A stretch of DNA of 64,000 nucleotides from Dehalococcoidia bacterium (GCA_963665745.1 OY762443.1:611616-675615), one strand, 5' to 3'. Positions 1-64,000 are shown, counted from the first letter of the stretch. Program-made: numbers and translations. The notes: a model not told the origin generated them from the letters alone.

Positions 1-192
1 CAGCCGGTGCGAATACTCCAACATCGTGTGATAATCAAGCGGGGGAATGAGCTGCCCGTGACACAGCGGCCAGTCGGGACAGGCGTCGCCGGAGCCCGTC
101 ACCCGGACAATGCCCCCGAGCGTCACCTGCGCAATGGCTGCGATCAGGCCCAGCAAAGCCACCGCACGAAACCTTGTCTGCGCGGTTGTCAT
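1..192 (-). CDS. ctaA: heme A synthase (COX15/CtaA family), N-terminal fragment; the rest of the gene lies left of the window
   Basis: My own reverse-strand translation from ATG (complement of 190-192) gives [64 protein letters not shown]. The GG-x-VR-x-TGSG..CPDWPLC-x-G block and the trailing E-x-x-HR are typical COX15/CtaA N-terminal motifs. It is absent from the ORF track because it is truncated. Confidence 0.6.
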
Positions 193-322
193 GCTGCTGT
201 GCTCTTCGGCAATATCGGCCGCTCCGGGGTCAATTCAGCGTCTCTTCAGACACCTTAAATCTAGCACAGCCCCTACCCCCGGTCAACGAAACCCCACCCC
301 GCTTCTGCTACAATGCCTCGCC

Positions 323-1204
323 ATGAATCGGACGAACATGACCGGCAAGGTGTGCCTCGTCACCGGCGCGAACGCTGGCATCGGCAAGGCTACCGCGTTA
401 GGACTCGCCCGCATGGGCGCCACCGTCGTCATGGTCTGCCGCAGCCGCGAACGAGGCGAGTCGGCAAAGGCCGAAATCGCCGCCAAATCCGGCAGCCGGA
501 ACGTTGACCTCCTCATCGCCGACCTCTCGTCACAGGGATCAATCCGAAAGCTGGCGCGAGCGTTCACATCCCAGTACCCCCAACTCCACGTCCTCGTCAA
601 CAACGCGGGTACCATCACCCCCCGCAGGCGCATCACCGTCGATGGACTCGAGACCCAGTTCGCCGTCAACCACCTCGCCCCCTTCCTCCTGACGAACCTG
701 CTCCTCGACACTCTGCAAGAGTCCGCGCCCGCCCGCGTCGTTACCGTCTCGTCCCAGGTACACAGCAAAAGCCCGCTCGATTTCGACGACCTCCGGTCCG
801 ACCGTGAATACACCGCCAGCCAGGTCTACCGAAAGACCAAGCTCGCCAACATCCTCTTCACCTACGAGCTCGCCCGCCGTTTGGAGGGAACCGGTGTCGT
901 AGCCAACTGCCTCCACCCCGGCGTCATTGCAACAAAGCTCCTCGACGACTACATGGGCGGCTCCCGAGACGCCGGTTTCGGCTCCGGCGAGAGCTTCGGC
1001 GACAACCCCGAACAAGGGGCCGCCGTCGTTCTCCACGTCGCCACGTCACCGGAAATCAACGGCGTTTCAGGCAAATACTTCTACGACAACGCCGTGCGCG
1101 AGACCGCCCCCGTCACCTACGACGAAGAGCACGCCTGCCGGCTGTGGGATGTCAGCGCGGAGTTGACGGGCATCACGTCTTGGCCTGCTCCCCGGTTCCG
1201 CTAA
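323..1204 (+). CDS. short-chain dehydrogenase/reductase (retinol-dehydrogenase-like SDR)
   Basis: ORF 110..1204 trimmed to ATG 323 (MNRTNMTGKV). Rossmann motif VTGANAGIGKAT, NNAG, and catalytic YRKTK (YxxxK) are present. Confidence 0.85.
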   Translation: MNRTNMTGKVCLVTGANAGIGKATALGLARMGATVVMVCRSRERGESAKAEIAAKSGSRNVDLLIADLSSQGSIRKLARAFTSQYPQLHVLVNNAGTITPRRRITVDGLETQFAVNHLAPFLLTNLLLDTLQESAPARVVTVSSQVHSKSPLDFDDLRSDREYTASQVYRKTKLANILFTYELARRLEGTGVVANCLHPGVIATKLLDDYMGGSRDAGFGSGESFGDNPEQGAAVVLHVATSPEINGVSGKYFYDNAVRETAPVTYDEEHACRLWDVSAELTGITSWPAPRFR

Positions 1205-2079
1205 CTACTCTCCAACCGACGCGACAGCCGGTACCCCAGGAACTTGTACTCCCCCCACCGCCCCAGGAAAGGCTCGACCTCCTTCGGGCCTATGCCATGC
1301 CGCTCCCGGAAGAACGCCGTCACCTCGGAGTCGACCGGCACCCGGCTGAAGTCGTGAAGCAGCACTCGCAGGTGGCTCGCCGCGTACGGCCCGATGCCGT
1401 GCAGTCCGATCAGCGCGTCGTAAGTCAGCAGACCTTCCGCCCCCACGCCGCTCTCGTCCACCAGTCCATCACGGAGAAGCCTCTCAGTCGAGACCATGAT
1501 CCCCTTGGCGCGAAATCCCATTGACGCCCGTTCCCTCAAGGCCACTTCCCCCGCATCTAGGACCTGCACCGGAGTCGGAACGAACCCCTCACCGATCTCA
1601 TGCACGAGTCGCGAGGCCATCCGCATCGTCCCCGCCCAGTTGATCTGTACCGTGCATACCGTCTTCAGGTAGTCCTCGTAGAAGGTCGAGCCGCGCAGGA
1701 ACCTTCCGCCTCCCCGCCGGATCACGTCGGCAACCTCGCTATCCATGCCATCCGCAACCGTGATAGCCTCCGTCGGGTCCCAGTCCAGCGACAGCCACCG
1801 CCGCACCGTAGCCTCCACGGCGGACACGTCGGCGCTGCCGTCACCTTCCGCGCGAACTTCTATCATCCTCGGCCCGCCCTGCGTCACCGTGATCGTCGTA
1901 GGCCCTCCGAGTAGATCGGTGCGGGAGAGTTCCTCCGCCGCATCGTTCCACTTCCACGGTTCCAGCGCGACCCATCCATGACTCCGGACGGTCATGCGGA
2001 GTGAGATGTCGTGCGCGCTGGTAATGGTCAGGCGATGGTCGTTCACGAAGGCCCGATCGTAGGGGGATTTGCAAGGCAT
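1201..2079 (-). CDS. HhH-GPD superfamily DNA glycosylase (AlkA / 3-methyladenine glycosylase II-like)
   Basis: ORF 1201..2211 trimmed to ATG at 2079 (MPCKSPYD). Helix-hairpin-helix LIGLHGIGPYAASHL is followed by a conserved Asp region (VPVDSEV). It converges on the SDR gene with a 4-nt overlap. Confidence 0.65.
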   Translation of the reverse strand: MPCKSPYDRAFVNDHRLTITSAHDISLRMTVRSHGWVALEPWKWNDAAEELSRTDLLGGPTTITVTQGGPRMIEVRAEGDGSADVSAVEATVRRWLSLDWDPTEAITVADGMDSEVADVIRRGGGRFLRGSTFYEDYLKTVCTVQINWAGTMRMASRLVHEIGEGFVPTPVQVLDAGEVALRERASMGFRAKGIMVSTERLLRDGLVDESGVGAEGLLTYDALIGLHGIGPYAASHLRVLLHDFSRVPVDSEVTAFFRERHGIGPKEVEPFLGRWGEYKFLGYRLSRRLESS

Positions 2080-2107
2080 GGTATCATCGTAGGCAACAGG
2101 GCCTGAA

Positions 2108-3688
2108 GTGGGACGACGCGGCGGGGCGAGAACGGACGCCCCTAGGAGAGTGATCTTGCCAAAGCAGCCGAACGTCCTGTTCCTATTCACCGACCAGCAG
2201 CGGGCCGACACGATGGCGTGTTACGGCAATGACGACATCCAAACGCCCAACCTCAACGCGCTCGCCAACCGGAGCTTCGTATTCGACAACGCCTACGTCA
2301 GCCAGCCCGTATGCACTCCGTCCCGCGCTACGATCCTGACGGGACTCTACCCCCACACGAGCGGTTGCACCGTGAACAACGTCCCGCTTCCGCCGTCAAC
2401 GAGAACCATTGCCGAGTTGGTCCCCGACGAGTACCGAACGGGCTACTTCGGCAAGTGGCATCTCGGGGACGAGCTCCGCCCGCAGCACGGCTTCAACGAG
2501 TGGGTGAGCATCGAGGACCTCTACCGTCCCTACTACTCCGACACCGTAGCCCTGGGAACCTTCTCCGACTATCACTACTATCTCATCTCACAGGGCTACG
2601 AGCCCGACGTGAAGGGCCGGGAAACGCTCGCGAAGGAGTACGGCGAACACGACGCGCGCACGCGCTTCGCGGACGAGCAGCCGGTGTTCAGCCGCCCTTA
2701 CGCGGCGCAGATGCCCGAGCGCAACACCAAGGCCTCCTACCTTGGGCGGGCCGTCGAGCGCTTCATTCGCGAGTCCGCGGATGAAGACCGGCCCTTCATG
2801 CTCTACGTCAACTTCTTCGAACCTCACAATCCGTTCACCGGGCCGCTGGACGACCTCCACCCCCGCGACAAGCTCAACACGGGGTCGGCGTTCCTGCGAC
2901 CTCCCGGTGAAGACGCCTCCGTACTGCACCGGATGATGGCCGATTTCTACAGGAACTCCACGGAGGAAGATGTCGATCTCTCGTCCGAGGACGGATGGCG
3001 AGAGATTCGCGCCCGCTACTTCGGGTTGGTGTCCCTGGTCGACAGGGCCGTCGGCGGTATCATGCAGGCCCTGGAGGCGAGCGGCCAGGCGGAAGACACG
3101 ATCATCGTCTACACCAGCGAGCATGGAGAGATGTTGGGCGACCACGCCATCCTCCACAAGACGATGATGTACGAAGAGGCCATGCGCGTTCCCTTCCTGA
3201 TGCGCGTCCCCTGGCTGTCCGATGAGCAGCGGCGCGTCGAGGGACGGGTCGGCCTCGTCGACGCCGTGCCCACCCTGCTCGATCTTCTCGGTCAGGAAAT
3301 CCCACGCGAGATTCAAGGCGAGAGCCGGGTGCCCGTCCTCGAAGGCAAGTCCGACCTCGGCGACAACGACGTTATCGTCCAGTGGAACGGCGCGGATGGT
3401 CGTCCAACCACCTCTTTCAACGCGACAATCCCCGAAAGCGTTATCAGCCGGGTCTCATCCATGCCGCGCCGCGTCATCATCTCCCGCGAAGGCATGAAGC
3501 TCCACCTCAGCCCCGGCGATCAGTGCGAACTCTACGACCTCAACAACGATCCTCACGAGCTTCGCAATCTCTACAACGACGAGGCGTACCGTCACACGAT
3601 CCGCGATCTGGCCTCCCGCATCCGCCTCTGGCAGGAAAAATACAAGGACTACACCCCCGTCCTCCCCGACGAATGGGACTCAATGTAA
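2108..3688 (+). CDS. Cys-type sulfatase (arylsulfatase family), no signal peptide seen
   Basis: LFLFTDQQRAD, and the formylglycine motif CTPSRATILTG (C-x-P-x-R). The start is uncertain: GTG 2108, GTG 2150 or TTG 2156, the last being 7 nt after AGGAG at 2144-2148. Confidence 0.9.
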   Translation: MGRRGGARTDAPRRVILPKQPNVLFLFTDQQRADTMACYGNDDIQTPNLNALANRSFVFDNAYVSQPVCTPSRATILTGLYPHTSGCTVNNVPLPPSTRTIAELVPDEYRTGYFGKWHLGDELRPQHGFNEWVSIEDLYRPYYSDTVALGTFSDYHYYLISQGYEPDVKGRETLAKEYGEHDARTRFADEQPVFSRPYAAQMPERNTKASYLGRAVERFIRESADEDRPFMLYVNFFEPHNPFTGPLDDLHPRDKLNTGSAFLRPPGEDASVLHRMMADFYRNSTEEDVDLSSEDGWREIRARYFGLVSLVDRAVGGIMQALEASGQAEDTIIVYTSEHGEMLGDHAILHKTMMYEEAMRVPFLMRVPWLSDEQRRVEGRVGLVDAVPTLLDLLGQEIPREIQGESRVPVLEGKSDLGDNDVIVQWNGADGRPTTSFNATIPESVISRVSSMPRRVIISREGMKLHLSPGDQCELYDLNNDPHELRNLYNDEAYRHTIRDLASRIRLWQEKYKDYTPVLPDEWDSM

Positions 3689-3725
3689 GTGAGGCCCGTG
3701 TGAATCCGTTCCACAGCGCCCCAAC

Positions 3726-3750
3726 GTCTCTCCCGCGCCGTGGGAGAGAC
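3726..3750. repeat. REP-like hairpin, degenerate family 1 (GTCTCTCCC-7nt-GGGAGAGAC)
   Basis: A 9-bp perfect stem at 3726-3734 and 3742-3750, between the sulfatase stop and the aminotransferase start. Confidence 0.6.
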
Positions 3751-3767
3751 ACAGAGAGGGGGCACAC

Positions 3768-5090
3768 ATGACCGATGAGCTAGCCGCCCTCGGCGGCGCC
3801 CCCACCATAACGATCGACCAGGCCCACTACACCCAGTGGCCGATCTACACTGAGGAAGAGGCACAGGTCGCGGCGGACCTCATCCGCAACCACGCCCTGT
3901 CCAGCGCAATCGATGGCCCCGGCCCGATAACCGAACTGGAAAAGCTCGTTGCCGACACGTGGGGCGTCCGACACGCCATCGCCCACTCCAGCGGGACCAC
4001 TGCCCTGCGTACCGCGCTGTTCGGCGTCGGAGTCGTCCGAGGCGACGAGGTTATCACCCAGTCCGCCGTCCACCCGTTCAGCTGCCTGCCCATCATCGGC
4101 TGTGGCGCCGTGCCGGTCTTCGCCGACATCGACCCGCTCACCACGACCCTCGACCCTGCCGACGTGGAACGCAAGATAACCCCGCGCACAAAAGCCATCA
4201 TGGTCGTCCACTGGAAAGGCATTCCCGCGGACATGGACGCGCTCATGGACATCGCCTGCCGACACGGACTGAAAGTCGTCGAGGACAACGCCGTCTCCCA
4301 GAGCACGACGCATCGCGGGCGCATGTTGGGCAGCATCGGCGACGCCTCCGCCATCAGCTTCCAGGACGGCAAGCTGACCTCCGCCGGCGAGGGGGGAGTA
4401 TTCATGACCGACTCCGACGAGGTCTTCCAGCGAGCCGCTACGCTCGGCCACTACGAGCGCCTCAAGAACCTCCCCGACCCGAAGTGGCGGGCCGTCAGCG
4501 GATTCAGCTTCGGCGAGAAATACCGCATGGCGACCATCACCGCGGCAATCGGCGTCGTACAGATGAAGCACTGGCGCAAGCGTCTCGACGTCCGCCACGA
4601 CAACGCCGCCAAGCTGGGCCGCGCCATCGCCGAGATCGACGGCTTCTCCGTCCCCGAATACCCCGACTACTTCCCCTCGCCCTACCAGTCCGGGCGCATC
4701 CTCTTCCACCCCGGCAGGCTCGGCGGCATCACACGCGAGAGGCTGATCGAGGTACTCAACGCCGAAGGGGCCCGGGTCACGTCCCCTGCCCGCAAGGACT
4801 CCAGGATCCCCCACACGAACGGCCTCTGGCGAATGCTCCACAAGCACCCCGTCTTTGCGGGCAACGAGCACGGCACGGAGGACATCCTCTGGGAGGTCCT
4901 CGGCCCCAACGCCACGAAGATCGACTACAAGAACGTTGTCCTGCCCGTCACGGAAGACCCGGAAGTCCCCTACGACACGATCGAGCTGCCGAGCTTCACC
5001 CGCCCGGCCGACGACCTCATCGACCAGTACGCAAGGGCCTTCGACAAGGTAGCCACACACGCCCACAGGCTTGCGGAAGCCGGCGCATGA
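3768..5090 (+). CDS. DegT/DnrJ/EryC1/StrS-family PLP-dependent aminotransferase
   Basis: 440 aa. HSSGTTALRTAL, VVEDNAVS, and the PLP-lysine context SFQDGKLTSAGEGGVF are typical of the family. Confidence 0.85.
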   Translation: MTDELAALGGAPTITIDQAHYTQWPIYTEEEAQVAADLIRNHALSSAIDGPGPITELEKLVADTWGVRHAIAHSSGTTALRTALFGVGVVRGDEVITQSAVHPFSCLPIIGCGAVPVFADIDPLTTTLDPADVERKITPRTKAIMVVHWKGIPADMDALMDIACRHGLKVVEDNAVSQSTTHRGRMLGSIGDASAISFQDGKLTSAGEGGVFMTDSDEVFQRAATLGHYERLKNLPDPKWRAVSGFSFGEKYRMATITAAIGVVQMKHWRKRLDVRHDNAAKLGRAIAEIDGFSVPEYPDYFPSPYQSGRILFHPGRLGGITRERLIEVLNAEGARVTSPARKDSRIPHTNGLWRMLHKHPVFAGNEHGTEDILWEVLGPNATKIDYKNVVLPVTEDPEVPYDTIELPSFTRPADDLIDQYARAFDKVATHAHRLAEAGA

Positions 5091-5953
5091 TCGACTTCCA
5101 CACCCACGTCGGCAGAGACCGCTCGATCGACGTAGTCCGCCGGCACGTCGACGCGCACGGCGGGGGCATCTCGGTCCTCCTGCCTCTCGAACCGGGACCG
5201 ACCTCTGCCGCCGGGGAGAGTGACTCGATGTCCACACAGGTCGCTATAGAAGCGCACGAGTCCTGCCCGGATGAGACCATCGCCTTCTGCCACGTCGATC
5301 CCATGAGTCCCGATGGGACCAAGCGCCTCCACGCCTTGCGAGACACCGGCGTCGTCAAAGGCTTCGGCGAGCACAAGGTCCGCCTGCCCCTCGACCATCC
5401 CCGCAACATGGACATCTACCGGCTGTGCGGCGAGTTCGGCTGGCCCGTCCTCATCCACATGGACTACACCGGCACCTTTGGGACCAACTTCCCTGCTCTG
5501 GAAACCGTGGTACGCACCCTCCCCGATACCACGTTCATCGGACATGCGATGGCGTGGTGGACGAACATCACCGCAGACGCCGTCCCCGACACATCCTCGC
5601 CCGACTTCTCCGACTACCCCATGGGACCCGTCCGGCCCGTCGGCATCTCCGACCGCCTCCTGTCCGAATATCCCAACCTCTACGGCGACCTCTCCGCCCG
5701 GTCCGGCTACCTCGCTCTCCTCAGGGACGCCGACTTCACCCGTGACTTCCTCAAGCGCCACCGGACAAAACTTCTCTGGGGGACAGACTGCCCGTGCCAC
5801 GACGGGCGAGGCAGCTACCCGAACGGTACGTTCCGCGTGTGCCTCGGCGAGGTCATGCTGTCACTGCTCCGCGACTCATGCGAGTCCGAGGCGCACTTCA
5901 ACGACATCACCCACAACAACGGGGCGAGACTGCTCGGCCTCGAAAACATCTAA
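5087..5953 (+). CDS. amidohydrolase-2 (PF04909-like) metal-dependent hydrolase
   Basis: The C-terminal part of ORF 3959..5953 starting at ATG 5087 (MIDFHTHVG, an HxH metal motif), and LLWGTDCP near the C-terminus. The ATGA overlap with the upstream stop suggests translational coupling. Confidence 0.75.
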   Translation: MIDFHTHVGRDRSIDVVRRHVDAHGGGISVLLPLEPGPTSAAGESDSMSTQVAIEAHESCPDETIAFCHVDPMSPDGTKRLHALRDTGVVKGFGEHKVRLPLDHPRNMDIYRLCGEFGWPVLIHMDYTGTFGTNFPALETVVRTLPDTTFIGHAMAWWTNITADAVPDTSSPDFSDYPMGPVRPVGISDRLLSEYPNLYGDLSARSGYLALLRDADFTRDFLKRHRTKLLWGTDCPCHDGRGSYPNGTFRVCLGEVMLSLLRDSCESEAHFNDITHNNGARLLGLENI

Positions 5954-5964
5954 GGAGAACCGCA

Positions 5965-6369
5965 ATGCCACGACTCAGAATCGACAGTCCGAAAGGCGTC
6001 CACCAACCGCCCGGCAAGTACTCCCACGCCGCAAGGGCCGAAGGCCCCCTGATCGTCATCGCGGGGCAGGTCGCCCTCGACATCGACGGCGGGCTTGTCG
6101 GCGAGAACGACGTCGCCGCGCAGACTCGACAGGTATTCCGAAACATGGAAGCCGTCCTTGCGGGCTCGGGCAGCTCGTTCGCCAACGTCGTCGAGTTCAC
6201 GTATTACGTCGTTGGACGCGAGAACCTCCAGGGCTTCATGGACGCGCGGACGGCCATCTTCGATGAGGCGTACCCCAAAGGCGACTACCCGCCCGCGACG
6301 CTCCTCGTAGTTGGCGGCCTCGCGAACGAGAGCTTCCTCGTCGAAGTCTCCGCGCTCGCGACTATGTAA
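5965..6369 (+). CDS. RidA/YjgF/TdcF-family reactive-intermediate deaminase
   Basis: ORF 5794..6369 trimmed to ATG 5965, preceded by AAGGAG at 5952-5957. GKYSHA..IAGQVA..DVAAQTRQVFRNMEAVL..FTYYV..P..ATLLVVGGL is the RidA fold signature. Confidence 0.85.
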   Translation: MPRLRIDSPKGVHQPPGKYSHAARAEGPLIVIAGQVALDIDGGLVGENDVAAQTRQVFRNMEAVLAGSGSSFANVVEFTYYVVGRENLQGFMDARTAIFDEAYPKGDYPPATLLVVGGLANESFLVEVSALATM

Positions 6370-6385
6370 GCTGGAGGGTGATTCC

Positions 6386-7513
6386 ATGATCTACGACGGA
6401 CACGCTTACTGCGCTCAGGATCCCAGTCTCGGCGGCGGGTTTGAAGACCGTGCCGAGTTCGACCGCTTCCTCCAGCTGTTCATGGCGACGTCGCGCCAGC
6501 AGCCCGTCTGGCGAAAGCGAGACCGGATGCCCGGCGACGCGAGCGGACTCGTCGATCCGGCCCGGCCGTGGGACTTCGACGCGCTGAGGGAAGCTGCATT
6601 CCGCACCGCAGAGAACGGCAGGGTCGAGTGGGACGTGGACGGCGAGACATTCGTCAAACAGGCCCTCCCTCCGTGGGTCGATCACCTCACCTTCACCGTC
6701 GATAACCTCGTCGCCGAGATGGACTATGTCGGCGTGGACATGGCTCTCCTCCACCGCACGCCCTACATGAGCAAGTCCAACGAGTTCATCGCCGAGTGCG
6801 TTCGCGCGTATCCCGACCGCATCCAGGGTCTCGCCTACGTTGAGGAGTGGCTGCTGGCCTCCGACACCGACGCCTGCATCGGGAAGCTGGAACACGCCGT
6901 CAACGACCTCGGCCTGCACGGCTACCAGTTCATGCCCCACCACATGGAACTCTACGGCGTGGACCGGAAGTGGGCCGGGCCTGTCTTTACGCCGTTCTGG
7001 GATGCCCTGAGCGAACTCGGCGTGCCGGTCTTCTTCACGCTCTATGCGAACGACTACGACGAATACCTGGAGGAGCTTCGTACCCTGCGCCGCTGGATGG
7101 AGCGGTACCCCGACGTGACGGTCGTCCAGACGCATGGGTTCAACTGGCGCATGTTCGCCGACGATGAGAAGCTCGTCGTCCCCGACGAGGTCTACGATGC
7201 CGCGCCCATCGATCACCCGAACTACCACATCCAACTGCTCTTCGCCGTCTTCCTCCAGCGCCGTTGGGACTACCCCATGCCCCAAATCCTCCCGACTATG
7301 GAGAAGATGTACCGCCGCATAGGCCCGGAGAAGCTGATCTGGGGGACAGACATACCCGTCTCCCTCCTCTGGTGGACGTATCGCCAGAACCTCGACTTTC
7401 TGCGCAGCTACTGCGACTTCATCCCGCAGTCGGACATGGACATGATCCTTGGTGGGAATATGGCGCGGATCATGGGGGTAACGGAAGTGTTACCATGGCG
7501 ACAGGAGACATAA
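6386..7513 (+). CDS. amidohydrolase-2-like TIM-barrel hydrolase
   Basis: ORF 6311..7513 trimmed to ATG 6386, after GGAGGG. The C-terminal LIWGTDIP..ILGGNMARIMG resembles PF04909 members. The N-terminal metal motif is atypical (DGHAY). Confidence 0.55.
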   Translation: MIYDGHAYCAQDPSLGGGFEDRAEFDRFLQLFMATSRQQPVWRKRDRMPGDASGLVDPARPWDFDALREAAFRTAENGRVEWDVDGETFVKQALPPWVDHLTFTVDNLVAEMDYVGVDMALLHRTPYMSKSNEFIAECVRAYPDRIQGLAYVEEWLLASDTDACIGKLEHAVNDLGLHGYQFMPHHMELYGVDRKWAGPVFTPFWDALSELGVPVFFTLYANDYDEYLEELRTLRRWMERYPDVTVVQTHGFNWRMFADDEKLVVPDEVYDAAPIDHPNYHIQLLFAVFLQRRWDYPMPQILPTMEKMYRRIGPEKLIWGTDIPVSLLWWTYRQNLDFLRSYCDFIPQSDMDMILGGNMARIMGVTEVLPWRQET

Positions 7514-7515
7514 AC

Positions 7516-7833
7516 ATGGCGCTCACCCGTGACTTCAAGGAGACCGTTCAGGCCCGCGCCCAGCGCGACGCAGCGTTTCGAGAAGAACTGCTGAAGGAAG
7601 GCGTCGAATGCCTGCTTGCCGGAGATGTTGATGCGGGCAAGATCGTACTGCGTGACTACATAAACGCCACCATCGGTTTCGAGGAGCTTGGCTCCCTCAC
7701 GAACAAGCCGCCCAAGAGTCTGATGCGCATGTTCGGGCCGTCGGGCAACCCCCACGCCCGCAACCTTTTCGAGGTTATCAGCCGCATTCAGCAGCACGAA
7801 GGCATCCAACTCGAAGTTAAAGCCGTTCGATAA
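7516..7833 (+). CDS. antitoxin-type HTH DNA-binding protein (addiction-module antidote-like), with no cognate toxin adjacent
   Basis: MALTRDFKETVQARAQRDAAFREELL..LRDYINATIGFEELGSLTNKPPKSLMRMFGPSGNPHARNLFEVISRI. The GNP-x-x-x-x-L-x-x-V tail is typical of HigA/antidote-like proteins. An alternative start is ATG 7495. Confidence 0.6.
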   Translation: MALTRDFKETVQARAQRDAAFREELLKEGVECLLAGDVDAGKIVLRDYINATIGFEELGSLTNKPPKSLMRMFGPSGNPHARNLFEVISRIQQHEGIQLEVKAVR

Positions 7834-7928
7834 CCGCGCGATCGTCAACTGCATGACCGACGAGGAGACGGCATTCGTGTCGGAGCGGCTGCGGGAGGCG
7901 CTGGGGGTGGGCTCGTAATCTCTAACCC

Positions 7929-8084
7929 TTATTCGTCATAGGCTCGACAAACGCCATCGGCGTCGATTCTGCATATGTATCGATGGTCGAAATAATTGAA
8001 CAGGAAAAGGTTTATAGCCAGCAGAATAAGAAACACGACAAGAGAGATTATCCTGATTCTACGCTTTGAATCGCCCTGACTCAT
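7929..8084 (-). CDS. 51-aa single-pass membrane peptide, ATGA-coupled to the upstream MTase-HNH gene
   Basis: MSQGDSKRRIRIISLVVFLILLAINLFLFNYFDHRYICRIDADGVCRAYDE. Its ATG (8084-8082) overlaps the MTase-HNH TGA (8083-8081). The stretch is AT-rich. No homology was recognised. Confidence 0.4.
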   Translation of the reverse strand: MSQGDSKRRIRIISLVVFLILLAINLFLFNYFDHRYICRIDADGVCRAYDE

Positions 8085-9517
8085 TCCTTCAACTGCGCTA
8101 GCAGATACTCCTGCGGCCTGTCGCCCTTGATGCGGTTGCAGTGCGAGCAGAGGAGTTGGAGATTGTCCATGTGATCGGTGCCGCCGCGTGAGCGCGGGAT
8201 TATGTGGTCGACCTCCATGATGCGGTAGGGGAACTCGGTCTTGCAACCGTTGCAGCGGCCTTCCTGCTCACCGAAGAGGACGTGCTTGTTCTTGCGGTAG
8301 TGGATCGGCGCGTCGATGTCCGTGCGTTGCGGAATGTCGGTGCGGGCGGTGACGAGCCGGTCGTGGAAGAGGTCGCCCATGAAGTCGCGGAGGCGCAGGT
8401 TCACCAACTCGACGGCCTTCGGGGACAGGTCGATGCCGACCCACTGGCGGCCCAGCTTTTCGGCGGCTACGCAGGCGGTGGCGCACCCGGCGAAGGGGTC
8501 GAGCACCATGTCTCCGGGGTTGCTGGACGCTGCAATGATGCGTTCGAGCAGGGCAAGTGGCTTTTGCGTCGGGTAGCCTATGTGCTCCTTTGACCGATTA
8601 TTGACGTTTTGAACGTCGCCGATGAAGTCGGAGGCGGCTTCACCTTTGGAAGCTGCAAGATACCGCTTCAGGCGTGGGTATCCTGATTCTGTCCAGTCGA
8701 TCAACCCGGCATTTGAAAGGGCGTCCAAACGCGCGTGAACGCTCGTCATTGAGGTGTATCCCGGAATCAGGTTATCCTCAATCCACTGGGCATAGTTGCC
8801 GGTCTTGGGAACACTCCAACATCGCCCGCTTTGGCCAGGATCGTATCCCTGCCATGGCTGACCGGACTCTCCACTCGACAATCCCGGCCCGGTCAGGTTA
8901 TCCACCCTGTAGCGTCCCTTTTCGTCCGTATACCGGTAGTCCCGAGCTAGATAGGTCTCTCCAAGTGGCAGGTATTGCGTGTGCCATGTGGCTCCATCGA
9001 AGGCGTAGAACAGCAAACGGTCTGATACCCTCGCGAACCGCTTGGCGTCGCTGTGTGAGCTAGTCCTCTTCCAATTGATCTCATTACGGAAATTCTGCCC
9101 GCTGAACACAGCGTCCATCAGCACCTTCAGGTACGCTCCTGCGGTATCGTCGCAGTGCAGGTAGATACTTCCCGTGTCCTTCAAGACGCGGCGCATTTCC
9201 AGCAACCGGACGGCCATCATGCAGAGGTAGGACTGCATCCCCTTACCGTGCGTCATACCTGCGGTCTCGATGGTGCGGTAGATGGCGGGATGCTCGTCGG
9301 CTATGAGGCCCATCCAGGCCACGTCGAGGTCGCTGAGCGTCCACGTGTCCTTGAACGCCGCGCCCGCCGCCCTGCTGCCCACAGGGGCCTCGTAGTTCTT
9401 GTTGGAGTTGAAGGGCGGGTCGAGGTAGATGAGGTCCACCGAGTCGGAGTTGAGGCCCCGGAGGATGTGGAGGTTGTCGCCCGTCCATATCGTCTTGTCC
9501 ACGAAGTTCGCTGGCAT
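8081..9517 (-). CDS. beta-class N6A/N4C DNA methyltransferase fused to a C-terminal HNH endonuclease (copy 1)
   Basis: ORF 8081..11218 trimmed to ATG 9517 (MPANFVDKTIW). Motif IV is DPPF near the N-terminus, and the AdoMet motif I VLDPFAGCATACVAAEKLGRQWVGIDL lies late, which is the beta permutation. The C-terminal HNH-Zn motif reads CNGC..VDHIIPRSRGGTDHMDNLQLLCSHCNRIKG. Everything upstream of 9517 in the track ORF is antisense to the IS110 gene. Confidence 0.85.
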   Translation of the reverse strand: MPANFVDKTIWTGDNLHILRGLNSDSVDLIYLDPPFNSNKNYEAPVGSRAAGAAFKDTWTLSDLDVAWMGLIADEHPAIYRTIETAGMTHGKGMQSYLCMMAVRLLEMRRVLKDTGSIYLHCDDTAGAYLKVLMDAVFSGQNFRNEINWKRTSSHSDAKRFARVSDRLLFYAFDGATWHTQYLPLGETYLARDYRYTDEKGRYRVDNLTGPGLSSGESGQPWQGYDPGQSGRCWSVPKTGNYAQWIEDNLIPGYTSMTSVHARLDALSNAGLIDWTESGYPRLKRYLAASKGEAASDFIGDVQNVNNRSKEHIGYPTQKPLALLERIIAASSNPGDMVLDPFAGCATACVAAEKLGRQWVGIDLSPKAVELVNLRLRDFMGDLFHDRLVTARTDIPQRTDIDAPIHYRKNKHVLFGEQEGRCNGCKTEFPYRIMEVDHIIPRSRGGTDHMDNLQLLCSHCNRIKGDRPQEYLLAQLKE

Positions 9518-9523
9518 GAAGGC

Positions 9524-9552
9524 ATGATACCTGAAATGCGAACAGATGTCTA
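9524..9552 (-). promoter_or_regulatory. candidate sigma70-type promoter of MTase-HNH copy 1, possibly giving a leaderless mRNA
   Basis: On the minus strand: TAGACA (9552-9547), a 17-nt spacer, then TATCAT (9529-9524). The -10 box ends 6 nt before ATG 9517. Confidence 0.35.
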
Positions 9553-11117
9553 GGATGTGAGGTTCACTGCCGAGGGCGCGGATGGCGCAGAGTGGGAGTG
9601 GATGCAAGGATTTTAGATTCCTCACTTCGCTACGCTGCGTTCGGAATATCTCATGAGGGTTGCCACCCTCACCACCTGGAATGAAAATGGGTATGCCCCG
9701 CTTGGTGACGAGTTCGGTTGTCAATGGTGCCGCGAGCCCGGTTCGGAATATGACACTGGCGACCTGAAGGCACCACCTATTGTCGCCCCAGACGGCTGGG
9801 AGCACGTGTAGCAATGTCAGTTTTGGAGAGGTTGCCCGCCAATCGGGAGTCTTGTTGGAGGGTTGAGCATGGAAGTTGTACACGAGCGGAGTTGTGGATT
9901 GGACGTCCATAAGCGGACTGTCGTGGCGTGTGTCATCACGCCGGAGGGTAAACGGACTCGCAGATTCAAGACGATGACCAAGGACGTGTTGAGCCTGGCG
10001 GATTGGCTGGGTGAGGTAGGTGTGACCCACGTGGCGATGGAGAGCACGGGGGTATACTGGCAGCCTTTGTACAATCTGCTGGAGGACGATTTCGAGGTGT
10101 GGGTGGTGAACGCTGCCCATATCAAGACGGTCCCTGGTCGCAAGACGGACATGAAGGACGCCGAGTGGATAGCCGACCTTCTGCGGCACGGACTGTTGCG
10201 ACCGAGCTTTGTCCCTGACCGTCCTCAGCGGGAGTTGCGAGAGTTGACTCGCCATCGCCGACAGTTGATTAGGCAGCGTGCGCAGGTGGTCAACCGCATT
10301 CAGAAGGTGTTGGAAGGGGGCAACATCAAGTTGAGTTCTGTGGCAACTGATGTCGTGGGTGCTTCGGGACGCGCAATGTTGAGGGCTATGATCGCTGGGG
10401 AAGACGATCCCGAGACGCTGGCGTCCATGGCCAGGGGGCGACTTCGTGACAAGCGCTTGCTGTTGGTCGATGCACTGGAAGGGTCGATGGGTTCCCACCA
10501 GCGGATGATGTTGGACAGCTATCTGCGACATCTCGACTTTTTGGAGCGTGAGATCGAGCGGATGAGTGAGGAGGTGGAGGATCGGACGCGCCCTTTTGAG
10601 GAGGTGATCGAGAGGATCGACGAGATTCCAGGAATGGGACGTCGAGGTGCCGAGCAAGTGGTGGCGGAGATCGGTACGGACATGAATCGGTTCCCTACGT
10701 CGCAGCACTTGGCATCGTGGGCGGGGATGTGTCCCGGCAATAACGAGAGCGCGGGCAAACGGATCGGCGGTCGCACCAGGCGCGCCAATCCGTGGCTGAA
10801 GTCGACGCTGGTGGAGGCAGCTTGGGCCTCTGTGAAGACTCGCGACACGTACCTGTCGGCCCAATACCGCCGCATAGCGGCTCGCAGGGGCAAAAAGCGG
10901 GCGATCATCGCCGTGGCTCACTCGATCCTGGTCATCATCTACCATATGCTCAGAGACGGCACTCGACACAGGGACCTTGGTGGGCAATACTTCGAAGAGC
11001 GCAACCACCAGGCAATAGTGCGCTATACCGTCCGACGGCTCAATCGGCTGGGATACGACGTGACTCTCGCAGCTGCCTGACAGGTCTATTTTCGTAGCAA
11101 TGACAGTAGTGGGGCTG
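9553..11117 (+). mobile_element. IS110-family insertion sequence (maximal bounds; exact termini unresolved)
   Basis: Contains the IS110 transposase CDS. It occupies the divergent intergenic region between the MTase-HNH and DUF1800 genes and is bounded by candidate native promoters at 9524-9552 and 11118-11147. No terminal inverted repeats were seen, as expected for IS110. Confidence 0.7.
9869..11080 (+). CDS. IS110-family DEDD transposase/recombinase
   Basis: MEVVHERSCGLDVHKRTVVACV..VAMESTGVYWQPLYNLL..VVNAAHIK..KTDMKDAEWIA is the DEDD N-domain. IPGMGRRGAEQVVAEIG..F....HLASWAGMCPGNNESAGKR is the Transposase_20 domain. ATG 9869 follows GGAGGG. Confidence 0.95.
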   Translation: MEVVHERSCGLDVHKRTVVACVITPEGKRTRRFKTMTKDVLSLADWLGEVGVTHVAMESTGVYWQPLYNLLEDDFEVWVVNAAHIKTVPGRKTDMKDAEWIADLLRHGLLRPSFVPDRPQRELRELTRHRRQLIRQRAQVVNRIQKVLEGGNIKLSSVATDVVGASGRAMLRAMIAGEDDPETLASMARGRLRDKRLLLVDALEGSMGSHQRMMLDSYLRHLDFLEREIERMSEEVEDRTRPFEEVIERIDEIPGMGRRGAEQVVAEIGTDMNRFPTSQHLASWAGMCPGNNESAGKRIGGRTRRANPWLKSTLVEAAWASVKTRDTYLSAQYRRIAARRGKKRAIIAVAHSILVIIYHMLRDGTRHRDLGGQYFEERNHQAIVRYTVRRLNRLGYDVTLAAA

Positions 11118-11147
11118 TTGGCGCGTTGGCGTGAATCTCGGTATAAT
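11118..11147 (+). promoter_or_regulatory. candidate sigma70-type promoter upstream of the DUF1800 gene
   Basis: TTGGCG (11118-11123), an 18-nt spacer, then TATAAT (11142-11147). Confidence 0.4.
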
Positions 11148-11182
11148 CTCTCCCGGTCGATCCGCTGAACATGGGGGTTTGC

Positions 11183-12589
11183 ATGGCTCATTCGGATGAC
11201 ATTGCACTGATGGCGCACCTTATGCGCCGGGCAGGGTTCGGCGCACGCCGTGAGGAGTTGGAGGCGCGGGCTGCGAAGGGCTACGAGGCGACTGTCGAGG
11301 AACTCCTTTCACCCGAGCATCAGGCCCCTGTGGACATCTACGACCTCTACCGCTACCAGCCCTGGGCGTGGAAGCCGGGCACCATCTACGGCATGGGCCA
11401 CGCCGCGTGGGTCTACCGGATGCTCAACACGAACGCTCCCTTGCAGGAGAAGATGACCGTCTTCTGGCATGGAATCTTCGCCACCGGCGTCTCCAAGGTC
11501 GATCACTGGGACGAGATCATGGACATGATCGATTCGTTCCGTGACAACGGCATGGGCAAGTTCCGCGACATAGTTCTGAGCGTCGCCCGAAGCCCCGCGA
11601 TGATCTACTGGCTCGACAACAACGAGAACCTCAACGGACGCATCAACGAGAACTGGGGCCGCGAGCTTCTCGAACTCTTCACGATGGGCGTCACGAACTA
11701 CACCGAGGCCGATGTGTACGAGTGCTCCCGCGCCTTCACCGGCTGGACGATGGCCCCGAAGCTGCCCCGGTTCCCCATGGGCCGCTTCGACTGGGAGTTC
11801 GAGTACCGCGACGAGATTCACGACCACACCGACAAGAGTTTTCTCGGACACGTGGGCGACTTCGACGGCGAGGAGATCGTCGATATCGTCCTGCGGCAGC
11901 CCGCCACCGCGCGGTTCATCGCGCGACATCTGTACACCTTCTTCGTGGCCGACGAGGCCCAGGTGCCCGCTTGGTCGGTGACGCCTCCACGCGATCCCGA
12001 CGCTATCGACCAACTCGTCGAGAAGCTGTACTGCACGGACTACGACATCCGGGAGACCCTGCGCTTCCTCTTCAACTCCGACTTCTTCAAGGAAGCCCAC
12101 TTCGCCAAGGTCAAGAGTCCCGTCGACGTGATGATCGGAACTCTTCGGCTCGTCGGCGGCTCGGAGTTCCCCGGGCCGGGCATTGGCAACCTCTCGCGAC
12201 AGGTCTCGTACATGGGCCAGGAGTTGCTCAATCCACCCTCCGTCGAGGGCTGGCACACGGGGCCTGAGTGGATCAACAGCGGCTCGATAATGACCCGCAC
12301 CAACTTCTTCACCGACATGATCAGCGACGCAGACCGTCCGGGCATCCAGGCTATCATAGGCGCTCTGCGAGAGCGGGGCGCAATGTCGCCCGAAGAGTTC
12401 GTCGACACGTGTCTCGACCTGCTGGGGCCGCTTGACGTCGATGCGGCATCGAAGCAGGAACTCGTCGACCACGCCTCCGAAGGCGGCCCGCTTGAATGGG
12501 GGCCGAACGGCGGCTATGACTCGACCGTCGTGCGCATAACGGAAATGCTCCAACTCATCGTAGCGCTGCGGGACTACCAGTTCGCATGA
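11183..12589 (+). CDS. DUF1800 family protein
   Basis: MAHSDDIALMAHLMRRAGFGARREELE.. is the typical DUF1800 opening, and the gene is paired with a downstream DUF1501 gene as is usual. An alternative start is ATG 11171. Confidence 0.8.
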   Translation: MAHSDDIALMAHLMRRAGFGARREELEARAAKGYEATVEELLSPEHQAPVDIYDLYRYQPWAWKPGTIYGMGHAAWVYRMLNTNAPLQEKMTVFWHGIFATGVSKVDHWDEIMDMIDSFRDNGMGKFRDIVLSVARSPAMIYWLDNNENLNGRINENWGRELLELFTMGVTNYTEADVYECSRAFTGWTMAPKLPRFPMGRFDWEFEYRDEIHDHTDKSFLGHVGDFDGEEIVDIVLRQPATARFIARHLYTFFVADEAQVPAWSVTPPRDPDAIDQLVEKLYCTDYDIRETLRFLFNSDFFKEAHFAKVKSPVDVMIGTLRLVGGSEFPGPGIGNLSRQVSYMGQELLNPPSVEGWHTGPEWINSGSIMTRTNFFTDMISDADRPGIQAIIGALRERGAMSPEEFVDTCLDLLGPLDVDAASKQELVDHASEGGPLEWGPNGGYDSTVVRITEMLQLIVALRDYQFA

Positions 12590-12642
12590 GTCTTCGGCGG
12601 CCTCGCGCCGATGAGTGAGGGATATATCGGGGAGAAACCACC

Positions 12643-13773
12643 ATGACCACCACCAACAAAGAACCCGTCCTCGTCGTACTCCAGATGACGGGCGGGAACG
12701 ACTACCTCAACACCGTCGTCCCCTACACCGACGGGATGTACTACGACTACCGGCCTACGGTCGGCGTCGCGGAAGAGGACGTCATTCCCATCGACTCCAC
12801 CGTCGGGCTGCATCCCGAGATGCGACCGTTCAAGGACGCCTACGACGAGGGCGACCTCGCCATCATTCACGGCGTGGGATACGCCAACTCCCCGCGTTCC
12901 CACTTCCGGTCGATGGATATCTGGCACACCTGCGAGCCGGACACCCTCGGCACGGAGGGATGGCTCGGCAAGGTCGTCAGGGAGCTTGATCCCAACAAGG
13001 AGAACGTCGTCACGGCGGTTAGCATGGGGCCGAGTATGTTCCGCGCCCTCTCCGTGCCCGGCGTTCCCGTCGCCTGCGTCGACAACCTCGACAGCTACGG
13101 CCTGATGACCAACGTCGAGGAGGCGAAGCAGCGCGAGCGGCTCCTCGAACGGTACAAGCGACTCTACGGTCCTGCCGTCGGCTCAGGCCCGGTGATGGAC
13201 TTCCTCGGCCAGACCGGACTCGACGCCCTCGCGGGGGCCGACATTCTGAAGATCGCCCCTCAGCGCTACGAGTCGAGCGTGGAGTACGCCGAAACGTCCA
13301 TCGGACGCAAGCTGCGGAGCATCGCCCAGATACACATGGCCGACCTCGGCACGCGAGTCTTCTACGTCGACCAGGGCAGCTACGACAGCCACTCCAATCA
13401 GGCGGGGATGCACGACAAGCTCCTCGCCGACATGTCGCGCGGCGTCCAGGACTTCTTCGACGACCTCAGAGCGCACGACGCTGCGGACAACGTCATCATG
13501 CTCATCTTCTCCGAGTTCGGTCGCCGCACGTACGACAACGGCTCCGGCACCGACCACGGCGCTGCCGGTGCGGTCTTCATGCTCGGCGACGCGGTCGCGG
13601 GCGGACAGTACAGCACGTACCCGTCCATCAAGCGCGAGGACCTCGAACAGGGCGACCCCGTACCCAACCTCGACTTCCGCAGCGTCTACAGCACCATCAT
13701 CGAAGACTGGCTTCATCTCGACGCCAAACCCATCGTCGGCGGCACATTCGAGAAGCCCCGCTTCCTAAACTAA
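12643..13773 (+). CDS. DUF1501 family (sulfatase-like fold) protein, lacking a Tat leader
   Basis: VLQMTGGNDYLN..HGVGY.NSPRSHF.S...W..GTDHG are DUF1501 hallmarks. There is no RRxFL twin-arginine leader at the N-terminus. Confidence 0.8.
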   Translation: MTTTNKEPVLVVLQMTGGNDYLNTVVPYTDGMYYDYRPTVGVAEEDVIPIDSTVGLHPEMRPFKDAYDEGDLAIIHGVGYANSPRSHFRSMDIWHTCEPDTLGTEGWLGKVVRELDPNKENVVTAVSMGPSMFRALSVPGVPVACVDNLDSYGLMTNVEEAKQRERLLERYKRLYGPAVGSGPVMDFLGQTGLDALAGADILKIAPQRYESSVEYAETSIGRKLRSIAQIHMADLGTRVFYVDQGSYDSHSNQAGMHDKLLADMSRGVQDFFDDLRAHDAADNVIMLIFSEFGRRTYDNGSGTDHGAAGAVFMLGDAVAGGQYSTYPSIKREDLEQGDPVPNLDFRSVYSTIIEDWLHLDAKPIVGGTFEKPRFLN

Positions 13774-14672
13774 TGAACGAAGAGCAGATGGCTGATTATT
13801 CCAAGAGGGATGTTCCATCCCACAAAGAACTTCACAATCCACTGCTGAGGGCAATTCATGGTCTCGGCGGAAGTGCTTCCAACGCTGAAATTGTAGACCG
13901 GGTTATCGAAGACATGCGTCTACCAGACAGTGTCGTAGAAATACCCCACAAGTCCGGTCGTATGTCGCGACTAGAGTACAGAATCGGTTGGGTAAAGACA
14001 TATCTCAAAAAATACGGGCTCCTCGACAACTCGACGAGAGGTGTGTGGTCTCTCACCGCCTTGGGGCATCATACCGAGAGTATCGACCCTGACGAAGTTG
14101 TAAAGCAGGTTGTCAAACGTGACCGGGCGGAGAGGCAACGCAGGGCGGAAGAAGTGGATCTGCCAGAAGGCGAAGATATCTCAGCCGGCGACTCTTCGGA
14201 AGACATAGCAACATGGCGTGAGGAGTTGCTGGATATTCTCCTCAATATGCAACCGGGCGCATTTGAAAGGTTATGCCAAAGGATCTTACGCGAATCGGAC
14301 TTTATCGAGGTCAATGTCACAGGGAAATCGGGGGACGGGGGAATTGATGGGAATGGAATAATTCGGCTTGGAGGACTCATCAGCTTTCCGGTATTGTTTC
14401 AGTGCAAGCGGTATAGCGGAAGCGTTAGCGCAAACGCCGTTAGAGACTTCCGCGGCGCAATGATAGGGCGAGCCGATAAGGGACTCATTATAACGACGGG
14501 TACTTTTACAAGGAACGCTCACAAGGAAGCGACAAGAGACGGAGCGCCTCCAATTGATTTGATTGATGGCAAGTTGCTAATTGATAAGCTGAAGGAACTT
14601 AAACTCGGTGTACGCGTTAAGACCGTCGAGGTTGTAGAAGTAGATAATGAGTGGGAAGGTTTCGCAGCATAA
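13773..14672 (+). CDS. mrr: Mrr-like type IV (modification-dependent) restriction endonuclease
   Basis: The N-terminal Mrr_N winged helix reads HNPLLRAIHGLGGSASNAEIVDRV..RIGWVKTYLKKYGLL. The catalytic domain reads FERLCQRIL..GDGGIDG..FQCKRY..V..VRDF.GA....ADKGLIITTGTFT. The start ATG overlaps the DUF1501 stop (TAATG). The gene looks AT-richer than its flanks. Confidence 0.85.
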   Translation: MNEEQMADYSKRDVPSHKELHNPLLRAIHGLGGSASNAEIVDRVIEDMRLPDSVVEIPHKSGRMSRLEYRIGWVKTYLKKYGLLDNSTRGVWSLTALGHHTESIDPDEVVKQVVKRDRAERQRRAEEVDLPEGEDISAGDSSEDIATWREELLDILLNMQPGAFERLCQRILRESDFIEVNVTGKSGDGGIDGNGIIRLGGLISFPVLFQCKRYSGSVSANAVRDFRGAMIGRADKGLIITTGTFTRNAHKEATRDGAPPIDLIDGKLLIDKLKELKLGVRVKTVEVVEVDNEWEGFAA

Positions 14673-14732
14673 TGCCAGTTCCCTTCGACTCCACTGCCAT
14701 GCTTCTGCGTACGCTTAATCGATCCCCACACT

Positions 14733-14749
14733 GTCATTCCCCGCGAAAG
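14733..14749. repeat. REP family 2 half-copy (GTCATTCCCCGCGAAAG)
   Basis: Reverse-orientation half of the GGATTCCCGC-nnnn-GCGGGAATGAC element seen at five other sites. Confidence 0.5.
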
Positions 14750-14766
14750 GAGACTTTTAGCTAACC

Positions 14767-14803
14767 CCCTCTCCCTTGAGGGAGAGGGCTGGGGTGAGGG
14801 TGA
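14767..14803. repeat. REP family 1 hairpin (CCCTCTCCC-TTGA-GGGAGAGGG) with a CTGGGGTGAGGGTGA tail
   Basis: A 9-bp stem at 14767-14775 and 14780-14788. The same unit occurs at 48656, 49315 and 54175. Confidence 0.8.
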
Positions 14804-14807
14804 AAGA

Positions 14808-14834
14808 CCCAGCACCTAGAACCCAGCACCCACC
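14808..14834. repeat. REP family 5 (CCCAGCACCTAGAACCCAGCACCCACC)
   Basis: An internal direct repeat of CCCAGCACC. A reverse-complement relative lies at 25196-25215, and a related string at 51551-51576. It abuts the NHL gene ATG. Confidence 0.6.
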
Positions 14835-15869
14835 ATGCTCACCCAATCCGTAGCAGGCAGAACATACGACTACGACTACAACGTCGGCTCCCGGAACATG
14901 GGAATCGCGATCAGTGTCGCGTTCGGGGCCGGCGACGTCGTGTACGTCCTGAGTCGCCAGCACGAGCAGCTGGCCGACGTGCCCTGGAACAAGACCGCCG
15001 TCCACGCCAAGGTCGGCAAGTACGAGGTTCCCGACACGCCGGGCAGCGAGGAGCTGCTCTTCGAGTTCGGCAAGTACGGCGACGGTGACGGCGAGTTGGT
15101 CTGGCCGACGGGCATCGCCACCGACTCCGACGAGAACGTCTACGTCAGCGACGAGTGGCTCAATCGCATCTCCGCATATAACCCCGACGGCGAGTTGCTC
15201 AGCACGTGGGGTCGAGCCGGAACAGGCAGCGGTGAGTTCAACGGCGCCGCCGGAATCGCCTTCGGGCCGGATGAGACGCTCTACGTCGTCGATTCGCTCA
15301 ACCATCGCGTTCAGAAGCTCTCCAAGGACGGTACCTTCATCGGACAGTTCGGGAGCATCGGTGCAGGCGAGGGGCAGTTCAACTCACCCTGGGGAGTCAC
15401 GACCGATGCCGACGGCTTCGTTTACGTGGCCGACCACAAGAACCACCGCGTGCAGAAGCTCGATGTTGATGGGAGCTACGTCATGTCATTCGGCTCGTTC
15501 GGCGCGGGCAACGGCCAGTTGAACCGCCCCTCCGATATCGCCGTAGACCCCGAGGGCGATGTCTACGTCTGCGACTGGGCCAACAGCCGGGTGCAGATAT
15601 TCGACGCGACCGGCAAGTTCATCACGAGTCTCATAGGCGACGCCGTGGAGATGGCGAAGTGGCACAAGCAGCAGGTCGATTCAAACGCCGACGTGCTCAA
15701 GGCGCGCCGCCGCGTGAAGACGCTCGAACCGGAATGGCGCTTCGCCCTGCCCGCGGGCGTCGACTACGACCCCGCCAAGAACCGCATCGTGGTCTCCGAC
15801 TCACAGCGCTGGCGTTTCCAGATGTACCGCAAGGTGTCGGACTACATCGAGCCGCAGTACAACCTCTAG
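14835..15869 (+). CDS. NHL-repeat beta-propeller protein
   Basis: Six repeats of the ..G.G.F..P.G.A.D..G..YV.D..N.R.Q type (NHRVQKL, NSRVQIF). Confidence 0.85.
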   Translation: MLTQSVAGRTYDYDYNVGSRNMGIAISVAFGAGDVVYVLSRQHEQLADVPWNKTAVHAKVGKYEVPDTPGSEELLFEFGKYGDGDGELVWPTGIATDSDENVYVSDEWLNRISAYNPDGELLSTWGRAGTGSGEFNGAAGIAFGPDETLYVVDSLNHRVQKLSKDGTFIGQFGSIGAGEGQFNSPWGVTTDADGFVYVADHKNHRVQKLDVDGSYVMSFGSFGAGNGQLNRPSDIAVDPEGDVYVCDWANSRVQIFDATGKFITSLIGDAVEMAKWHKQQVDSNADVLKARRRVKTLEPEWRFALPAGVDYDPAKNRIVVSDSQRWRFQMYRKVSDYIEPQYNL

Positions 15870-15880
15870 GGAGGACGAAG

Positions 15881-16168
15881 ATGATCGCGGTACTGACTCA
15901 CCATTGGGCCAAGCCCGGCATGTTCGAGAAGGCTCGCGCCCTGCTCGACGGAAACGGACGCGCGCAGGCCAACTCTCCCGGCTTCGTCAGCCGCACGACC
16001 GTGCTCTCCATGACCGATCCATCGCAGATCACGTCCTTCGTCGTCTGGGAAAGCGCCGAGATCTACGACCAATGGAAGGCCAGCCCGGAACGCAAGGTCA
16101 CGATGGCCGGAGCCGAAGACCTTTGGTCGAAACCCCCGGTGTCCGAGCGCTTTCACGTAGCCAGCTAG
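15881..16168 (+). CDS. antibiotic-biosynthesis-monooxygenase (ABM) domain protein
   Basis: ORF 15659..16168 trimmed to ATG 15881, after GGGAGGA. A ~95-aa ferredoxin-like fold pattern is present (THHWAKPG..FVVWESAEIYDQWKASPE). Confidence 0.6.
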   Translation: MIAVLTHHWAKPGMFEKARALLDGNGRAQANSPGFVSRTTVLSMTDPSQITSFVVWESAEIYDQWKASPERKVTMAGAEDLWSKPPVSERFHVAS

Positions 16169-17376
16169 CCTAGCTCGTTCACTTCCCGTATCCGCATCTG
16201 CGTGAGGCCCGCCGCCGCGATGACGAAGAGGGCAGCGAATCCCAGGTACGCGAGCGTATAACTCTGGGTCACGTCGAACGTCCGCCCGGCAATGAGCGGG
16301 GCGAGACCGAACGGAATCAGCGTGAACATCGTGAGTGTTCCCATGATGCTCCCGAAGTATCTCGACCCGAAGCTCTCCTGCACCAGCAGCGGCATCAGCG
16401 CGCTGTGAGCGCCCATGCTGACGCCGAAGATCGGCAGTCCCACCCACGCGAATGTGGGCGAGAGCACGAGCAGCACCGAGCCGACGCACTGCCCGCTGAG
16501 CGTGAGCATCATCGCGCGGCGGGCGGTCATCCGCTCCGAGAGGTATCCGAACGTCGGCTTGGAGATGAGGCCGGCGACGGCCATCACCGTCACGGTGATG
16601 GCAGCCCACGTCGCCGGCACTCCCAGTTCCGTGAAGTGAGGGATTAGCTGGGGGAAGACTCCCGCGTGGCCGAAGTTGCCGAGGGCCAGCGCGCCCACGA
16701 TGGCGTAGAAGCTGCGCGTCCTCGTCGCCACCGACAGCGGGAGGCCGGACATCTGCCGGTCTGCTTCCTGGGACTGCCCAGAGGAGCCGTCTTGAAGTTC
16801 CGGGGGATGTTCTCGGACGAACAGCAGCGCAAGTGCCGCAAGGGAAACGGCGATGACGCCCATTGCAACGTATGCCGCCTGCCAGCCTGACGCGCCCAGA
16901 GTAACGTTCACGATGAACGGGATGGTGATGCCGCCGACGTTGATCCCGGCCACGGTGATGCCCATGATCCTGCCCTGGGAGGCCGGGAACCAGATGGCTA
17001 TCAGGCGACCCGCAGGCAGGGCGGTTATGCCGGAGATGCCGATGAACTGGAGGAAACTCAGGCCGTACCAGTGCCAGAGCTCGGTCATGGCCGGACGGAT
17101 GAGGAAGCTGACGCCCATGAGGGCCAGGGAGACGACAAGCACCGGGCGCGCGCCGTGCCTGTCCATGAGGCGGCCGATGATGGGCGAGGCGAGAGCGCCG
17201 ACGGCAGTGAACGACAGGGAAGCGGAGATTGCGGTGCGGGACCAGCCGAAGGTGGATTCCAACGGCTCGACGAAGAGGCCGAAGGCGTAGTTGCTCGACC
17301 CGACGTTGACTCCGGCGGCGAGGAAGAGGGTGCCGAGCACCAGCCACCGACGGTTCTCGTCAAGCAGGCGGGTCAT
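16165..17376 (-). CDS. MFS transporter
   Basis: 403 aa with about 12 hydrophobic segments, and the MFS loop motif GRLMDRHGARP. Confidence 0.85.
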   Translation of the reverse strand: MTRLLDENRRWLVLGTLFLAAGVNVGSSNYAFGLFVEPLESTFGWSRTAISASLSFTAVGALASPIIGRLMDRHGARPVLVVSLALMGVSFLIRPAMTELWHWYGLSFLQFIGISGITALPAGRLIAIWFPASQGRIMGITVAGINVGGITIPFIVNVTLGASGWQAAYVAMGVIAVSLAALALLFVREHPPELQDGSSGQSQEADRQMSGLPLSVATRTRSFYAIVGALALGNFGHAGVFPQLIPHFTELGVPATWAAITVTVMAVAGLISKPTFGYLSERMTARRAMMLTLSGQCVGSVLLVLSPTFAWVGLPIFGVSMGAHSALMPLLVQESFGSRYFGSIMGTLTMFTLIPFGLAPLIAGRTFDVTQSYTLAYLGFAALFVIAAAGLTQMRIREVNELG

Positions 17377-17382
17377 CCCGGT

Positions 17383-19428
17383 CTATTGGGCTTGCAGGGT
17401 ATCGATTTCGGCCAGCGTCGGGAGGAAGACATTGCGGTAGAGAGCTTCGTGACCTTCGGGTTCGGAGGTCAGCATGAGGAAGAGCGTCATTCCCTCATCG
17501 TCGTCCGAAATGGCGATGGCGGCGGCGCGGTTATCGAGCGAGAGGCGGTAGATGTCCCATCTCAGTCCATCCAGCTCCAGCACCTGGTCCGGCTCTTGTG
17601 GAATGGTGACTCCGAACTGCTGGGCGAAGGCAGGGAGGATCTGTGGCGCGGCGTTGGTGGGAACCGCCTGCTGCATGATGGCAGTGACGCCGCGGGTGGA
17701 CTCGCCGTGAATGCCGGGCCCGTACTGGATCCAGCCGGCGGGGACGACGCTGCGGATTCCGAGTCGCTCATCTTCGAACGGAACGAGCGCGACACCGGTG
17801 GCAGCCGGAGTCTTGAACGCGAGCGGCGGAAGTTCCGCGATGCAAGAGGAGTCCGGCTCGCGGTCGGGTGCCCGCAGGAATTCCAAGGAAACGTCGAACG
17901 AGCAGTCGCTGGAACCGAGCACGCCGTGGGCGCCGCTGGGGAATTCCAGGTAGTGGCTTCCGGTGACGGCAGACTCGGCGCGGCGGCCCCACGCCGGGGG
18001 AGTGATCGGATCGAAGCGACCTGCCAGAATCAGCGTCGGAATGTCGGCACTCACGGGTCTCGACTTGATGTCGTTTGGCTCGGAACCCCAGAAACCGCAA
18101 ATCTCGAATATCGAGTCCGTTTCGAGGTACGGGGCAAGCTTGGGGTGCAAGTTCGAGGCCGACTCGACCTGAGCTTGAGACGTGAAAGACGCCTCGTCGG
18201 CACAGTTGAAGGAGAAGTACATTCCAGAGCTTCGGAACTCGATCTGCCCGAGTATCGTTCCGAAGACGAGCTCGAACATGTCGAACTCGTACTCCGCGGC
18301 GTCGTAGATGAGTTCAGGAAGCAACGGGATGAAGTCTTTGACGTACAGCGCATCGAACACGGTATCGACGAGCCGGTCTCCCGTCACGACGACTTCGTGC
18401 GTCTGCCGGGTGAAGGGATTGTAGACGGTGGTGCGTCCCGGCTCCTCGTCGAGGAGGCCGGCGGTGGCGTAGAGCTTTGATTCGAGATCGGGGTAGGCGC
18501 GGCTGCACGTGGGACTCGCCGCGCACTCGTCGAAGAGGGTCTTGAAGGCCCGATCGGCATTCGGAACGATGGAGGAATAGAAGTCGACGTCGAGCGGGAA
18601 GGTCGAGTCGAGGATGACGCTCCGAATGCCCTGTGGGTAGTCGCGCATGGTCGCCAGCGCGAGCCTCGTCCCATAGGACACGCCGTAGAGGTTCCACTCC
18701 GGTATGCCCATGGCGAGTCTCAGGTCTCGGACGTCCGCGGCGTTCTCGGAAGTGTTGTAGCCGGTGAGGTCGACGCCTTCGTCGACGAGTCGCTCACGGC
18801 AGGTCCGCATGGCGTCGACGTGAAGCGCCTTTTCCTCCTCCGTGGTGAGGTGTTGGTTGAGGTTGTCGAAAACTGCCTTCGTATCTTCCGGGCAGTCGAG
18901 AACGGGTTCCGAGGATCCGACACCGCGCTGATCGAACACGATCACGTCGCGCTCTTCGAGGAAGCGCAGGAAGAAGGGAAGCTGGTAGAGGGAGGTTTCA
19001 ACGATGCTGGAGCCGGGGCCGCCCGCGAGGTACAGGAGCGGGTCGGGGGCGGGATCGCGAGAGGATGTGCCGAACACCATGACGTGGAGCTTGATCGTGC
19101 GCGAGTCCGGGTCCGTGCGGTTCTCGGGAACGACGAGGTTGCCGCACTGAACGATGACGCCCTGCGGTTCCCTTATTTGGCACAAGTCCGGCTCGAACCA
19201 CGCGTCCGTTTCGGGAAGGGTCTCCACTACGGGGGTGGGCGTGGGATCGGTGGGAACGGGCGTGTCGGCGGGAGGAGCCGTCGGAGTCGGACCGACCGTT
19301 GGAGTGGCAACCGCCGGGGTAGCGGTCGCGAATTGGGGCCTGGATTCCGGATCATCCCTGCCGCACGCGAGAATCAGAGCAAGCGCCATGAGAGTGAAGA
19401 GTAAGAGAAGGAGTCGGGGCATTGGCAT
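17383..19428 (-). CDS. secreted lipoprotein, alpha/beta-hydrolase (S33 / tripeptidyl-aminopeptidase TAP-like)
   Basis: ORF 17383..19833 trimmed to ATG 19428 (MPMPRLLLLLFTLMALALILAC, a lipobox). There is a Pro/Thr linker, GGPGSS, the nucleophile elbow GVSYGT, and the C-terminal TAP block LILAGRFDPITP..GAHG. Confidence 0.8.
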   Translation of the reverse strand: MPMPRLLLLLFTLMALALILACGRDDPESRPQFATATPAVATPTVGPTPTAPPADTPVPTDPTPTPVVETLPETDAWFEPDLCQIREPQGVIVQCGNLVVPENRTDPDSRTIKLHVMVFGTSSRDPAPDPLLYLAGGPGSSIVETSLYQLPFFLRFLEERDVIVFDQRGVGSSEPVLDCPEDTKAVFDNLNQHLTTEEEKALHVDAMRTCRERLVDEGVDLTGYNTSENAADVRDLRLAMGIPEWNLYGVSYGTRLALATMRDYPQGIRSVILDSTFPLDVDFYSSIVPNADRAFKTLFDECAASPTCSRAYPDLESKLYATAGLLDEEPGRTTVYNPFTRQTHEVVVTGDRLVDTVFDALYVKDFIPLLPELIYDAAEYEFDMFELVFGTILGQIEFRSSGMYFSFNCADEASFTSQAQVESASNLHPKLAPYLETDSIFEICGFWGSEPNDIKSRPVSADIPTLILAGRFDPITPPAWGRRAESAVTGSHYLEFPSGAHGVLGSSDCSFDVSLEFLRAPDREPDSSCIAELPPLAFKTPAATGVALVPFEDERLGIRSVVPAGWIQYGPGIHGESTRGVTAIMQQAVPTNAAPQILPAFAQQFGVTIPQEPDQVLELDGLRWDIYRLSLDNRAAAIAISDDDEGMTLFLMLTSEPEGHEALYRNVFLPTLAEIDTLQAQ

Positions 19429-19433
19429 AGCTT

Positions 19434-20441
19434 TCAGGGTGTGTCGTCCGATTTGTTGTTGGATTCGAGGAAGGCGGCGACTTCCTGCGCCGTCGGCATG
19501 GCCTCGGTGTCTCCGCGCCGAGTGCAAATCAGAGCGCCGCAGACGTTTGCGACTGCGAGGCACCGTTCCAGCATCCTGCGACGTTCGCGGTCGGACGCGG
19601 CGAAGAAGCTCTTGACGGTTCCCTGCCGGAAGACCTCCGCGAGGAACCCGGCAATGAAGGCGTCGCCCGCGCCGACGGGGTCGACGAAGTCGATAGAGTA
19701 GCCGGGGTGCTCGACGAGGTTCGTGCCGTCGCAGGCGATGGCCCCGTCGGCGTCGCGAGTGACGATGACCAGACGGTCGTTGATGCGCTGGAACCGGCGG
19801 GCGTACTCTTCGGCTGAGAGGCCCCAGCCCCATACGACCTCGGCCTCGTCGTGGCCGACCTTGAAAATCGACGAGTAAGGGAGCATCTCATCGAAGACGG
19901 GTCGTGCGTCGGCCGGGTCCCAGATGGGTGGGCGGTAGTTGACGTCGAAGGTGACGGGCACGTTGTTCTCGTTGGCGAAGCGGATGGCTTGGAATATGGT
20001 GTCGTGCGTGGTCGGACTAAGGGCGGGGGTGATGCCGGTGACGTGCAGGGCGTCGGCGTCGCCGAGGTGTGGTCGGACCTCGGCGAAGGTCACGGTGCTG
20101 GCCGCGCTGCCCTTGCGCCGGTAGCTCTTTACGATGCTCCCGTCCTCCATATGGTTGACGTAGGCGATGCCGGAGGGGTTCTCCTGGACTTGTGGCGCGA
20201 CGACGGTTGTTCGCCCGTCCAGCGAGCGGAGGATGGCGTCGCCCTCATCGTCCATGCCGAGCTTGCTGACCCATACGGTCTCGAGGCCGGGCACGGCGAG
20301 GCGCTCAAGATCAAGGCAGACATTGGACTCGGCGCCGGCGCAGTAGACCTCGTACGGGCCGTCGACGTTGGGATCAAAGGGGCCAACGTACTTGGCGTTG
20401 TAGGAGACCATCGTCTCGCCGAAGGTCACGAGCTTTGTCAT
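19434..20441 (-). CDS. PfkB-family sugar kinase (KdgK-like)
   Basis: Trimmed to ATG 20441 (MTKLVTFGETMV). The PfkB signature DPVGAGDAFIAGF is present. A 5-nt gap separates it from the downstream hydrolase gene. Confidence 0.85.
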   Translation of the reverse strand: MTKLVTFGETMVSYNAKYVGPFDPNVDGPYEVYCAGAESNVCLDLERLAVPGLETVWVSKLGMDDEGDAILRSLDGRTTVVAPQVQENPSGIAYVNHMEDGSIVKSYRRKGSAASTVTFAEVRPHLGDADALHVTGITPALSPTTHDTIFQAIRFANENNVPVTFDVNYRPPIWDPADARPVFDEMLPYSSIFKVGHDEAEVVWGWGLSAEEYARRFQRINDRLVIVTRDADGAIACDGTNLVEHPGYSIDFVDPVGAGDAFIAGFLAEVFRQGTVKSFFAASDRERRRMLERCLAVANVCGALICTRRGDTEAMPTAQEVAAFLESNNKSDDTP

Positions 20442-20591
20442 TCGGGGGTACTCTCGGTGGACCGGGGGAAGATGCGGTTGTTGTTCCATTCTAGCATTTC
20501 GGCGGGGCGGGAATTGAATGTGTTTCGGGTTTTGCGTTATTCTCGGATTAAGGGAAGTCGTCTATGCTACGCAGGCAGGAGGGCGGTTTAG

Positions 20592-21701
20592 GTGAAGGCT
20601 GAGACGAAAGAGCGTCTCGATGGGCTGTTGCGGGACTTCGAGGAGCTGGGCTCGCGGCTCGTGGGCTATCCGTGCAATCAGGACTTCGACTACTCTGCCC
20701 TGCTGCCGTTCCTTGGGTACGTTGCCAACAACGTCGGGGACCCCTTCCACGACAGCAATTTCCAGGTCAACACGCACGAAATGGAGCGTGAGGTGATCGG
20801 CTTCTTCGCCGACGTGATGCACCTTCCGCGGGACGAGGCGTGGGGTTACGTCACCTCGGGCGGGACCGAGGGGAACATGTACGGGCTGTACATGGGACGC
20901 GAGATCTTCCCGGACGGGGTGGTCTATTTCTCGCAGGACACTCACTACAGCGTCGTGAAGATCCTCCGGGTTCTGAAGGCGCGGAACATCATGATAAAGA
21001 GCCAAGAGAACGGTGAGATCGACTACGACGACCTCCACGAGACCATCCGCATCAACCGCGACGTGCCGGTCATCTTCATGGCGAATATCGGGACGACTAT
21101 GAAGGGAGCGATTGACGACGTAAGCAAGGTGCGGGAGATTCTCGACGACCTGGCGGTGACGAACTCGTACATACACGCCGACGCGGCGCTGAGCGGCATG
21201 ATCCTGCCCTTCGTGGACGATCCGCAGCCGTACGGGTTCGACGCGGGTTTCGACAGCGTGGCGGTCAGTGGGCACAAGATGATCGGGTCTCCCCTGCCCT
21301 GCGGCGTCGCTCTCACCAAGCGCGAGTACGTGGCGCGAATCGCGCGGTCGATCGAGTACGTCGGGGTCCTGGATACCACGCTGACGGGGTCGCGAAACGC
21401 CCTTACGCCGCTCATGATGTGGTACGCTCTGCGCGAGCGCGGATTCGACGGCTACCGGGAGGCGGTGGCCGGATGCATGGAGGTGGCCGAGTACGCCGTT
21501 GCCCGCTTCAACGACAGCGGCATTCCGGCGTGGCGGAACAAGAACTCGGTGACGGTGGTGTTTTCGAAGCCGTCGGCGGGAGTGGTGCGCAATTGGCAGC
21601 TCGCTCCGTACGAGGACATCGCGCACCTGATAGCCATGCCGCACGTAACGCGCGAGATCGTAGACGCGGTGGTGGACGACTGTCTGAAGGACCCGGAGTG
21701 A
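20592..21701 (+). CDS. group II PLP-dependent decarboxylase, histidine-decarboxylase-like
   Basis: GYVTSGGTEGNMYGL, HADAALSG, and the PLP lysine in SGHKMIGSPLPCGV resemble Gram-negative-type HDC. GTG start. Confidence 0.75.
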   Translation: MKAETKERLDGLLRDFEELGSRLVGYPCNQDFDYSALLPFLGYVANNVGDPFHDSNFQVNTHEMEREVIGFFADVMHLPRDEAWGYVTSGGTEGNMYGLYMGREIFPDGVVYFSQDTHYSVVKILRVLKARNIMIKSQENGEIDYDDLHETIRINRDVPVIFMANIGTTMKGAIDDVSKVREILDDLAVTNSYIHADAALSGMILPFVDDPQPYGFDAGFDSVAVSGHKMIGSPLPCGVALTKREYVARIARSIEYVGVLDTTLTGSRNALTPLMMWYALRERGFDGYREAVAGCMEVAEYAVARFNDSGIPAWRNKNSVTVVFSKPSAGVVRNWQLAPYEDIAHLIAMPHVTREIVDAVVDDCLKDPE

Positions 21702-21718
21702 GATCGGAGAACGTCAGA

Positions 21719-22111
21719 ATGAACAGAATCATCGTCTTGGCCAAGAATGAAGTGGGAGTCATCGCGGACATCAGTAGGGCGCTGGCCGATGAGGGGATCA
21801 ACATCGAGACCATCAGCGCCGAGGCGCTCGAAGAAAAGGGCGCCATCACTCTGACCACCGACAACTACGACGAGGCGCTGCAAGTTCTCACGAACGCCGG
21901 CTTCAAGACGCTCTCCGATGATTCGCTGGTCTTCAGACTGCGGGACGAGCCCGGGGCGCTCGCCGTAGTGGCTGAGAGGTTCAAAGACGCGGGCGTAAAC
22001 ATCCAGAGTCTGCACATCGTCGAGCGCAAGGCGGGCCACACGATAGTAGCTCTATCGGCGGACGACCGCGTGAAGGCGGAGACGCTGGTGGACAAGGCGA
22101 CTTTGCTGTAG
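21719..22111 (+). CDS. tandem ACT-domain protein
   Basis: ORF 21419..22111 trimmed to ATG 21719. It has two beta-alpha-beta-beta-alpha-beta units (NEVGVIADISRALADEGINI; DEPGALAVVAERFKDAGVNI). Confidence 0.7.
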   Translation: MNRIIVLAKNEVGVIADISRALADEGINIETISAEALEEKGAITLTTDNYDEALQVLTNAGFKTLSDDSLVFRLRDEPGALAVVAERFKDAGVNIQSLHIVERKAGHTIVALSADDRVKAETLVDKATLL

Positions 22112-22130
22112 CGGGGACGGCGTTCTGGAA

Positions 22131-22838
22131 ATGGACCGTGCTTGTAGTACTCCTGTGATCCCAAGCAACCGGCTTTACCCGCGTTGGACTCGCCCGACGG
22201 TTATCTTTCTTGTCCTCAGCCTGATTGCTTCGATGCTAACCGTCGGCTGTTTCGGACCGTCGGAAGAGGAGCTTGCGCGGGAGCATTACGAGCAGGGGCT
22301 GCAGTTCGAGGAGCACGGGAGCTACCGGCGCGCGCGTGAGGAATTCACCCATGCGATACGACGCGACCGGGGGTTCACGGATGCGTACATAGCCCAGAGC
22401 AGGGCGCTGCTTCAGACCAACAACCTCCGGGCGGCGATGGCGAGCGTCAATCAAGCGCTTCAGCTCGCCGAGGACATGGTGGAGGCCCACGACCTGCGAG
22501 GCCGCATCTTCATGTACATGAGCGACAATGAGTCGGCCATCCTGAGCTTCACGCGGGCCGTACAGCTTGATCCTGAGTACGCCGACGCGTACCACAACCG
22601 AGCGCGGGTGAACCTCGACGACGGGAACGTCGACTCCGCGCTGGAGGACCTTTCGAGGGCAATCGAGCTGAGGCCCTTCGAGGCGGTCTACTACATGCAA
22701 CGAGCGCGGCTGTACACCTATCTCGACGAGCTTGACAGGGCGCTGCGGGACCTCGAGCGCGTGCTGGAGGTGACGCAGGACAACGACCTCACGACGACGG
22801 CGCGGCGGATGATAGAGAGCATCCGGCAGGCGCCCTGA
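22131..22838 (+). CDS. TPR-repeat lipoprotein
   Basis: A signal plus lipobox (LIASMLTVGC) and 34-aa TPR periodicity (A..Y..RA.....G....A..D...A..L.P). Confidence 0.75.
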   Translation: MDRACSTPVIPSNRLYPRWTRPTVIFLVLSLIASMLTVGCFGPSEEELAREHYEQGLQFEEHGSYRRAREEFTHAIRRDRGFTDAYIAQSRALLQTNNLRAAMASVNQALQLAEDMVEAHDLRGRIFMYMSDNESAILSFTRAVQLDPEYADAYHNRARVNLDDGNVDSALEDLSRAIELRPFEAVYYMQRARLYTYLDELDRALRDLERVLEVTQDNDLTTTARRMIESIRQAP

Positions 22839-22856
22839 TAAGTCGCTGACCGAGAT

Positions 22857-22906
22857 AAAAACCGTTCACCCTTCGACAAGCTCAGGGTGAACGGTTTTAG
22901 TTTTAA
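22857..22906 (+). terminator. Rho-independent-type terminator built from a REP family 3 hairpin
   Basis: A 14-bp stem, AAAAACCGTTCACCC (22857-22871) with GGGTGAACGGTTTT (22885-22898), a 13-nt loop TTCGACAAGCTCA, then AGTTTTAA. It lies 19 nt after the TPR gene stop. Confidence 0.55.
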
Positions 22907-22997
22907 GTCCACTCGTTCAGTCGGTCAGTTTGAAATCGGGCCTTGATGCCCGTATAGTTCAAGTCTTGCGGCGACCGGAGAAAGGACGAACAAGCCT

Positions 22998-24251
22998 TTG
23001 GCAAGCGAACCGCAGGGCAAGGACGCCGAGCGAGGCGCGGGAGGACCCGGCCTCGTGTGGCTCGTTCTGCTGTCGCTTTCACTGTTCGTGTTCCTACTGC
23101 CGATCGCGAGCTACGTGGCGGCGCTCTTCGCTATCAAGGATGAGCTTGGGCTGAACAACGCGGGGGCGGGCGCGCTCTTTTCGGCGTACCTCGCGGGGTA
23201 TGCGGCGTCGGCGCTCTTTTTGGTGCCGCTGACCGACCGGCTGGGTCCGAAGCGGATCATGTATGTGTCGGCGGTACTCTCAGTGGTGGCGCACCTGCTG
23301 TTTCCGCTGACGACGCACGATGTCGTGGTGGGCGTGGCGCTTCGGGCGATTGCGGGAGTGGGATTCCTCGGTGTATATATTCCCGGACTTCGTCTCGTCG
23401 CGCGGCGGTTCGAGCAGAACGGTCGGGGTTCGGCGATGGGGCTGTTCGTGACGGCGCAGTACGCCTCGCACAGCGGGTCGCTGGCGCTGACGGGCTGGCT
23501 CATGGCGACAATGGAGTGGAGGGACGCCTACACGCTGGTAGCGGCGCTGTCGGCGGTGAGCCTTCCTCTGATCTTTTTCCTTGTGCGCTCAGTTCCCGAT
23601 ACTCCTCCGGAGATCTCACGGGGTCGGCTCGATCCGACGGTACTCAAGAGCGGGCCCGTGCAGTTCGTGATACTTGGGTACACGATGCACGCGCTGAACC
23701 TGTACGCGTTGCGGGTGTGGCTGCCGGTCTTTCTCACGACCATCCTGGTCGCGAGGGGCGTTGCGGAGGGGAATGCCGTTGTCACCGCGGCGGAGGTGGG
23801 AGGACTGGCCCTCGCGTTCGGCGCGGTAGGCCCCGTCATGGGCGGAGCGGTCTCGGACAGGCTGGGGCGTACGACGGCGGCATCGCTGATCCTGGGGCTG
23901 TCGGCCCTGTGTGCCGTCGGGCTGGCGTGGATTGGACACTGGCCGTGGGGACTGATCGTCGTCGCGTGCGTCGTCTTCGGGTGGGCGGCGTCGGCGGACT
24001 CGGCGATCTACCAGACTGGCATCACGGAGGTGGCCGATCCAAGACGGCTGGGCTCGACGATGGCACTTCAGGCGTCGCTGGGGCTGCTGGGTGGGGTAAT
24101 CGGGCCCGTGCTGTTCGGCGGCATCCTCGACGTGGCGGGAGGCGAGTACCGGTGGGTGTTCGCGTTCTCGACGCTGGGCGTGCTCGCGGCGATTGCGATA
24201 GTCGGGCTGCAGAGGGTTGGGGCGTTGGCCTACTCGCGTTTGGCGGAATAG
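22998..24251 (+). CDS. MFS transporter
   Basis: 417 aa with multiple TM segments, and the motif PLTDRLGPKR. The TTG start is uncertain. Confidence 0.8.
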   Translation: MASEPQGKDAERGAGGPGLVWLVLLSLSLFVFLLPIASYVAALFAIKDELGLNNAGAGALFSAYLAGYAASALFLVPLTDRLGPKRIMYVSAVLSVVAHLLFPLTTHDVVVGVALRAIAGVGFLGVYIPGLRLVARRFEQNGRGSAMGLFVTAQYASHSGSLALTGWLMATMEWRDAYTLVAALSAVSLPLIFFLVRSVPDTPPEISRGRLDPTVLKSGPVQFVILGYTMHALNLYALRVWLPVFLTTILVARGVAEGNAVVTAAEVGGLALAFGAVGPVMGGAVSDRLGRTTAASLILGLSALCAVGLAWIGHWPWGLIVVACVVFGWAASADSAIYQTGITEVADPRRLGSTMALQASLGLLGGVIGPVLFGGILDVAGGEYRWVFAFSTLGVLAAIAIVGLQRVGALAYSRLAE

Positions 24252-24352
24252 GCGGCGACGGTTGACACGCGCGGGCAATCGTTCCTAGACTGTCGGCAAC
24301 GGACAGCCGCCATCATGAACCGAGTCGCCGCACGGCGAGAGAGGGGTGAATT

Positions 24353-25195
24353 ATGGGGTGGTCGAAGTTACGCAGCGCGATTATATGCCTAGCCACAGCG
24401 GTCGCAGGGTTTGTCATCCTGAGCGCGTGCGCTCCGGAGCAGGAAGACCCCTTAGCGTTCGGAGTTCGGGCAACTATCCTGGCCTCCACGCCGACGCCGA
24501 CTCCCCTGCCCGACGAGCCGACGCCAACGCCCATACCTGCCGAGGTCATGGAGCAGGTCGCCCAAGAGCGGTCGGATACGTACCTCGACGCGTTGTACGA
24601 GCCGACGGAGGGCTTGGTGCGGATGGGGATATGGGACGACAAGCGCATTCAGCTCGACAATCACCTGGTAGGGTATGTCATCGTCTACGGCTACGATTAC
24701 GGGGTGGAAATGGTCGAGACGACGGTGGAGGAATACCCGGGTCTGCTGGAGACGGGGGAGCTGGACATCGTGTTGCAGACGAGCCCGGAGCTGGGCGACT
24801 GGCTGGCGGAGCGGTCGGAGGACGGCGCGGTCGTCGACGTTGGGACGATATTCGAGGCGACGCCGGGAGCGCGGATAGTCGTGCACGGGCGGCTGAAGGA
24901 GCGGGCTCCTGAGATCGTGGACTTCCTTGGCTCGATTACGGCGAACGACGAGGTGTTCGACTCGGCGGCGGCTCGGATCACGGGGGGCAGGCTGGGGATA
25001 AATCCGAACGTGGCATCGCTTATCGTCCTGAAGAACAATGAAGACTTGTGGACTCAGTGGATTCCGGCGGAGGTGGTCGAGAAGGTCAAGGCCGCAATCG
25101 AGTCAGGAAAGAACGACCTTCAGAACCGCAAGTGCATCCCCACTGGAGGAGGCGGCACGACACCGAACTGCCGCGGCTGGACGGGTGATGGGTGA
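24353..25195 (+). CDS. lipoprotein of unknown function (possible substrate-binding-protein-like domain)
   Basis: Lipobox VILSAC and a Pro/Thr linker TPTPTPLPDEPTPTPIP. No diagnostic catalytic motif was recognised. Confidence 0.5.
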   Translation: MGWSKLRSAIICLATAVAGFVILSACAPEQEDPLAFGVRATILASTPTPTPLPDEPTPTPIPAEVMEQVAQERSDTYLDALYEPTEGLVRMGIWDDKRIQLDNHLVGYVIVYGYDYGVEMVETTVEEYPGLLETGELDIVLQTSPELGDWLAERSEDGAVVDVGTIFEATPGARIVVHGRLKERAPEIVDFLGSITANDEVFDSAAARITGGRLGINPNVASLIVLKNNEDLWTQWIPAEVVEKVKAAIESGKNDLQNRKCIPTGGGGTTPNCRGWTGDG

Positions 25196-25245
25196 GGTGG
25201 GTGCTAGGTGCTGAGTTCCTGCCCCGTATCGGGGTACGGGGCAGG
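25196..25245. repeat. REP family 5 (reverse orientation) followed by the family 4 hairpin CCTGCCCCGTA-6nt-TACGGGGCAGG
   Basis: GGTGGGTGCTAGGTGCTGAG at 25196-25215, and an 11-bp stem at 25218-25228 and 25235-25245. It lies directly after the lipoprotein stop. Confidence 0.65.
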
Positions 25246-25293
25246 CTCTACGCAGGAATAACGGTGAAGGAGGTAGGCACTCCTTATTCACCC

Positions 25294-25584
25294 TTACGCC
25301 GACACCTCTACCAGCGGCTCGATAGCGCTTACGTCGGTCTTGGCGCGGGCGACGTCAAGGTCGTACATGCGCTGGAGGTTGAGCCAGTAGTCGGGGGTCG
25401 TTCCGAGGGCGCGTCCGATTCGCAGGGCGGTGTCAGCGGTTACGGACCGGCGGCAGTGGACGATGTCGTAGATGCGTATCTGGGGCACGCCGATGGTCTT
25501 CGCCAGACGGTATTGGGTGATGTCCAACTCGTCCATGATCTCCGCCAGATGTTCTCCGGGGTGGATGGGATCCGAAATGTTCAC
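25294..25584 (-). CDS. higA: HigA-family antitoxin (XRE HTH)
   Basis: VNISDPIHPGEHLAEIMDELDITQYRLAKTIGVPQIRIYDIVHCRRSVTADTALRIGRALGTTPDYWLNLQ. GTG start at 25584, 6 nt after GAGGAGG. The track ORF's extra N-terminus overlaps higB. Confidence 0.85.
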   Translation of the reverse strand: MNISDPIHPGEHLAEIMDELDITQYRLAKTIGVPQIRIYDIVHCRRSVTADTALRIGRALGTTPDYWLNLQRMYDLDVARAKTDVSAIEPLVEVSA

Positions 25585-25595
25585 CGGTTTCCTCC

Positions 25596-25874
25596 TCAGT
25601 GGTAGTCGACGACCTCGATTTCCATTGCGCCCTGGTCCGTCCATGTGAAGCAGACGCGCCATTGGTCGTTGACGCGGATACTGTACTGTCCCTGCCGGTC
25701 TCCACGCAGAGTTTCCAACCGATGGGAGGGTGGCACCCGGAGGTCGGTAAGCGCCCCTGCTGCTACGACACGCTGCAATCTCATTCGGGCCCGGCGTTGG
25801 ATGTCCGGCGGCAAGCGCCGAACGGTTTGTCCTACGAAAAGGCGTTGAGCGTCATCGTTCTTGAATCGATTCAC
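25596..25874 (-). CDS. higB: HigB-family toxin (plasmid-maintenance killer, RelE/ParE superfamily)
   Basis: 92 aa. ..RRLPPDIQRRARMRLQ.L..A..L.DL..PPS.RLE.L.GDR.GQYSIR.NDQWR.CF.W matches the HigB/PF05015 pattern. The toxin-first order is typical of higBA. Confidence 0.85.
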   Translation of the reverse strand: MNRFKNDDAQRLFVGQTVRRLPPDIQRRARMRLQRVVAAGALTDLRVPPSHRLETLRGDRQGQYSIRVNDQWRVCFTWTDQGAMEIEVVDYH

Positions 25875-26193
25875 TGTCGCTGATGCTAACGATATACGTT
25901 ACTAATGTCAAGGGTATGTATCATAAGACAGTGAGTCTGCAGAAACCGACCACCTGAAAGCGTCGAAGCCGTGCCTACTTTGCAACCGTCCTATTCGCAA
26001 CACACCTAACACCGCCCGTGTCCCGACGTTGTATATCCAAATCGAACGATGCTCCGGGCGAGGGTGCCGCGCGTTGTCGTTTGGGGTGCGATAGGGTATC
26101 GTGTGGCGAGTGAGGCGGTTCTCGTGGTTGCCCGGGCGGAGCGGACGGCGGGGCCGTATTCGAGCGTCCCGCCAGTCGAGGTAGCACAGGCTC

Positions 26194-27123
26194 ATGTGGG
26201 TATACATCGTCCGACGGTTGCTGTTCCTGCCGGTCATGCTCATGGCCGTTTCGCTGATTACCTTCTCCCTCGGACATTACGGCCCGGGCGATCCCGTTCG
26301 GGTGATGATGGGCAACAAGTACAACGAGGAGGCGGCGGAGCGCATTCGGGATGAGCTTGGGCTGAACCGTCCCTTCTTCGTGCAGTACGCCGACTACATG
26401 TACGGGTTCTTCCAGGGTGACTTCGGGGAGAGTCTCCGATTCATCGGCCAGCCGGTCCGCGATCTGATTGTGCCCAAGATGTGGGTATCAGCTCAGCTTT
26501 CGATCGCCGCGATGATCATCAGCCTCAGCATCGGTCTGCCATTGGGATTCTACATCGCCCACAAGCAGGGAAGCTGGCAAGACCCGACGGCGGTGACGAT
26601 TTCGATCGTTCTGGCGTCGATACCGATCATGGTAACGGTGCCCGCGCTCCTGTGGGTCGGGTGTCTCAAGACCGACCTGATACCCTGCTCCGGCTGGGGA
26701 GGATTCTTCGATCCACGCATCGTCGTGCCCGCGATAACTATGGGAATTCCCGGCGTCGCGGGACTTATGCGCCTGATGCGGGCGAGTACTCTCGACGTGA
26801 TGGGACAGGACTTCATCCGCACGGCCCACTCGAAGGGACTGGGCACCGTGCGGATCGACGTGGGGCACGTCCTGCGGAACGCGATGATACCCATCGTCAC
26901 GATCCTCGCCTTCTCTCTTGCGGGGCTGATAGAGGGGTCGTTCATCATGGAGACGATCATGGGCATTCCGGGCGTCGGCCGGTTCGCCGTCGAGTCCATC
27001 TTCAACCGTGACTATCCGATCATCATGGCGATCACGCTCATCGGCGCAATGGCGTTTGTGATGGCGAACCTGCTGGCGGACGTGTTGTACGCCTATATTG
27101 ATCCTCGCATTAGGTACAGTTAG
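26194..27123 (+). CDS. ABC peptide/nickel-type transporter permease (DppB/OppB-like)
   Basis: MWVYIVRRLLFLPVMLMAVSLITFSL opening, and the EAA-like loop FIRTAHSKGL. Confidence 0.9.
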   Translation: MWVYIVRRLLFLPVMLMAVSLITFSLGHYGPGDPVRVMMGNKYNEEAAERIRDELGLNRPFFVQYADYMYGFFQGDFGESLRFIGQPVRDLIVPKMWVSAQLSIAAMIISLSIGLPLGFYIAHKQGSWQDPTAVTISIVLASIPIMVTVPALLWVGCLKTDLIPCSGWGGFFDPRIVVPAITMGIPGVAGLMRLMRASTLDVMGQDFIRTAHSKGLGTVRIDVGHVLRNAMIPIVTILAFSLAGLIEGSFIMETIMGIPGVGRFAVESIFNRDYPIIMAITLIGAMAFVMANLLADVLYAYIDPRIRYS

Positions 27124-28137
27124 GTGGCGCTCCAACCACAGTCACAGCCGTTTGAGATTCAGCGCGACGATGCCGACGAGCTCGCCGAAGAGAGCCAGCG
27201 ACATCGGCGGGGACACTTCGCGCGCGCATTCTCGCGGCTCATGCGAAAGAAGATCGCGATCGTGGCGATGGTGGTCATCGCCGTTGTCTGGCTGGCCGGG
27301 ATATTCGCCGCGCCGCTGTCGTATTACGTGACGGGCTACGAGTACACGGCTCAGGACTACACCGCCTTCCGCGAGCCGCCGAGCCTCGAACACTGGGCGG
27401 GCACCGACCGGGCGGGACGAGACGTCTTCACTCGCCTGCTCTGGGGCATCCAGAACACCGTAATCCTCACCTTCGTCGGGATGTTCACCGGCGGACTGGT
27501 CATCGGCATCTCGCTCGGACTGGTGTCTGGGTATTTCGGCGGGAAGGTGGACGAGTTCATCATGCGGATCGGGGAAATCGCCGCGTCGTTCCCCGGCATC
27601 CTGCTCGTCATCATCATCGCCGCGACGCTGCGACCGCGAATACTTGAATCCGTGCGCTGGCTCGAGGACAACACCTTTCTGGACGGACTCGTGCGTTCCG
27701 GGGTGGTTGACTACGTGGTGATATCCGTCGCCCTCGTGAGCTTCGGATGGATCGGCATGGCAAGGCTGGTGCGCGGGCAGATCCTGTACCTGAAAGAGAC
27801 GCAGTATGTCGAGAGCGCCCGCGCCATCGGCGTTTCGACGCCGCGCATCCTCTTCCAGCACCTGCTCCCGAACGCCATCAGTCCCATCGTCGTATCCGTC
27901 TCGATGGGAATGGGCAGCATGGTGGGCACGGAGATCGTGCTCAGCTGGCTAGGGCTCGGGATACAGCCGCCGAGACCGAGCCTCGGCGTGATGCTCCTGG
28001 AGGGCGGGTCCATCAGCGTCCTGCGCGTCATGCCATGGCTGCTGCTGGCGCCAGGGGTCATTGCGTGGTCGATGGTATTGGCGTGGAACCTGTTGGGCGA
28101 CGCGCTCAACGATGTTTTGAATCCACGCACCCGATGA
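27124..28137 (+). CDS. ABC peptide/nickel-type transporter permease (DppC/OppC-like)
   Basis: HWAGTDRAGRDVFTRLLWG (the OppC N-domain motif) and YVESARAIGVS..I.F.HLLPN. GTG start abutting the upstream stop. Confidence 0.9.
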   Translation: MALQPQSQPFEIQRDDADELAEESQRHRRGHFARAFSRLMRKKIAIVAMVVIAVVWLAGIFAAPLSYYVTGYEYTAQDYTAFREPPSLEHWAGTDRAGRDVFTRLLWGIQNTVILTFVGMFTGGLVIGISLGLVSGYFGGKVDEFIMRIGEIAASFPGILLVIIIAATLRPRILESVRWLEDNTFLDGLVRSGVVDYVVISVALVSFGWIGMARLVRGQILYLKETQYVESARAIGVSTPRILFQHLLPNAISPIVVSVSMGMGSMVGTEIVLSWLGLGIQPPRPSLGVMLLEGGSISVLRVMPWLLLAPGVIAWSMVLAWNLLGDALNDVLNPRTR

Positions 28138-29264
28138 CGATGGAGCGTGCTCTCAAGATTCTTCGCGGTCTGGGATCGTGTCCGGCCACGCCGTTCTTCG
28201 AGGGCCTGCCCGCGCAGTACATCACGGAGGCGCTTCGGTGGGCGGGAGTCGATTACCGGCTTGACGAGTTCGGCAACATCGTCGCTCACGTCCCCGCTGC
28301 AACTGACTCGTCCGGGCCGCCCATCGCGTTTGTCGCGCACATGGACCACCCTGGTTTTGAGGTTGTGGAGATCGAGGGGACGGGAGCGGTCGCTAAGGCG
28401 ATGGGTGGCGTGCCCGCCGCGTCGCTGACGAAGTCCGTGCCCGTTTTCGTGCTCGCGCCTGACGGGACAAGGATTCCCGGAGTGACGGAGCCTCACGAGG
28501 ACACGGTCGATCCGAATGATCGGACTTCCGACCGCCTCGTGCGGGTGCGGTTGGGCGTTCCTATTGAACTAGAACCGCCTCTGCCGGTCCTGTTTGATCT
28601 GGCCGACTTCGAGCTGGACGGCAGCACGATCAGGATGCGAGCGGTGGACGATCTCGCGGGGTGCGCGGCGATCCTCACGTTGTTGGAGCGAGTCGCGTGT
28701 GACGGAGCAGCGACCGAGGTGTATGGAGTTTTCACGCGGGCAGAGGAGGGTGGTCTCTTCGGGGCTCGCCTGATGGCGGAGGCCGCGACGCTCCCGAAGG
28801 AAACGGTCATTGTGTCGGTCGAGTCGAGCGCGGTTATCCCCGGAGTCGAGCAGGGGGCAGGGCCGGTGATCCGCACGGGTGACGCGCTCACCACGTTCGA
28901 TTCCGAGGCGGAGCGGCTGCTTACTGCGGCGGTCGAGTCCATCCGGCGACGGGAGCCGGAGTTCAAGGTGCAGCGGCAGCTTATGTCAGGTGGGGTATGC
29001 GAGGCGACGGCGTTTTCGCTCGCTGGATACGCGGTTACGGGCGTGGCGTTTCCGCTTGGGAATTACCACAACGCCACGACGTCGATTTCCGATCCTGATG
29101 GTGGAGTGGCAGAGGAGTATATCCGGGTGTCGGATTTTCTTGGGGGAGTGGAATTGCTGGCGGAGGCGGCCATGCAGCCACGGGGCTGGCAAGGCACTCC
29201 GTCGCGATTGGGGGACGTAGCGGGCAACGTGAGGGAGCGGCTGGGGAATTCGAAGGGGTGGTGA
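28134..29264 (+). CDS. M42-family metallopeptidase (FrvX/TET-like)
   Basis: ATG 28134 has an ATGA overlap with the permease stop. FVAHMDHPGF, AVDDLAGCAA, FTRAEEGGLFGA and PLGNYHN match the M42 metal-ligand blocks. Confidence 0.75.
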   Translation: MTMERALKILRGLGSCPATPFFEGLPAQYITEALRWAGVDYRLDEFGNIVAHVPAATDSSGPPIAFVAHMDHPGFEVVEIEGTGAVAKAMGGVPAASLTKSVPVFVLAPDGTRIPGVTEPHEDTVDPNDRTSDRLVRVRLGVPIELEPPLPVLFDLADFELDGSTIRMRAVDDLAGCAAILTLLERVACDGAATEVYGVFTRAEEGGLFGARLMAEAATLPKETVIVSVESSAVIPGVEQGAGPVIRTGDALTTFDSEAERLLTAAVESIRRREPEFKVQRQLMSGGVCEATAFSLAGYAVTGVAFPLGNYHNATTSISDPDGGVAEEYIRVSDFLGGVELLAEAAMQPRGWQGTPSRLGDVAGNVRERLGNSKGW

Positions 29265-29290
29265 GCCGGCCAGGGCACCACTCGCGAGGT

Positions 29291-29650
29291 TTATGGCTCT
29301 GCGGAAGCGTCCTTATCTGCAAGCGCCCCGATGCCCGTCAAGGTGACGGGTGGACGGTCGGGAAACTCGGCGACGAGGTGTAACTTTCCGCCCATTGCCT
29401 CAACGTAGCCGCTCAGCGTGGATATGAGCAGGTCGGTACGCCTTTCGATTCGGGACACGTTCTCCTGATTGATCCCCAAGTCGCTCGCCACACGTGATTG
29501 CGTTCTTCGCAGCGCCTTGCGGAGGTCTCGCAGTGACATTTCTTCAGCAATCAGCGCCTGCGCCCGCTCTTCTACTTTTCTTCGGCGAGCCTCCGGCAGA
29601 CTGTTCATCTTATCCGTCAGGGTCGTCATCGTTCCCTCCGTTTCGCTCAC
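29291..29650 (-). CDS. XRE-family HTH antitoxin
   Basis: SLRDLRKALRRTQSRVASDLGINQENVSRIERRTDLLISTLSGYVEAMGGKL. It has a 4-nt overlap with the upstream toxin gene. Confidence 0.8.
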   Translation of the reverse strand: MSETEGTMTTLTDKMNSLPEARRRKVEERAQALIAEEMSLRDLRKALRRTQSRVASDLGINQENVSRIERRTDLLISTLSGYVEAMGGKLHLVAEFPDRPPVTLTGIGALADKDASAEP

Positions 29651-29994
29651 AGCTGATTCAGGTGCCTGTCGAATCTCCGGTCCGCCGTCCGAATTAGTCG
29701 TTGGTAGAAACGGCGTTCGTTGATGCCTGACTTGCTGGCTGCCGTGAGCAGGACCGCCCTGCGGACCGGGTCGAAGGCAAATGCTACTCTCCAGACACCG
29801 TCCACGACACTAAAACGCAGCTCTTTCATGTTTGCGTGCCGCGATCCCTTTAGCGTATCCACTCTTGGACGGCCAAGGGACGGGCCGAATGTCTCCAAGA
29901 CTTTCGCGTGGGCAAGAAGCTCATCCTGTGCGTCGAGTGGCAACCCGTCGAACTCTGTCTCAATTTCAGGGTCGAAGATGACTTGCCCAGTCAT
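29647..29994 (-). CDS. RelE/ParE-superfamily toxin, Gp49/HigB-like (PF05973-type)
   Basis: 115 aa. ..GPSLGRPRVDTLKGSRHANMKELRF....GVWRVAFAFDP.R.AVLL.A..K is the typical Gp49-like pattern. Confidence 0.75.
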   Translation of the reverse strand: MTGQVIFDPEIETEFDGLPLDAQDELLAHAKVLETFGPSLGRPRVDTLKGSRHANMKELRFSVVDGVWRVAFAFDPVRRAVLLTAASKSGINERRFYQRLIRTADRRFDRHLNQL

Positions 29995-30141
29995 GGAATA
30001 ATTATGCTCTATAAGGCATATGCTGTCAAGGACATTATCCGAAGTGATGGTGAGCTAGAAAAGAGAGCCGGTTTTGTAGAAAAGAGGCTTGTATCCGACA
30101 CTCAGCCGCAGGAATTCTCGATGACGACGCCGACGTGTTTT

Positions 30142-30166
30142 GGATTCCCGCTTTCGCGGGAATGAC
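30142..30166. repeat. REP family 2 hairpin (GGATTCCCGC-TTTC-GCGGGAATGAC)
   Basis: An 8-bp stem at 30144-30151 and 30156-30163, downstream of the ftsH stop. Confidence 0.8.
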
Positions 30167-30187
30167 AGGGCATGTTAGTACAGCATC

Positions 30188-32044
30188 CTAGTCGCCGCCG
30201 CTTGGCTCGGGAAGGGGTGGAGGCGGCGAGTTGAGCATGTCGGTGAGGGCTGAGCCTTCGAGGGTCTCGTGCTCGATGAGGTATTTCGAGACCTCGGTGA
30301 GCTTGGCCTTGTGGGTGACGATGAGGTTCTTGGCCGTCCGGTAAGCGCCCTGGATGAGACTGTGAACCTCCTCGTCGATGGTATCGGCTATGCGTTCGCT
30401 ATAGTCGGCCTGCTCGGAGATCTCCCTGCCGAGGAAAACGAGTTCCTCGCGCTTGCCAAAGGTGCGCGGGCCGAGCTTCTGGCTCATGCCGTAGCGCATG
30501 ACCATCTGTCGCGCGAGGTTGGTGGCCTGCTCTATGTCGTTGCTCGCGCCGGTGGTGATCTGTTCCGCGCCGAAGACCTCCTCCTCGGCGGCGCGTCCGC
30601 CCATGAGGGTGGCGAGACGGGCCTTCACCTGCTTGAGCGTCATGTAGTAGCTCTCTTCGTCGGGGATCGACTTGGTGTATCCGCCCGCATGGCCGCGCGA
30701 GACGATGGTCACCTTGGCGACAGGATCCGCATCGTCGAGCAGATGGCCGACGAGGGTATGTCCGGCCTCGTGGTAGGCGGTCACCTCTTTGTCGCGCGCA
30801 CTGATGACCCGCGACTTGCGGGCGGGGCCGGCTATCACGCGGTCGATAGACTCGGCGAAGTCCTCGTAGAGAACGGTGGTGCGATTGTTGCGCGCGGCAA
30901 GGATGGCGGACTCGTTGACGAGGTTCGCCAGATCGGCGCCGCTGAAGCCGGGTGTCTGCTTGGCGACGCTCTCGACGTCGATGGACTCGTCGATGGGCTT
31001 ACCCTTCATGTGAACCTTGAGGATGGCCTCTCGACCGCGCACGTCGGGATTGTCCAAGGTGACTCGACGGTCGAAACGGCCCGGCCTGAGGAGGGCGGGG
31101 TCAAGGATGTCGGGGCGGTTGGTCGAGGAGAGGACGATGACGTTGACGCTCGTGTCGAAGCCGTCCATCTCGACGAGAATCTGGTTCAAGGTCTGCTCAC
31201 GCTCGTCGTGTCCGCCGCCGAGACCGGCTCCGCGATGCCTGCCCACCGCGTCGATCTCGTCGATGAAGACGATGCACGGGGCGTTGCGTTTCGCCTGCTC
31301 GAACAGGTCGCGGACGCGGGAAGCGCCGACGCCGACGAACATCTCCACGAACTCCGAGCCGCTGATCGAGAAGAACGGCACGCCGGCTTCCCCGGCAACT
31401 GCCCTTGCAAGCAACGTCTTGCCGGTGCCGGGAGGTCCGACGAGCAGGACTCCTCGCGGGACGCGCGCGCCCAGGGTCTCGAAGCGCTCGGGGTATCTGA
31501 GGAAATCGACTACCTCTTCAAGCTCCTCCTTCGCCTCATCGGCTCCGGCGACGTCCTCGAAGGTCACGCTCGGCTGGTTGCCGACAAGCATTCTTGCGCG
31601 GCTGCGTCCGAAGCTGAAGGTCTGGTTGGTGCTTCCCTGCGCCTGTCGCATCATGAACAGGAGCACGGCGCCGAAGAAGATGAGAGGCAGGAAGTTGATG
31701 AGGATGCCGAAGAGACTGCCGAGGCCGCTCGAACCCACGACGGCGATATGCGGTTTGCCACTGGCATACGGGTCGATCCCGGCATCGACCAGGATGTCGA
31801 CGATGCTGGCGTTCTGCTCTATCCGCGAAGTGTAGGTCTCCTGCAGGGTGCTGATTATCGTCAGCCGGTCGCCGCGCACCTCGATTGTGTCAATCTCGCC
31901 GCGCTTCGCCATAGATACGACTTCGCTGATTGCCAAGTCTTTGGAGCCGCCGGGCACGTCGGAGAAGAGCGTGAAGAAGATGGCGATCACGGCCACGACG
32001 ATCAGCAGATAGATAAAGCCATTGCGCATGAAACGGGAGTTCAT
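30188..32044 (-). CDS. ftsH: ATP-dependent zinc metalloprotease FtsH
   Basis: An N-terminal TM segment, Walker [24 protein letters not shown], Walker B FIDEIDA, SRH, and the Zn motif HEAGHTLV. Confidence 0.97.
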
Positions 32045-32204
32045 TGCCCCTCCACAGGACTCATTGGCATATCTTCCGATGGAACGGAACGATATATGGG
32101 AGTCTCTCAGCTACCATAGTACCACCGTTGGCAGTCCCAATTCAAAGCGTGAAATCGACCTCGAATTTGCCAAAGCGGGCACATGCGCGGCTTCAATCGT
32201 CCCG

Positions 32205-34331
32205 TCAGAGACCTTCCTCGCCCTCAGGACGCCGGGGCGCGGTGGGGTCACCCGTCGCGCTTGTGCCGAAGTGATCAGGTTTCCAGTACCAGACACGTCC
32301 TTGATCGGCCCCTGCGACTAGCTCGAATTTGCCGTCGCCGTCCCAGTCGACGGGCGCAGGATGGACGCCATGCCGCCAGAACTCCAGCGGATTGCCGTCC
32401 TCGTCCCACAGCACAACTTCGGGCCTCCGGAAGACGGGGTCTTGGTTGGAGCCGACGTTCTTGGCGAAGAGGACGTAGCTGCCGCGATACGGGCTGTGGT
32501 GCTGAGGGCCGACGCCCAGCAGAAGGTCGAGCACGCCATCGCCGTCCCAGTCGACGACGTTGATCTTCGTGCGGCCGCGACCGTCGCCTCCTCCCTCGGT
32601 GTAGACGCCGTGGGTCTTGATCGTCTCACCGTCCTCGTAGCGCAGCTTCTCTCCGGGGCGCAAGAGGGACGGTTCGTCAGAGCCGACCCTGCGGAAGAGG
32701 GCGAGATCGAGGTCTTTGTCCTGGATGACGATGTCGGGCAGTCCGCTGCCGGAGAAGTCGCCGACGCCCGCCTGCTGCCTCCATGGGCCGCGAAGGGGTT
32801 GCCCGTCGGTGACGTACAAGCGCTGCGGAGGGCCCAGTTCCGGCTCGGATTTGGTACCCCAGTTCGGGTACCAGTCGTAGAGGCCGATCATGTCGCTGAC
32901 GAGGAGGTCAAGGAGGCCGTTGCCGTTCCAGTCCACGAGGACGGGGTTGCTGTACCCGCCCGTGTCGCCGTCGTACGGACCCTGGGAGCCGCCCCAGTGG
33001 TGTCCTCCGGCCGGGTTGGGAGCGGCGAGTCGGCGGATCTCGGTGGTGCCGTACCTCACGCGCTCGGGGAGGGCGAATCGGAGCGGGTCGGTCGAGAGGG
33101 TCTTGTACCAGAGGACGTACCCCTCCACCCCGCCGACCACGAGGTCGGGCGTACCCGTGCCCCTCCAGTCGCCGACGGTTGGGACGCTGAAGAAGCTGTT
33201 GCCGACATGCGGATTGTTCTGCTTGATCCTCTTCGGCGTGTCGTAGATGGGACGACCATCCGCGTCACGGCCCCGGAAGCGGGACCACGACGGTGACTGC
33301 GACCGGTCGCCCGCGAAGATGTCGAACCGGCCGGGTTCCAGCACGTCGGACACGCCGACGTTGATGTCGAAGTTGGTTGAGCGGTTGAACGGCTCGTTGT
33401 GCAACGTGAACAGTTCGACGATTGTGCCCCACTGCGGGGATGGCCCAGTGGCGATTAAGGGAAGGTGGTAGACCCTGCCATAGTAGGTACAGAGAAGGAG
33501 TCCCGCTCCGGCATTCGTCGGATCGACCGGTGATGCCCACATGGTGTGGCGAGGCAGATCAATGGACGCCATGCCCCTGTGGGTGAACTCGATACCCCCG
33601 CCAGTGCCGGGGGTGGATTCCCGCGTTCGCGGGAATGACGGAGGGAGAGAGGTGGTGTTCTCGAAGAGGTGAAGGGTCGGCGTGGGGATCTCGCCGATCC
33701 AGCGGCCGTCTCGATGGTAGCGGTCGGCCTGGTCTTCAGGGGAAATGCCGGTCGTTGGGTCGATGTGGTACTTGTCGCGTTCGCCCTGGCTGACAACGAC
33801 GAGGTCGGGACGCCCGTCGCCGTTCCAGTCGATGGCGGCGGTGGAACCCTTCGCCCACGAACTTGCGTCGAGGTCCGTCCCGTGTACGTGAACGGGCTGT
33901 CCGGCCTCCCGGTCGGTCGCTGCGCCATCGGCAAGCGAGAGGGCGACGACGGGCTTGTGGGAGTAGTACCGTAACCCAATAATCACTTCACCGACTCCGT
34001 CGCCGTTGAAGTCTGCGGCGGTGAGCAAGAACCCGGTGAGGCCCTCATCGTTCTCGTCGCGCTGGGCCGACCGCGATATGGTGCCCCATCGCCGTCCACG
34101 ATCGACGATCGGCGTTCCATCGGCGAGGGTGTCCACGAACTTGTGCGCAAAGATGTCGTTGCCGGAGGTTACGAGCTCCGGTTCGCCGTCGCCGTCCCAG
34201 TCGAGGACGTGGACCGTCGACGTGGGGTCGCAGGGGGCGTGGAGATCGCCTATCACGCCTTCGTCGCCGAGTACCAAGGGGGAGCCGTCTCCGGTGTTTC
34301 CGCCCTCGATGGGGCGTGGGTATGTACGCAT
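32205..34331 (-). CDS. FG-GAP/VCBS-repeat beta-propeller protein, no signal peptide seen
   Basis: Repeated DWDGDG.PELV, DFNGDGVGEVI, DWNGDGRPDLVV, DWNGNGLLDLLV and DWDGDGVLDLLL motifs. Start chosen at ATG 34331, 5 nt after GAGGAGAA, rather than the track start at 34358. Confidence 0.8.
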   Translation of the reverse strand: MRTYPRPIEGGNTGDGSPLVLGDEGVIGDLHAPCDPTSTVHVLDWDGDGEPELVTSGNDIFAHKFVDTLADGTPIVDRGRRWGTISRSAQRDENDEGLTGFLLTAADFNGDGVGEVIIGLRYYSHKPVVALSLADGAATDREAGQPVHVHGTDLDASSWAKGSTAAIDWNGDGRPDLVVVSQGERDKYHIDPTTGISPEDQADRYHRDGRWIGEIPTPTLHLFENTTSLPPSFPRTRESTPGTGGGIEFTHRGMASIDLPRHTMWASPVDPTNAGAGLLLCTYYGRVYHLPLIATGPSPQWGTIVELFTLHNEPFNRSTNFDINVGVSDVLEPGRFDIFAGDRSQSPSWSRFRGRDADGRPIYDTPKRIKQNNPHVGNSFFSVPTVGDWRGTGTPDLVVGGVEGYVLWYKTLSTDPLRFALPERVRYGTTEIRRLAAPNPAGGHHWGGSQGPYDGDTGGYSNPVLVDWNGNGLLDLLVSDMIGLYDWYPNWGTKSEPELGPPQRLYVTDGQPLRGPWRQQAGVGDFSGSGLPDIVIQDKDLDLALFRRVGSDEPSLLRPGEKLRYEDGETIKTHGVYTEGGGDGRGRTKINVVDWDGDGVLDLLLGVGPQHHSPYRGSYVLFAKNVGSNQDPVFRRPEVVLWDEDGNPLEFWRHGVHPAPVDWDGDGKFELVAGADQGRVWYWKPDHFGTSATGDPTAPRRPEGEEGL
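33615..33639. repeat. REP family 2 hairpin lying in frame inside the FG-GAP CDS
   Basis: GGATTCCCGC-GTTC-GCGGGAATGAC, with the stem at 33617-33624 and 33629-33636. It is translated on the minus strand as PSFPRTRES. Confidence 0.8.
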
Positions 34332-34489
34332 GTTGTTTCTCCTCGTAGCCGTGCTCAAATCGGGTAGCGCGCCAAATTATACGCGGGTAAGTAGGCCGTG
34401 TGGCAGGAAGTGACGCTTATTCGAGTATGGTATCCTTTGGCCCTATCGTAGTGGACATACAGACGAGCCGCACGCGCGGGAGGGACGAC

Positions 34490-36061
34490 ATGAAACGACC
34501 ACGCCTGATCTACTACAACGACGCGCACCACTTCCACGCGAAGCGGATGGAACCGCCCGCCAGCATTCACATGCTGGAGTGGCCGGTCAACGAGGTCGCG
34601 GGCACCGGCGTCGACCTGCTCGTGCTCGGCCTCGGCTACGGCGACGTGTACTTTCACCAGAGCAAGGTGGGGCGCGTGGTCGGCCAGCAGAAAGAGGTGT
34701 GGGAGAACTACATCGACTGGCGCATCATGCGGATGGTGGAAGAGGCCGCAGAGAAGGGGACCGACCAGCTCCGAGAGGTCATCCGCCGAGGTCGTGAGAC
34801 GGGCATCAGCGTCTACCCCAGCATCAAATTGCAGTCCACCAACGCCCGGTACAGTGAACGGTGTGGACGTCTGAAGTGGGAGCGGGGGGCTGAGGTCTGC
34901 ATAGGCGAGCCGGGCCGCAATGAGTGGGCCTACGACTACGCAATCAAGGAAGTCCGCGACGAAAACCTCGCCGTCATCCGCGAGGTGCTGGAGGACTACG
35001 AGGCGGACGGCATCGAGCTTGACTACATGTTCGGCGGCCAATACTTCAAGAGCGGCGTCCTCGATGAGGGCATCGAGACGATGAACTCCTTTGTGGCGGA
35101 CGTGCGCGAACTCGCGACGCAAATCGGTCAGAGGCAGGGCCGAGAGGTCGGCGTGATGGCCCGTGTTGGCCTGCTCCGCGACGGGAACCTTGAGCAGTGC
35201 CTCGACACGGAGCAGTGGCTCCGCGACGGGTCGCTCGACTACATCGTCGGCCAGGACCCCTTCGTAGTATCGGAGACGGGAGTGCGGCAGTCGTGGCTCC
35301 CCGATGCCGCCAACGCCAACGGCGCCGCCGCGTACTACCGCCCGCCGAGGCGAGTGTACGATGAGCGCGTCGGTCTGCCGAGCATCGAGATGTACCGCGC
35401 ACTGAACCAGACGCTCGTATCGGACGGCTGGGCGGGACAGTACCACGGGTATTTGCTGTGGCCGTTCGCCCAGCGGGAGTACCAGATTCTCCGAGAGCTG
35501 GCGCACCCGGAAGTGCACGTCCGCAGCCATAAGCGGTACATCACGCAGCCGAGAGAGGGCGTGGAAGGCGAGCCGACCACGACGCCGCACCGCGAGCTGC
35601 CGGTGGAGCTGGTGGAGGGGGAGACGTCGTCGGTGACGATTCGCATCGAGGACGACATCGAAAGCGCGAAGGCCGACGGCGAGATGCGCAAGCCCACTCT
35701 GACGATCAGGTTCTCGTTCTTCTGCATCGAGGACGAGTACGAGATCAGGTTCAACGGCGAGGCGCTGCCGCTCGACGAGGCAGAGATCACCGACGAGCGC
35801 GGGCTGGAAATGCGGACGATACTGCGAGGCGGGATGGACCTGCAAGCGCCCCTCGGCATGTCGGCGCACTGGTTCCGGTTCTCGCTGCCGATAGACCTCG
35901 TCAGGCGCGGTGACAACCTCGTCGAGGTCGAGATGTTCACGTTCGAGCCGCGGGCCGGCTTCAAGCGCAGCATCAACGGCGTCGAGGTGTTGATGCGCTA
36001 CAAGGACATGGAGCGTCCTCAAGGCTTCGACGTGGAGCGTGTATCACCGCTGTCGGCGTAG
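34490..36061 (+). CDS. conserved hypothetical protein (fold unassigned; a TIM-barrel glycoside-hydrolase-like fold is only a guess)
   Basis: ORF 34400..36061 trimmed to ATG 34490, after GGGAGGGA. The codon usage looks protein-like over 523 aa. No diagnostic motif was recognised. Confidence 0.5.
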   Translation: MKRPRLIYYNDAHHFHAKRMEPPASIHMLEWPVNEVAGTGVDLLVLGLGYGDVYFHQSKVGRVVGQQKEVWENYIDWRIMRMVEEAAEKGTDQLREVIRRGRETGISVYPSIKLQSTNARYSERCGRLKWERGAEVCIGEPGRNEWAYDYAIKEVRDENLAVIREVLEDYEADGIELDYMFGGQYFKSGVLDEGIETMNSFVADVRELATQIGQRQGREVGVMARVGLLRDGNLEQCLDTEQWLRDGSLDYIVGQDPFVVSETGVRQSWLPDAANANGAAAYYRPPRRVYDERVGLPSIEMYRALNQTLVSDGWAGQYHGYLLWPFAQREYQILRELAHPEVHVRSHKRYITQPREGVEGEPTTTPHRELPVELVEGETSSVTIRIEDDIESAKADGEMRKPTLTIRFSFFCIEDEYEIRFNGEALPLDEAEITDERGLEMRTILRGGMDLQAPLGMSAHWFRFSLPIDLVRRGDNLVEVEMFTFEPRAGFKRSINGVEVLMRYKDMERPQGFDVERVSPLSA

Positions 36062-36310
36062 GGTGTCGGCGCGACTCTAGACAGGGTTGACAACGCGGCG
36101 TTAATGGTATGAAAATGGATGCCGTCACCCCTCCTCCCGTGTTTGTTTCCTTTTGCGTAACTCTTCATGCGGGTCGAAAGGCTGCGTGAGCCGAGGCCGG
36201 CGACCACAAGAGTCGTCCCTACGACACGTTTGGAGTCTGACAGCGCGGCATCGTTTCTCCGGCTTTGTGAAGTTATGTTCGTTAGTCCGATTTACCAGAC
36301 GAGGTAACGT

Positions 36311-38095
36311 TTGGTCACGCAGATAATAGAGCGCTTTACAGGCCCCCGCACCAAGGTTCCGGTGCGGCAGTATGGTGCGCTTCTGCTCAAGTACCTCCGG
36401 CAGCAGAAGGGCATCGTGGCGCTGGCCTCGGTGCTAATTCTGACCAACATCGGTCTCCAGCTCGTCAATCCACAGATCATGCGGTACTTCATCGACGAGG
36501 CGGTGGCGGGCAGTCCGCTCCGCACGCTCGTGGCCGCCGCGATATTGTTCATCGCGGTGGCGCTGGTACAGCAGGTCATCGGGGTGCTGGCGACGTACAC
36601 GAGCGGCCAGGTCGGGTGGAACGCCACGAACGCGCTGCGCTCCGACCTCGCCCGCCACGCGCTGTTCCTCGATATGCCCTTCCACAACAGCAACACGCCG
36701 GGGGAGATGATCGAGCGCATCGACGGCGATGCGCAGACGCTCGGCGAGTTCTTCTCGACGTTTGCCGTCCGCATTCTCGGCAACGTCATCATGCTGGTGG
36801 CCGTCCTCGCGCTCCTGTTCCGCGAGAACTGGCTGGTCGGTCTGGCGCTAACGGTGTTCGCTCTGTTTTCGCTAGCGATCGTCATGCGGATGCGAAACGT
36901 CTCCGTAGCGAACTGGAGAGCCAACCGCGAGGAGAGCACGAAGACGTACGGGTTCATCGAGGAGCGTCTCGCGGGTCGCGAGGATATCCGAACGAGCGCG
37001 GCTCAGTCATACGTCATGAAGGGCTACTTCGACCACATGTGGAGGTGGTTCCGCGTCCGGGTCAAGGCCGCGTTCGTCGCCAACGTCGTCTCGGGGACTA
37101 TGGAGACGATCTATGGCGCTGGCATAGCCGTTGCGCTGGCGGTAGGCGCGTACCTCTTCTTCGAGGGCTGGATAACCATCGGCACGGTCTTTCTCATCTA
37201 CGGGTACACCCGGCTGGTCATTGGGCCGATTTTTCAAATGTCCGACGAGATCGAAGGCCTGCAACAGGCCGGGGCGAGTGTCATCAGGATCAACGACCTG
37301 CTTCGGACTCGCCGAGAGGTTGCCGACGGTCCCGGCATGCAGTTCCGCAAAGGGGCGCTGGCCGTAAGGCTCGATTCGGTCTCGTTCGGTTACCACAGCG
37401 CCGAACCCGTGCTGCGCGACATCACCTTAGACCTCCGTCCGGGCAGGGTGCTTGGCCTGCTCGGCAGGACGGGAAGCGGTAAGACGACGATAACGCGGCT
37501 GCTGTTCCGTCTCTACGATCCCGACGAGGGAAGGGTGCGGATCGGGGGTGAGGACATCCGGGACGCACGGATCGCGGAACTTCGCAATCGGGTCGGCCTC
37601 GTCACGCAGGACGTGCGGCTCTTCCACGGGACGTTGAGGGACAACCTGACCTTCTTCGACCGGGACGCGCCCGACGACCGGCTGCTCGACGTCCTGCAAG
37701 ACCTCGGCCTGAAGCGATGGTACGACTCACTTCCGGACGGCCTCGACACGACGCTTGAGCCGGAAGGGGGCGGTCTCTCATCCGGCGAGGCGCAGATGCT
37801 CGCCTTCGCGCGAGTATTCCTCAAGGACCCCGGCCTTGTCATCCTCGACGAGGCCACGTCGCGGCTGGACCGCAGCACGGAGGCGGCCATCGAGCGGGCG
37901 GTCGACAGGCTGGTCGAGGGAAGGACCGTGCTTATCGTCGCCCATCACCTGGCGACCATCCAACGGTGCGACGACATCGTGATACTTGAAAGCGGCCGGA
38001 TCGTTGAGGCCGGAGAGCGGGAGAAACTCGCGTCCGATCCCAACACTCGGTTCCACAGCCTCCTGCGGAGCGGGCTGGAGGAGGTGCTGACGTGA
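36311..38095 (+). CDS. ABC exporter, fused permease-ATPase (heterodimer subunit A)
   Basis: A six-TM domain followed by Walker [10 protein letters not shown], signature LSSGEAQ, and Walker [12 protein letters not shown] start. Confidence 0.9.
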
Positions 38096-39852
38096 GCACG
38101 TGGCGGTACCTCAAGTCTCTCGTGTGGACGTTCAAGTGGACACTGTCACTCGACATTTTCGTCCAAGCCGTTCTAATAGCCGCTCTTGAACACGCATTCA
38201 TTCTCACTATTCGAGAGATCTTCGACACGCTGACCGACGACGCAAGGACATCCCTGGGGGTGTGGACTCTCTGCGCGGCGCTCGCCGGAATGGTGGCCTT
38301 TCAGATGGTCTTGTACGTAGGGGCGATCACGCTGCAATTCGCCAACCAGTTCATGATCGGAGCGCTGCTGCGCAGGAACGTGCTCGCCCACCTCATGAGC
38401 TTGAGCGGGATGCGGGGACTTCCGGCATCGCCGGGCGAGGCGGTGACCCGTTTTCGCGGCGACGCTTCCGGTGTCGGCAGGTTCTACATCTGGCCCAAGT
38501 TCATTGTTTCGCAGCTGTTGGTATCGGTTGTCGCCGTCGCGATCATGGTGAGCATTTCCCCCTTCGTTACCCTCATCGGGCTGCTGCCCATCATCGTCGT
38601 GTACTTGGTCGTCCACTTTGCCAGAACGCGCATCGAACGGACGCGGAAACAGAGTAGAGAGGCGGCGGGTGATGTAACCGGCTTCCTGGGCGAGATGTTC
38701 GGCTCGGCGGAGGCCATCAAGGTCGCGGGGGCCGAGAATCACGTGCTCAGTGAGTTCGACCGCGTGAACACGGCGCGCAAGCGGGCGACCCTGCGGGACA
38801 CGCTCCTCACTCAAACGCTGAACGCCATATTCCGCAACTTGGAGGGTATTAGCGTCGGCGCTATCCTGATAGTCGCGGGTCATGCGATGCTGAGCGGGGA
38901 GCTGACCGTTGGAGACCTCGTGTTGTTCGTCTTCTACCTGCAACAGTTCTCGTGGCTTTCGAGGGGCCTTGGTCAGGTAATGACGGAGTACCGGCAGCTG
39001 GGAGTCGGCATCGGACGGCTCGACGAGCTGATGCCGGGCGCGCCGCCTGAAAAGCTGGTGGAGCGCAACCCGACGCATCTGTTTCGGAAGGCGCCCGATC
39101 CCGTTCAAGTCGAAAAGACGGACGCTGACATGCTGGAAGTTGTGGAGGCCAGTGGGGTGACCTATTTGTACCCGGACTCCGAGCGGGGCGTGCGCGACGT
39201 GGACCTAACACTCCAAAAGGGGTCGTTTACGGTCATCACCGGCCGGGTCGGTTCCGGGAAGAGCACGCTGCTTCGGGTGCTGCTTGGATCGCTGCCGTTG
39301 CAGGCGGGTGAGTTGCGGTGGAACGGGAAGCCCGTCGAGGACGCGAGCGAGGTCTTGGTTCCGCCGCGCGTGGCTTACACGTCGCAGGTGCCGCGACTGT
39401 TCAGCGAGGAGTTGCGGGGGAATATCCTGCTGGGACTCCGTGAGGACAAAGTCGACTTGTCAGGAGCCGTGCGCTCCGCCGTGCTGGAACGTGACATCGA
39501 CGACCTGGAAAACGGGCTGGACACCATCGTCGGGCCGCGCGGGGTGAAGCTCTCCGGCGGACAGCAGAGGAGAGCCGCGGCGGCGCGGATGTTCGTCCGG
39601 GAGCCGGAGCTGCTGGTCTTCGACGATCTGTCGAGCGGCCTCGACGTGGAGACGGAGCGGACGTTGTGGGAGCGGCTGTCGGAGCGCTCGGACAGGACGG
39701 TGTTGGCGGTTTCTCACCGGAGGGCGGCGTTGCGCCGGGCGGACCATATTGTCGTGCTGAAGGACGGTCGGGTCGATGCCGAGGGGAGGCTTGACGACTT
39801 GCTGGAAACGTCTTCTGAGATGCAGCGGCTGTGGGCGGGGGACATCGAGTAA
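38092..39852 (+). CDS. ABC exporter, fused permease-ATPase (heterodimer subunit B)
   Basis: Walker [10 protein letters not shown], signature LSGGQQRR, and Walker B LVFDDLSS. It has a 4-nt overlap with subunit A. Confidence 0.9.
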
Positions 39853-39861
39853 TCGCCGATC

Positions 39862-39888
39862 TTCGTGGTTCGACAAGCTCAACACGAA
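39862..39888. repeat. REP family 3-like hairpin (TTCGTG-GTTCGACAAGCTCAA-CACGAA)
   Basis: The loop carries the same TTCGACAAGCTCA core as at 22872 and 48744. It lies 10 nt after the ABC exporter stop. Confidence 0.5.
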
Positions 39889-39998
39889 CGTGTCTTGCTG
39901 GTCCCGTTCATACTGTGCCGAGACGTTGGAATTTGTGAGCGGCTTTAGCGTGATACGCTAGCGTCACCATACCGACACCGTAGACCCCCCCACGCCTG

Positions 39999-41255
39999 AT
40001 GAAGCGACCTCGACGAAAGCTGCATATTCGACGCTGGGCGGCGTCTTTCGCGCTCGCGGTGCTGCTGGTGCTGCCGAGCGGGGACCGGCTGCACGTCACT
40101 CCCGCGCTGGACGTGGCGTCCGAGCACGCCTTCTCGCTGGTGCAGTGGCACATCACCAACTTCTTCGGCAAGTGGGCACATCTGGCGCGAGAGACGATAC
40201 CCGGCCAGAGGCCCACGCGCGAGGAGCGTATCGCCATCGTTGACGAGTACCTTCAAACGTCTCGGCTGGCGGAGAAGGAGGAGCGCCTGATCGAGGGCCG
40301 TATCGCCAGGGCGGGCGGGGCGAACAGCGCGAAGGGAACGGTCATCTCGCGTGAGTACTTGGACGAGCTACTGGGGCATCAGCGCGGGCTGCGTCCCAAG
40401 GCGGAGGAGGCCGTCGAGTCGGAGTTGAGCGCCGTCCTGCACGACCAGGGTTTCGGACTGTGGGGAGACGCGCTCTTCCCGCCCGTGGACATTCGGTTCG
40501 GCCACCTGCCGACCATCATCGTCACCTCGCGCCGGGACAAGATCGCGCGGGTCGAACGGCGGCTGCTCCGTCCTGAGCTTGAGTACATCGAACGGGGCAG
40601 GCTGGAGGACGAGCTTCTTGAGCAGTACGACCTCTCGGCCATCGTGGGGAACCTGGCGGGGCTGTCGACGTACCCGACGCTGGTGACGGACACCGACTCG
40701 CTCCGCTCCGTCCTGCGCACGGCGGCCCACGAGTGGCTGCACGTCTACTGGTTCTTCCGTCCGTTCGGTCAGGCATTCTGGATGTCGGAGGAGATGGCGA
40801 CGCTCAACGAGACGGCGGCGGACATCGCGGGGCGCGAGTTGGGAGACGAGACGTTCGCGCGGATGGGCGGCGATCTCACGGAGAATGCGCGGCGCTACCT
40901 GCCACAGGAGGAGCGCGACCCGCGATTCACCCGGATGATGCGCGAGACGCGGCAGCGCACCGAAGAGCTTCTGGCCGAGGGCAAGGTGGCGGAGGCCGAG
41001 GAGTACATGAAAGAGCGGTGGTGGCTCATGCGGCTGGGCGGCTACGGGATACGCAAGCTCAACCAGGCGTACTTCGCCATGCACGGCATCTACGGGGAGA
41101 GCGTGACCTCGGTCAGCCCCATCGGCGACGAGGTGGCGGAGTTCCGAACGTATTTCGCCAGCACGGGGGATTTCATCAGGGCGTTGAACGGGGTGTCGAC
41201 CTACGGGGAGTTTTTGGAGCGGCTGGGGGAGAAGCGGGGGAGTCTGTATCGGTAG
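39999..41255 (+). CDS. membrane-anchored hypothetical protein with an HEXXH motif (putative Zn-metalloprotease)
   Basis: N-terminal anchor WAASFALAVLLVL, and a single HEWLH at TAAHEWLHVYW. No other family signature was recognised. Confidence 0.45.
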   Translation: MKRPRRKLHIRRWAASFALAVLLVLPSGDRLHVTPALDVASEHAFSLVQWHITNFFGKWAHLARETIPGQRPTREERIAIVDEYLQTSRLAEKEERLIEGRIARAGGANSAKGTVISREYLDELLGHQRGLRPKAEEAVESELSAVLHDQGFGLWGDALFPPVDIRFGHLPTIIVTSRRDKIARVERRLLRPELEYIERGRLEDELLEQYDLSAIVGNLAGLSTYPTLVTDTDSLRSVLRTAAHEWLHVYWFFRPFGQAFWMSEEMATLNETAADIAGRELGDETFARMGGDLTENARRYLPQEERDPRFTRMMRETRQRTEELLAEGKVAEAEEYMKERWWLMRLGGYGIRKLNQAYFAMHGIYGESVTSVSPIGDEVAEFRTYFASTGDFIRALNGVSTYGEFLERLGEKRGSLYR

Positions 41256-41285
41256 GCTCCCCACACTCCCATCCTCCGTCCCGAC

Positions 41286-41395
41286 TTGACACCACAGAAC
41301 GTATGTCCTATCATATCCACATGCGGCAATCCGAACTACCCCCGAACTTTACAATAACAAGCAAAATGTCCCAAAATGTCACACCATGCCACAAA
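41286..41395 (+). promoter_or_regulatory. repeated module A: near-consensus promoter plus three phased 10-bp direct repeats
   Basis: TTGACA (41286-41291), a 17-nt spacer, then TATCAT (41309-41314). Downstream lie ATGTCCCAAA, ATGTCACACC and ATGCCACAAA at 41366-41395. The module aligns by eye with the reverse complement of 49117-49221. Confidence 0.5.
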
Positions 41396-41491
41396 TTTCG
41401 CGTTTCCCCATGGTTATCGTAACGTTGTCGGGCTCCGTGTCAGCCCGCCCCGTGAGCGACTCCCCTCCCCTCGGTCAGCGCGACGGTCTGC

Positions 41492-41508
41492 GTTCGCGGG
41501 AATGACGG
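41492..41508. repeat. REP family 2 half-copy (GTTCGCGGGAATGACGG)
   Basis: Right arm only of the family 2 hairpin. Confidence 0.5.
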
Positions 41509-41698
41509 TGCGGGTCGGGGGATTTCACCCTCTTGCGAAAAGGCCTGTGGTATTATATCCGCGCTCTCTAGCACAGAGTTTCATCCACCATTCGACATGC
41601 ACATGTGCAGGGGCGGCCTCCGGGCCCCCTTGATGTGCATGTCTGTGGAACGGCGACTTGTGCTAGAGAAGCCAGTCCTTGCCACAAGGGGGCAACTG

Positions 41699-44158
41699 AT
41701 GAAAGTCATCGCCGTTGTTCTAGTATCTCTAGTCGTAGTCGTTGCAGTGGGGGCGGCGACCGTCCGCTTCGTTAGCGGGCAGACCGACGGCGACACATCC
41801 ATACCTCTCGAAAACCCGGCGATTCCTCCCGATTCCGTCGGCGGGCCGGGGCCTCTCCTGATACCGCCGGAGATGGCGGACTCCTCCTCCGCGACGGAAC
41901 AGGCTGGGCCCGTCGTCGCTTCCTCATTGAGGAGCACAAGCACGGACCAGCCATCCGTGAGATTCTCGACCGAGAAGCAGTACATGCTTGGTCTCATCAA
42001 CGCGGAGCGAAAGAAGGCAGGGGTACCGGAAGTCTCGCTGGGCGACAACAACGCGGCGCAGATACACGCCGAGAACTCAATAAATGACTGCTTTTCGGGC
42101 CACTGGGGCACGGATGGACTAACTCCGTACATGAGGTACTCGCTCGCCGGCGGCTACCAGTCGAATAGCGAAAATGTTTCAGGATCCGACTATTGCATAA
42201 CAGACGAAGAAAGACCTTCGTATCGTCGCATACAGAGTGTCCAAAGCGAACTGCGCGAAATCATGGACGGATTAATGAACAGCCCCGGACATAAAAGAAC
42301 CATCCTGTATCCATGGCAACGGAAGGTGAACCTGGGGCTTTCGTGGGATACGTATCAGATGTGGGCCGTGCAGCATTTCGAGGGGGACTACGTCGATTGC
42401 AACGTTCCGCCGACGATAGAAGGGACGACGCTGCGGGTGAGCTGCACTGCGAAGGAGGTGTTCCCGTCCAACTCCTACGTGCAACAAATTTACTACGACT
42501 CTCCCCCTCACGCGTTGACGCGGGGGCAAATCGCTCGGAGCTACAGCTATGGACCAGGGAATACGGTGGCGCTGCTGAGAGGACCGGCTGGGGAGGGATA
42601 CCACTGGCCGACCAACGAGACGGAAGTTACGCACTATTCCGGGTGTACTCCTTACGACATCGACCCGGCCGCGCAGCCGCCCTCGTCATTTGACGAGGCG
42701 ACATCGCTGCACAGCGAAGCAAAGCTCTGTGAGCCTACCGAGACGACCGTTACAGTGCCGTACATAGACGGAGAGGAAACGATAAACGGGCGTTCTTTCA
42801 CGCTCTCGCACGATATTGGGAGTGTGCTGAGCCAGCACGGCAGCGGGGTGTACACGCTTCGTGTATTGGGCTGCTCGGTAGAGGACTCAATAGACAACCC
42901 GTGCGATGACGATAACAGAATGACGATCCTCCGAAAGTCCATCTTCTATGGGATCGATCCACCGGACACGTACACGCCGGCACAGACGTCTCCGACCACG
43001 CCTACGCCTACGGCGACACCGGTTGCGGCTTCGACCGCGCCCGCGCCGCGAGTGGCGTGCGGCTCTGCCGTAACGGATACGTCCAATACGGCGCTGGTGG
43101 CCGACTGCGAGTATCTGCTGGGCATGAAGTCGAAGCTCCGCGGCAGCGCGAAGCTGAACTGGTGGTCGGGCCGTTCGCTCGACAAGTGGGACGGCATAAA
43201 GGTTCAGGGAGGCCGGGTGACCGAGTTGTCGCTCCCCAGCCGAAACCTCGACGGCATCATCCCCGTGGGCATCGGCAATCTGTCGGCGTTGAAGACGCTC
43301 GACCTGAGCTCCAACAGCCTGACGGGGACGATACCCGCGTCGCTGAACAACCTGACCGCTCTGACCAAGTGGCGGCTCGCCGGCAACAGCTTGAGCGGAT
43401 GCGTGCCGGCCAACTTCGCCCAAGTGAGCGACAACGACGCTGCGAGCCTGAACCTGTCCACGTGCGGCGGGTCGGGTCCGGGGCCGACACCGGTTCCGAC
43501 ACCCACGCCGACGCCCACTTCGACATCGGGCGTAGATGACACGACGACGCTGCTTGCCGAAGGCCATTGCAAACAGGGGGATCTTTCCCAGGCCCTGGGC
43601 GGGACGTACACGCGCACGGATTTCTCGCCGTTCGTGAAGTACGACGTAAACGGATGGGGGCTGTACGCGTTCGCGAAGTCCGAGTGGGAGAAGGACGACG
43701 ATTCCGACAAGACCGTCTACTGCTTGACCGTCCTCTACGACAACGTGGGCAGCGCGGTTCTTGACACCTCGTACGACAGGATGAGGCGCTTGGTGGAAGG
43801 AAGTCTCGACGTACTGGGACAGAAGAAGGTCCGGGATCTGCCGGAGATTGGGCATGAGTTCATGGCCTTGCACATCCAGCTTGGGAACGCCGACGTGGAC
43901 GGTGATCGCTGGATCAATGAGAGCGATCTGGATGCCGTTCCTTGGGGAGGCACGACCATCGCCATGCTGCGACGGGGAGCTTTAGCCGTCTTCGTTAGCG
44001 AAGCGAGTTGGGGTCCTGAATACGCGGATAGGCGTCCGCCTGCCGTGGATGGAGTCGTCACAATATCGCGGCGGATCGACGCCCGGCTTGTTGACGCACT
44101 CTCGGAGAGCGCGTATGGGGGCGCCACCACCGACATCGGCGTGAAGGACGGGAGGTGA
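41699..44158 (+). CDS. membrane-anchored multidomain protein: CAP/SCP/PR-1 domain, plant-type LRR module and unknown C-terminal domain
   Basis: ORF 41597..44158 trimmed to ATG 41699, after AAGGGGG (MKVIAVVLVSLVVVVAV). The CAP block reads LINAERKKAGV..L..N..AQ.HA......C.SGHWG.DG...NSPGHKRTIL. Pro/Thr linkers flank LVADCEYLLGMKSKLRGSAKLNWWSGRSLDKWDGIKVQGGRVTELSLPSRNLDGIIPVGIGNLSALKTLDLSSNSLTGTIPASLNNLTALTKWRLAGNSLSGCVP. Confidence 0.75.
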   Translation: MKVIAVVLVSLVVVVAVGAATVRFVSGQTDGDTSIPLENPAIPPDSVGGPGPLLIPPEMADSSSATEQAGPVVASSLRSTSTDQPSVRFSTEKQYMLGLINAERKKAGVPEVSLGDNNAAQIHAENSINDCFSGHWGTDGLTPYMRYSLAGGYQSNSENVSGSDYCITDEERPSYRRIQSVQSELREIMDGLMNSPGHKRTILYPWQRKVNLGLSWDTYQMWAVQHFEGDYVDCNVPPTIEGTTLRVSCTAKEVFPSNSYVQQIYYDSPPHALTRGQIARSYSYGPGNTVALLRGPAGEGYHWPTNETEVTHYSGCTPYDIDPAAQPPSSFDEATSLHSEAKLCEPTETTVTVPYIDGEETINGRSFTLSHDIGSVLSQHGSGVYTLRVLGCSVEDSIDNPCDDDNRMTILRKSIFYGIDPPDTYTPAQTSPTTPTPTATPVAASTAPAPRVACGSAVTDTSNTALVADCEYLLGMKSKLRGSAKLNWWSGRSLDKWDGIKVQGGRVTELSLPSRNLDGIIPVGIGNLSALKTLDLSSNSLTGTIPASLNNLTALTKWRLAGNSLSGCVPANFAQVSDNDAASLNLSTCGGSGPGPTPVPTPTPTPTSTSGVDDTTTLLAEGHCKQGDLSQALGGTYTRTDFSPFVKYDVNGWGLYAFAKSEWEKDDDSDKTVYCLTVLYDNVGSAVLDTSYDRMRRLVEGSLDVLGQKKVRDLPEIGHEFMALHIQLGNADVDGDRWINESDLDAVPWGGTTIAMLRRGALAVFVSEASWGPEYADRRPPAVDGVVTISRRIDARLVDALSESAYGGATTDIGVKDGR

Positions 44159-44229
44159 CACCAGCTCCTTGACACCCCGTTGAGCAGGCTCCTACACTCT
44201 CCGCCGACGTTTCGGAGGGGGGAACGCCC

Positions 44230-44865
44230 ATGGCCCTGACGGTCTACGACTACCGGACCGACGTGCGCAGTGTGCTGGTTACGCCGCAGATACGGTCGCG
44301 GTTCATGCGGCTGGAGGCGGGCGAGGCGGCTGAGCCGCACTCCCACGATCTCGGGCACGAGATATTCCTCGTGCTGGACGGACGGGCGGAGTTCACGATA
44401 GACGGGGAGACGGGCGAGGTCGGGCCGGGGCAGATGTGCGTCGCGCTCGTGGACCAGCTCCACTCGCTCCGCGTGCTCGGCGACAAGCCCATGACGATGT
44501 ACCTGTCGGTGACGCCGCACATCCAGCCGACTCACACGATGTGGACGCCGGAGGGCGAGCGGATGCCGCACCGATTCGCGTCGTCCACCGCCTACGACGT
44601 GGAGACGGACACGACGACCCCGTTCGGCGACCTGCTGGACAGGCTGACGGCTGCGACGCTGGCCGTCCGAGAGGCAGCCGACCTGGCGGCAGGGAAGCAG
44701 TCCGACGAAGCGGAGGCGCTGAAGACCGCCGTCGCAAGCGGCGACCTCGATTCGGCGTCCGCGTCCCGGAGCGACGTATGGGACGCGCTGTTCGAAGTCT
44801 ACCGGCGCTCAGCCGAGCTCGCCGACCTGTGGAACGACGTCGCCCCGCGAGCGGGAAGGACGTGA
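44230..44865 (+). CDS. cupin-domain protein
   Basis: The cupin motifs are PHSHDLGHEIFLVLDG and GPGQMCVAL...HSLR. Confidence 0.7.
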   Translation: MALTVYDYRTDVRSVLVTPQIRSRFMRLEAGEAAEPHSHDLGHEIFLVLDGRAEFTIDGETGEVGPGQMCVALVDQLHSLRVLGDKPMTMYLSVTPHIQPTHTMWTPEGERMPHRFASSTAYDVETDTTTPFGDLLDRLTAATLAVREAADLAAGKQSDEAEALKTAVASGDLDSASASRSDVWDALFEVYRRSAELADLWNDVAPRAGRT

Positions 44866-44873
44866 GGAGCGAC

Positions 44874-45950
44874 ATGGACCCCGTACGCATAGGCGTCGTC
44901 GGGTGCGGCGCGATCGCGCAGATCCACCACCTTCCGTTTCTCACCGAGCTTGCGGAGGAGTTCGAGGTCGCCGCCGTCTGCGACGTGTCGCCTTCTGCGG
45001 TCGAGTACGCGGCGAAGCTCTTCCACGTCCCGAACCGCTTTACCGACTATCGCGAAATGCTCGACTCGGATATCGACGCCGTGCTGATGTGTCACTTCGA
45101 CCCCAAGACGGAGGTCGCCGTGGCCTCGTTGAACGCCGGAAAGCACGTGTTCGTGGAGAAGCCGGTCTGCTACTCGAACGCGGAGTTCGCCGAGATTGCC
45201 GAGGCCGTGAAGCGTTCGGACAAGGTCGCGCAGGCGGGCTACATGAAGCTGTACGAGCCGGCTTATGAAGCGGCTAAGCCTGAGATCGAGGGGATGGACG
45301 ATATCCGCTTCGTCCAGGTCAACCACCTGCATCCCGACAACGATCTGCACGTTCGCCAGTTCAGGACGCGGTCGTTCGACGACGTACCCGCGGACGTGAC
45401 CGAAAAGACGAGGGCCGCGCGGCGACTGGCCGAACGCCAGGCGATAGGGGACGTTCCGCCTCACATTCTCCGGGCTTTCAGCACGGTTGCGGGCAGCATG
45501 ATCCATGACCTGTACGGGCTGCGCGACCTGTTCGGGACCCCGAGCAGGGTCATTAATACGGAGATATGGCAGGACGGCGGGGCGATCTCCACCACGCTGG
45601 AGTACCCGGAGGGCGTGCGGTGCGTGGCGACGTGGGTCGACCTGCCCGATCTGTGGGATTTCTACGAGACGCTTGAGGTGTACGGTAGCAGGAAGCGGGT
45701 GATCGTGTCGTACCCGACGGGCTTCTCCCGCGAGGTGGCGCAGGTGAGGATCCATGAGATCGACGATGACGGGGCCACGATTGCAAAGGAGCCGGCCGTG
45801 GACTGGGAGAGTCCGTTCCGCAGGGAGCTGCGCCACTTCCACGACTGCATCGTCAACGGCAAGACGCCGAGGTCGGCGCTCATCGACGCGGGGCAGGACG
45901 TCGCCCTCGTGATCGACATCGTGAAGACGTATCTCGATGGGGGTGGCTAG
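44874..45950 (+). CDS. Gfo/Idh/MocA-family NAD(P)-dependent oxidoreductase
   Basis: ORF 44436..45950 trimmed to ATG 44874, after GAGGAG. IGVVGCGAIAQIHHLP..HVFVEKP. Confidence 0.85.
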   Translation: MDPVRIGVVGCGAIAQIHHLPFLTELAEEFEVAAVCDVSPSAVEYAAKLFHVPNRFTDYREMLDSDIDAVLMCHFDPKTEVAVASLNAGKHVFVEKPVCYSNAEFAEIAEAVKRSDKVAQAGYMKLYEPAYEAAKPEIEGMDDIRFVQVNHLHPDNDLHVRQFRTRSFDDVPADVTEKTRAARRLAERQAIGDVPPHILRAFSTVAGSMIHDLYGLRDLFGTPSRVINTEIWQDGGAISTTLEYPEGVRCVATWVDLPDLWDFYETLEVYGSRKRVIVSYPTGFSREVAQVRIHEIDDDGATIAKEPAVDWESPFRRELRHFHDCIVNGKTPRSALIDAGQDVALVIDIVKTYLDGGG

Positions 45951-45973
45951 GCCTTCCTGCGGCCCCGAAAATC

Positions 45974-46003
45974 TTGACTGCGTGTAGGGGCGATCCCTAC
46001 AAT
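45974..46003 (+). promoter_or_regulatory. candidate sigma70-type promoter of the yceD-rpmF-fabD-nusB-acpP cluster
   Basis: TTGACT (45974-45979), an 18-nt spacer, then TACAAT (45998-46003). Confidence 0.45.
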
Positions 46004-46055
46004 ATGTCCTTCGGGCGACGTGGGCCTATCAGATTTCGCAGGGGTCGGTGTCGTT

Positions 46056-46595
46056 ATGCACTTTAACGTTTCGCAGCTTGTTCGTGAGACCAGCGGCTCC
46101 ACCAGGGAGCACGAGGTCGAAGACCGTGTCACGTTTCGCGGCGACCTGATCGAGGTCAGGGGCGGCGTCCGGTTTGTCAGGACGGACAAGGGCGTGTGGG
46201 TGACGGCCCTGCTGAACACACAGGTGGAGTCCGAGTGCGGACGGTGCCTGGATCGCTACGTCCAGACCGTCGATATCAAGGTCGATGAGGAGGCGCTACC
46301 CCGGCTCGACCCCGTCACCGGCGTCCGATACGTCGACAACCTCGACCCGGAAGAGAACCTCGTAATCGACGAGGACAACATCCTCGACCTGACCGAGACG
46401 GCGCGCCAGTACATCTCACTCGGCCTGCCGATGAGTCCGCTGTGCCGTACGGACTGCGCGGGCATCTGCGCGGGGTGCGGCGTCAACCGGAACCATGAGC
46501 CCTGCACGTGCGTCCGCGTTCAGCGAGACAGTCGATGGGGGCCGCTCCTGGATGCCTTTCCGTCAGTCGAAACAATGAACCTGAGTAAGAACTAA
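46056..46595 (+). CDS. yceD: DUF177 / YceD-family protein
   Basis: Trimmed to ATG 46056. C-x-R-C at ESECGRCLD, and the C-terminal CRTDCAGICAGCGVN. It has the classical position upstream of rpmF. Confidence 0.8.
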   Translation: MHFNVSQLVRETSGSTREHEVEDRVTFRGDLIEVRGGVRFVRTDKGVWVTALLNTQVESECGRCLDRYVQTVDIKVDEEALPRLDPVTGVRYVDNLDPEENLVIDEDNILDLTETARQYISLGLPMSPLCRTDCAGICAGCGVNRNHEPCTCVRVQRDSRWGPLLDAFPSVETMNLSKN

Positions 46596-46677
46596 GAACA
46601 CCTTGACCGCATACCGCTCGACGGGCGACCCTGTGTAGGGCACGTTGAACGGGAGCGCGCGGAAGGACTGAACAACA

Positions 46678-46878
46678 ATGCCAGGCGGACCAGTACCAAA
46701 GAAAAAGCACTCGCGCTCGCGCCGCGGAAAGCGGGCAGCGCACCAGTTCCTCGCCGTCCCGACCCTCGTCGACTGCCCCGAATGCCCGGCCAAGATGAGG
46801 CCGCATCACGTGTGTGTCACTTGCGGGTACTACAACGGGCGCGAGATCGTGCCGAGCGAAGAGATCGAAGTCGAGTAG
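46678..46878 (+). CDS. rpmF: 50S ribosomal protein L32
   Basis: MPGGPVPKKKHSRSRRGKRAAH... plus the Zn-ribbon CPEC..CVTCGYY. Confidence 0.95.
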   Translation: MPGGPVPKKKHSRSRRGKRAAHQFLAVPTLVDCPECPAKMRPHHVCVTCGYYNGREIVPSEEIEVE

Positions 46879-46888
46879 GAGACGACGA

Positions 46889-47848
46889 TTGACGTTGCGG
46901 TTTTCTCCTCCCCCCAAAGGGACCGATACGGCGTTCCTGTTTCCCGGACAGGGGACGCAGAGCGTCGGCATGGGCGAGGAGCTGTACAACAACTCCTCGG
47001 CGGCGCGGGCCGTCTTCCACGAGGTGGACATGGCCCTCGGCCGGCCGCTGACGAGGCTGCTGTTCGAGGGACCTGACGACACGCTTCGCCAGACGGTGAA
47101 TGCGCAGCCGGCGATCATGTCGGTGAGTCTGGCGACGATGCGGGCCATGCAGGACTACCTCGGCGCGGATGCTACGCCGCGTCCGGCTCTCGTGGCGGGC
47201 CACAGCCTCGGCGAGTACACGGCGCTCGCGGTCGCGGGCGTACTGGACATCGGCGAGACGGCGTGGCTCGTGCAGGAGCGCGGCAGGCTGATGCAGGAGG
47301 CATGCGAGAAGCAGTCCGGCAGCATGGCGGCGGTCATGGGGCTGGACGCCATGGCGCTGGAGCAGATATGCCGCGAGACCGGGACGGTCATCTCGACCGT
47401 CAACACGCCGGACCAGATCGTCATTGCCGGGGAGCGTCGCGCACTCGCGAATGCGCTCGACCTGGCGAACGCTCGTGGCGCGAAGAAGGCCGTGCCCCTG
47501 CGAGTCGCGGGGGCGTTTCACTCCCCGCTCATGGAGCCTGCGCAGGCAGGTCTCATCGACGCTGTGGAGAGCCTGAAATTCAAGGACCCGTCCATCCCCA
47601 TCGTCGCCAACTGCACGGCCAAGCCCGTGACCAAGGGCGAGGACGTCAAGCGAGAGCTGATCGCGGGAATATGCAACTGCGTCCACTGGAGCCGCTCGGT
47701 GGACTACATGATGGGCAACGGCGTGAACCGCTTCATCGAGGTCGGGCCGGGCCGGGTGCTGAGCGGGATGGTCAAGCGCATCAACCGGCGGGCGGACGTG
47801 CAGGCCGTGGGCGACTGGGACTCGATCGTCAAGCTCAGCCGCAACTGA
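46889..47848 (+). CDS. fabD: malonyl-CoA:ACP transacylase
   Basis: FLFPGQGTQSVGMG, the active-site GHSLGEYTAL, and VAGAFHSPLM. The TTG start at 46889, 7 nt after AGGAG, was chosen to avoid overlapping rpmF. Confidence 0.9.
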   Translation: MTLRFSPPPKGTDTAFLFPGQGTQSVGMGEELYNNSSAARAVFHEVDMALGRPLTRLLFEGPDDTLRQTVNAQPAIMSVSLATMRAMQDYLGADATPRPALVAGHSLGEYTALAVAGVLDIGETAWLVQERGRLMQEACEKQSGSMAAVMGLDAMALEQICRETGTVISTVNTPDQIVIAGERRALANALDLANARGAKKAVPLRVAGAFHSPLMEPAQAGLIDAVESLKFKDPSIPIVANCTAKPVTKGEDVKRELIAGICNCVHWSRSVDYMMGNGVNRFIEVGPGRVLSGMVKRINRRADVQAVGDWDSIVKLSRN

Positions 47849-47871
47849 TACCCCCTCCCCCACCCACCGCA

Positions 47872-48345
47872 GTGACCTCCACCACCACACTGAACCGACC
47901 GAGCAAGGCCGTCACCCGGCGGAAGGCCCGCGTCATCGCCGTTCAGGTGCTGTACGAGGTGGACGGGTCGGATCACGAGGTGGGGAGCGCGTTGGCAGCG
48001 CGGCTCGACGATGCCGCCGTTACGCCCGACGCGGATGCGTTCACGCGGAAACTCGTGCATGGGGTACTTGCCAACAGGCGGGAAATCGATAAGATAATAG
48101 CCACGCACGCGCCGAACTGGCCTATCGAGCAGATGGCGATGGTAGACCGCAACATCCTGCGGGTCGCCATCTACGAAATCCTGATGGCCGGAGAGACGCC
48201 GCCGAAGGTCGCTATCAACGAGGCGGTGGAACTTGGTAAGATATACGGGGCCGACAGATCGCCGATGTTCGTCAACGGCGTACTCGGCGCGCTGATGCAG
48301 AACAGAGAACACGACGATACGTCGAACACCGCAACGGACGAATAG
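47872..48345 (+). CDS. nusB: transcription antitermination factor NusB
   Basis: [14 protein letters not shown]....., [35 protein letters not shown]......FVNGVLG. The GTG 47872 start is uncertain. Confidence 0.85.
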
Positions 48346-48359
48346 GGAGGAACACAACT

Positions 48360-48617
48360 ATGGCAAGTCTCTTGGAACGAGTTCAGGAAGTCGTCGCCGA
48401 CAAGCTGAGCGTTGACACCGAGGAGGTTACTCCCGACGCGTCATTCACCGAAGACCTGAACGCCGACTCGCTGGACCTGGTCGAGCTCATCATGGCCTTC
48501 GAGGAGGAGTTCGGCGACGACGACAACCCGCTCGAAATCTCCGACGAGGACGCCGAGTCCATCACCACCGTCCAGGCGGCCATCGACTACCTGCAGGCCC
48601 ACGGCGCGGGCGAGTAG
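48360..48617 (+). CDS. acpP: acyl carrier protein
   Basis: 85 aa, with the phosphopantetheine site [19 protein letters not shown]. Confidence 0.95.
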
Positions 48618-48655
48618 CGGCGGTTCCACATGATATTGGGAGCTTAGTCGAAGCG

Positions 48656-48691
48656 CCCTCACCCCAACCCTCTCCCGCGAACGGGAGAGGG
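48656..48691. repeat. REP family 1 (CCCTCACCCCAA + CCCTCTCCC-GCGAAC-GGGAGAGGG)
   Basis: Stem at 48668-48676 and 48683-48691. It lies 39 nt after the acpP stop and may act as a terminator. Confidence 0.8.
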
Positions 48692-48743
48692 GGTATGTTG
48701 ACTACACGGCAGTTATTGATACCCGGCACGGCTCCGCGCGGCC

Positions 48744-48844
48744 TTCGACAGGCTCAGGCCGAACGGGGCGTAAGGTTGCTCAGGCCGAACGGGGCGTAAG
48801 GTTGCTCAGGGCGCATGGGGCGTAAGGCTGCTCGGGGCGAACGG
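48744..48844. repeat. REP family 3 core followed by a 26-bp tandem array (about 3.5 copies)
   Basis: TTCGACAGG, then CTCAGGCCGAACGGGGCGTAAGGTTG twice (48753-48778 and 48779-48804), a variant CTCAGGGCGCATGGGGCGTAAGGCTG (48805-48830), and a partial CTCGGGGCGAACGG (48831-48844). The copies are contiguous with no spacers. Confidence 0.9.
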
Positions 48845-48969
48845 AATTGTTTTAGACACATCCTCTACAAACCCTCGTGGGTGATCTGCGTGTATCTTGC
48901 TGCGGCGGGCTTTCCCAGGGAAATGCCCGGGAGCTACGAGAACTCGACTGCTGATCCAGCGGAGACCAG

Positions 48970-49040
48970 ATGCAACATTGTGGCAACATTCGTAGGTGAG
49001 ATCTTCAAGAATTGTTGCATGGTGTTGCATTTTGTTGCAT
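48970..49040. promoter_or_regulatory. repeated module C: convergent ATGCAACA decamer repeats
   Basis: On the minus strand: ATGCAACAAA, ATGCAACACC and ATGCAACAAT at 49040-49011. On the plus strand: ATGCAACATTGTGGCAACATT at 48970-48990. The phasing and flank (TTCCCTCGTT) match module B. Confidence 0.45.
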
Positions 49041-49116
49041 TTCCCTCGTTCTAGAGGAATGCGGGTGTCACACTATGAGCTAGGTTCGTAGGAGAGATTT
49101 CTCAAAAAGCGTTGAT

Positions 49117-49221
49117 TTTGTGACGTCCTGTGACATTTTGGGACATTCCCCTCGTTATCGTAAAGTTGCTCGGCCAGTGACCGCACATACCTATTGTGGG
49201 ACATGCGTTCTTGTCTGTCAA
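49117..49221 (-). promoter_or_regulatory. repeated module B: near-consensus promoter plus three phased 10-bp direct repeats
   Basis: On the minus strand: TTGACA (49221-49216), a 17-nt spacer, then CACAAT (49198-49193). Downstream lie ATGTCCCAAA, ATGTCACAGG and ACGTCACAAA at 49146-49117. Confidence 0.5.
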
Positions 49222-49314
49222 ACCGGAGTGCGACGGAGTAACTGTTCAGTCTTCGTGAGGTGAATCGCGAAGATCCCCTCTCTGTATCTCTCCCCCGGCG
49301 GGGGCTGACAGGGG

Positions 49315-49349
49315 CCCTCACCCCAGCCCTCTCCCACGACGGGAGAGGG
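49315..49349. repeat. REP family 1 (CCCTCACCCCAG + CCCTCTCCC-ACGAC-GGGAGAGGG)
   Basis: Stem at 49327-49335 and 49341-49349. A degenerate relative lies at about 49286-49310. Confidence 0.8.
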
Positions 49350-49388
49350 GGGAGGAGAATTCCTGTATATCTCATCGACTCTGAACAG

Positions 49389-49865
49389 TTAGGCGGTCGA
49401 GTCTTGGATGCTGGGTTCCGCCTTGTTCCTTCGACGCAGGACGATGTAGGTGACGACCGTCGAGGTTATCAGGCTGAGGAGGCCGCCGATGAGGATGTCG
49501 ATGGGCACGAGGACGCCGGGCCAGGTCTTGAACATCAGGAAGATCGGCACGATGTAGGTGGCGTAGGCGGCGCAGCCGAGGACGAAGCTGTTCTTGACCG
49601 CCTTGATGAGGCTGTTCTCCTTCAGGGCAGGCTCGATGGCGAGGTAGCTGTTGCCGAGCGCGATGAGCCCGAGGAACGCGAGCAGGGCGAGGAGCTGCTC
49701 GACTCCCCACATGTCCATCTTCCTGCCGAACTCTTCGCGGAGCACGTCGTTGCCGCTGGCCTCGTAGAGGCTCTCATACATCCCCACCGCGATGGGCGAG
49801 AGGTTCCACCCCACGTCGATGACCGTGTATACAACGAATGCCGCTAGGAATCTGAGGAAGTGCAT
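49389..49865 (-). CDS. integral membrane protein (DUF2177-like)
   Basis: 158 aa with 4 hydrophobic segments. The family assignment is from memory of the N-terminal F..F..Y..ID..W pattern. Confidence 0.55.
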   Translation of the reverse strand: MHFLRFLAAFVVYTVIDVGWNLSPIAVGMYESLYEASGNDVLREEFGRKMDMWGVEQLLALLAFLGLIALGNSYLAIEPALKENSLIKAVKNSFVLGCAAYATYIVPIFLMFKTWPGVLVPIDILIGGLLSLITSTVVTYIVLRRRNKAEPSIQDSTA

Positions 49866-49919
49866 GTTGACCTCGTGGTGTGGGGTTTGGGCTATGGGGG
49901 AATTTGTATCATAGCACGT

Positions 49920-51293
49920 CTACCAAGCCAAGTCCCCTGGCGTCACATTCATCATCCTTCCGGCCTTTTGCACTTCCATCCGGCGGCGTCCCAGCTTCAG
50001 CAACTCTTCTCCTCCAGAACCCCTTAGTGCATCTCCAGGTATGCCCAAAGCCTGCAAGATTGCCACAGCGATTTGCAATGGTCCGGGAGTCACGTAGGGA
50101 TTTAGTGTGCCGGGTGGTTCTTTGGTCTCCGGCGCTATCACAAACGTATCAAGCGAAGTTCCGTCGGGAGTGATGATCTCGTCATCCTGAACTATTGGAA
50201 GCCCAAAAGCCGAGATGTGAGAAAGATAGTTTGGTAAATCAAGGAACGGAATCGTGCGCCAGACGTTTTCAATGTAAGCCTTTATATAGAACGGACCTCT
50301 CACATTTGCATGATCGACCACCATACGGTGACGCTTAATGATCCCTTCACAGGCGTCTAGCATCATATTAAGGTCTAGAATCTTGACCGATTCAAGACCT
50401 CCATTATTGAACATGGAAATGAACTCCTGGCCCGTAGAATAAATATTCCACACCTCATCGTATTCATTTGTCGACAATACTGGTATGGGAAGGGTTACAA
50501 ACGAATGACATTGACGAGAGAATTCCCATGTAAGTACACGATTATAAGGATTATTACCTGCCGTCTGTCTCGCTACGTAACCATCATGCTTGGAGAAAAT
50601 GTTGTCGAAAGGGACTGAGTTTTCTTTCATGACTTCACTGAAGTCAGTCAATTTCCCATCGTACCAATGGCCCATAACTTCATAGGGATCCGATATTATG
50701 CTGAAATGAATAAAAGGCTGATCTTCCTCGCCTTTTGAGACCGTTGGACTCTTCAGTATGCGATCCTCTAATCGCCGACGGGCCTGCTCGCCGCGCCTAG
50801 ACAAAATGTCAAAGGTAACTCGATCTGTTATTGGCCTAGGATCAGAGGAGTCTCCAATACGCACGTATATGCGGCCATCGTTATGAACATAGGGAGTATC
50901 AGGACCTTGAGGTATTTCGGCTGCGACAATTGAGCGCCCTTGCTGTAGGCCTATCGATTCAATTGGCCCTTCGAATACTCGGGTGATGTAGAACACGTGG
51001 GGATGTAGAAGGTCTTTCGCTGCGTTTCTCAAGGCTTCAAGAACTGAGGGCACATCAGAATTTGCAATGCCTGGAAAGCACTCTGCAACATTCTGTTTGG
51101 AACCACTCTTGATTCCAAGGAAATACAATCCGCCGTATTGATTAGCAAAGGAAGATAAGCTTTTTGCCAGAGCACGTGGCTTGATGATTTCGGACTTATA
51201 TTCAACGTACCAGCCTTCATAAACGTCTCTAAGTTCCGTCAAATCAGTTGGAGAAAGATCTACAAGGTTCTCGTCGAAAGGTGTATGTCTCAT
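49920..51293 (-). CDS. AlbA_2 / Schlafen-like (divergent AAA) DNA-binding domain protein with an unassigned ~300-aa C-terminal region
   Basis: N-terminus: EGWYVEYKSEI..ALAKSLSSFANQYGGLYFLGIKSG....IVAAEIPQGPDTPYVHNDGRIYVRIGDSS. The gene is clearly AT-richer than its neighbours by eye. Confidence 0.7.
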   Translation of the reverse strand: MRHTPFDENLVDLSPTDLTELRDVYEGWYVEYKSEIIKPRALAKSLSSFANQYGGLYFLGIKSGSKQNVAECFPGIANSDVPSVLEALRNAAKDLLHPHVFYITRVFEGPIESIGLQQGRSIVAAEIPQGPDTPYVHNDGRIYVRIGDSSDPRPITDRVTFDILSRRGEQARRRLEDRILKSPTVSKGEEDQPFIHFSIISDPYEVMGHWYDGKLTDFSEVMKENSVPFDNIFSKHDGYVARQTAGNNPYNRVLTWEFSRQCHSFVTLPIPVLSTNEYDEVWNIYSTGQEFISMFNNGGLESVKILDLNMMLDACEGIIKRHRMVVDHANVRGPFYIKAYIENVWRTIPFLDLPNYLSHISAFGLPIVQDDEIITPDGTSLDTFVIAPETKEPPGTLNPYVTPGPLQIAVAILQALGIPGDALRGSGGEELLKLGRRRMEVQKAGRMMNVTPGDLAW

Positions 51294-51576
51294 CCTTTTC
51301 CTCGTAAGATTGATTCGTTAGGATAGTGATCTATCTATACTGTACAGTTAGCATTATCACCTTCGGAATAGAAAAAAGAAGCTCCAGGCATTGGAAGCAC
51401 AGTACACATAGGTTCGGCTACAGGGATACTTCCCGGTCACTAGGGTTCTGAAGAACATTGCAGTTGTAATTCCGCGAAGTTTCCACGTTCTATGACCATA
51501 ATGCTATAGATACTCCACTCTAATTGCAAATAGACAGAAATTCCCCCTCACCCCACCACCCACACGCTCCCAGCAC

Positions 51577-51680
51577 CGGCTTGGTGACGATCACGTTGTT
51601 GCCACCTGCGAGTTATCGAGGTGTCCTTCGGTCCCCACTACCAAAGCGAGCATGTCGGCGTCGTCCAGCGGTCGTCCGAG
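51577..51680 (-). pseudogene. decayed, internally deleted remnant of a homoserine kinase (thrB) gene
   Basis: The reverse translation LGRPLDDADMLALVVGTEGHLDNSQVATT* aligns with ThrB LGKPLDNARMLALAARIEGHPDNSAAALYGG. One frame over, NVIVTKP matches the ThrB C-terminus DVIVTKP. About 150 codons between the two blocks are missing. Confidence 0.65.
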
Positions 51681-51792
51681 TTGACATGAGAGACTGGGAG
51701 GTTGTACTGTTCGGGACGCGAACAAATATCCTATTCACAGCAGCACGTTGTTGTTGTACAACACTCACCACACCGAGCAACGGGTGATTGAC

Positions 51793-53157
51793 ATGGTGGC
51801 ACCGAACTTTGTCGATAAGACGATATGGACGGGGGATAACCTCGATATTCTCCGGGGGATGAACTCCGAGACGGTAGACCTCATCTACTTGGACCCGCCG
51901 TTCAATTCGAACCGCGACTACGCGGCTCCGGTCGGAAGCAAGGCGGCGGGCGCGGCCTTCAAAGACACGTGGACGCTCAGCGACCTCGACGTGGCGTGGA
52001 TGGGCCTCATCGCCGATGAGCATCCGGCGATCTATCGCACCATTGAGGCCGCCGGCCTCACGCACGGCAGGGGGATGCAGTCCTATCTCTGCATGATGGC
52101 CGTCCGGTTGCTGGAAATGCGCCGCGTCTTGAAGGACACCGGAAGCATCTACCTTCACTGTGATCCGACGGCTTCTCATTATCTTAAATTACTCATGGAT
52201 GCGGTGTTTGGAGCAACGCAATTCCAAAACGAAATCACTTGGCAACGGACAACGGCGCATAACGATTCGGTTCGTTACGGTAGGAACTCCGACACGATAC
52301 TGTTTTACTCGAATCGCGATCGTTGGACGTGGAATATTCAGTACCAGCCCCACGACGATTCTTATAAGGCCAGATTTCGGCATCGTGATCCCGACGGTAG
52401 AGCGTGGGCCGATGACAACCTCACCGCCAAAGGGCTATCGGGCGGAGGTTACGAATATGAATATAAGGGTGTGACGTCACTGTGGCGTGTGCCATTGAAG
52501 AGAATGCGAGAATTGGATGACGAGGGGAGGCTTCATTTCACAAGTCGAGGCGGCATTAGGGTGAAGAGATACCTCGACGAGGTTAAGGGCAGGCCACTAC
52601 AAGCAGTTTGGGCTGACATCTACGCTATCAACTCCCAAGCGAAGGAACGGATAGGCTACCCCACGCAAAAGCCCCTCGCCCTCCTTGAACGCATCATCGC
52701 CGCGTCCAGCAACCCCGGCGACACGGTGCTCGACCCGTTCTGTGGATGTGCTACGGCGTGCATAGCGGCTGACAAATTGGGCAGGCAATGGGTAGGAATC
52801 GACCTATCTTCGAAGGCCGTGGAACTGGTCAATATGCGCCTTCGGGAGTATATGGGAGACCTATTCCACGATCGGCTTGTTACGGCTCGGACGGATATTC
52901 CCAAGCGGACGGATATTGACGCTCCAATTCACTACCGGAAGAACAAGCACGTCTTGTTCGGGCAGCAGGAAGGCCGTTGCGCGGGCTGTCGCATGGACTT
53001 CCCGTTCAAGGCGTTCGAGGTAGACCACGTGATACCGCGCTCCAAAGGCGGGACGGATCACATCGACAATCTCCAGTTGCTCTGCTCGCACTGCAATCGC
53101 ATCAAGGGGAACCGCGACCAGGCCTATCTCATGGCGCAGTTGTCGGATATGTCGTAG
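51793..53157 (+). CDS. beta-class N6A/N4C DNA methyltransferase fused to a C-terminal HNH endonuclease (copy 2)
   Basis: ORF 51748..53157 trimmed to ATG 51793 (MVAPNFVDKTIW). DPPF, VLDPFCGCATACIAADKLGRQWVGIDL, and the HNH motif CAGC..VDHVIPRSKGGTDHIDNLQLLCSHCNRIKG are present. It is a paralogue of 8081-9517. Confidence 0.9.
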   Translation: MVAPNFVDKTIWTGDNLDILRGMNSETVDLIYLDPPFNSNRDYAAPVGSKAAGAAFKDTWTLSDLDVAWMGLIADEHPAIYRTIEAAGLTHGRGMQSYLCMMAVRLLEMRRVLKDTGSIYLHCDPTASHYLKLLMDAVFGATQFQNEITWQRTTAHNDSVRYGRNSDTILFYSNRDRWTWNIQYQPHDDSYKARFRHRDPDGRAWADDNLTAKGLSGGGYEYEYKGVTSLWRVPLKRMRELDDEGRLHFTSRGGIRVKRYLDEVKGRPLQAVWADIYAINSQAKERIGYPTQKPLALLERIIAASSNPGDTVLDPFCGCATACIAADKLGRQWVGIDLSSKAVELVNMRLREYMGDLFHDRLVTARTDIPKRTDIDAPIHYRKNKHVLFGQQEGRCAGCRMDFPFKAFEVDHVIPRSKGGTDHIDNLQLLCSHCNRIKGNRDQAYLMAQLSDMS

Positions 53158-53183
53158 TACTAATTCGCCTGACCGCGCTCTCT

Positions 53184-53233
53184 GGATTCCCGCCTACGCG
53201 GGAATGACGGTTTGGGGTAGGCGGGAATGACGG
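53184..53233. repeat. REP family 2 hairpin plus an extra right-arm copy
   Basis: GGATTCCCGC-CTAC-GCGGGAATGACGG at 53184-53210, then GCGGGAATGACGG at 53221-53233. Confidence 0.8.
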
Positions 53234-53248
53234 ATTGAGGCCCTGCCG

Positions 53249-54148
53249 TCACCCAACGACCCGCACGCCGGTGGGTGACGGCTTGGTGACGATGACGTCG
53301 CCGTCGACGCCGGCTTTGGAGGCGGCTTCGGCCATTTCGTAGCCGATGGTCATTTCGCGGGCGGATGAGAGGGCTAGGATGGTGGAGCCGGCGCCTGAGA
53401 GGAACGCGCCGTGTGCGCCGGCGTCGAGGGCGGCGCGCATGATGACTTTCATGGGGTGAAAGATCGACTGGCGGGGCGGCTGGTGGAGGCGGTCCTGCGT
53501 GGCGACGGCGAGGCGGTCGAGGTCGCCGGTGGCGAGGGCGTTGACTAGGAGGCCGACGCGGCCCATGTTGAAGACGGCGTCGTGCACGGATATGTCCGCC
53601 GGGAGGACGGAGCGGGCCTCGGCGGTGGGCATGGGCACGTCGGGCACGAAGAGGACGGCGCTGAGGCGCTCCGGTATGGAGACGGTCGAGGTGATGAGGC
53701 GGTCTCCGTCGTGGACGACGACCTGGCATCCTCCGTAGAGCGCGGCGGCGGAGTTGTCGGGGTGTCCCTCGATGCGCGCGGCTAGAGCCAGCATTCGGGC
53801 GTTGTCTAGCGGCTTTCCGAGCAGCTCGTTGGCGGCGACGATGCCGGCGACGGCGGCGGCTGAGCTGCTTCCGAGTCCGCGACCGAGGGGTATCTCGTTG
53901 GTGCAGGTGAAGCGGACGGCCGGCGCGGGCTGGCCCGCCTCCTCGTAGGCGAGCCGGAAGGAGCGGGCAATGAGGTTGTCCGGGCCGGTGGGGAGCTCGT
54001 CGCGTCCGAGTCCGCGTATCTCGAAGCCCGTCGCCCCGGTGTCGACGCGAACGGTGTTCCAGATGTCGAGGGCGATGCCGAGGCAGTCGAAGCCCGGCCC
54101 CATGTTGGCGCTCGTCGCGGGGGCCTGGACGGTTACGCTGTGGGGCAT
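53249..54148 (-). CDS. thrB: homoserine kinase
   Basis: ORF 53249..54418 trimmed to ATG 54148 (MPHSVTVQAPATSANMGPGFDCLG). The GHMP motif PLGRGLGSSSAAAVAG is present. The track ORF's N-terminal extension is translated REP sequence. Confidence 0.92.
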   Translation of the reverse strand: MPHSVTVQAPATSANMGPGFDCLGIALDIWNTVRVDTGATGFEIRGLGRDELPTGPDNLIARSFRLAYEEAGQPAPAVRFTCTNEIPLGRGLGSSSAAAVAGIVAANELLGKPLDNARMLALAARIEGHPDNSAAALYGGCQVVVHDGDRLITSTVSIPERLSAVLFVPDVPMPTAEARSVLPADISVHDAVFNMGRVGLLVNALATGDLDRLAVATQDRLHQPPRQSIFHPMKVIMRAALDAGAHGAFLSGAGSTILALSSAREMTIGYEMAEAASKAGVDGDVIVTKPSPTGVRVVG

Positions 54149-54174
54149 GTGGTTTCTCCGTTTGGTAGAGGGGG

Positions 54175-54243
54175 TCACCCTCACCCTAGCCCTCTCCCAC
54201 GACGGGAGAGGGGATTGGATTCCCGCTTTCGCGGGAATGACGG
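54175..54243. repeat. composite REP: family 1 hairpin fused to family 2 hairpin
   Basis: TCACCCTCACCCTAG + CCCTCTCCC-ACGAC-GGGAGAGGG (54190-54212), then GGATTCCCGC-TTTC-GCGGGAATGACGG (54217-54243). It lies in the divergent thrB/mutS2 intergenic region. Confidence 0.85.
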
Positions 54244-54417
54244 TGTGGGGGTGCGACGGCTTATTTTCAGAGTATGGTGGATTGGGGGCTGGATGCCGAA
54301 GGCCATTATACACGCCGTTGAAGGTTGAATCGGATATAATGGAATACCCGAATACTTGAAACAGACTTGCGATCCGAGCTTCTGTCGCATCGCAGCGTCG
54401 CCCGCGCAGCACACTCA

Positions 54418-56832
54418 ATGGTCCACTCCACCAGCGGGAAGAAATCCCCTATCGACGTGATTCGGCGCAAGTCGTTGGACGCGCTGGACTACCCGGACGT
54501 GCAGGCGGCGGTGGTCGCCAACACGACGTTTCCTCTGGCGGAGGAGCTTGCCAGGGGTATCGAGCCGGTGTATACGGGGCGGGAGGTCGAGGAGCTCCAG
54601 CGTGAGACGCGGGACGGGGTGGCCTACCTGGAGGAGTCGGGCGACCCCGATCTGAGCGCGAGGGTGGACGCGACGGAAGCGGTCGATAGGGCGAGTCTGG
54701 GCGGCGTCCTGACGGGCAAGGAACTGCTGGAAGTGGCGGACTCGCTGGAGGTGCTTGGCCGCGCAAGATCGGCCTTTGCGCGGAATACGGCCAGCGCGCC
54801 GGTACTCGCCGAGATAGCGGCGGGCATCCCCGACCTGCTCGACGTGCAGCGGCAGGTGAGGGCGAAGATCGGCATACGCGGGGAGGTGCTCGACAGCGCG
54901 ACGCCGACGCTTGGGACGCTCCGGCGAAGCGTCCGCGCCGCGTACAGGAACGCGGTCGAGGCGCTGGAACGGGTGATGCGGTCGCCCGTCGGGGAGGAGG
55001 CGCTTCAGGACAACGTGATCTCCGTGCGCTCCGACCGTCTGGTGCTCCAAGTGAGGACGGAGCTGCGGCACAAGGTGCCCGGCATCGTCCACGACGTGTC
55101 GAAGACGGACGCGACGCTGTTCATCGAGCCGTTCGCGACGGTTGACGCCTGCAACACGTGGCGGGAGCTTGCGCTGGAAGAGGACGAGGAGACCCGCAGG
55201 GTGCTGATCGACCTGTCGGAGCTTGTCGGCGCAGTGGCGGAGGACATCCGAAAGGGGATGCGGCTCACGGCGCGGCTCGACTTCATCATGGCGCGGGCGC
55301 GGTACAGCGCTAGGCTGAACGGCGTGCCGGTTGGCGTGGAGGAGGACGGGGACGCACCGCCAGTCATCCGGCTCGTGGACGCGCGGCACCCGCTGCTCGG
55401 GGACGAGGCGGTTCCGGTGTCGGTGGGCATCGACGGGGAGTCGTCGGTGCTGGTCATCACCGGGCCGAACACGGGGGGGAAGACCGTCGCGATGAAGACC
55501 GTAGGGCTACTGGCCCTGATGCACCAGTCGGGGCTGTACGTCCCGGCGGAGGAGGGCAGCGTGCTCCCCATATTCGACGGGGTGTACGCCGACGTGGGAG
55601 ACCAGCAGAGCATAGCGGGGTCGGTGTCCACGTTCAGCTCGCACATGCTGAACGTCATCGAGATACTCGACCACGCGACGACGAGGTCGCTAGTGCTGCT
55701 CGACGAGCTTGGCACGAGCACCGACCCGGAGGAGGGGTCGGCGCTTGCGAAGGCCGTCCTGCACCATCTCGCCGCGACGGGCGTCAAGACCGTCGTCACG
55801 ACGCACCACCGGACGGTCGCGGCCTTCGCCGAGGCGTCGCCGCGCATGATGAACGCGAGCGTCGATCTCGAACCGAACTCGCTCCGCCCGACGTATCACC
55901 TGACGATGGGCGTTCCGGGCCGGAGCTACGCGATGTCGGTTGCGCGACGGCTGGGCCTGCCGGAGGAGATCATGGAGGAGGCGGCCCGGCTGCTGGAACC
56001 GCAGTACATGCAGTTCGAGGACTGGCTGGACGAGCTACAGGGCCAGCGTATGCAACTCAAGACGATGCTGCATGAGGCCGAGGCGGCCAAGCGGGAGGCA
56101 GAGTCCGCAAGGCAGGCGCTTGAAGGCGAACGCCGTGACGTCCAATCCAAACGTGAGGACATGCTGGCGGAGATGCGGGCGGAGGTGTCGGCGCAGTTCG
56201 AGGACGCCCGCCGGAAGCTCCGCCGGGCGGAGGCGGCGCTGTCGTGGGACGCTCCGGGCGGTGAGCCGGTCGACTACGAGGCGATCAAGCGGGCGCGATT
56301 GGAATTGGAGCAGGCGCGTGCGGAAGTCGAGAGTGTGAAGCAGGCATCGGTTGACGCCTCTACGGAGCCACCTCGCCCTATTGAGGTGGGGGATGTCGTG
56401 CAGATCATGGGCCTGAACGTTCAGGGCGCGGTCCAGTCCATCGACGCCGACAACGGCGAGGCGACGGTCATCGTGGGGGACGCGCGGTTCACCCTGGACG
56501 TTGGCCGCCTGACTCCAGTTGAGGAGGGTACGCCTGTGAAGGAGCCCCGGCGATCTCGAAGCGTCAACTACGACCTAGAACCCGTGGTGATGAGCAACGA
56601 GCTTCACATCCTGGGGATGCGCGCAGATGAAGCGGCGGTCTCGGTCGAGGAGTTTCTCGATAGGGCGCTTCGAAACGGCGCGGACTCGGTGCGCATCGTT
56701 CACGGCAAGGGGCGCGGCGTGCTGCGACAGAGCGTGCAGGAGACGCTCGACAGGAACTCGCTCGTCAAGTCGTATCGGTACGCCGATCACCGCGAGGGGG
56801 GAATCGGGGTAACGGTGGTCGAGCTATCGTGA
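54418..56832 (+). CDS. mutS2: endonuclease MutS2 (MutS domain V ATPase plus C-terminal Smr)
   Basis: Walker A ITGPNTGGKT, LDELGTSTDP, a coiled-coil region, and the Smr domain LHILGMRADEA...VRIVHGKGRGVLR. ATG 54418. Confidence 0.92.
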   Translation: MVHSTSGKKSPIDVIRRKSLDALDYPDVQAAVVANTTFPLAEELARGIEPVYTGREVEELQRETRDGVAYLEESGDPDLSARVDATEAVDRASLGGVLTGKELLEVADSLEVLGRARSAFARNTASAPVLAEIAAGIPDLLDVQRQVRAKIGIRGEVLDSATPTLGTLRRSVRAAYRNAVEALERVMRSPVGEEALQDNVISVRSDRLVLQVRTELRHKVPGIVHDVSKTDATLFIEPFATVDACNTWRELALEEDEETRRVLIDLSELVGAVAEDIRKGMRLTARLDFIMARARYSARLNGVPVGVEEDGDAPPVIRLVDARHPLLGDEAVPVSVGIDGESSVLVITGPNTGGKTVAMKTVGLLALMHQSGLYVPAEEGSVLPIFDGVYADVGDQQSIAGSVSTFSSHMLNVIEILDHATTRSLVLLDELGTSTDPEEGSALAKAVLHHLAATGVKTVVTTHHRTVAAFAEASPRMMNASVDLEPNSLRPTYHLTMGVPGRSYAMSVARRLGLPEEIMEEAARLLEPQYMQFEDWLDELQGQRMQLKTMLHEAEAAKREAESARQALEGERRDVQSKREDMLAEMRAEVSAQFEDARRKLRRAEAALSWDAPGGEPVDYEAIKRARLELEQARAEVESVKQASVDASTEPPRPIEVGDVVQIMGLNVQGAVQSIDADNGEATVIVGDARFTLDVGRLTPVEEGTPVKEPRRSRSVNYDLEPVVMSNELHILGMRADEAAVSVEEFLDRALRNGADSVRIVHGKGRGVLRQSVQETLDRNSLVKSYRYADHREGGIGVTVVELS

Positions 56833-57575
56833 TCCGGGCGCTGATTATTCCGCTCGTTCTCTTGCTCGCGCTCTGCGTGGGCTGTGGGGGCGCCCGTCCC
56901 ATACTGGTTTCGCCGATACCGACGGATGGAGGGGCCACCCGCCCTTCCGATCTCACGCGGACGAGCATACCTTACCCGCCGGCAACACTTGCGCCACTCC
57001 CCACAGGGAACGAGACCTCGACCGAGGCAACGCTGCCTTCATCAAACGAGACAACCACGGCGGCAACCCTGCCCGGTTCGAATCAGGCCGCCACGGCGAC
57101 ACCCCTCCCTAACACCCCAACACCTGTCCCATCTGCGAGTCCCGCGCCTGTGCATGAGGTCCTGGAGCTCAACGCCTCGGTCATGATCGGCGACGCCCTG
57201 TTTCCGGCAGAGCTGGCAGTCAACCCGGCGGAACGGACCAAGGGTCTTTCGGACAGGGACGAACTCGAACCGGGGACGGGCATGTTGTTCATCTTCGAGG
57301 ACAGGGAGGCCTCCTCGTTCTGGATGCGAAGGATGCGGTTTTCGCTCGATTTCGTATGGATATCGGAGGACTGCCGCGTCGTGGAGATCACGTCGAACGT
57401 TCCCTTCCCCAAGCCGGGCACGTCCACGTCCGACCTGCCCAGCTACAGATCGAGCACTCCGGCGGCCTACAACTTCGAGATCAACGCCGGCGAGGCTAGC
57501 GAGTTTGGTATCCGCGTCGGCGATGCTGTACGATTCACGGGTATTCCCGATCATTTAGGCGACACGTGCGAATGA
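56829..57575 (+). CDS. DUF192 (COG1430) domain lipoprotein
   Basis: Lipobox LLLALCVGC, a Thr/Pro-rich linker, and the DUF192 core ERTKGLSDRDELEPGTGMLFIF......FWMRRMRFSLDFVWI. The GTG start overlaps the mutS2 stop. Confidence 0.75.
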   Translation: MIRALIIPLVLLLALCVGCGGARPILVSPIPTDGGATRPSDLTRTSIPYPPATLAPLPTGNETSTEATLPSSNETTTAATLPGSNQAATATPLPNTPTPVPSASPAPVHEVLELNASVMIGDALFPAELAVNPAERTKGLSDRDELEPGTGMLFIFEDREASSFWMRRMRFSLDFVWISEDCRVVEITSNVPFPKPGTSTSDLPSYRSSTPAAYNFEINAGEASEFGIRVGDAVRFTGIPDHLGDTCE

Positions 57576-57641
57576 TGGCGTCCTTCCCGTCCGGCATCGC
57601 GCCGGCATCTTCATCGCGCCCGTAATCAGCATCGTACTCAC

Positions 57642-60600
57642 ATGCAATCCCTCACCATCTGGGGCCTAGTACGCAGGCGCGTGGCGAACAGCCGGTGGCT
57701 CCTCGCCAGCGTCCTGGCAGGCGTCGTGGCGGCCGCGACCCTCGTATCGGCCGTGCCGGTCTACGTCTCGTCACTCACGCAGCTGAGCATCAACCTCGAG
57801 ATCGACAATCTCGGCAGGTCGGGCACGACGGCCTTCGTCTTCACCAACAACCTCGTACTCACCGAGCCGCGCTTCCAGGAAATCGAGCAGATCGTCGACG
57901 ACGCAGTCGAACGCCACATCCTGCCGGCCTACGACGGCAGGGAGCGCATCCTGAGCAGTCACAACCTCTGGATCGATGCGGGCGGAATTTCAGAGCCGAC
58001 CACTCTCGCTCCGCCGGCGGCAATCGTCAGAAACCTGACGAACTCCGACTTCTACATCAAGCTGGTATCCGGCGCTCATGCGAGTCCGACCGTGCAGGAC
58101 GGTCCTGACGGTCCGGTCATCGAAGCGGTCGTGAGCGAGAACGCCAGCGATCTGTACGGCGTGGGCGTAGGGGACGAGGTGAAGGTGGGCGTCTCACCGG
58201 AAGCGCCCGCGAGGGTGACCGTGCGCATCGTGGGGGTGGCAGACAACACGAGCCTCGATGGGACGCTGGTCTCCATCGCCTCGGGAATGCTCAACCCGCC
58301 CACGATATACGACCCGGAGAGCGGCCCGCCGCCGCTGCCTCTCTTCATAACCGAGCAGGCGGTGTCCGACGCCATCAGCACGACCCTGCCCGGCATGGTC
58401 ATGGACGCCATCTGGTTCATCCAGTTGAAGCCGGACGCGCTCAAGTCGTGGACCGGTGGGGAAACCACTGGGCGGCTCGATGAATTCGAGCGTGAGTTGA
58501 ACGCCGAGCTCTTTGGAACCAATGTATCGTCTCCCCTTCACCGCGTGATCAACGGGGCCGAGGCGAGGGCTTTCTTTGCCCGTATCCCGATGGTGCTGCT
58601 GCTGGCCGTGCTTGCCGTGACGGTGACGTTCTATCTCGGAATGATGATTAGCTACCTGGTGCAAAGCCGGGAAGAGGACCACGCTCTCGTCAGAACGAGA
58701 GGCTTCGGACTGACCGCTCTTTTCCGCGTATATTCGTTCGAGGGCATTCTCTTGACCGCCGTGGCGATCGTCGTATCTCCCGTCCTGGCGATAGCCCTCG
58801 TCGCCGCAGCGGGTGTGACTCCACATTTCAGGGGGCTAACCGGCGCGGGCCTGCTGCCAATCGTACCCCAGCCGGCACCCTTCATCGTCGCCTGGATCGT
58901 GGGCCTGCTCTGTCTCGCCGCCGTGGTGCTTCCGAGCGTGCTGACGGCGCACGGCGGAGTGCTGGCCCAGAGGTTCCGCGCGGCCCGTCCACCTGCCGCG
59001 TCGCTGCTCCATCGCTACCATCTCGACGTGGCGCTGCTCGTGCTGGGCGGCCTCATCTTCTGGGAGCTTCAAGCTCGCGGCGCGGTTGTGTCGGGCGGAC
59101 TCTTCGGGGACGTGGACATAAACGAGACGCTCCTGCTGGCACCCGTGCTCTTCCTGATCGCGGTCGCGCTCTTGTTCATGCGGCTGTTCCCGCTGTTCGT
59201 CAGCTACGTCGGGGGCGAGTCGCCCGCCCTGTTGAACGTCGTAGCCACGGTGTCGCTGGTCGTCCTACTGCCCGTGACGGTCATCAACGGAGTGAGAGGA
59301 ATCGGCGTCGACGACTGGCCCCAGGCAGCGGCGACGCTGGCCGCGGTCGGTCTTGTCTATTGGGCCACCACCAAGGCAAATCGCGTGCCGTCCGTCGTCC
59401 TGGGGGTTCTCCTGCAAGCTGCGCTCGTTATTGCCTTCTATCGGATCAGTTCCCCCGAACCGAGCAGTCTCCTGTTCTGGCCGTTCGTCGGGCTGGCATC
59501 GGTGGTGCTTGGACAGCCGCTCTACGTGCTTCTTCGGGGACTGGCGCGACTCGTGCCGGTATGGGTCTCGATAACACTGCGCCACGTCATCAGGCGGCCC
59601 GCTCAGTACACGTGGTTGGTCGTACTCGTCGTGCTGGTGACGGGCGTGAGTGTCCTGGCAACCACGGTGGGTGGTACGCTGGAGCAGAGCCGCCTCGACC
59701 GGGTACGGCACGAAGTGGCGGGGGACCTGCGAGTCAACATGTCCCGGCAGTTCATTGGCGGGGTGTCCACCTTCCGCGAGATGCCATCCGTCGCTCTCGC
59801 CGCCGAGGGGATCCGCACCGACGGGACCTTCGGCCCTCTCAACTTCGAGGTGCTGGGAGTCGATTCCGCCCTCTTCCATCGCATCGCATGGTATCGAGAC
59901 GACTTCTCGGAGCGTCCTCTCGATCAGGTAGTGGCGCAGTTGAGACCGCAGGCAGGGTCGTCTCTGGCCGTCCTTCCGGAGGGTGCCACGGGGGTGGGCC
60001 TGTGGGCCTTCCCGGCGGAGCACTATCAAGGTCTGAAGATGAACATCCTCCTCCGGGACGCAGGAGGACAGCTCACCACCGTGTTCCTGGGCGATGTCGG
60101 GCCTTCGGAATGGAAGCTGTTGACCGCGGAGGTCCCCGACTGGCTGAGCCAGCCGATCACCCTGATCGCCGTCCACGTGCAGGACCATGGCGACATCCGG
60201 CAAAGGGGAATAACGTCGGGCACGGTCTTGGTGGACCACATCCACGCAACCGTCGGCGATGAGGAGGGAGTCGTTGTAGTCGAGGACTTCGAGAGCTCGG
60301 TCTTCACGTGGCTCCCCATCATCGCCGATCCCCTCGATCCCGACACGCTGGAGCACTTCACGGGCGGCGCATACCGTGGTGAAAGCTCGGCCAAGTTCAC
60401 CTTCGGACAGCAGACCGACCATGGGGTTCGTGGACTCTACAAGGCCCCCACGAGGCAGTTCCTACCGGTTGTGCTTTCGGAGCAGCTATACGCGCAGTCG
60501 GGCTTGCGGCTCGGCGTGCCGACCATCATCAAGCTCGCGGGGCGAGAGATCGTGGTGATCGTCATGGACACCGTGAAGAACTTCCCGACGATGAGCGAGC

Positions 60601-61250
60601 GCACGGACAGGTTCGTCATTACCGACGTGAACCTGCTCCTCGGCCACGTCAACGTGCTGAGCTCGGTCTACGCTCAGACGGCGAACGAGGTGTACATCCG
60701 GGCGGCCTCAGATGACGAAGAGGAGATAGAGGAACTAGCGGAAGAGTTGGGAGGGACGCGCTTCATACAGACCTCGGACCGGGTCTCCCTGCTGGAAGAG
60801 ACGAACGTGTCACCCGCCATGGCGGCAGGATGGCGGGCCCTCGCGATCTTCGCGTTGGTAGTCGCAGTCGGCGCGGCCGCGGCGGGGTACGTCAGCTACC
60901 TCATCCTGTCAGACCGGGGACGGCGTGTCGAAGCGGCATTCCTGCGGTCTTTCGGCTTTTCAGGGAAACAACTCATAGCGCTGATCACGTTCGAGCAGCT
61001 TGCAATCATCGCGATTGCCTTGGCACTCGGCACGTGGGCGGGGTTCCGGATGAGCCTGTTGCTCGTCTCGCCCCTGGCCGAGAGCGAGACGGGCGGGAGC
61101 ATCGTGCCTCCGCTCCTCACGGTCACGAACTGGTTCCTCCTGGCTCCGGTCTACGCGGCGCTGGCGGCCGTGTTCCTCACTATACTCATCGTGGTGAGTC
61201 TTCGCGTCCTGCGCGTCGACCTCGGGGCGGTGGCGCGGATGGAGGCGTGA
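57642..61250 (+). CDS. large FtsX-like (MacB-type) ABC permease with two FtsX domains
   Basis: 1202 aa. Two blocks of the type SREEDHALVRTRGFGLTALFRVYSFEG and SDRGRRVEAAFLRSFGFSGKQLIALITFEQ, each within 4-TM bundles, with large extracytoplasmic inserts. Confidence 0.75.
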   Translation: MQSLTIWGLVRRRVANSRWLLASVLAGVVAAATLVSAVPVYVSSLTQLSINLEIDNLGRSGTTAFVFTNNLVLTEPRFQEIEQIVDDAVERHILPAYDGRERILSSHNLWIDAGGISEPTTLAPPAAIVRNLTNSDFYIKLVSGAHASPTVQDGPDGPVIEAVVSENASDLYGVGVGDEVKVGVSPEAPARVTVRIVGVADNTSLDGTLVSIASGMLNPPTIYDPESGPPPLPLFITEQAVSDAISTTLPGMVMDAIWFIQLKPDALKSWTGGETTGRLDEFERELNAELFGTNVSSPLHRVINGAEARAFFARIPMVLLLAVLAVTVTFYLGMMISYLVQSREEDHALVRTRGFGLTALFRVYSFEGILLTAVAIVVSPVLAIALVAAAGVTPHFRGLTGAGLLPIVPQPAPFIVAWIVGLLCLAAVVLPSVLTAHGGVLAQRFRAARPPAASLLHRYHLDVALLVLGGLIFWELQARGAVVSGGLFGDVDINETLLLAPVLFLIAVALLFMRLFPLFVSYVGGESPALLNVVATVSLVVLLPVTVINGVRGIGVDDWPQAAATLAAVGLVYWATTKANRVPSVVLGVLLQAALVIAFYRISSPEPSSLLFWPFVGLASVVLGQPLYVLLRGLARLVPVWVSITLRHVIRRPAQYTWLVVLVVLVTGVSVLATTVGGTLEQSRLDRVRHEVAGDLRVNMSRQFIGGVSTFREMPSVALAAEGIRTDGTFGPLNFEVLGVDSALFHRIAWYRDDFSERPLDQVVAQLRPQAGSSLAVLPEGATGVGLWAFPAEHYQGLKMNILLRDAGGQLTTVFLGDVGPSEWKLLTAEVPDWLSQPITLIAVHVQDHGDIRQRGITSGTVLVDHIHATVGDEEGVVVVEDFESSVFTWLPIIADPLDPDTLEHFTGGAYRGESSAKFTFGQQTDHGVRGLYKAPTRQFLPVVLSEQLYAQSGLRLGVPTIIKLAGREIVVIVMDTVKNFPTMSERTDRFVITDVNLLLGHVNVLSSVYAQTANEVYIRAASDDEEEIEELAEELGGTRFIQTSDRVSLLEETNVSPAMAAGWRALAIFALVVAVGAAAAGYVSYLILSDRGRRVEAAFLRSFGFSGKQLIALITFEQLAIIAIALALGTWAGFRMSLLLVSPLAESETGGSIVPPLLTVTNWFLLAPVYAALAAVFLTILIVVSLRVLRVDLGAVARMEA

Positions 61251-61292
61251 GTGTGTATTCAGCGCATGGCAAGAGAAGTCTAGCGGGGTGAG

Positions 61293-61571
61293 ATGATGAA
61301 TCTAAAGAAGTTCGATGTAGTTGACTTCCTCGACAGCGATGAGGCGCTTGTCGAGTACCTCAACGTGGCGTTGGAGGAGAACGACCCGAAGTATTTTGCA
61401 AAGGCCCTCGGCAACGTCGCGCGCGCTAAGGGGATGTCCTCTGTTTCCGAGGCAACCGGGCTGGGACGGCAGCCTCTCTACGGGGCGGTCTTGGATGACG
61501 ACAACCCGCGCATCGACACGTTGTTCAGGGTTCTCGAAGTTCTCGAGGTCAGGCTCGCCGTTACTCGCTAA
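61293..61571 (+). CDS. addiction-module antidote protein (HigA-like, TIGR02684-type), with no cognate killer gene adjacent
   Basis: FDVVDFLDSDEALVEYLNVALEENDPKYFAKALGNVARAKGMSSVSEATGLGRQPLYGAVLDDDNPRIDTLFRVLEVLEVRLAV matches the pattern of this family. Confidence 0.8.
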   Translation: MMNLKKFDVVDFLDSDEALVEYLNVALEENDPKYFAKALGNVARAKGMSSVSEATGLGRQPLYGAVLDDDNPRIDTLFRVLEVLEVRLAVTR

Positions 61572-61678
61572 TTGGGTGAAAGGTCGAGGAGTGAAGACTA
61601 GGAAGCAAGATCATCCTTCCTAGAAGCAGCCTTCTTAGATGACGCTGCCGCCAACAGGGTATAGAATGAGATCAAAGC

Positions 61679-61948
61679 ATGGCATGGGATGAAGAACAAG
61701 TGAGGAATTCCCAGAAAAGGACAGAAGGACACGCTAGGGATGTTGCGTACTACGAGGCTCACTATTCGGAGCTTCTCGCTCAGTACGCCGATCAGTGGAT
61801 CGCTATTCTCAACTGTAAGGTGGTTGGAGCGTCCGAGGACGCCTTCGAGCTCATGGCCCAACTCGAAGCCGACGGCGTCCCAGCGAACCAGGTTCTCAGA
61901 CGCCACATGACCAGAGAGCCTGAGCTTCTCATACTACCTCATCTATGA
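61679..61948 (+). CDS. DUF5678-like small protein
   Basis: 89 aa. ..YSELLAQYADQWIAILNCKVVGASEDAFELMAQLEADGV... The family was recognised from memory. It has an ATGA overlap with the downstream protease gene. Confidence 0.55.
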   Translation: MAWDEEQVRNSQKRTEGHARDVAYYEAHYSELLAQYADQWIAILNCKVVGASEDAFELMAQLEADGVPANQVLRRHMTREPELLILPHL

Positions 61949-62373
61949 TCCGCGGATACTTCTCGACTGTCGGCGCGGTTCGACGCCCCTTCCTCTACTG
62001 CTCCCTTGAATTCCCTGAGCATCCAAACGTTGGAGCGTCAGGGGTCGAGCTTCTGGTCGACACGGGAGCCGATCGAACCATCCTCTCTCCGATTGACGCC
62101 GAAGGCATGGGACTTGACGCTTCGACGCTCGACGTGGGACGGAGAAGCAGTGGGATTGGCGGCGAGGTCTCAACGCGGGTCGTGGAATCCATGCTCACCG
62201 TTCAGGGTTACTCAACCCCGATCACGTTGCACATCCCCGAGGTTAGACAGCCGATCCCGTCTCTCTTGGGACGCGACTTCATGGCTAAATTCGCTTTGTT
62301 CATGGAAGAACGGACCGGAAGAGTGCTTTTCCTCGACGAAGAAGACCTCAATGCCGGGAGCTTAGCAGTCTAG
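61945..62373 (+). CDS. retropepsin-like (clan AA) aspartic protease
   Basis: 142 aa. The catalytic motif is LLVDTGADRTIL (D-T-G), and the later LLGRDFM is typical of bacterial retropepsin-like proteins. Confidence 0.75.
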   Translation: MIRGYFSTVGAVRRPFLYCSLEFPEHPNVGASGVELLVDTGADRTILSPIDAEGMGLDASTLDVGRRSSGIGGEVSTRVVESMLTVQGYSTPITLHIPEVRQPIPSLLGRDFMAKFALFMEERTGRVLFLDEEDLNAGSLAV

Positions 62374-62430
62374 CCACAGGTTAGCCTCCGCGTCGACCTC
62401 AGGGACATCGCCCGGATGGAGCCGTGACTC

Positions 62431-63225
62431 CTACAACGCCGTATAGCCGCCGTCGACGGCCAGCTCAGCGCCGGTGATGAAGGACGACTCGTCGGAGGCG
62501 AGGAATAGGATGACGCTCGCGATCTCCTCCGGGGTGCCGAGCCGGCCCATTGGCACCTTCTCCAGCCTTGCCTCCACCTGGGCGGGGTCGCGCATGAGCG
62601 GCTCGAACATCGGCGTGAGCACGAAGCCGGGGTGGATGGAGTTGACGCGGATGTTTTCCGGGGCGTACTGGACGGCCGCCGTCTTGGCGAACAGGCGCAT
62701 GGCACCCTTTGCGGTGTGGTAGCCCGTCGATGACGCGCTGCCCACCAGTCCCGCCAGCGACGAGATCAGGACGATCGACCCTCCTCCGGCTTTCCTCATC
62801 TCGGGTATGGCGTGCTTCGTTCCGAAGAACGCTCCTTTGACGTGGACGTTCATCTGGAGATCCCAGATCTCCTCGCTCGTCTCCTCGACGGTGGTGCGAA
62901 ACGTCACACCGGCGGAGTGCACTAGGACGTCGAGCCGTCCATACAGGTCTACGGTCTGGGTGATGACGCGCTGCCATGCGGCCTCGTCGGTAACGTCGAG
63001 GTGGAGGTACGTCGCCCGCCCGCCAGACTCTCGAATTGCGGCGGCGGTCTGCTCGCCGAGGTCGTCGTTGAGGTCGGTCAGGACTACGCTCGCGCCCTCG
63101 CGCGCCAACAGCTGAGCGGCAGCGCCGCCAAGACCCTTGAGACGGCCCTCGACCCCTGAGGCGGCTCCGGTTATGAGGGCGACTTTGCCGTGGACTCGCG
63201 CCTCAGCGTCTCCGCCGCTACTCAT
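62431..63225 (-). CDS. short-chain dehydrogenase/reductase with an atypical cofactor loop
   Basis: GKVALITGAASG[VEGRLKG]LGGAAAQLLAREGA, NSAG-like HSAG, and catalytic S...YHTAKGA (YxxxK). Confidence 0.85.
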   Translation of the reverse strand: MSSGGDAEARVHGKVALITGAASGVEGRLKGLGGAAAQLLAREGASVVLTDLNDDLGEQTAAAIRESGGRATYLHLDVTDEAAWQRVITQTVDLYGRLDVLVHSAGVTFRTTVEETSEEIWDLQMNVHVKGAFFGTKHAIPEMRKAGGGSIVLISSLAGLVGSASSTGYHTAKGAMRLFAKTAAVQYAPENIRVNSIHPGFVLTPMFEPLMRDPAQVEARLEKVPMGRLGTPEEIASVILFLASDESSFITGAELAVDGGYTAL

Positions 63226-64000
63226 CGCTGACCGTCACGCGGCCCACCATGCCGCGGTGAATGGGGCAGGAGTATGAGAAGGCGCCAGCCTCGGTGAACG
63301 TCAGAGAGTAGCCCAGTCCGCCGGGGCGCTGGCCGTAGCCGATGAGCCCTGAACTGCGGAAGCCCGTCCCGTCATACTCAGGTGACGGCGGCCCCTCCGG
63401 CGGCGGAGTGCAGGGAATATCGGGGAAGCTGTCGCCCGGCACCTGATCGGAGGGAAAAATGACGCATGGGTTCGCCACGATAAGCGGGGTGCCGCGAGCT
63501 CGCTGTTCGGTCTGGTAGAACACGGGCACACCGTCGTCTCCGCCGAATACGACGGCGTGGAACCGCGTGGAGACCCACGTGACGGTATCCCCCTTCTTTA
63601 TCCGCAGGTCACGGGGGAAGAACTCCAGGACCTCGGCCTCCGGGGTTCCCATGCCGGCCGCTACCATGTACCGCGAGGTGCCGGACGGCCCGACTTCCAC
63701 GTCCAGCACCGTCGTCTCCTGGGCGACCAGACTTTGGAGCTGGTTGACGATGCCCATGCCGAACTGCATTTGGAGGTGGGCGGCCCTGTCGATGTCTTCC
63801 TGGTTCGGCAGGTCGGGATCAGTAGCCTCCTTGACGACGACCGTTCCGCGATGGAACTCGTGGATGCCGCAGATGTACTGGTACGTCCCCGGATCGGGGA
63901 ACTTCAGCGAGAAGGTGTCGATCATGGGCACGTCCGCGCCGATCTGGTAGCCGAACATGATCCCGGAGTTGAAGTAGCCTCTGGCTCTGTACTCCTCCAC
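63218..64000 (-). CDS. tandem cupredoxin (plastocyanin/azurin-like) domain protein; the N-terminus lies beyond the window end
   Basis: Two blue-copper ligand sets, YICGIHEFHRGTVVV and YSCPIHRGMVGRVTV (C-x-x-H-x-x-x-M). The ORF is open to the window edge. Confidence 0.7.
   Translation of the reverse strand: MEEYRARGYFNSGIMFGYQIGADVPMIDTFSLKFPDPGTYQYICGIHEFHRGTVVVKEATDPDLPNQEDIDRAAHLQMQFGMGIVNQLQSLVAQETTVLDVEVGPSGTSRYMVAAGMGTPEAEVLEFFPRDLRIKKGDTVTWVSTRFHAVVFGGDDGVPVFYQTEQRARGTPLIVANPCVIFPSDQVPGDSFPDIPCTPPPEGPPSPEYDGTGFRSSGLIGYGQRPGGLGYSLTFTEAGAFSYSCPIHRGMVGRVTVSDE

Follow-up and report, generated by a model that had tools for sequence, protein, structure and literature searches.

A predicted prokaryotic Schlafen gene and a mobile MTase-HNH gene as likely independent cassettes in a small defence hotspot

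The DNA between the DUF2177 and thrB genes in the window (the whole 64-kb stretch analysed here) is likely a small defence hotspot in which two single-gene cassettes, acquired separately and independent of each other, lie side by side, one for a prokaryotic Schlafen (pSlfn) effector and one for a mobile MTase-HNH. The first-pass annotation had viewed the two genes as a laterally acquired pair. The lateral, defence-type character of both stands, but their joint acquisition is contradicted by the sister haplotypes L060, L150 and L152, by gene relics in the spacer and by a difference in GC3. The features concerned are:

49389..49865, minus strand: DUF2177 membrane protein gene (Pfam PF09945), left border of the hotspot
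49913..51545, no strand: AT-rich Schlafen cassette, the gene with its own 252-bp upstream region and a GAGGA ribosome-binding site
49920..51293, minus strand: pSlfn-X gene (ORF; Pfam PF04326)
51546..51671, minus strand: thrB' relic, a 3' end and an internal fragment (blastn to L060 thrB)
51672..51751, no strand: junction DNA, 80 bp separating the thrB' relic from the X relic
51752..51792, plus strand: relic of gene X (3' coding end; L150 alignment), now the MTase-HNH leader
51793..53157, plus strand: MTase-HNH copy 2, 454 aa (Pfam, PADLOC)
53249..54148, minus strand: functional thrB (homoserine kinase), right border of the hotspot, its product 92% aa identical to L060 ThrB
8084..9508, minus strand: MTase-HNH copy 1 (tblastn), 66% aa identical to copy 2, with a different TRD

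As annotated, the product of the ORF at 49920-51293 (minus strand, ATG start) has 457 aa and, at its N-terminus, an AlbA_2 domain, recognised by Pfam as SLFN_AlbA_2 (PF04326; residues 27-152, E 1.8e-13, 51.5 bits against a gathering cut-off of 25.3), and Pfam, NCBIfam and PADLOC assigned nothing to the rest of the protein, which the annotation had likewise left without a match. The Slfn/AlbA_2 domain (residues ~1-180) is followed by an alpha/beta C-terminal domain (181-457). The motif E26-GWYV-E31-Y-K33 reads as Ex4ExK, an exact match to the Ex4(E/D)xK catalytic motif defined for pSlfn proteins (PMC13056530); across 84 homologues, neither E26 nor K33 varies, and at least 90% keep E31. The AF2 model has a pLDDT of 91.1, and the Foldseek matches of the Schlafen domain are SLFN11, SLFN13, SLFN14, SLFN5, SLFN12 and the SAMD9 tRNase (E 9e-5 to 1e-3, probability 0.99-1.0). 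With PF04326, the Ex4(E/D)xK motif, a Schlafen-lobe structure, a fused accessory domain and an association with defence genes and mobile DNA, the product of the AT-rich gene appears, from sequence and model, to belong to the pSlfn class of antiphage tRNases described in 2025-26, of which RorSlfn5 and EcoSlfn7 are examples (PMC13056530, Nat Microbiol 2026). As the first pass had supposed, AlbA_2 domains do recur in defence contexts, the domain being the prokaryotic Schlafen nuclease of that study. Membership in the class is no guarantee of a defence phenotype, since 30% of pSlfn genes are without defence neighbours and 5 of the 7 systems tested in E. coli gave no protection (PMC13056530).

Like the pSlfn proteins of PMC13056530, the window protein is a single polypeptide in which an N-terminal PF04326 domain with Ex4ExK is fused to an accessory, presumed sensor domain; its family likewise lies in defence-island neighbourhoods, and change accumulates faster in the accessory domain than in the nuclease (67% versus 84% aa identity between the window and L060 alleles). 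Unlike them, it carries a C-terminal domain that is not Ig-like, DUF262, HisKinase or HTH, its host is Chloroflexota-like and not one of the Enterobacterales, and it is known from sequence and models. The nuclease lobe shares its fold with human SLFN11/13/14 and the SAMD9 tRNase domain, and E26/E31/K33 align with SLFN14 E206/E211/K213, whereas the window protein has one lobe in place of the two-lobed N-domain and no helicase/linker domain; sequence identity to these proteins is 11-21%. SLFN14 E211 is also the residue altered in the deposited E211A structures.

The 277-aa C-terminal domain, which starts near residue 181 in full-size hits (~440-515 aa), is confidently folded (pLDDT 92.5). Foldseek returned no significant fold match for it (best E 0.02), the weak matches being AdoMetDC (E 0.02) and TBPs (E 0.1-1, TM 0.2-0.3), with viral TBPs also weakly matched. 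The order of DSSP elements is compatible with a double beta-alpha-beta4-alpha arrangement, and hhalign detected no internal repeat (probability 0.6%). The domain may fall into the 'TBP-like' (1.5%) or the 'unannotated' class of PMC13056530, its modelled resemblance to TBPs being weak. By analogy with the accessory domains of that class, it is probably the sensor, a role that we assume.

The gene and the stretch upstream of it, described as AT-rich by eye in the first pass, proved so on computation, with a GC content of 0.467 in the gene and 0.414 at 51294-51530. GC3 is 0.456 in the Schlafen gene against 0.82-0.91 in the flanking housekeeping genes; in MTase-HNH copy 2 it is 0.70. The entire cassette (49913-51545) has a GC content of 0.459, compared with 0.627 +/- 0.024 in equal-sized windows elsewhere (z -7.1), and is the GC minimum of the whole 64-kb window. 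On the left it borders directly on conserved host DNA that lies upstream of DUF2177, with a breakpoint (49912/49913) common to the L060 and L150 comparisons, and its upstream region can be aligned with that of the L060 Schlafen gene. A dN/dS of 0.13 between the window and L060 alleles indicates purifying selection. The Schlafen gene evolves 2-3 times faster than the flanking genes, although the excess of its dS over that of the flanks may in part reflect weaker codon constraint, not allele replacement.

The sister haplotypes reveal how the present arrangement arose. The DUF2177 gene has the same position in L150 and L152 and is truncated in L060, and GHMP_kinases Pfam matches occupy the thrB position in the syntenic loci. 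In L060, whose housekeeping proteins are 90-96% identical to those of the window, a Schlafen gene without MTase-HNH lies 230 bp from thrB. L150 encodes an MTase-HNH protein 100% identical to that of the window, plus gene X (~445 aa), and its hotspot is devoid of a Schlafen gene; both flanks are 95% nucleotide-identical to the window, the difference being confined to 49913-51751. In L152, also without Schlafen, an intact X overlaps MTase-HNH by 38 nt, as in an operon. Since sister haplotypes carry either gene without the other, the two are separable at this locus.

The spacer retains traces of the exchange. At three of the junctions, breakpoints are resolved to a few bases, apart from the 80-bp segment 51672-51751, which has matches in neither L060 nor L150. 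To its left, blastn aligns L060 7721-7772 with window 51596-51546 and L060 7207-7268 with window 51671-51610, delineating a thrB' relic (GC 0.635) with an internal deletion of ~450 bp. In the alignment, the 3' end of L060 thrB is closer to the relic than to the functional thrB of the window, and by this comparison the relic came along with the Schlafen cassette, whose source was a haplotype that has Schlafen next to thrB. To the right, homology with L150 restarts at L150 2198 (window 51752), and 51752-51792 aligns with the final codons of X. The palindrome GTTGTACAAC (10 bp) lies inside this X relic at 51753-51762, one base from its annotated position, but the suggestion that it is an operator did not hold up. 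Perfect 10-bp palindromes number 50 in the window (0.78 per kb) and 2 in the 499-bp spacer, no excess over chance; the L150 equivalent, GATGTACAAC, is non-palindromic, and GTTGTACAAC is not kept upstream of copy 1 or of a 90%-identical gene in L058. Judging from the alignment, the palindrome is a coding relic of X at a recombination breakpoint. Comparative genomics thus shows the window to be a chimera, in which a Schlafen cassette with a thrB fragment, coming from a donor haplotype, replaced X, the upstream operon partner of MTase-HNH in sister genomes. Given that the hotspot is prone to such swaps, Schlafen and MTase-HNH are most likely neighbours through cassette shuffling and not a dedicated system.

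The other resident, MTase-HNH copy 2, is intact, divergently oriented and about 500 bp away, as had been annotated. Its start is most likely ATG 51793, not TTG 51748, the former being the start position of copy 1 and all homologues and an exact match to the public gene call, which leaves 499 bp between the two divergent genes. Pfam identifies N6_N4_Mtase (E 7.7e-44) and HNH (E 2e-15) domains, and PADLOC, which had no match for the AlbA_2 protein, assigns MTase_II (E 2.9e-63). The protein is a beta-class N6A/N4C DNA methyltransferase (DPPF motif IV, FxGxG motif I) with a C-terminal zinc-finger HNH nuclease domain, and DPPF, DPFCGCATA and the HNH residues CxxC...DH...N...CxxC are invariant in a six-sequence alignment. 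Its hypervariable TRD (52164-52641) is swapped relative to copy 1 in the DNA comparison and accounts for the AT-rich centre noted previously (GC 0.51 versus 0.58-0.61 at the gene ends). In uniting intact methyltransferase motifs, a variable TRD and a nuclease domain that keeps its catalytic residues on one polypeptide, the protein resembles single-chain, Type IIC-like R-M enzymes (Type IIC/IIG, such as MmeI), and its CxxC...CxxC zinc site is shared with zinc-ribbon HNH nicking endonucleases (PMC3592412). However, Type IIG enzymes join a PD-(D/E)xK nuclease to a gamma-class methyltransferase, whereas here a beta-class N6_N4 methyltransferase precedes the HNH domain and, unlike single-chain R-M enzymes, MTase-HNH is often solitary or transposon-borne, its closest relatives included.

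At least 8000 MTase-HNH homologues exist, among them a 90%-identical copy at an unrelated locus, where homology is limited to the coding sequence. In L144/L145, a homologue is the passenger of a 2,466-bp IS1595-type transposon, which has a DDE transposase, 24-bp TIRs and 8-bp TSDs and resembles IS1595-family insertion sequences with passenger genes; two identical copies of it are present. By contrast, the copies in the window are without an IS1595 transposase or TIR; copy 1 adjoins an IS110-like transposase, and its ORF context includes no Schlafen gene. MTase-HNH genes are abundant and mobile. In the literature, we found no paper describing this fusion of a beta-class methyltransferase with HNH, which, with or without the ~445-aa X, may form a class of R-M-like system that is spread by transposons and new to the literature.

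Under the explanation that we favour, of two independent cassettes, the Schlafen protein would, by analogy with its class, stay silent during normal growth, and its 277-aa C-terminal domain would detect infection, most plausibly through a protein or nucleic acid of the phage. Once released, the N-terminal Ex4ExK nuclease would cleave tRNAs, stopping translation and limiting phage yield. For MTase-HNH, the swappable TRD would confer sequence specificity, and the HNH domain would nick or cleave DNA, either within a single-chain R-M-like enzyme or in a manner that promotes the gene's own spread. We infer the RNase activity, its trigger and the HNH function, and would extend tRNA targeting and protection to the window protein from its family membership.

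The wider Schlafen-X family comprises 389 representative clusters among 1.84e9 proteins, all of one fixed architecture, with a patchy distribution across Chloroflexota, Latescibacterota, Alphaproteobacteria and archaea, and in 43 of 45 genomes its genes exceed the host in AT content. No other pair is found together as often as homologues of the two gene types: of the neighbour families, N6_N4 MTase alone recurs, at 12 of 140 loci (10 unique). HNH-fused neighbours occur only in the window, L002 (identical to L061) and L026. In the latter two, MTase-HNH lies 89-159 bp upstream in tandem, amid unrelated housekeeping genes, and in L140 the gene immediately upstream (28 bp by ORF call) encodes a methyltransferase joined to a PD-(D/E)xK-like segment. 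R-M methylases of many types are found near ~10% of the loci, often accompanied by an REase of their own (Type III Mod and Res, HindIII-type R-M), alongside XamI (Type II) and MmeI-like or Eco57I-like Type IIG enzymes. Other neighbours include PIN, a GajB-like helicase, Azaca, SIR2/PDC-S65, NB-ARC and an AHJR-like REase, with DarT-Macro (DarTG) and transposases adjoining some homologues; many loci have housekeeping neighbours only, and the closest Schlafen relatives are mostly without any methyltransferase. The MTase, SIR2, Azaca and DarTG neighbourhoods represent defence-island clustering.

Within the EcoprrI Type Ic R-M locus lies the gene for the anticodon nuclease PrrC, which is set off once EcoprrI is disabled by an anti-restriction factor of a phage. 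A facultative guard of this kind, in which the Schlafen tRNase, as a backup defence, physically monitors a neighbouring R-M enzyme and fires upon its disablement, strikes us as improbable but is the strongest of the alternatives; the same low likelihood attaches to the variant in which the conserved C-terminal domain senses the state of the R-M enzyme or the anti-restriction factor itself, as in PrrC/EcoprrI or PARIS. At least five R-M types are found near the family (MTase-HNH, MTase-PD-(D/E)xK-like, Type III, Type II and Type IIG), all 10 unique N6_N4 MTase neighbours are located 5' of Schlafen, with six immediately preceding it in the same orientation (five at 56-159 bp), and at the hotspot the slot beside MTase-HNH is always filled, by X or by Schlafen. 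Such upstream placement could reflect facultative functional coupling. However, Schlafen stands alone by thrB in L060 and by NUDIX in L141, the upstream bias is smaller once gamma-class MTases are counted too (in L010 and L029 they lie downstream), and one conserved C-terminal domain would probably not recognise R-M proteins this unrelated. As the commonest defence genes, R-M systems are expected neighbours in any defence island. PrrC is cited as a paradigm in the discussion of PMC13056530, and the resemblance extends to a predicted tRNA-cleaving effector encoded beside R-M genes. Yet PrrC, with its ABC-ATPase-like and anticodon nuclease domains, has no homology to the window protein, the haplotypes of this locus do not preserve the link to R-M genes, and physical masking is an analogy from the PrrC side only.

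The dedicated two-gene system proposed in the first pass, with MTase-HNH marking self and cleaving foreign DNA and the AlbA_2 protein as sensor or effector, is very unlikely, co-acquisition being largely refuted by the sequence comparisons. That MTase genes are the sole recurrent neighbour, and the close upstream arrangements in L002, L026 and L140, speak for it. Against it, ~90% of family loci with enough flank are without an N6_N4 MTase, the MTase family exceeds Schlafen-X in size more than 20-fold, and several neighbouring MTases have their own REase. The adjacent MTases tested (window, L002, L026 and L140) are 29-41% identical to one another, Schlafens with an MTase neighbour form no clade, and the Schlafen and MTase identity matrices are incongruent. 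At the hotspot itself, breakpoints and relics contradict a shared history, either gene occurs alone in sister genomes, the compositions differ, and the palindrome is unconserved. Equally slight is the chance that the AlbA_2 protein is a nucleic-acid-binding regulator or housekeeping RNA-processing factor, AT-rich by accident: AlbA_2 proteins have long been annotated as DNA-binding or RecG-like (PDB 2kyy and 3lmm descriptions), and the lack of a PADLOC match, the loci with housekeeping neighbours only and the share of pSlfn genes outside defence contexts would suit it, but the family-wide conservation of the catalytic triad, the patchy phylum distribution, the consistent AT-richness relative to the host, the rapid evolution and the presence or absence at a variable hotspot amid transposases and defence genes all argue otherwise.

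Our results provide, in the four-haplotype DUF2177|thrB series, a clean natural case of defence-cassette replacement in uncultured bacteria, and caution that adjacent defence-type genes, even when sharing a GC anomaly, need not form a system. They also flag an abundant MTase-HNH fusion that is sometimes an IS1595 passenger. If the guard explanation were true, the repeated, independent 5' placement of R-M methylases would denote functional coupling beyond island clustering. For the Schlafen field, the hotspot adds a new, confidently folded sensor-type domain without a significant fold match, and for ~390 clusters of unnamed proteins we propose, by analogy with the Schlafen class, a testable function as phage-triggered tRNases.

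The first-pass annotation had described an AlbA_2 gene, with about 300 unassigned residues, and a divergently transcribed MTase-HNH fusion about 500 bp away. With small coordinate corrections, we confirmed this arrangement:

49920-51293, minus strand: Schlafen-X, open reading frame for the 457-aa AlbA_2 protein
51793-53157, plus strand: MTase-HNH copy 2

The Pfam domain SLFN_AlbA_2 was matched at residues 27-152 of the 457-aa protein (E 1.8e-13), and the other ~300 residues had no match in Pfam, NCBIfam or PADLOC. Prokaryotic proteins with an AlbA_2-type domain have been shown to be Schlafen nucleases (pSlfns), which are defined by a catalytic Ex4(E/D)xK motif, are fused to varied sensor domains (55 architectures and 558 unannotated clusters) and cut tRNA anticodon arms once triggered by phage (Perez Taboada et al., Nat Microbiol 2026, PMC13056530). 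The window protein contains an exact match to this motif, E26-GWYV-E31-Y-K33, of which E26 and K33 are invariant in the Schlafen-X family and E31 is kept in at least 90%; in a PDB profile search, the three residues align with E206, E211 and K213 of SLFN14. The AlphaFold model is confident (pLDDT 91, pTM 0.85); its N-terminal domain, and no other part, resembles SLFN11, SLFN13, SLFN14, SLFN5, SLFN12 and the SAMD9 tRNase. Judged by motif and model, the protein matches the published pSlfn description. Its 340 full-length homologues (445-470 aa) are conserved end to end and have a scattered distribution across Chloroflexota, Latescibacterota, Alphaproteobacteria, Nitrospirota, Verrucomicrobiota and a few archaea.

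The structure search proposed earlier for the C-terminal part was run on 277 residues, which, modelled separately, reached a pLDDT of 92.5. There was no significant fold match in the PDB or among viral models; the best matches were weak and consistently TBP-like or AdoMetDC-like. An internal duplication, which would have supported a TBP-like fold, was considered and rejected, as hhalign detected no repeat. When 1.84 billion representatives were searched exhaustively, 389 clusters were recovered. In the full-size matches (about 440-515 aa) the domain starts at around residue 181, with no sign of another N-terminal partner; the shorter matches look like fragments. The window protein is a member of the pSlfns, and its C-terminal domain is uncharacterised and of a sensor type.

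The AT-rich islet noted by eye was borne out by computation. The cassette at 49913-51545 has a GC content of 0.459, which is 7.1 SD under equal-sized windows elsewhere and the lowest value anywhere in the 64 kb, and the Schlafen-X gene itself (GC 0.467) has a GC3 of 0.456, not host-like beside the 0.82-0.91 of adjoining housekeeping genes. In 43 of 45 genomes, drawn from many phyla (loci L001-L057), Schlafen-X has a lower GC content than the DNA of its host, by 2-23 GC points; the mean difference is -8.8 points. Either ongoing transfer or selection favouring AT-rich sequence in an RNase gene that is potentially toxic could account for this. Between the window and L060, a sister genome's version of the locus, the Schlafen alleles differ with a dS of 1.33, compared with 0.80 for DUF192 and 0.25-0.65 for the five other flanking genes; the nuclease domain is 84% identical and the C-terminal domain 67%. 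A dN/dS of 0.13 indicates purifying selection.

In copy 2 of the MTase-HNH, which is divergent from the Schlafen gene and 499 bp from it, an N6_N4 methyltransferase is joined to a zinc-finger HNH nuclease. Its start was placed at ATG 51793 by comparison with copy 1 and homologues, in exact agreement with a public gene call, and the motifs of both domains, methyltransferase and HNH, are intact. Copy 1 (8084-9508, minus strand, 66% aa identity) shares both ends with copy 2, and its central target-recognition region (TRD, 8591-9149) is unalignable with that of copy 2, so that, from sequence, the specificities presumably differ. Copy 1 is flanked by an ORF for a HigA-like antidote (7264-7833) and an IS110-like transposase (9863-11080). 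The family has at least 8000 matches, the top 120 at 67-90% identity, and literature searches found no paper describing such a fusion. The 90%-identical relative stands alone at an unrelated locus, where no homology extends beyond the coding sequence; others are solitary or adjoin a DUF4145/PD-T7-4-like gene. An MTase-HNH 76% identical to copy 2 is a passenger of a 2,466-bp IS1595-family transposon (3938-6403 in both L144 and L145), whose 24-bp TIRs GGGAATTACCAAGAAAGGTTGACA are perfect and whose TSDs are 8 bp long (TTATGTTT / TAAAGAAT). The two copies of the element, 100% identical, belong to a single genome, and one has inserted within a Type I R-M operon. The window holds no IS1595 TIRs or transposase. 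Neither a phage nor a plasmid origin was upheld: what sequenced phages have is the MTase part alone, not fused to HNH, at 48% identity at most, and the sole match to the Schlafen protein in the plasmid collection spans 32% at 27% identity.

The two genes had been proposed to be a laterally acquired pair; their acquisition as a pair was contradicted by four sister haplotypes recovered for the DUF2177|thrB interval, among which each gene occurs without the other. In L060, whose housekeeping proteins are 90-96% identical to those of the window, thrB is followed by 230 bp of AT-rich DNA and a Schlafen allele (75% identical, GC3 0.47), and MTase-HNH is absent from the interval. In L150, the MTase-HNH protein is 100% identical to that of the window and both flanks have 95% nucleotide identity; its interval lacks the Schlafen gene and contains a frameshifted gene X ending 5 bp ahead of the MTase start. 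In L152 and L153, X is intact (462 aa) and has a 38-nt overlap with MTase-HNH. Gene X belongs to a ~445-aa protein family with 215 homologues and no Pfam or PADLOC match, and in sister genomes it forms an operon with MTase-HNH at this hotspot. Elsewhere, serine recombinases and PIN accompany X within an integrative element, and by eye its N-terminal part has an R-x4-H (HEPN-like) motif. The segments concerned are:

49913-51751, window: the only interval in which the window and L150 differ, containing the Schlafen cassette, the thrB' relic and 80 bp of other DNA with no source matched
51546-51671, window: thrB' relic, a thrB fragment
845-2231, L150: gene X
5001-6389, L152: gene X
5001-6341, L154 and L155: gene X

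The thrB' relic resembles the 3' end of L060 thrB more closely than the window's own thrB and carries an internal deletion of about 450 bp; the L150 and L152 comparisons show that it travelled with the Schlafen cassette. Homology between the window and L150 restarts within the last codons of X. On these alignments, the simplest history is that a Schlafen cassette from an L060-type haplotype entered with a piece of the adjoining thrB and replaced X in an L150/L152-type haplotype. It follows from this history that Schlafen and MTase-HNH were not co-acquired, and that the native operon partner of MTase-HNH at the hotspot is X, not Schlafen. Our first reading, insertion of MTase-HNH into a Schlafen-bearing locus, was abandoned because L150 and L152 show a pre-existing haplotype with X and MTase-HNH. 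The DUF2177 gene, a membrane-protein gene bordering the hotspot (49389-49865), is truncated in L060 (9712-9881), whereas the window, L150 and L152 have it whole; the hotspot thus erodes its own flanks too.

Two candidate sequence signals were rejected. The palindrome GTTGTACAAC in the MTase leader exists, at 51753-51762 rather than 51752-51761, and lies exactly where homology to L150 restarts. Its suggested role as an operator does not hold: perfect 10-bp palindromes occur at 0.78 per kb in the window, so that its presence is at chance level, and it is not conserved and is a relic of the coding end of X (L150 has GATGTACAAC there, within the last X codons). The AT-rich islet is precisely flanked by the arms of a 33-nt imperfect inverted repeat (49878-49910 / 51533-51565), but the idea that these are transposon ends was rejected: one arm is the stop region of the thrB' relic and the other conserved DNA upstream of DUF2177, the repeat is missing in L060, there are no TSDs, and by rough estimate the match quality is near chance for a region of this size. 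A sigma-70 promoter scan, uninformative for the host's phylum, gave no match. Intergenic GC-rich REP-like hairpin repeats (CCCTCACCCCAACCCTCTCCC...GGGAGAGGG) occur at 48655-48693, 49314-49352, 14765-14804, 54175-54250 and 33614-33641, and a 26-nt unit is repeated three times in tandem at 48752-48844, downstream of acpP.

Unbiased all-against-all clustering of ORFs around 140 Schlafen-X loci revealed a single recurrent neighbour family, the N6_N4 MTases, at 12 of the 140 loci (10 unique) and on the 5' side every time. At first sight this favoured a module, but the individual loci speak against one. The HNH fusion stands in tandem with Schlafen-X only at L002 (=L061) and L026. At four loci related to one another, the MTase serves as Mod subunit in a complete Type III R-M system, with a PIN toxin, a GajB-like helicase and Azaca adjoining; L048 and L067 have an MTase paired with a HindIII-type endonuclease, and L001 has two MTases on the strand opposite to Schlafen-X. 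A dense defence island in Dehalococcoidia MAGs (L003 3435-20682; also L004, L006 and L016) has the order Res > PIN > Mod (Type III) > Schlafen-X > GajB-like UvrD helicase > Azaca ZacA/B/C. At L140 (216-1850), the gene immediately upstream of a Schlafen-X homologue (at 28 bp, by ORF call) encodes an N6_N4 MTase in which a D...QVK segment, PD-(D/E)xK-like by eye, replaces HNH at the C-terminus; such a protein would add another type of MTase-nuclease fusion to those found beside Schlafen-X. The adjoining MTases of the window, L002, L026 and L140 share 29-41% pairwise identity, and the Schlafens beside them are not a clade. Loci without an N6_N4 MTase often have MmeI-like Type IIG or Eco57I-like MTases, XamI, SIR2/PDC-S65, NB-ARC or DarT-Macro adjoining. 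Neighbours matching 'mad2' (MADS), considered as a hidden partner, proved to be gamma-class or Type IIG methyltransferases. A facultative, PrrC-like coupling of Schlafen to adjoining R-M enzymes seems unlikely, the consistent 5' placement of the N6_N4 MTases being its only positive hint. These neighbourhoods represent defence-island behaviour, in agreement with the 69.6% of pSlfns that have defence neighbours (PMC13056530). The interpretation in the first-pass annotation is supported in part, as a defence context and not as a dedicated two-gene module.

The analysis shows which domains the two proteins have, that their catalytic motifs are intact, that the Schlafen gene is under selection, that the two genes are separable and that the locus has a history of cassette swapping; how the proteins may act is suggested by their families. 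The Schlafen protein would stay latent until an infection cue is bound by its C-terminal domain, and would then cleave tRNAs, curbing phage production. MTase-HNH would methylate a TRD-defined motif and may nick or cut DNA through its HNH domain, either in restriction or to further its own spread. Collectively, the Schlafen gene and an independent, mobile MTase-HNH share a cassette-swapping hotspot.
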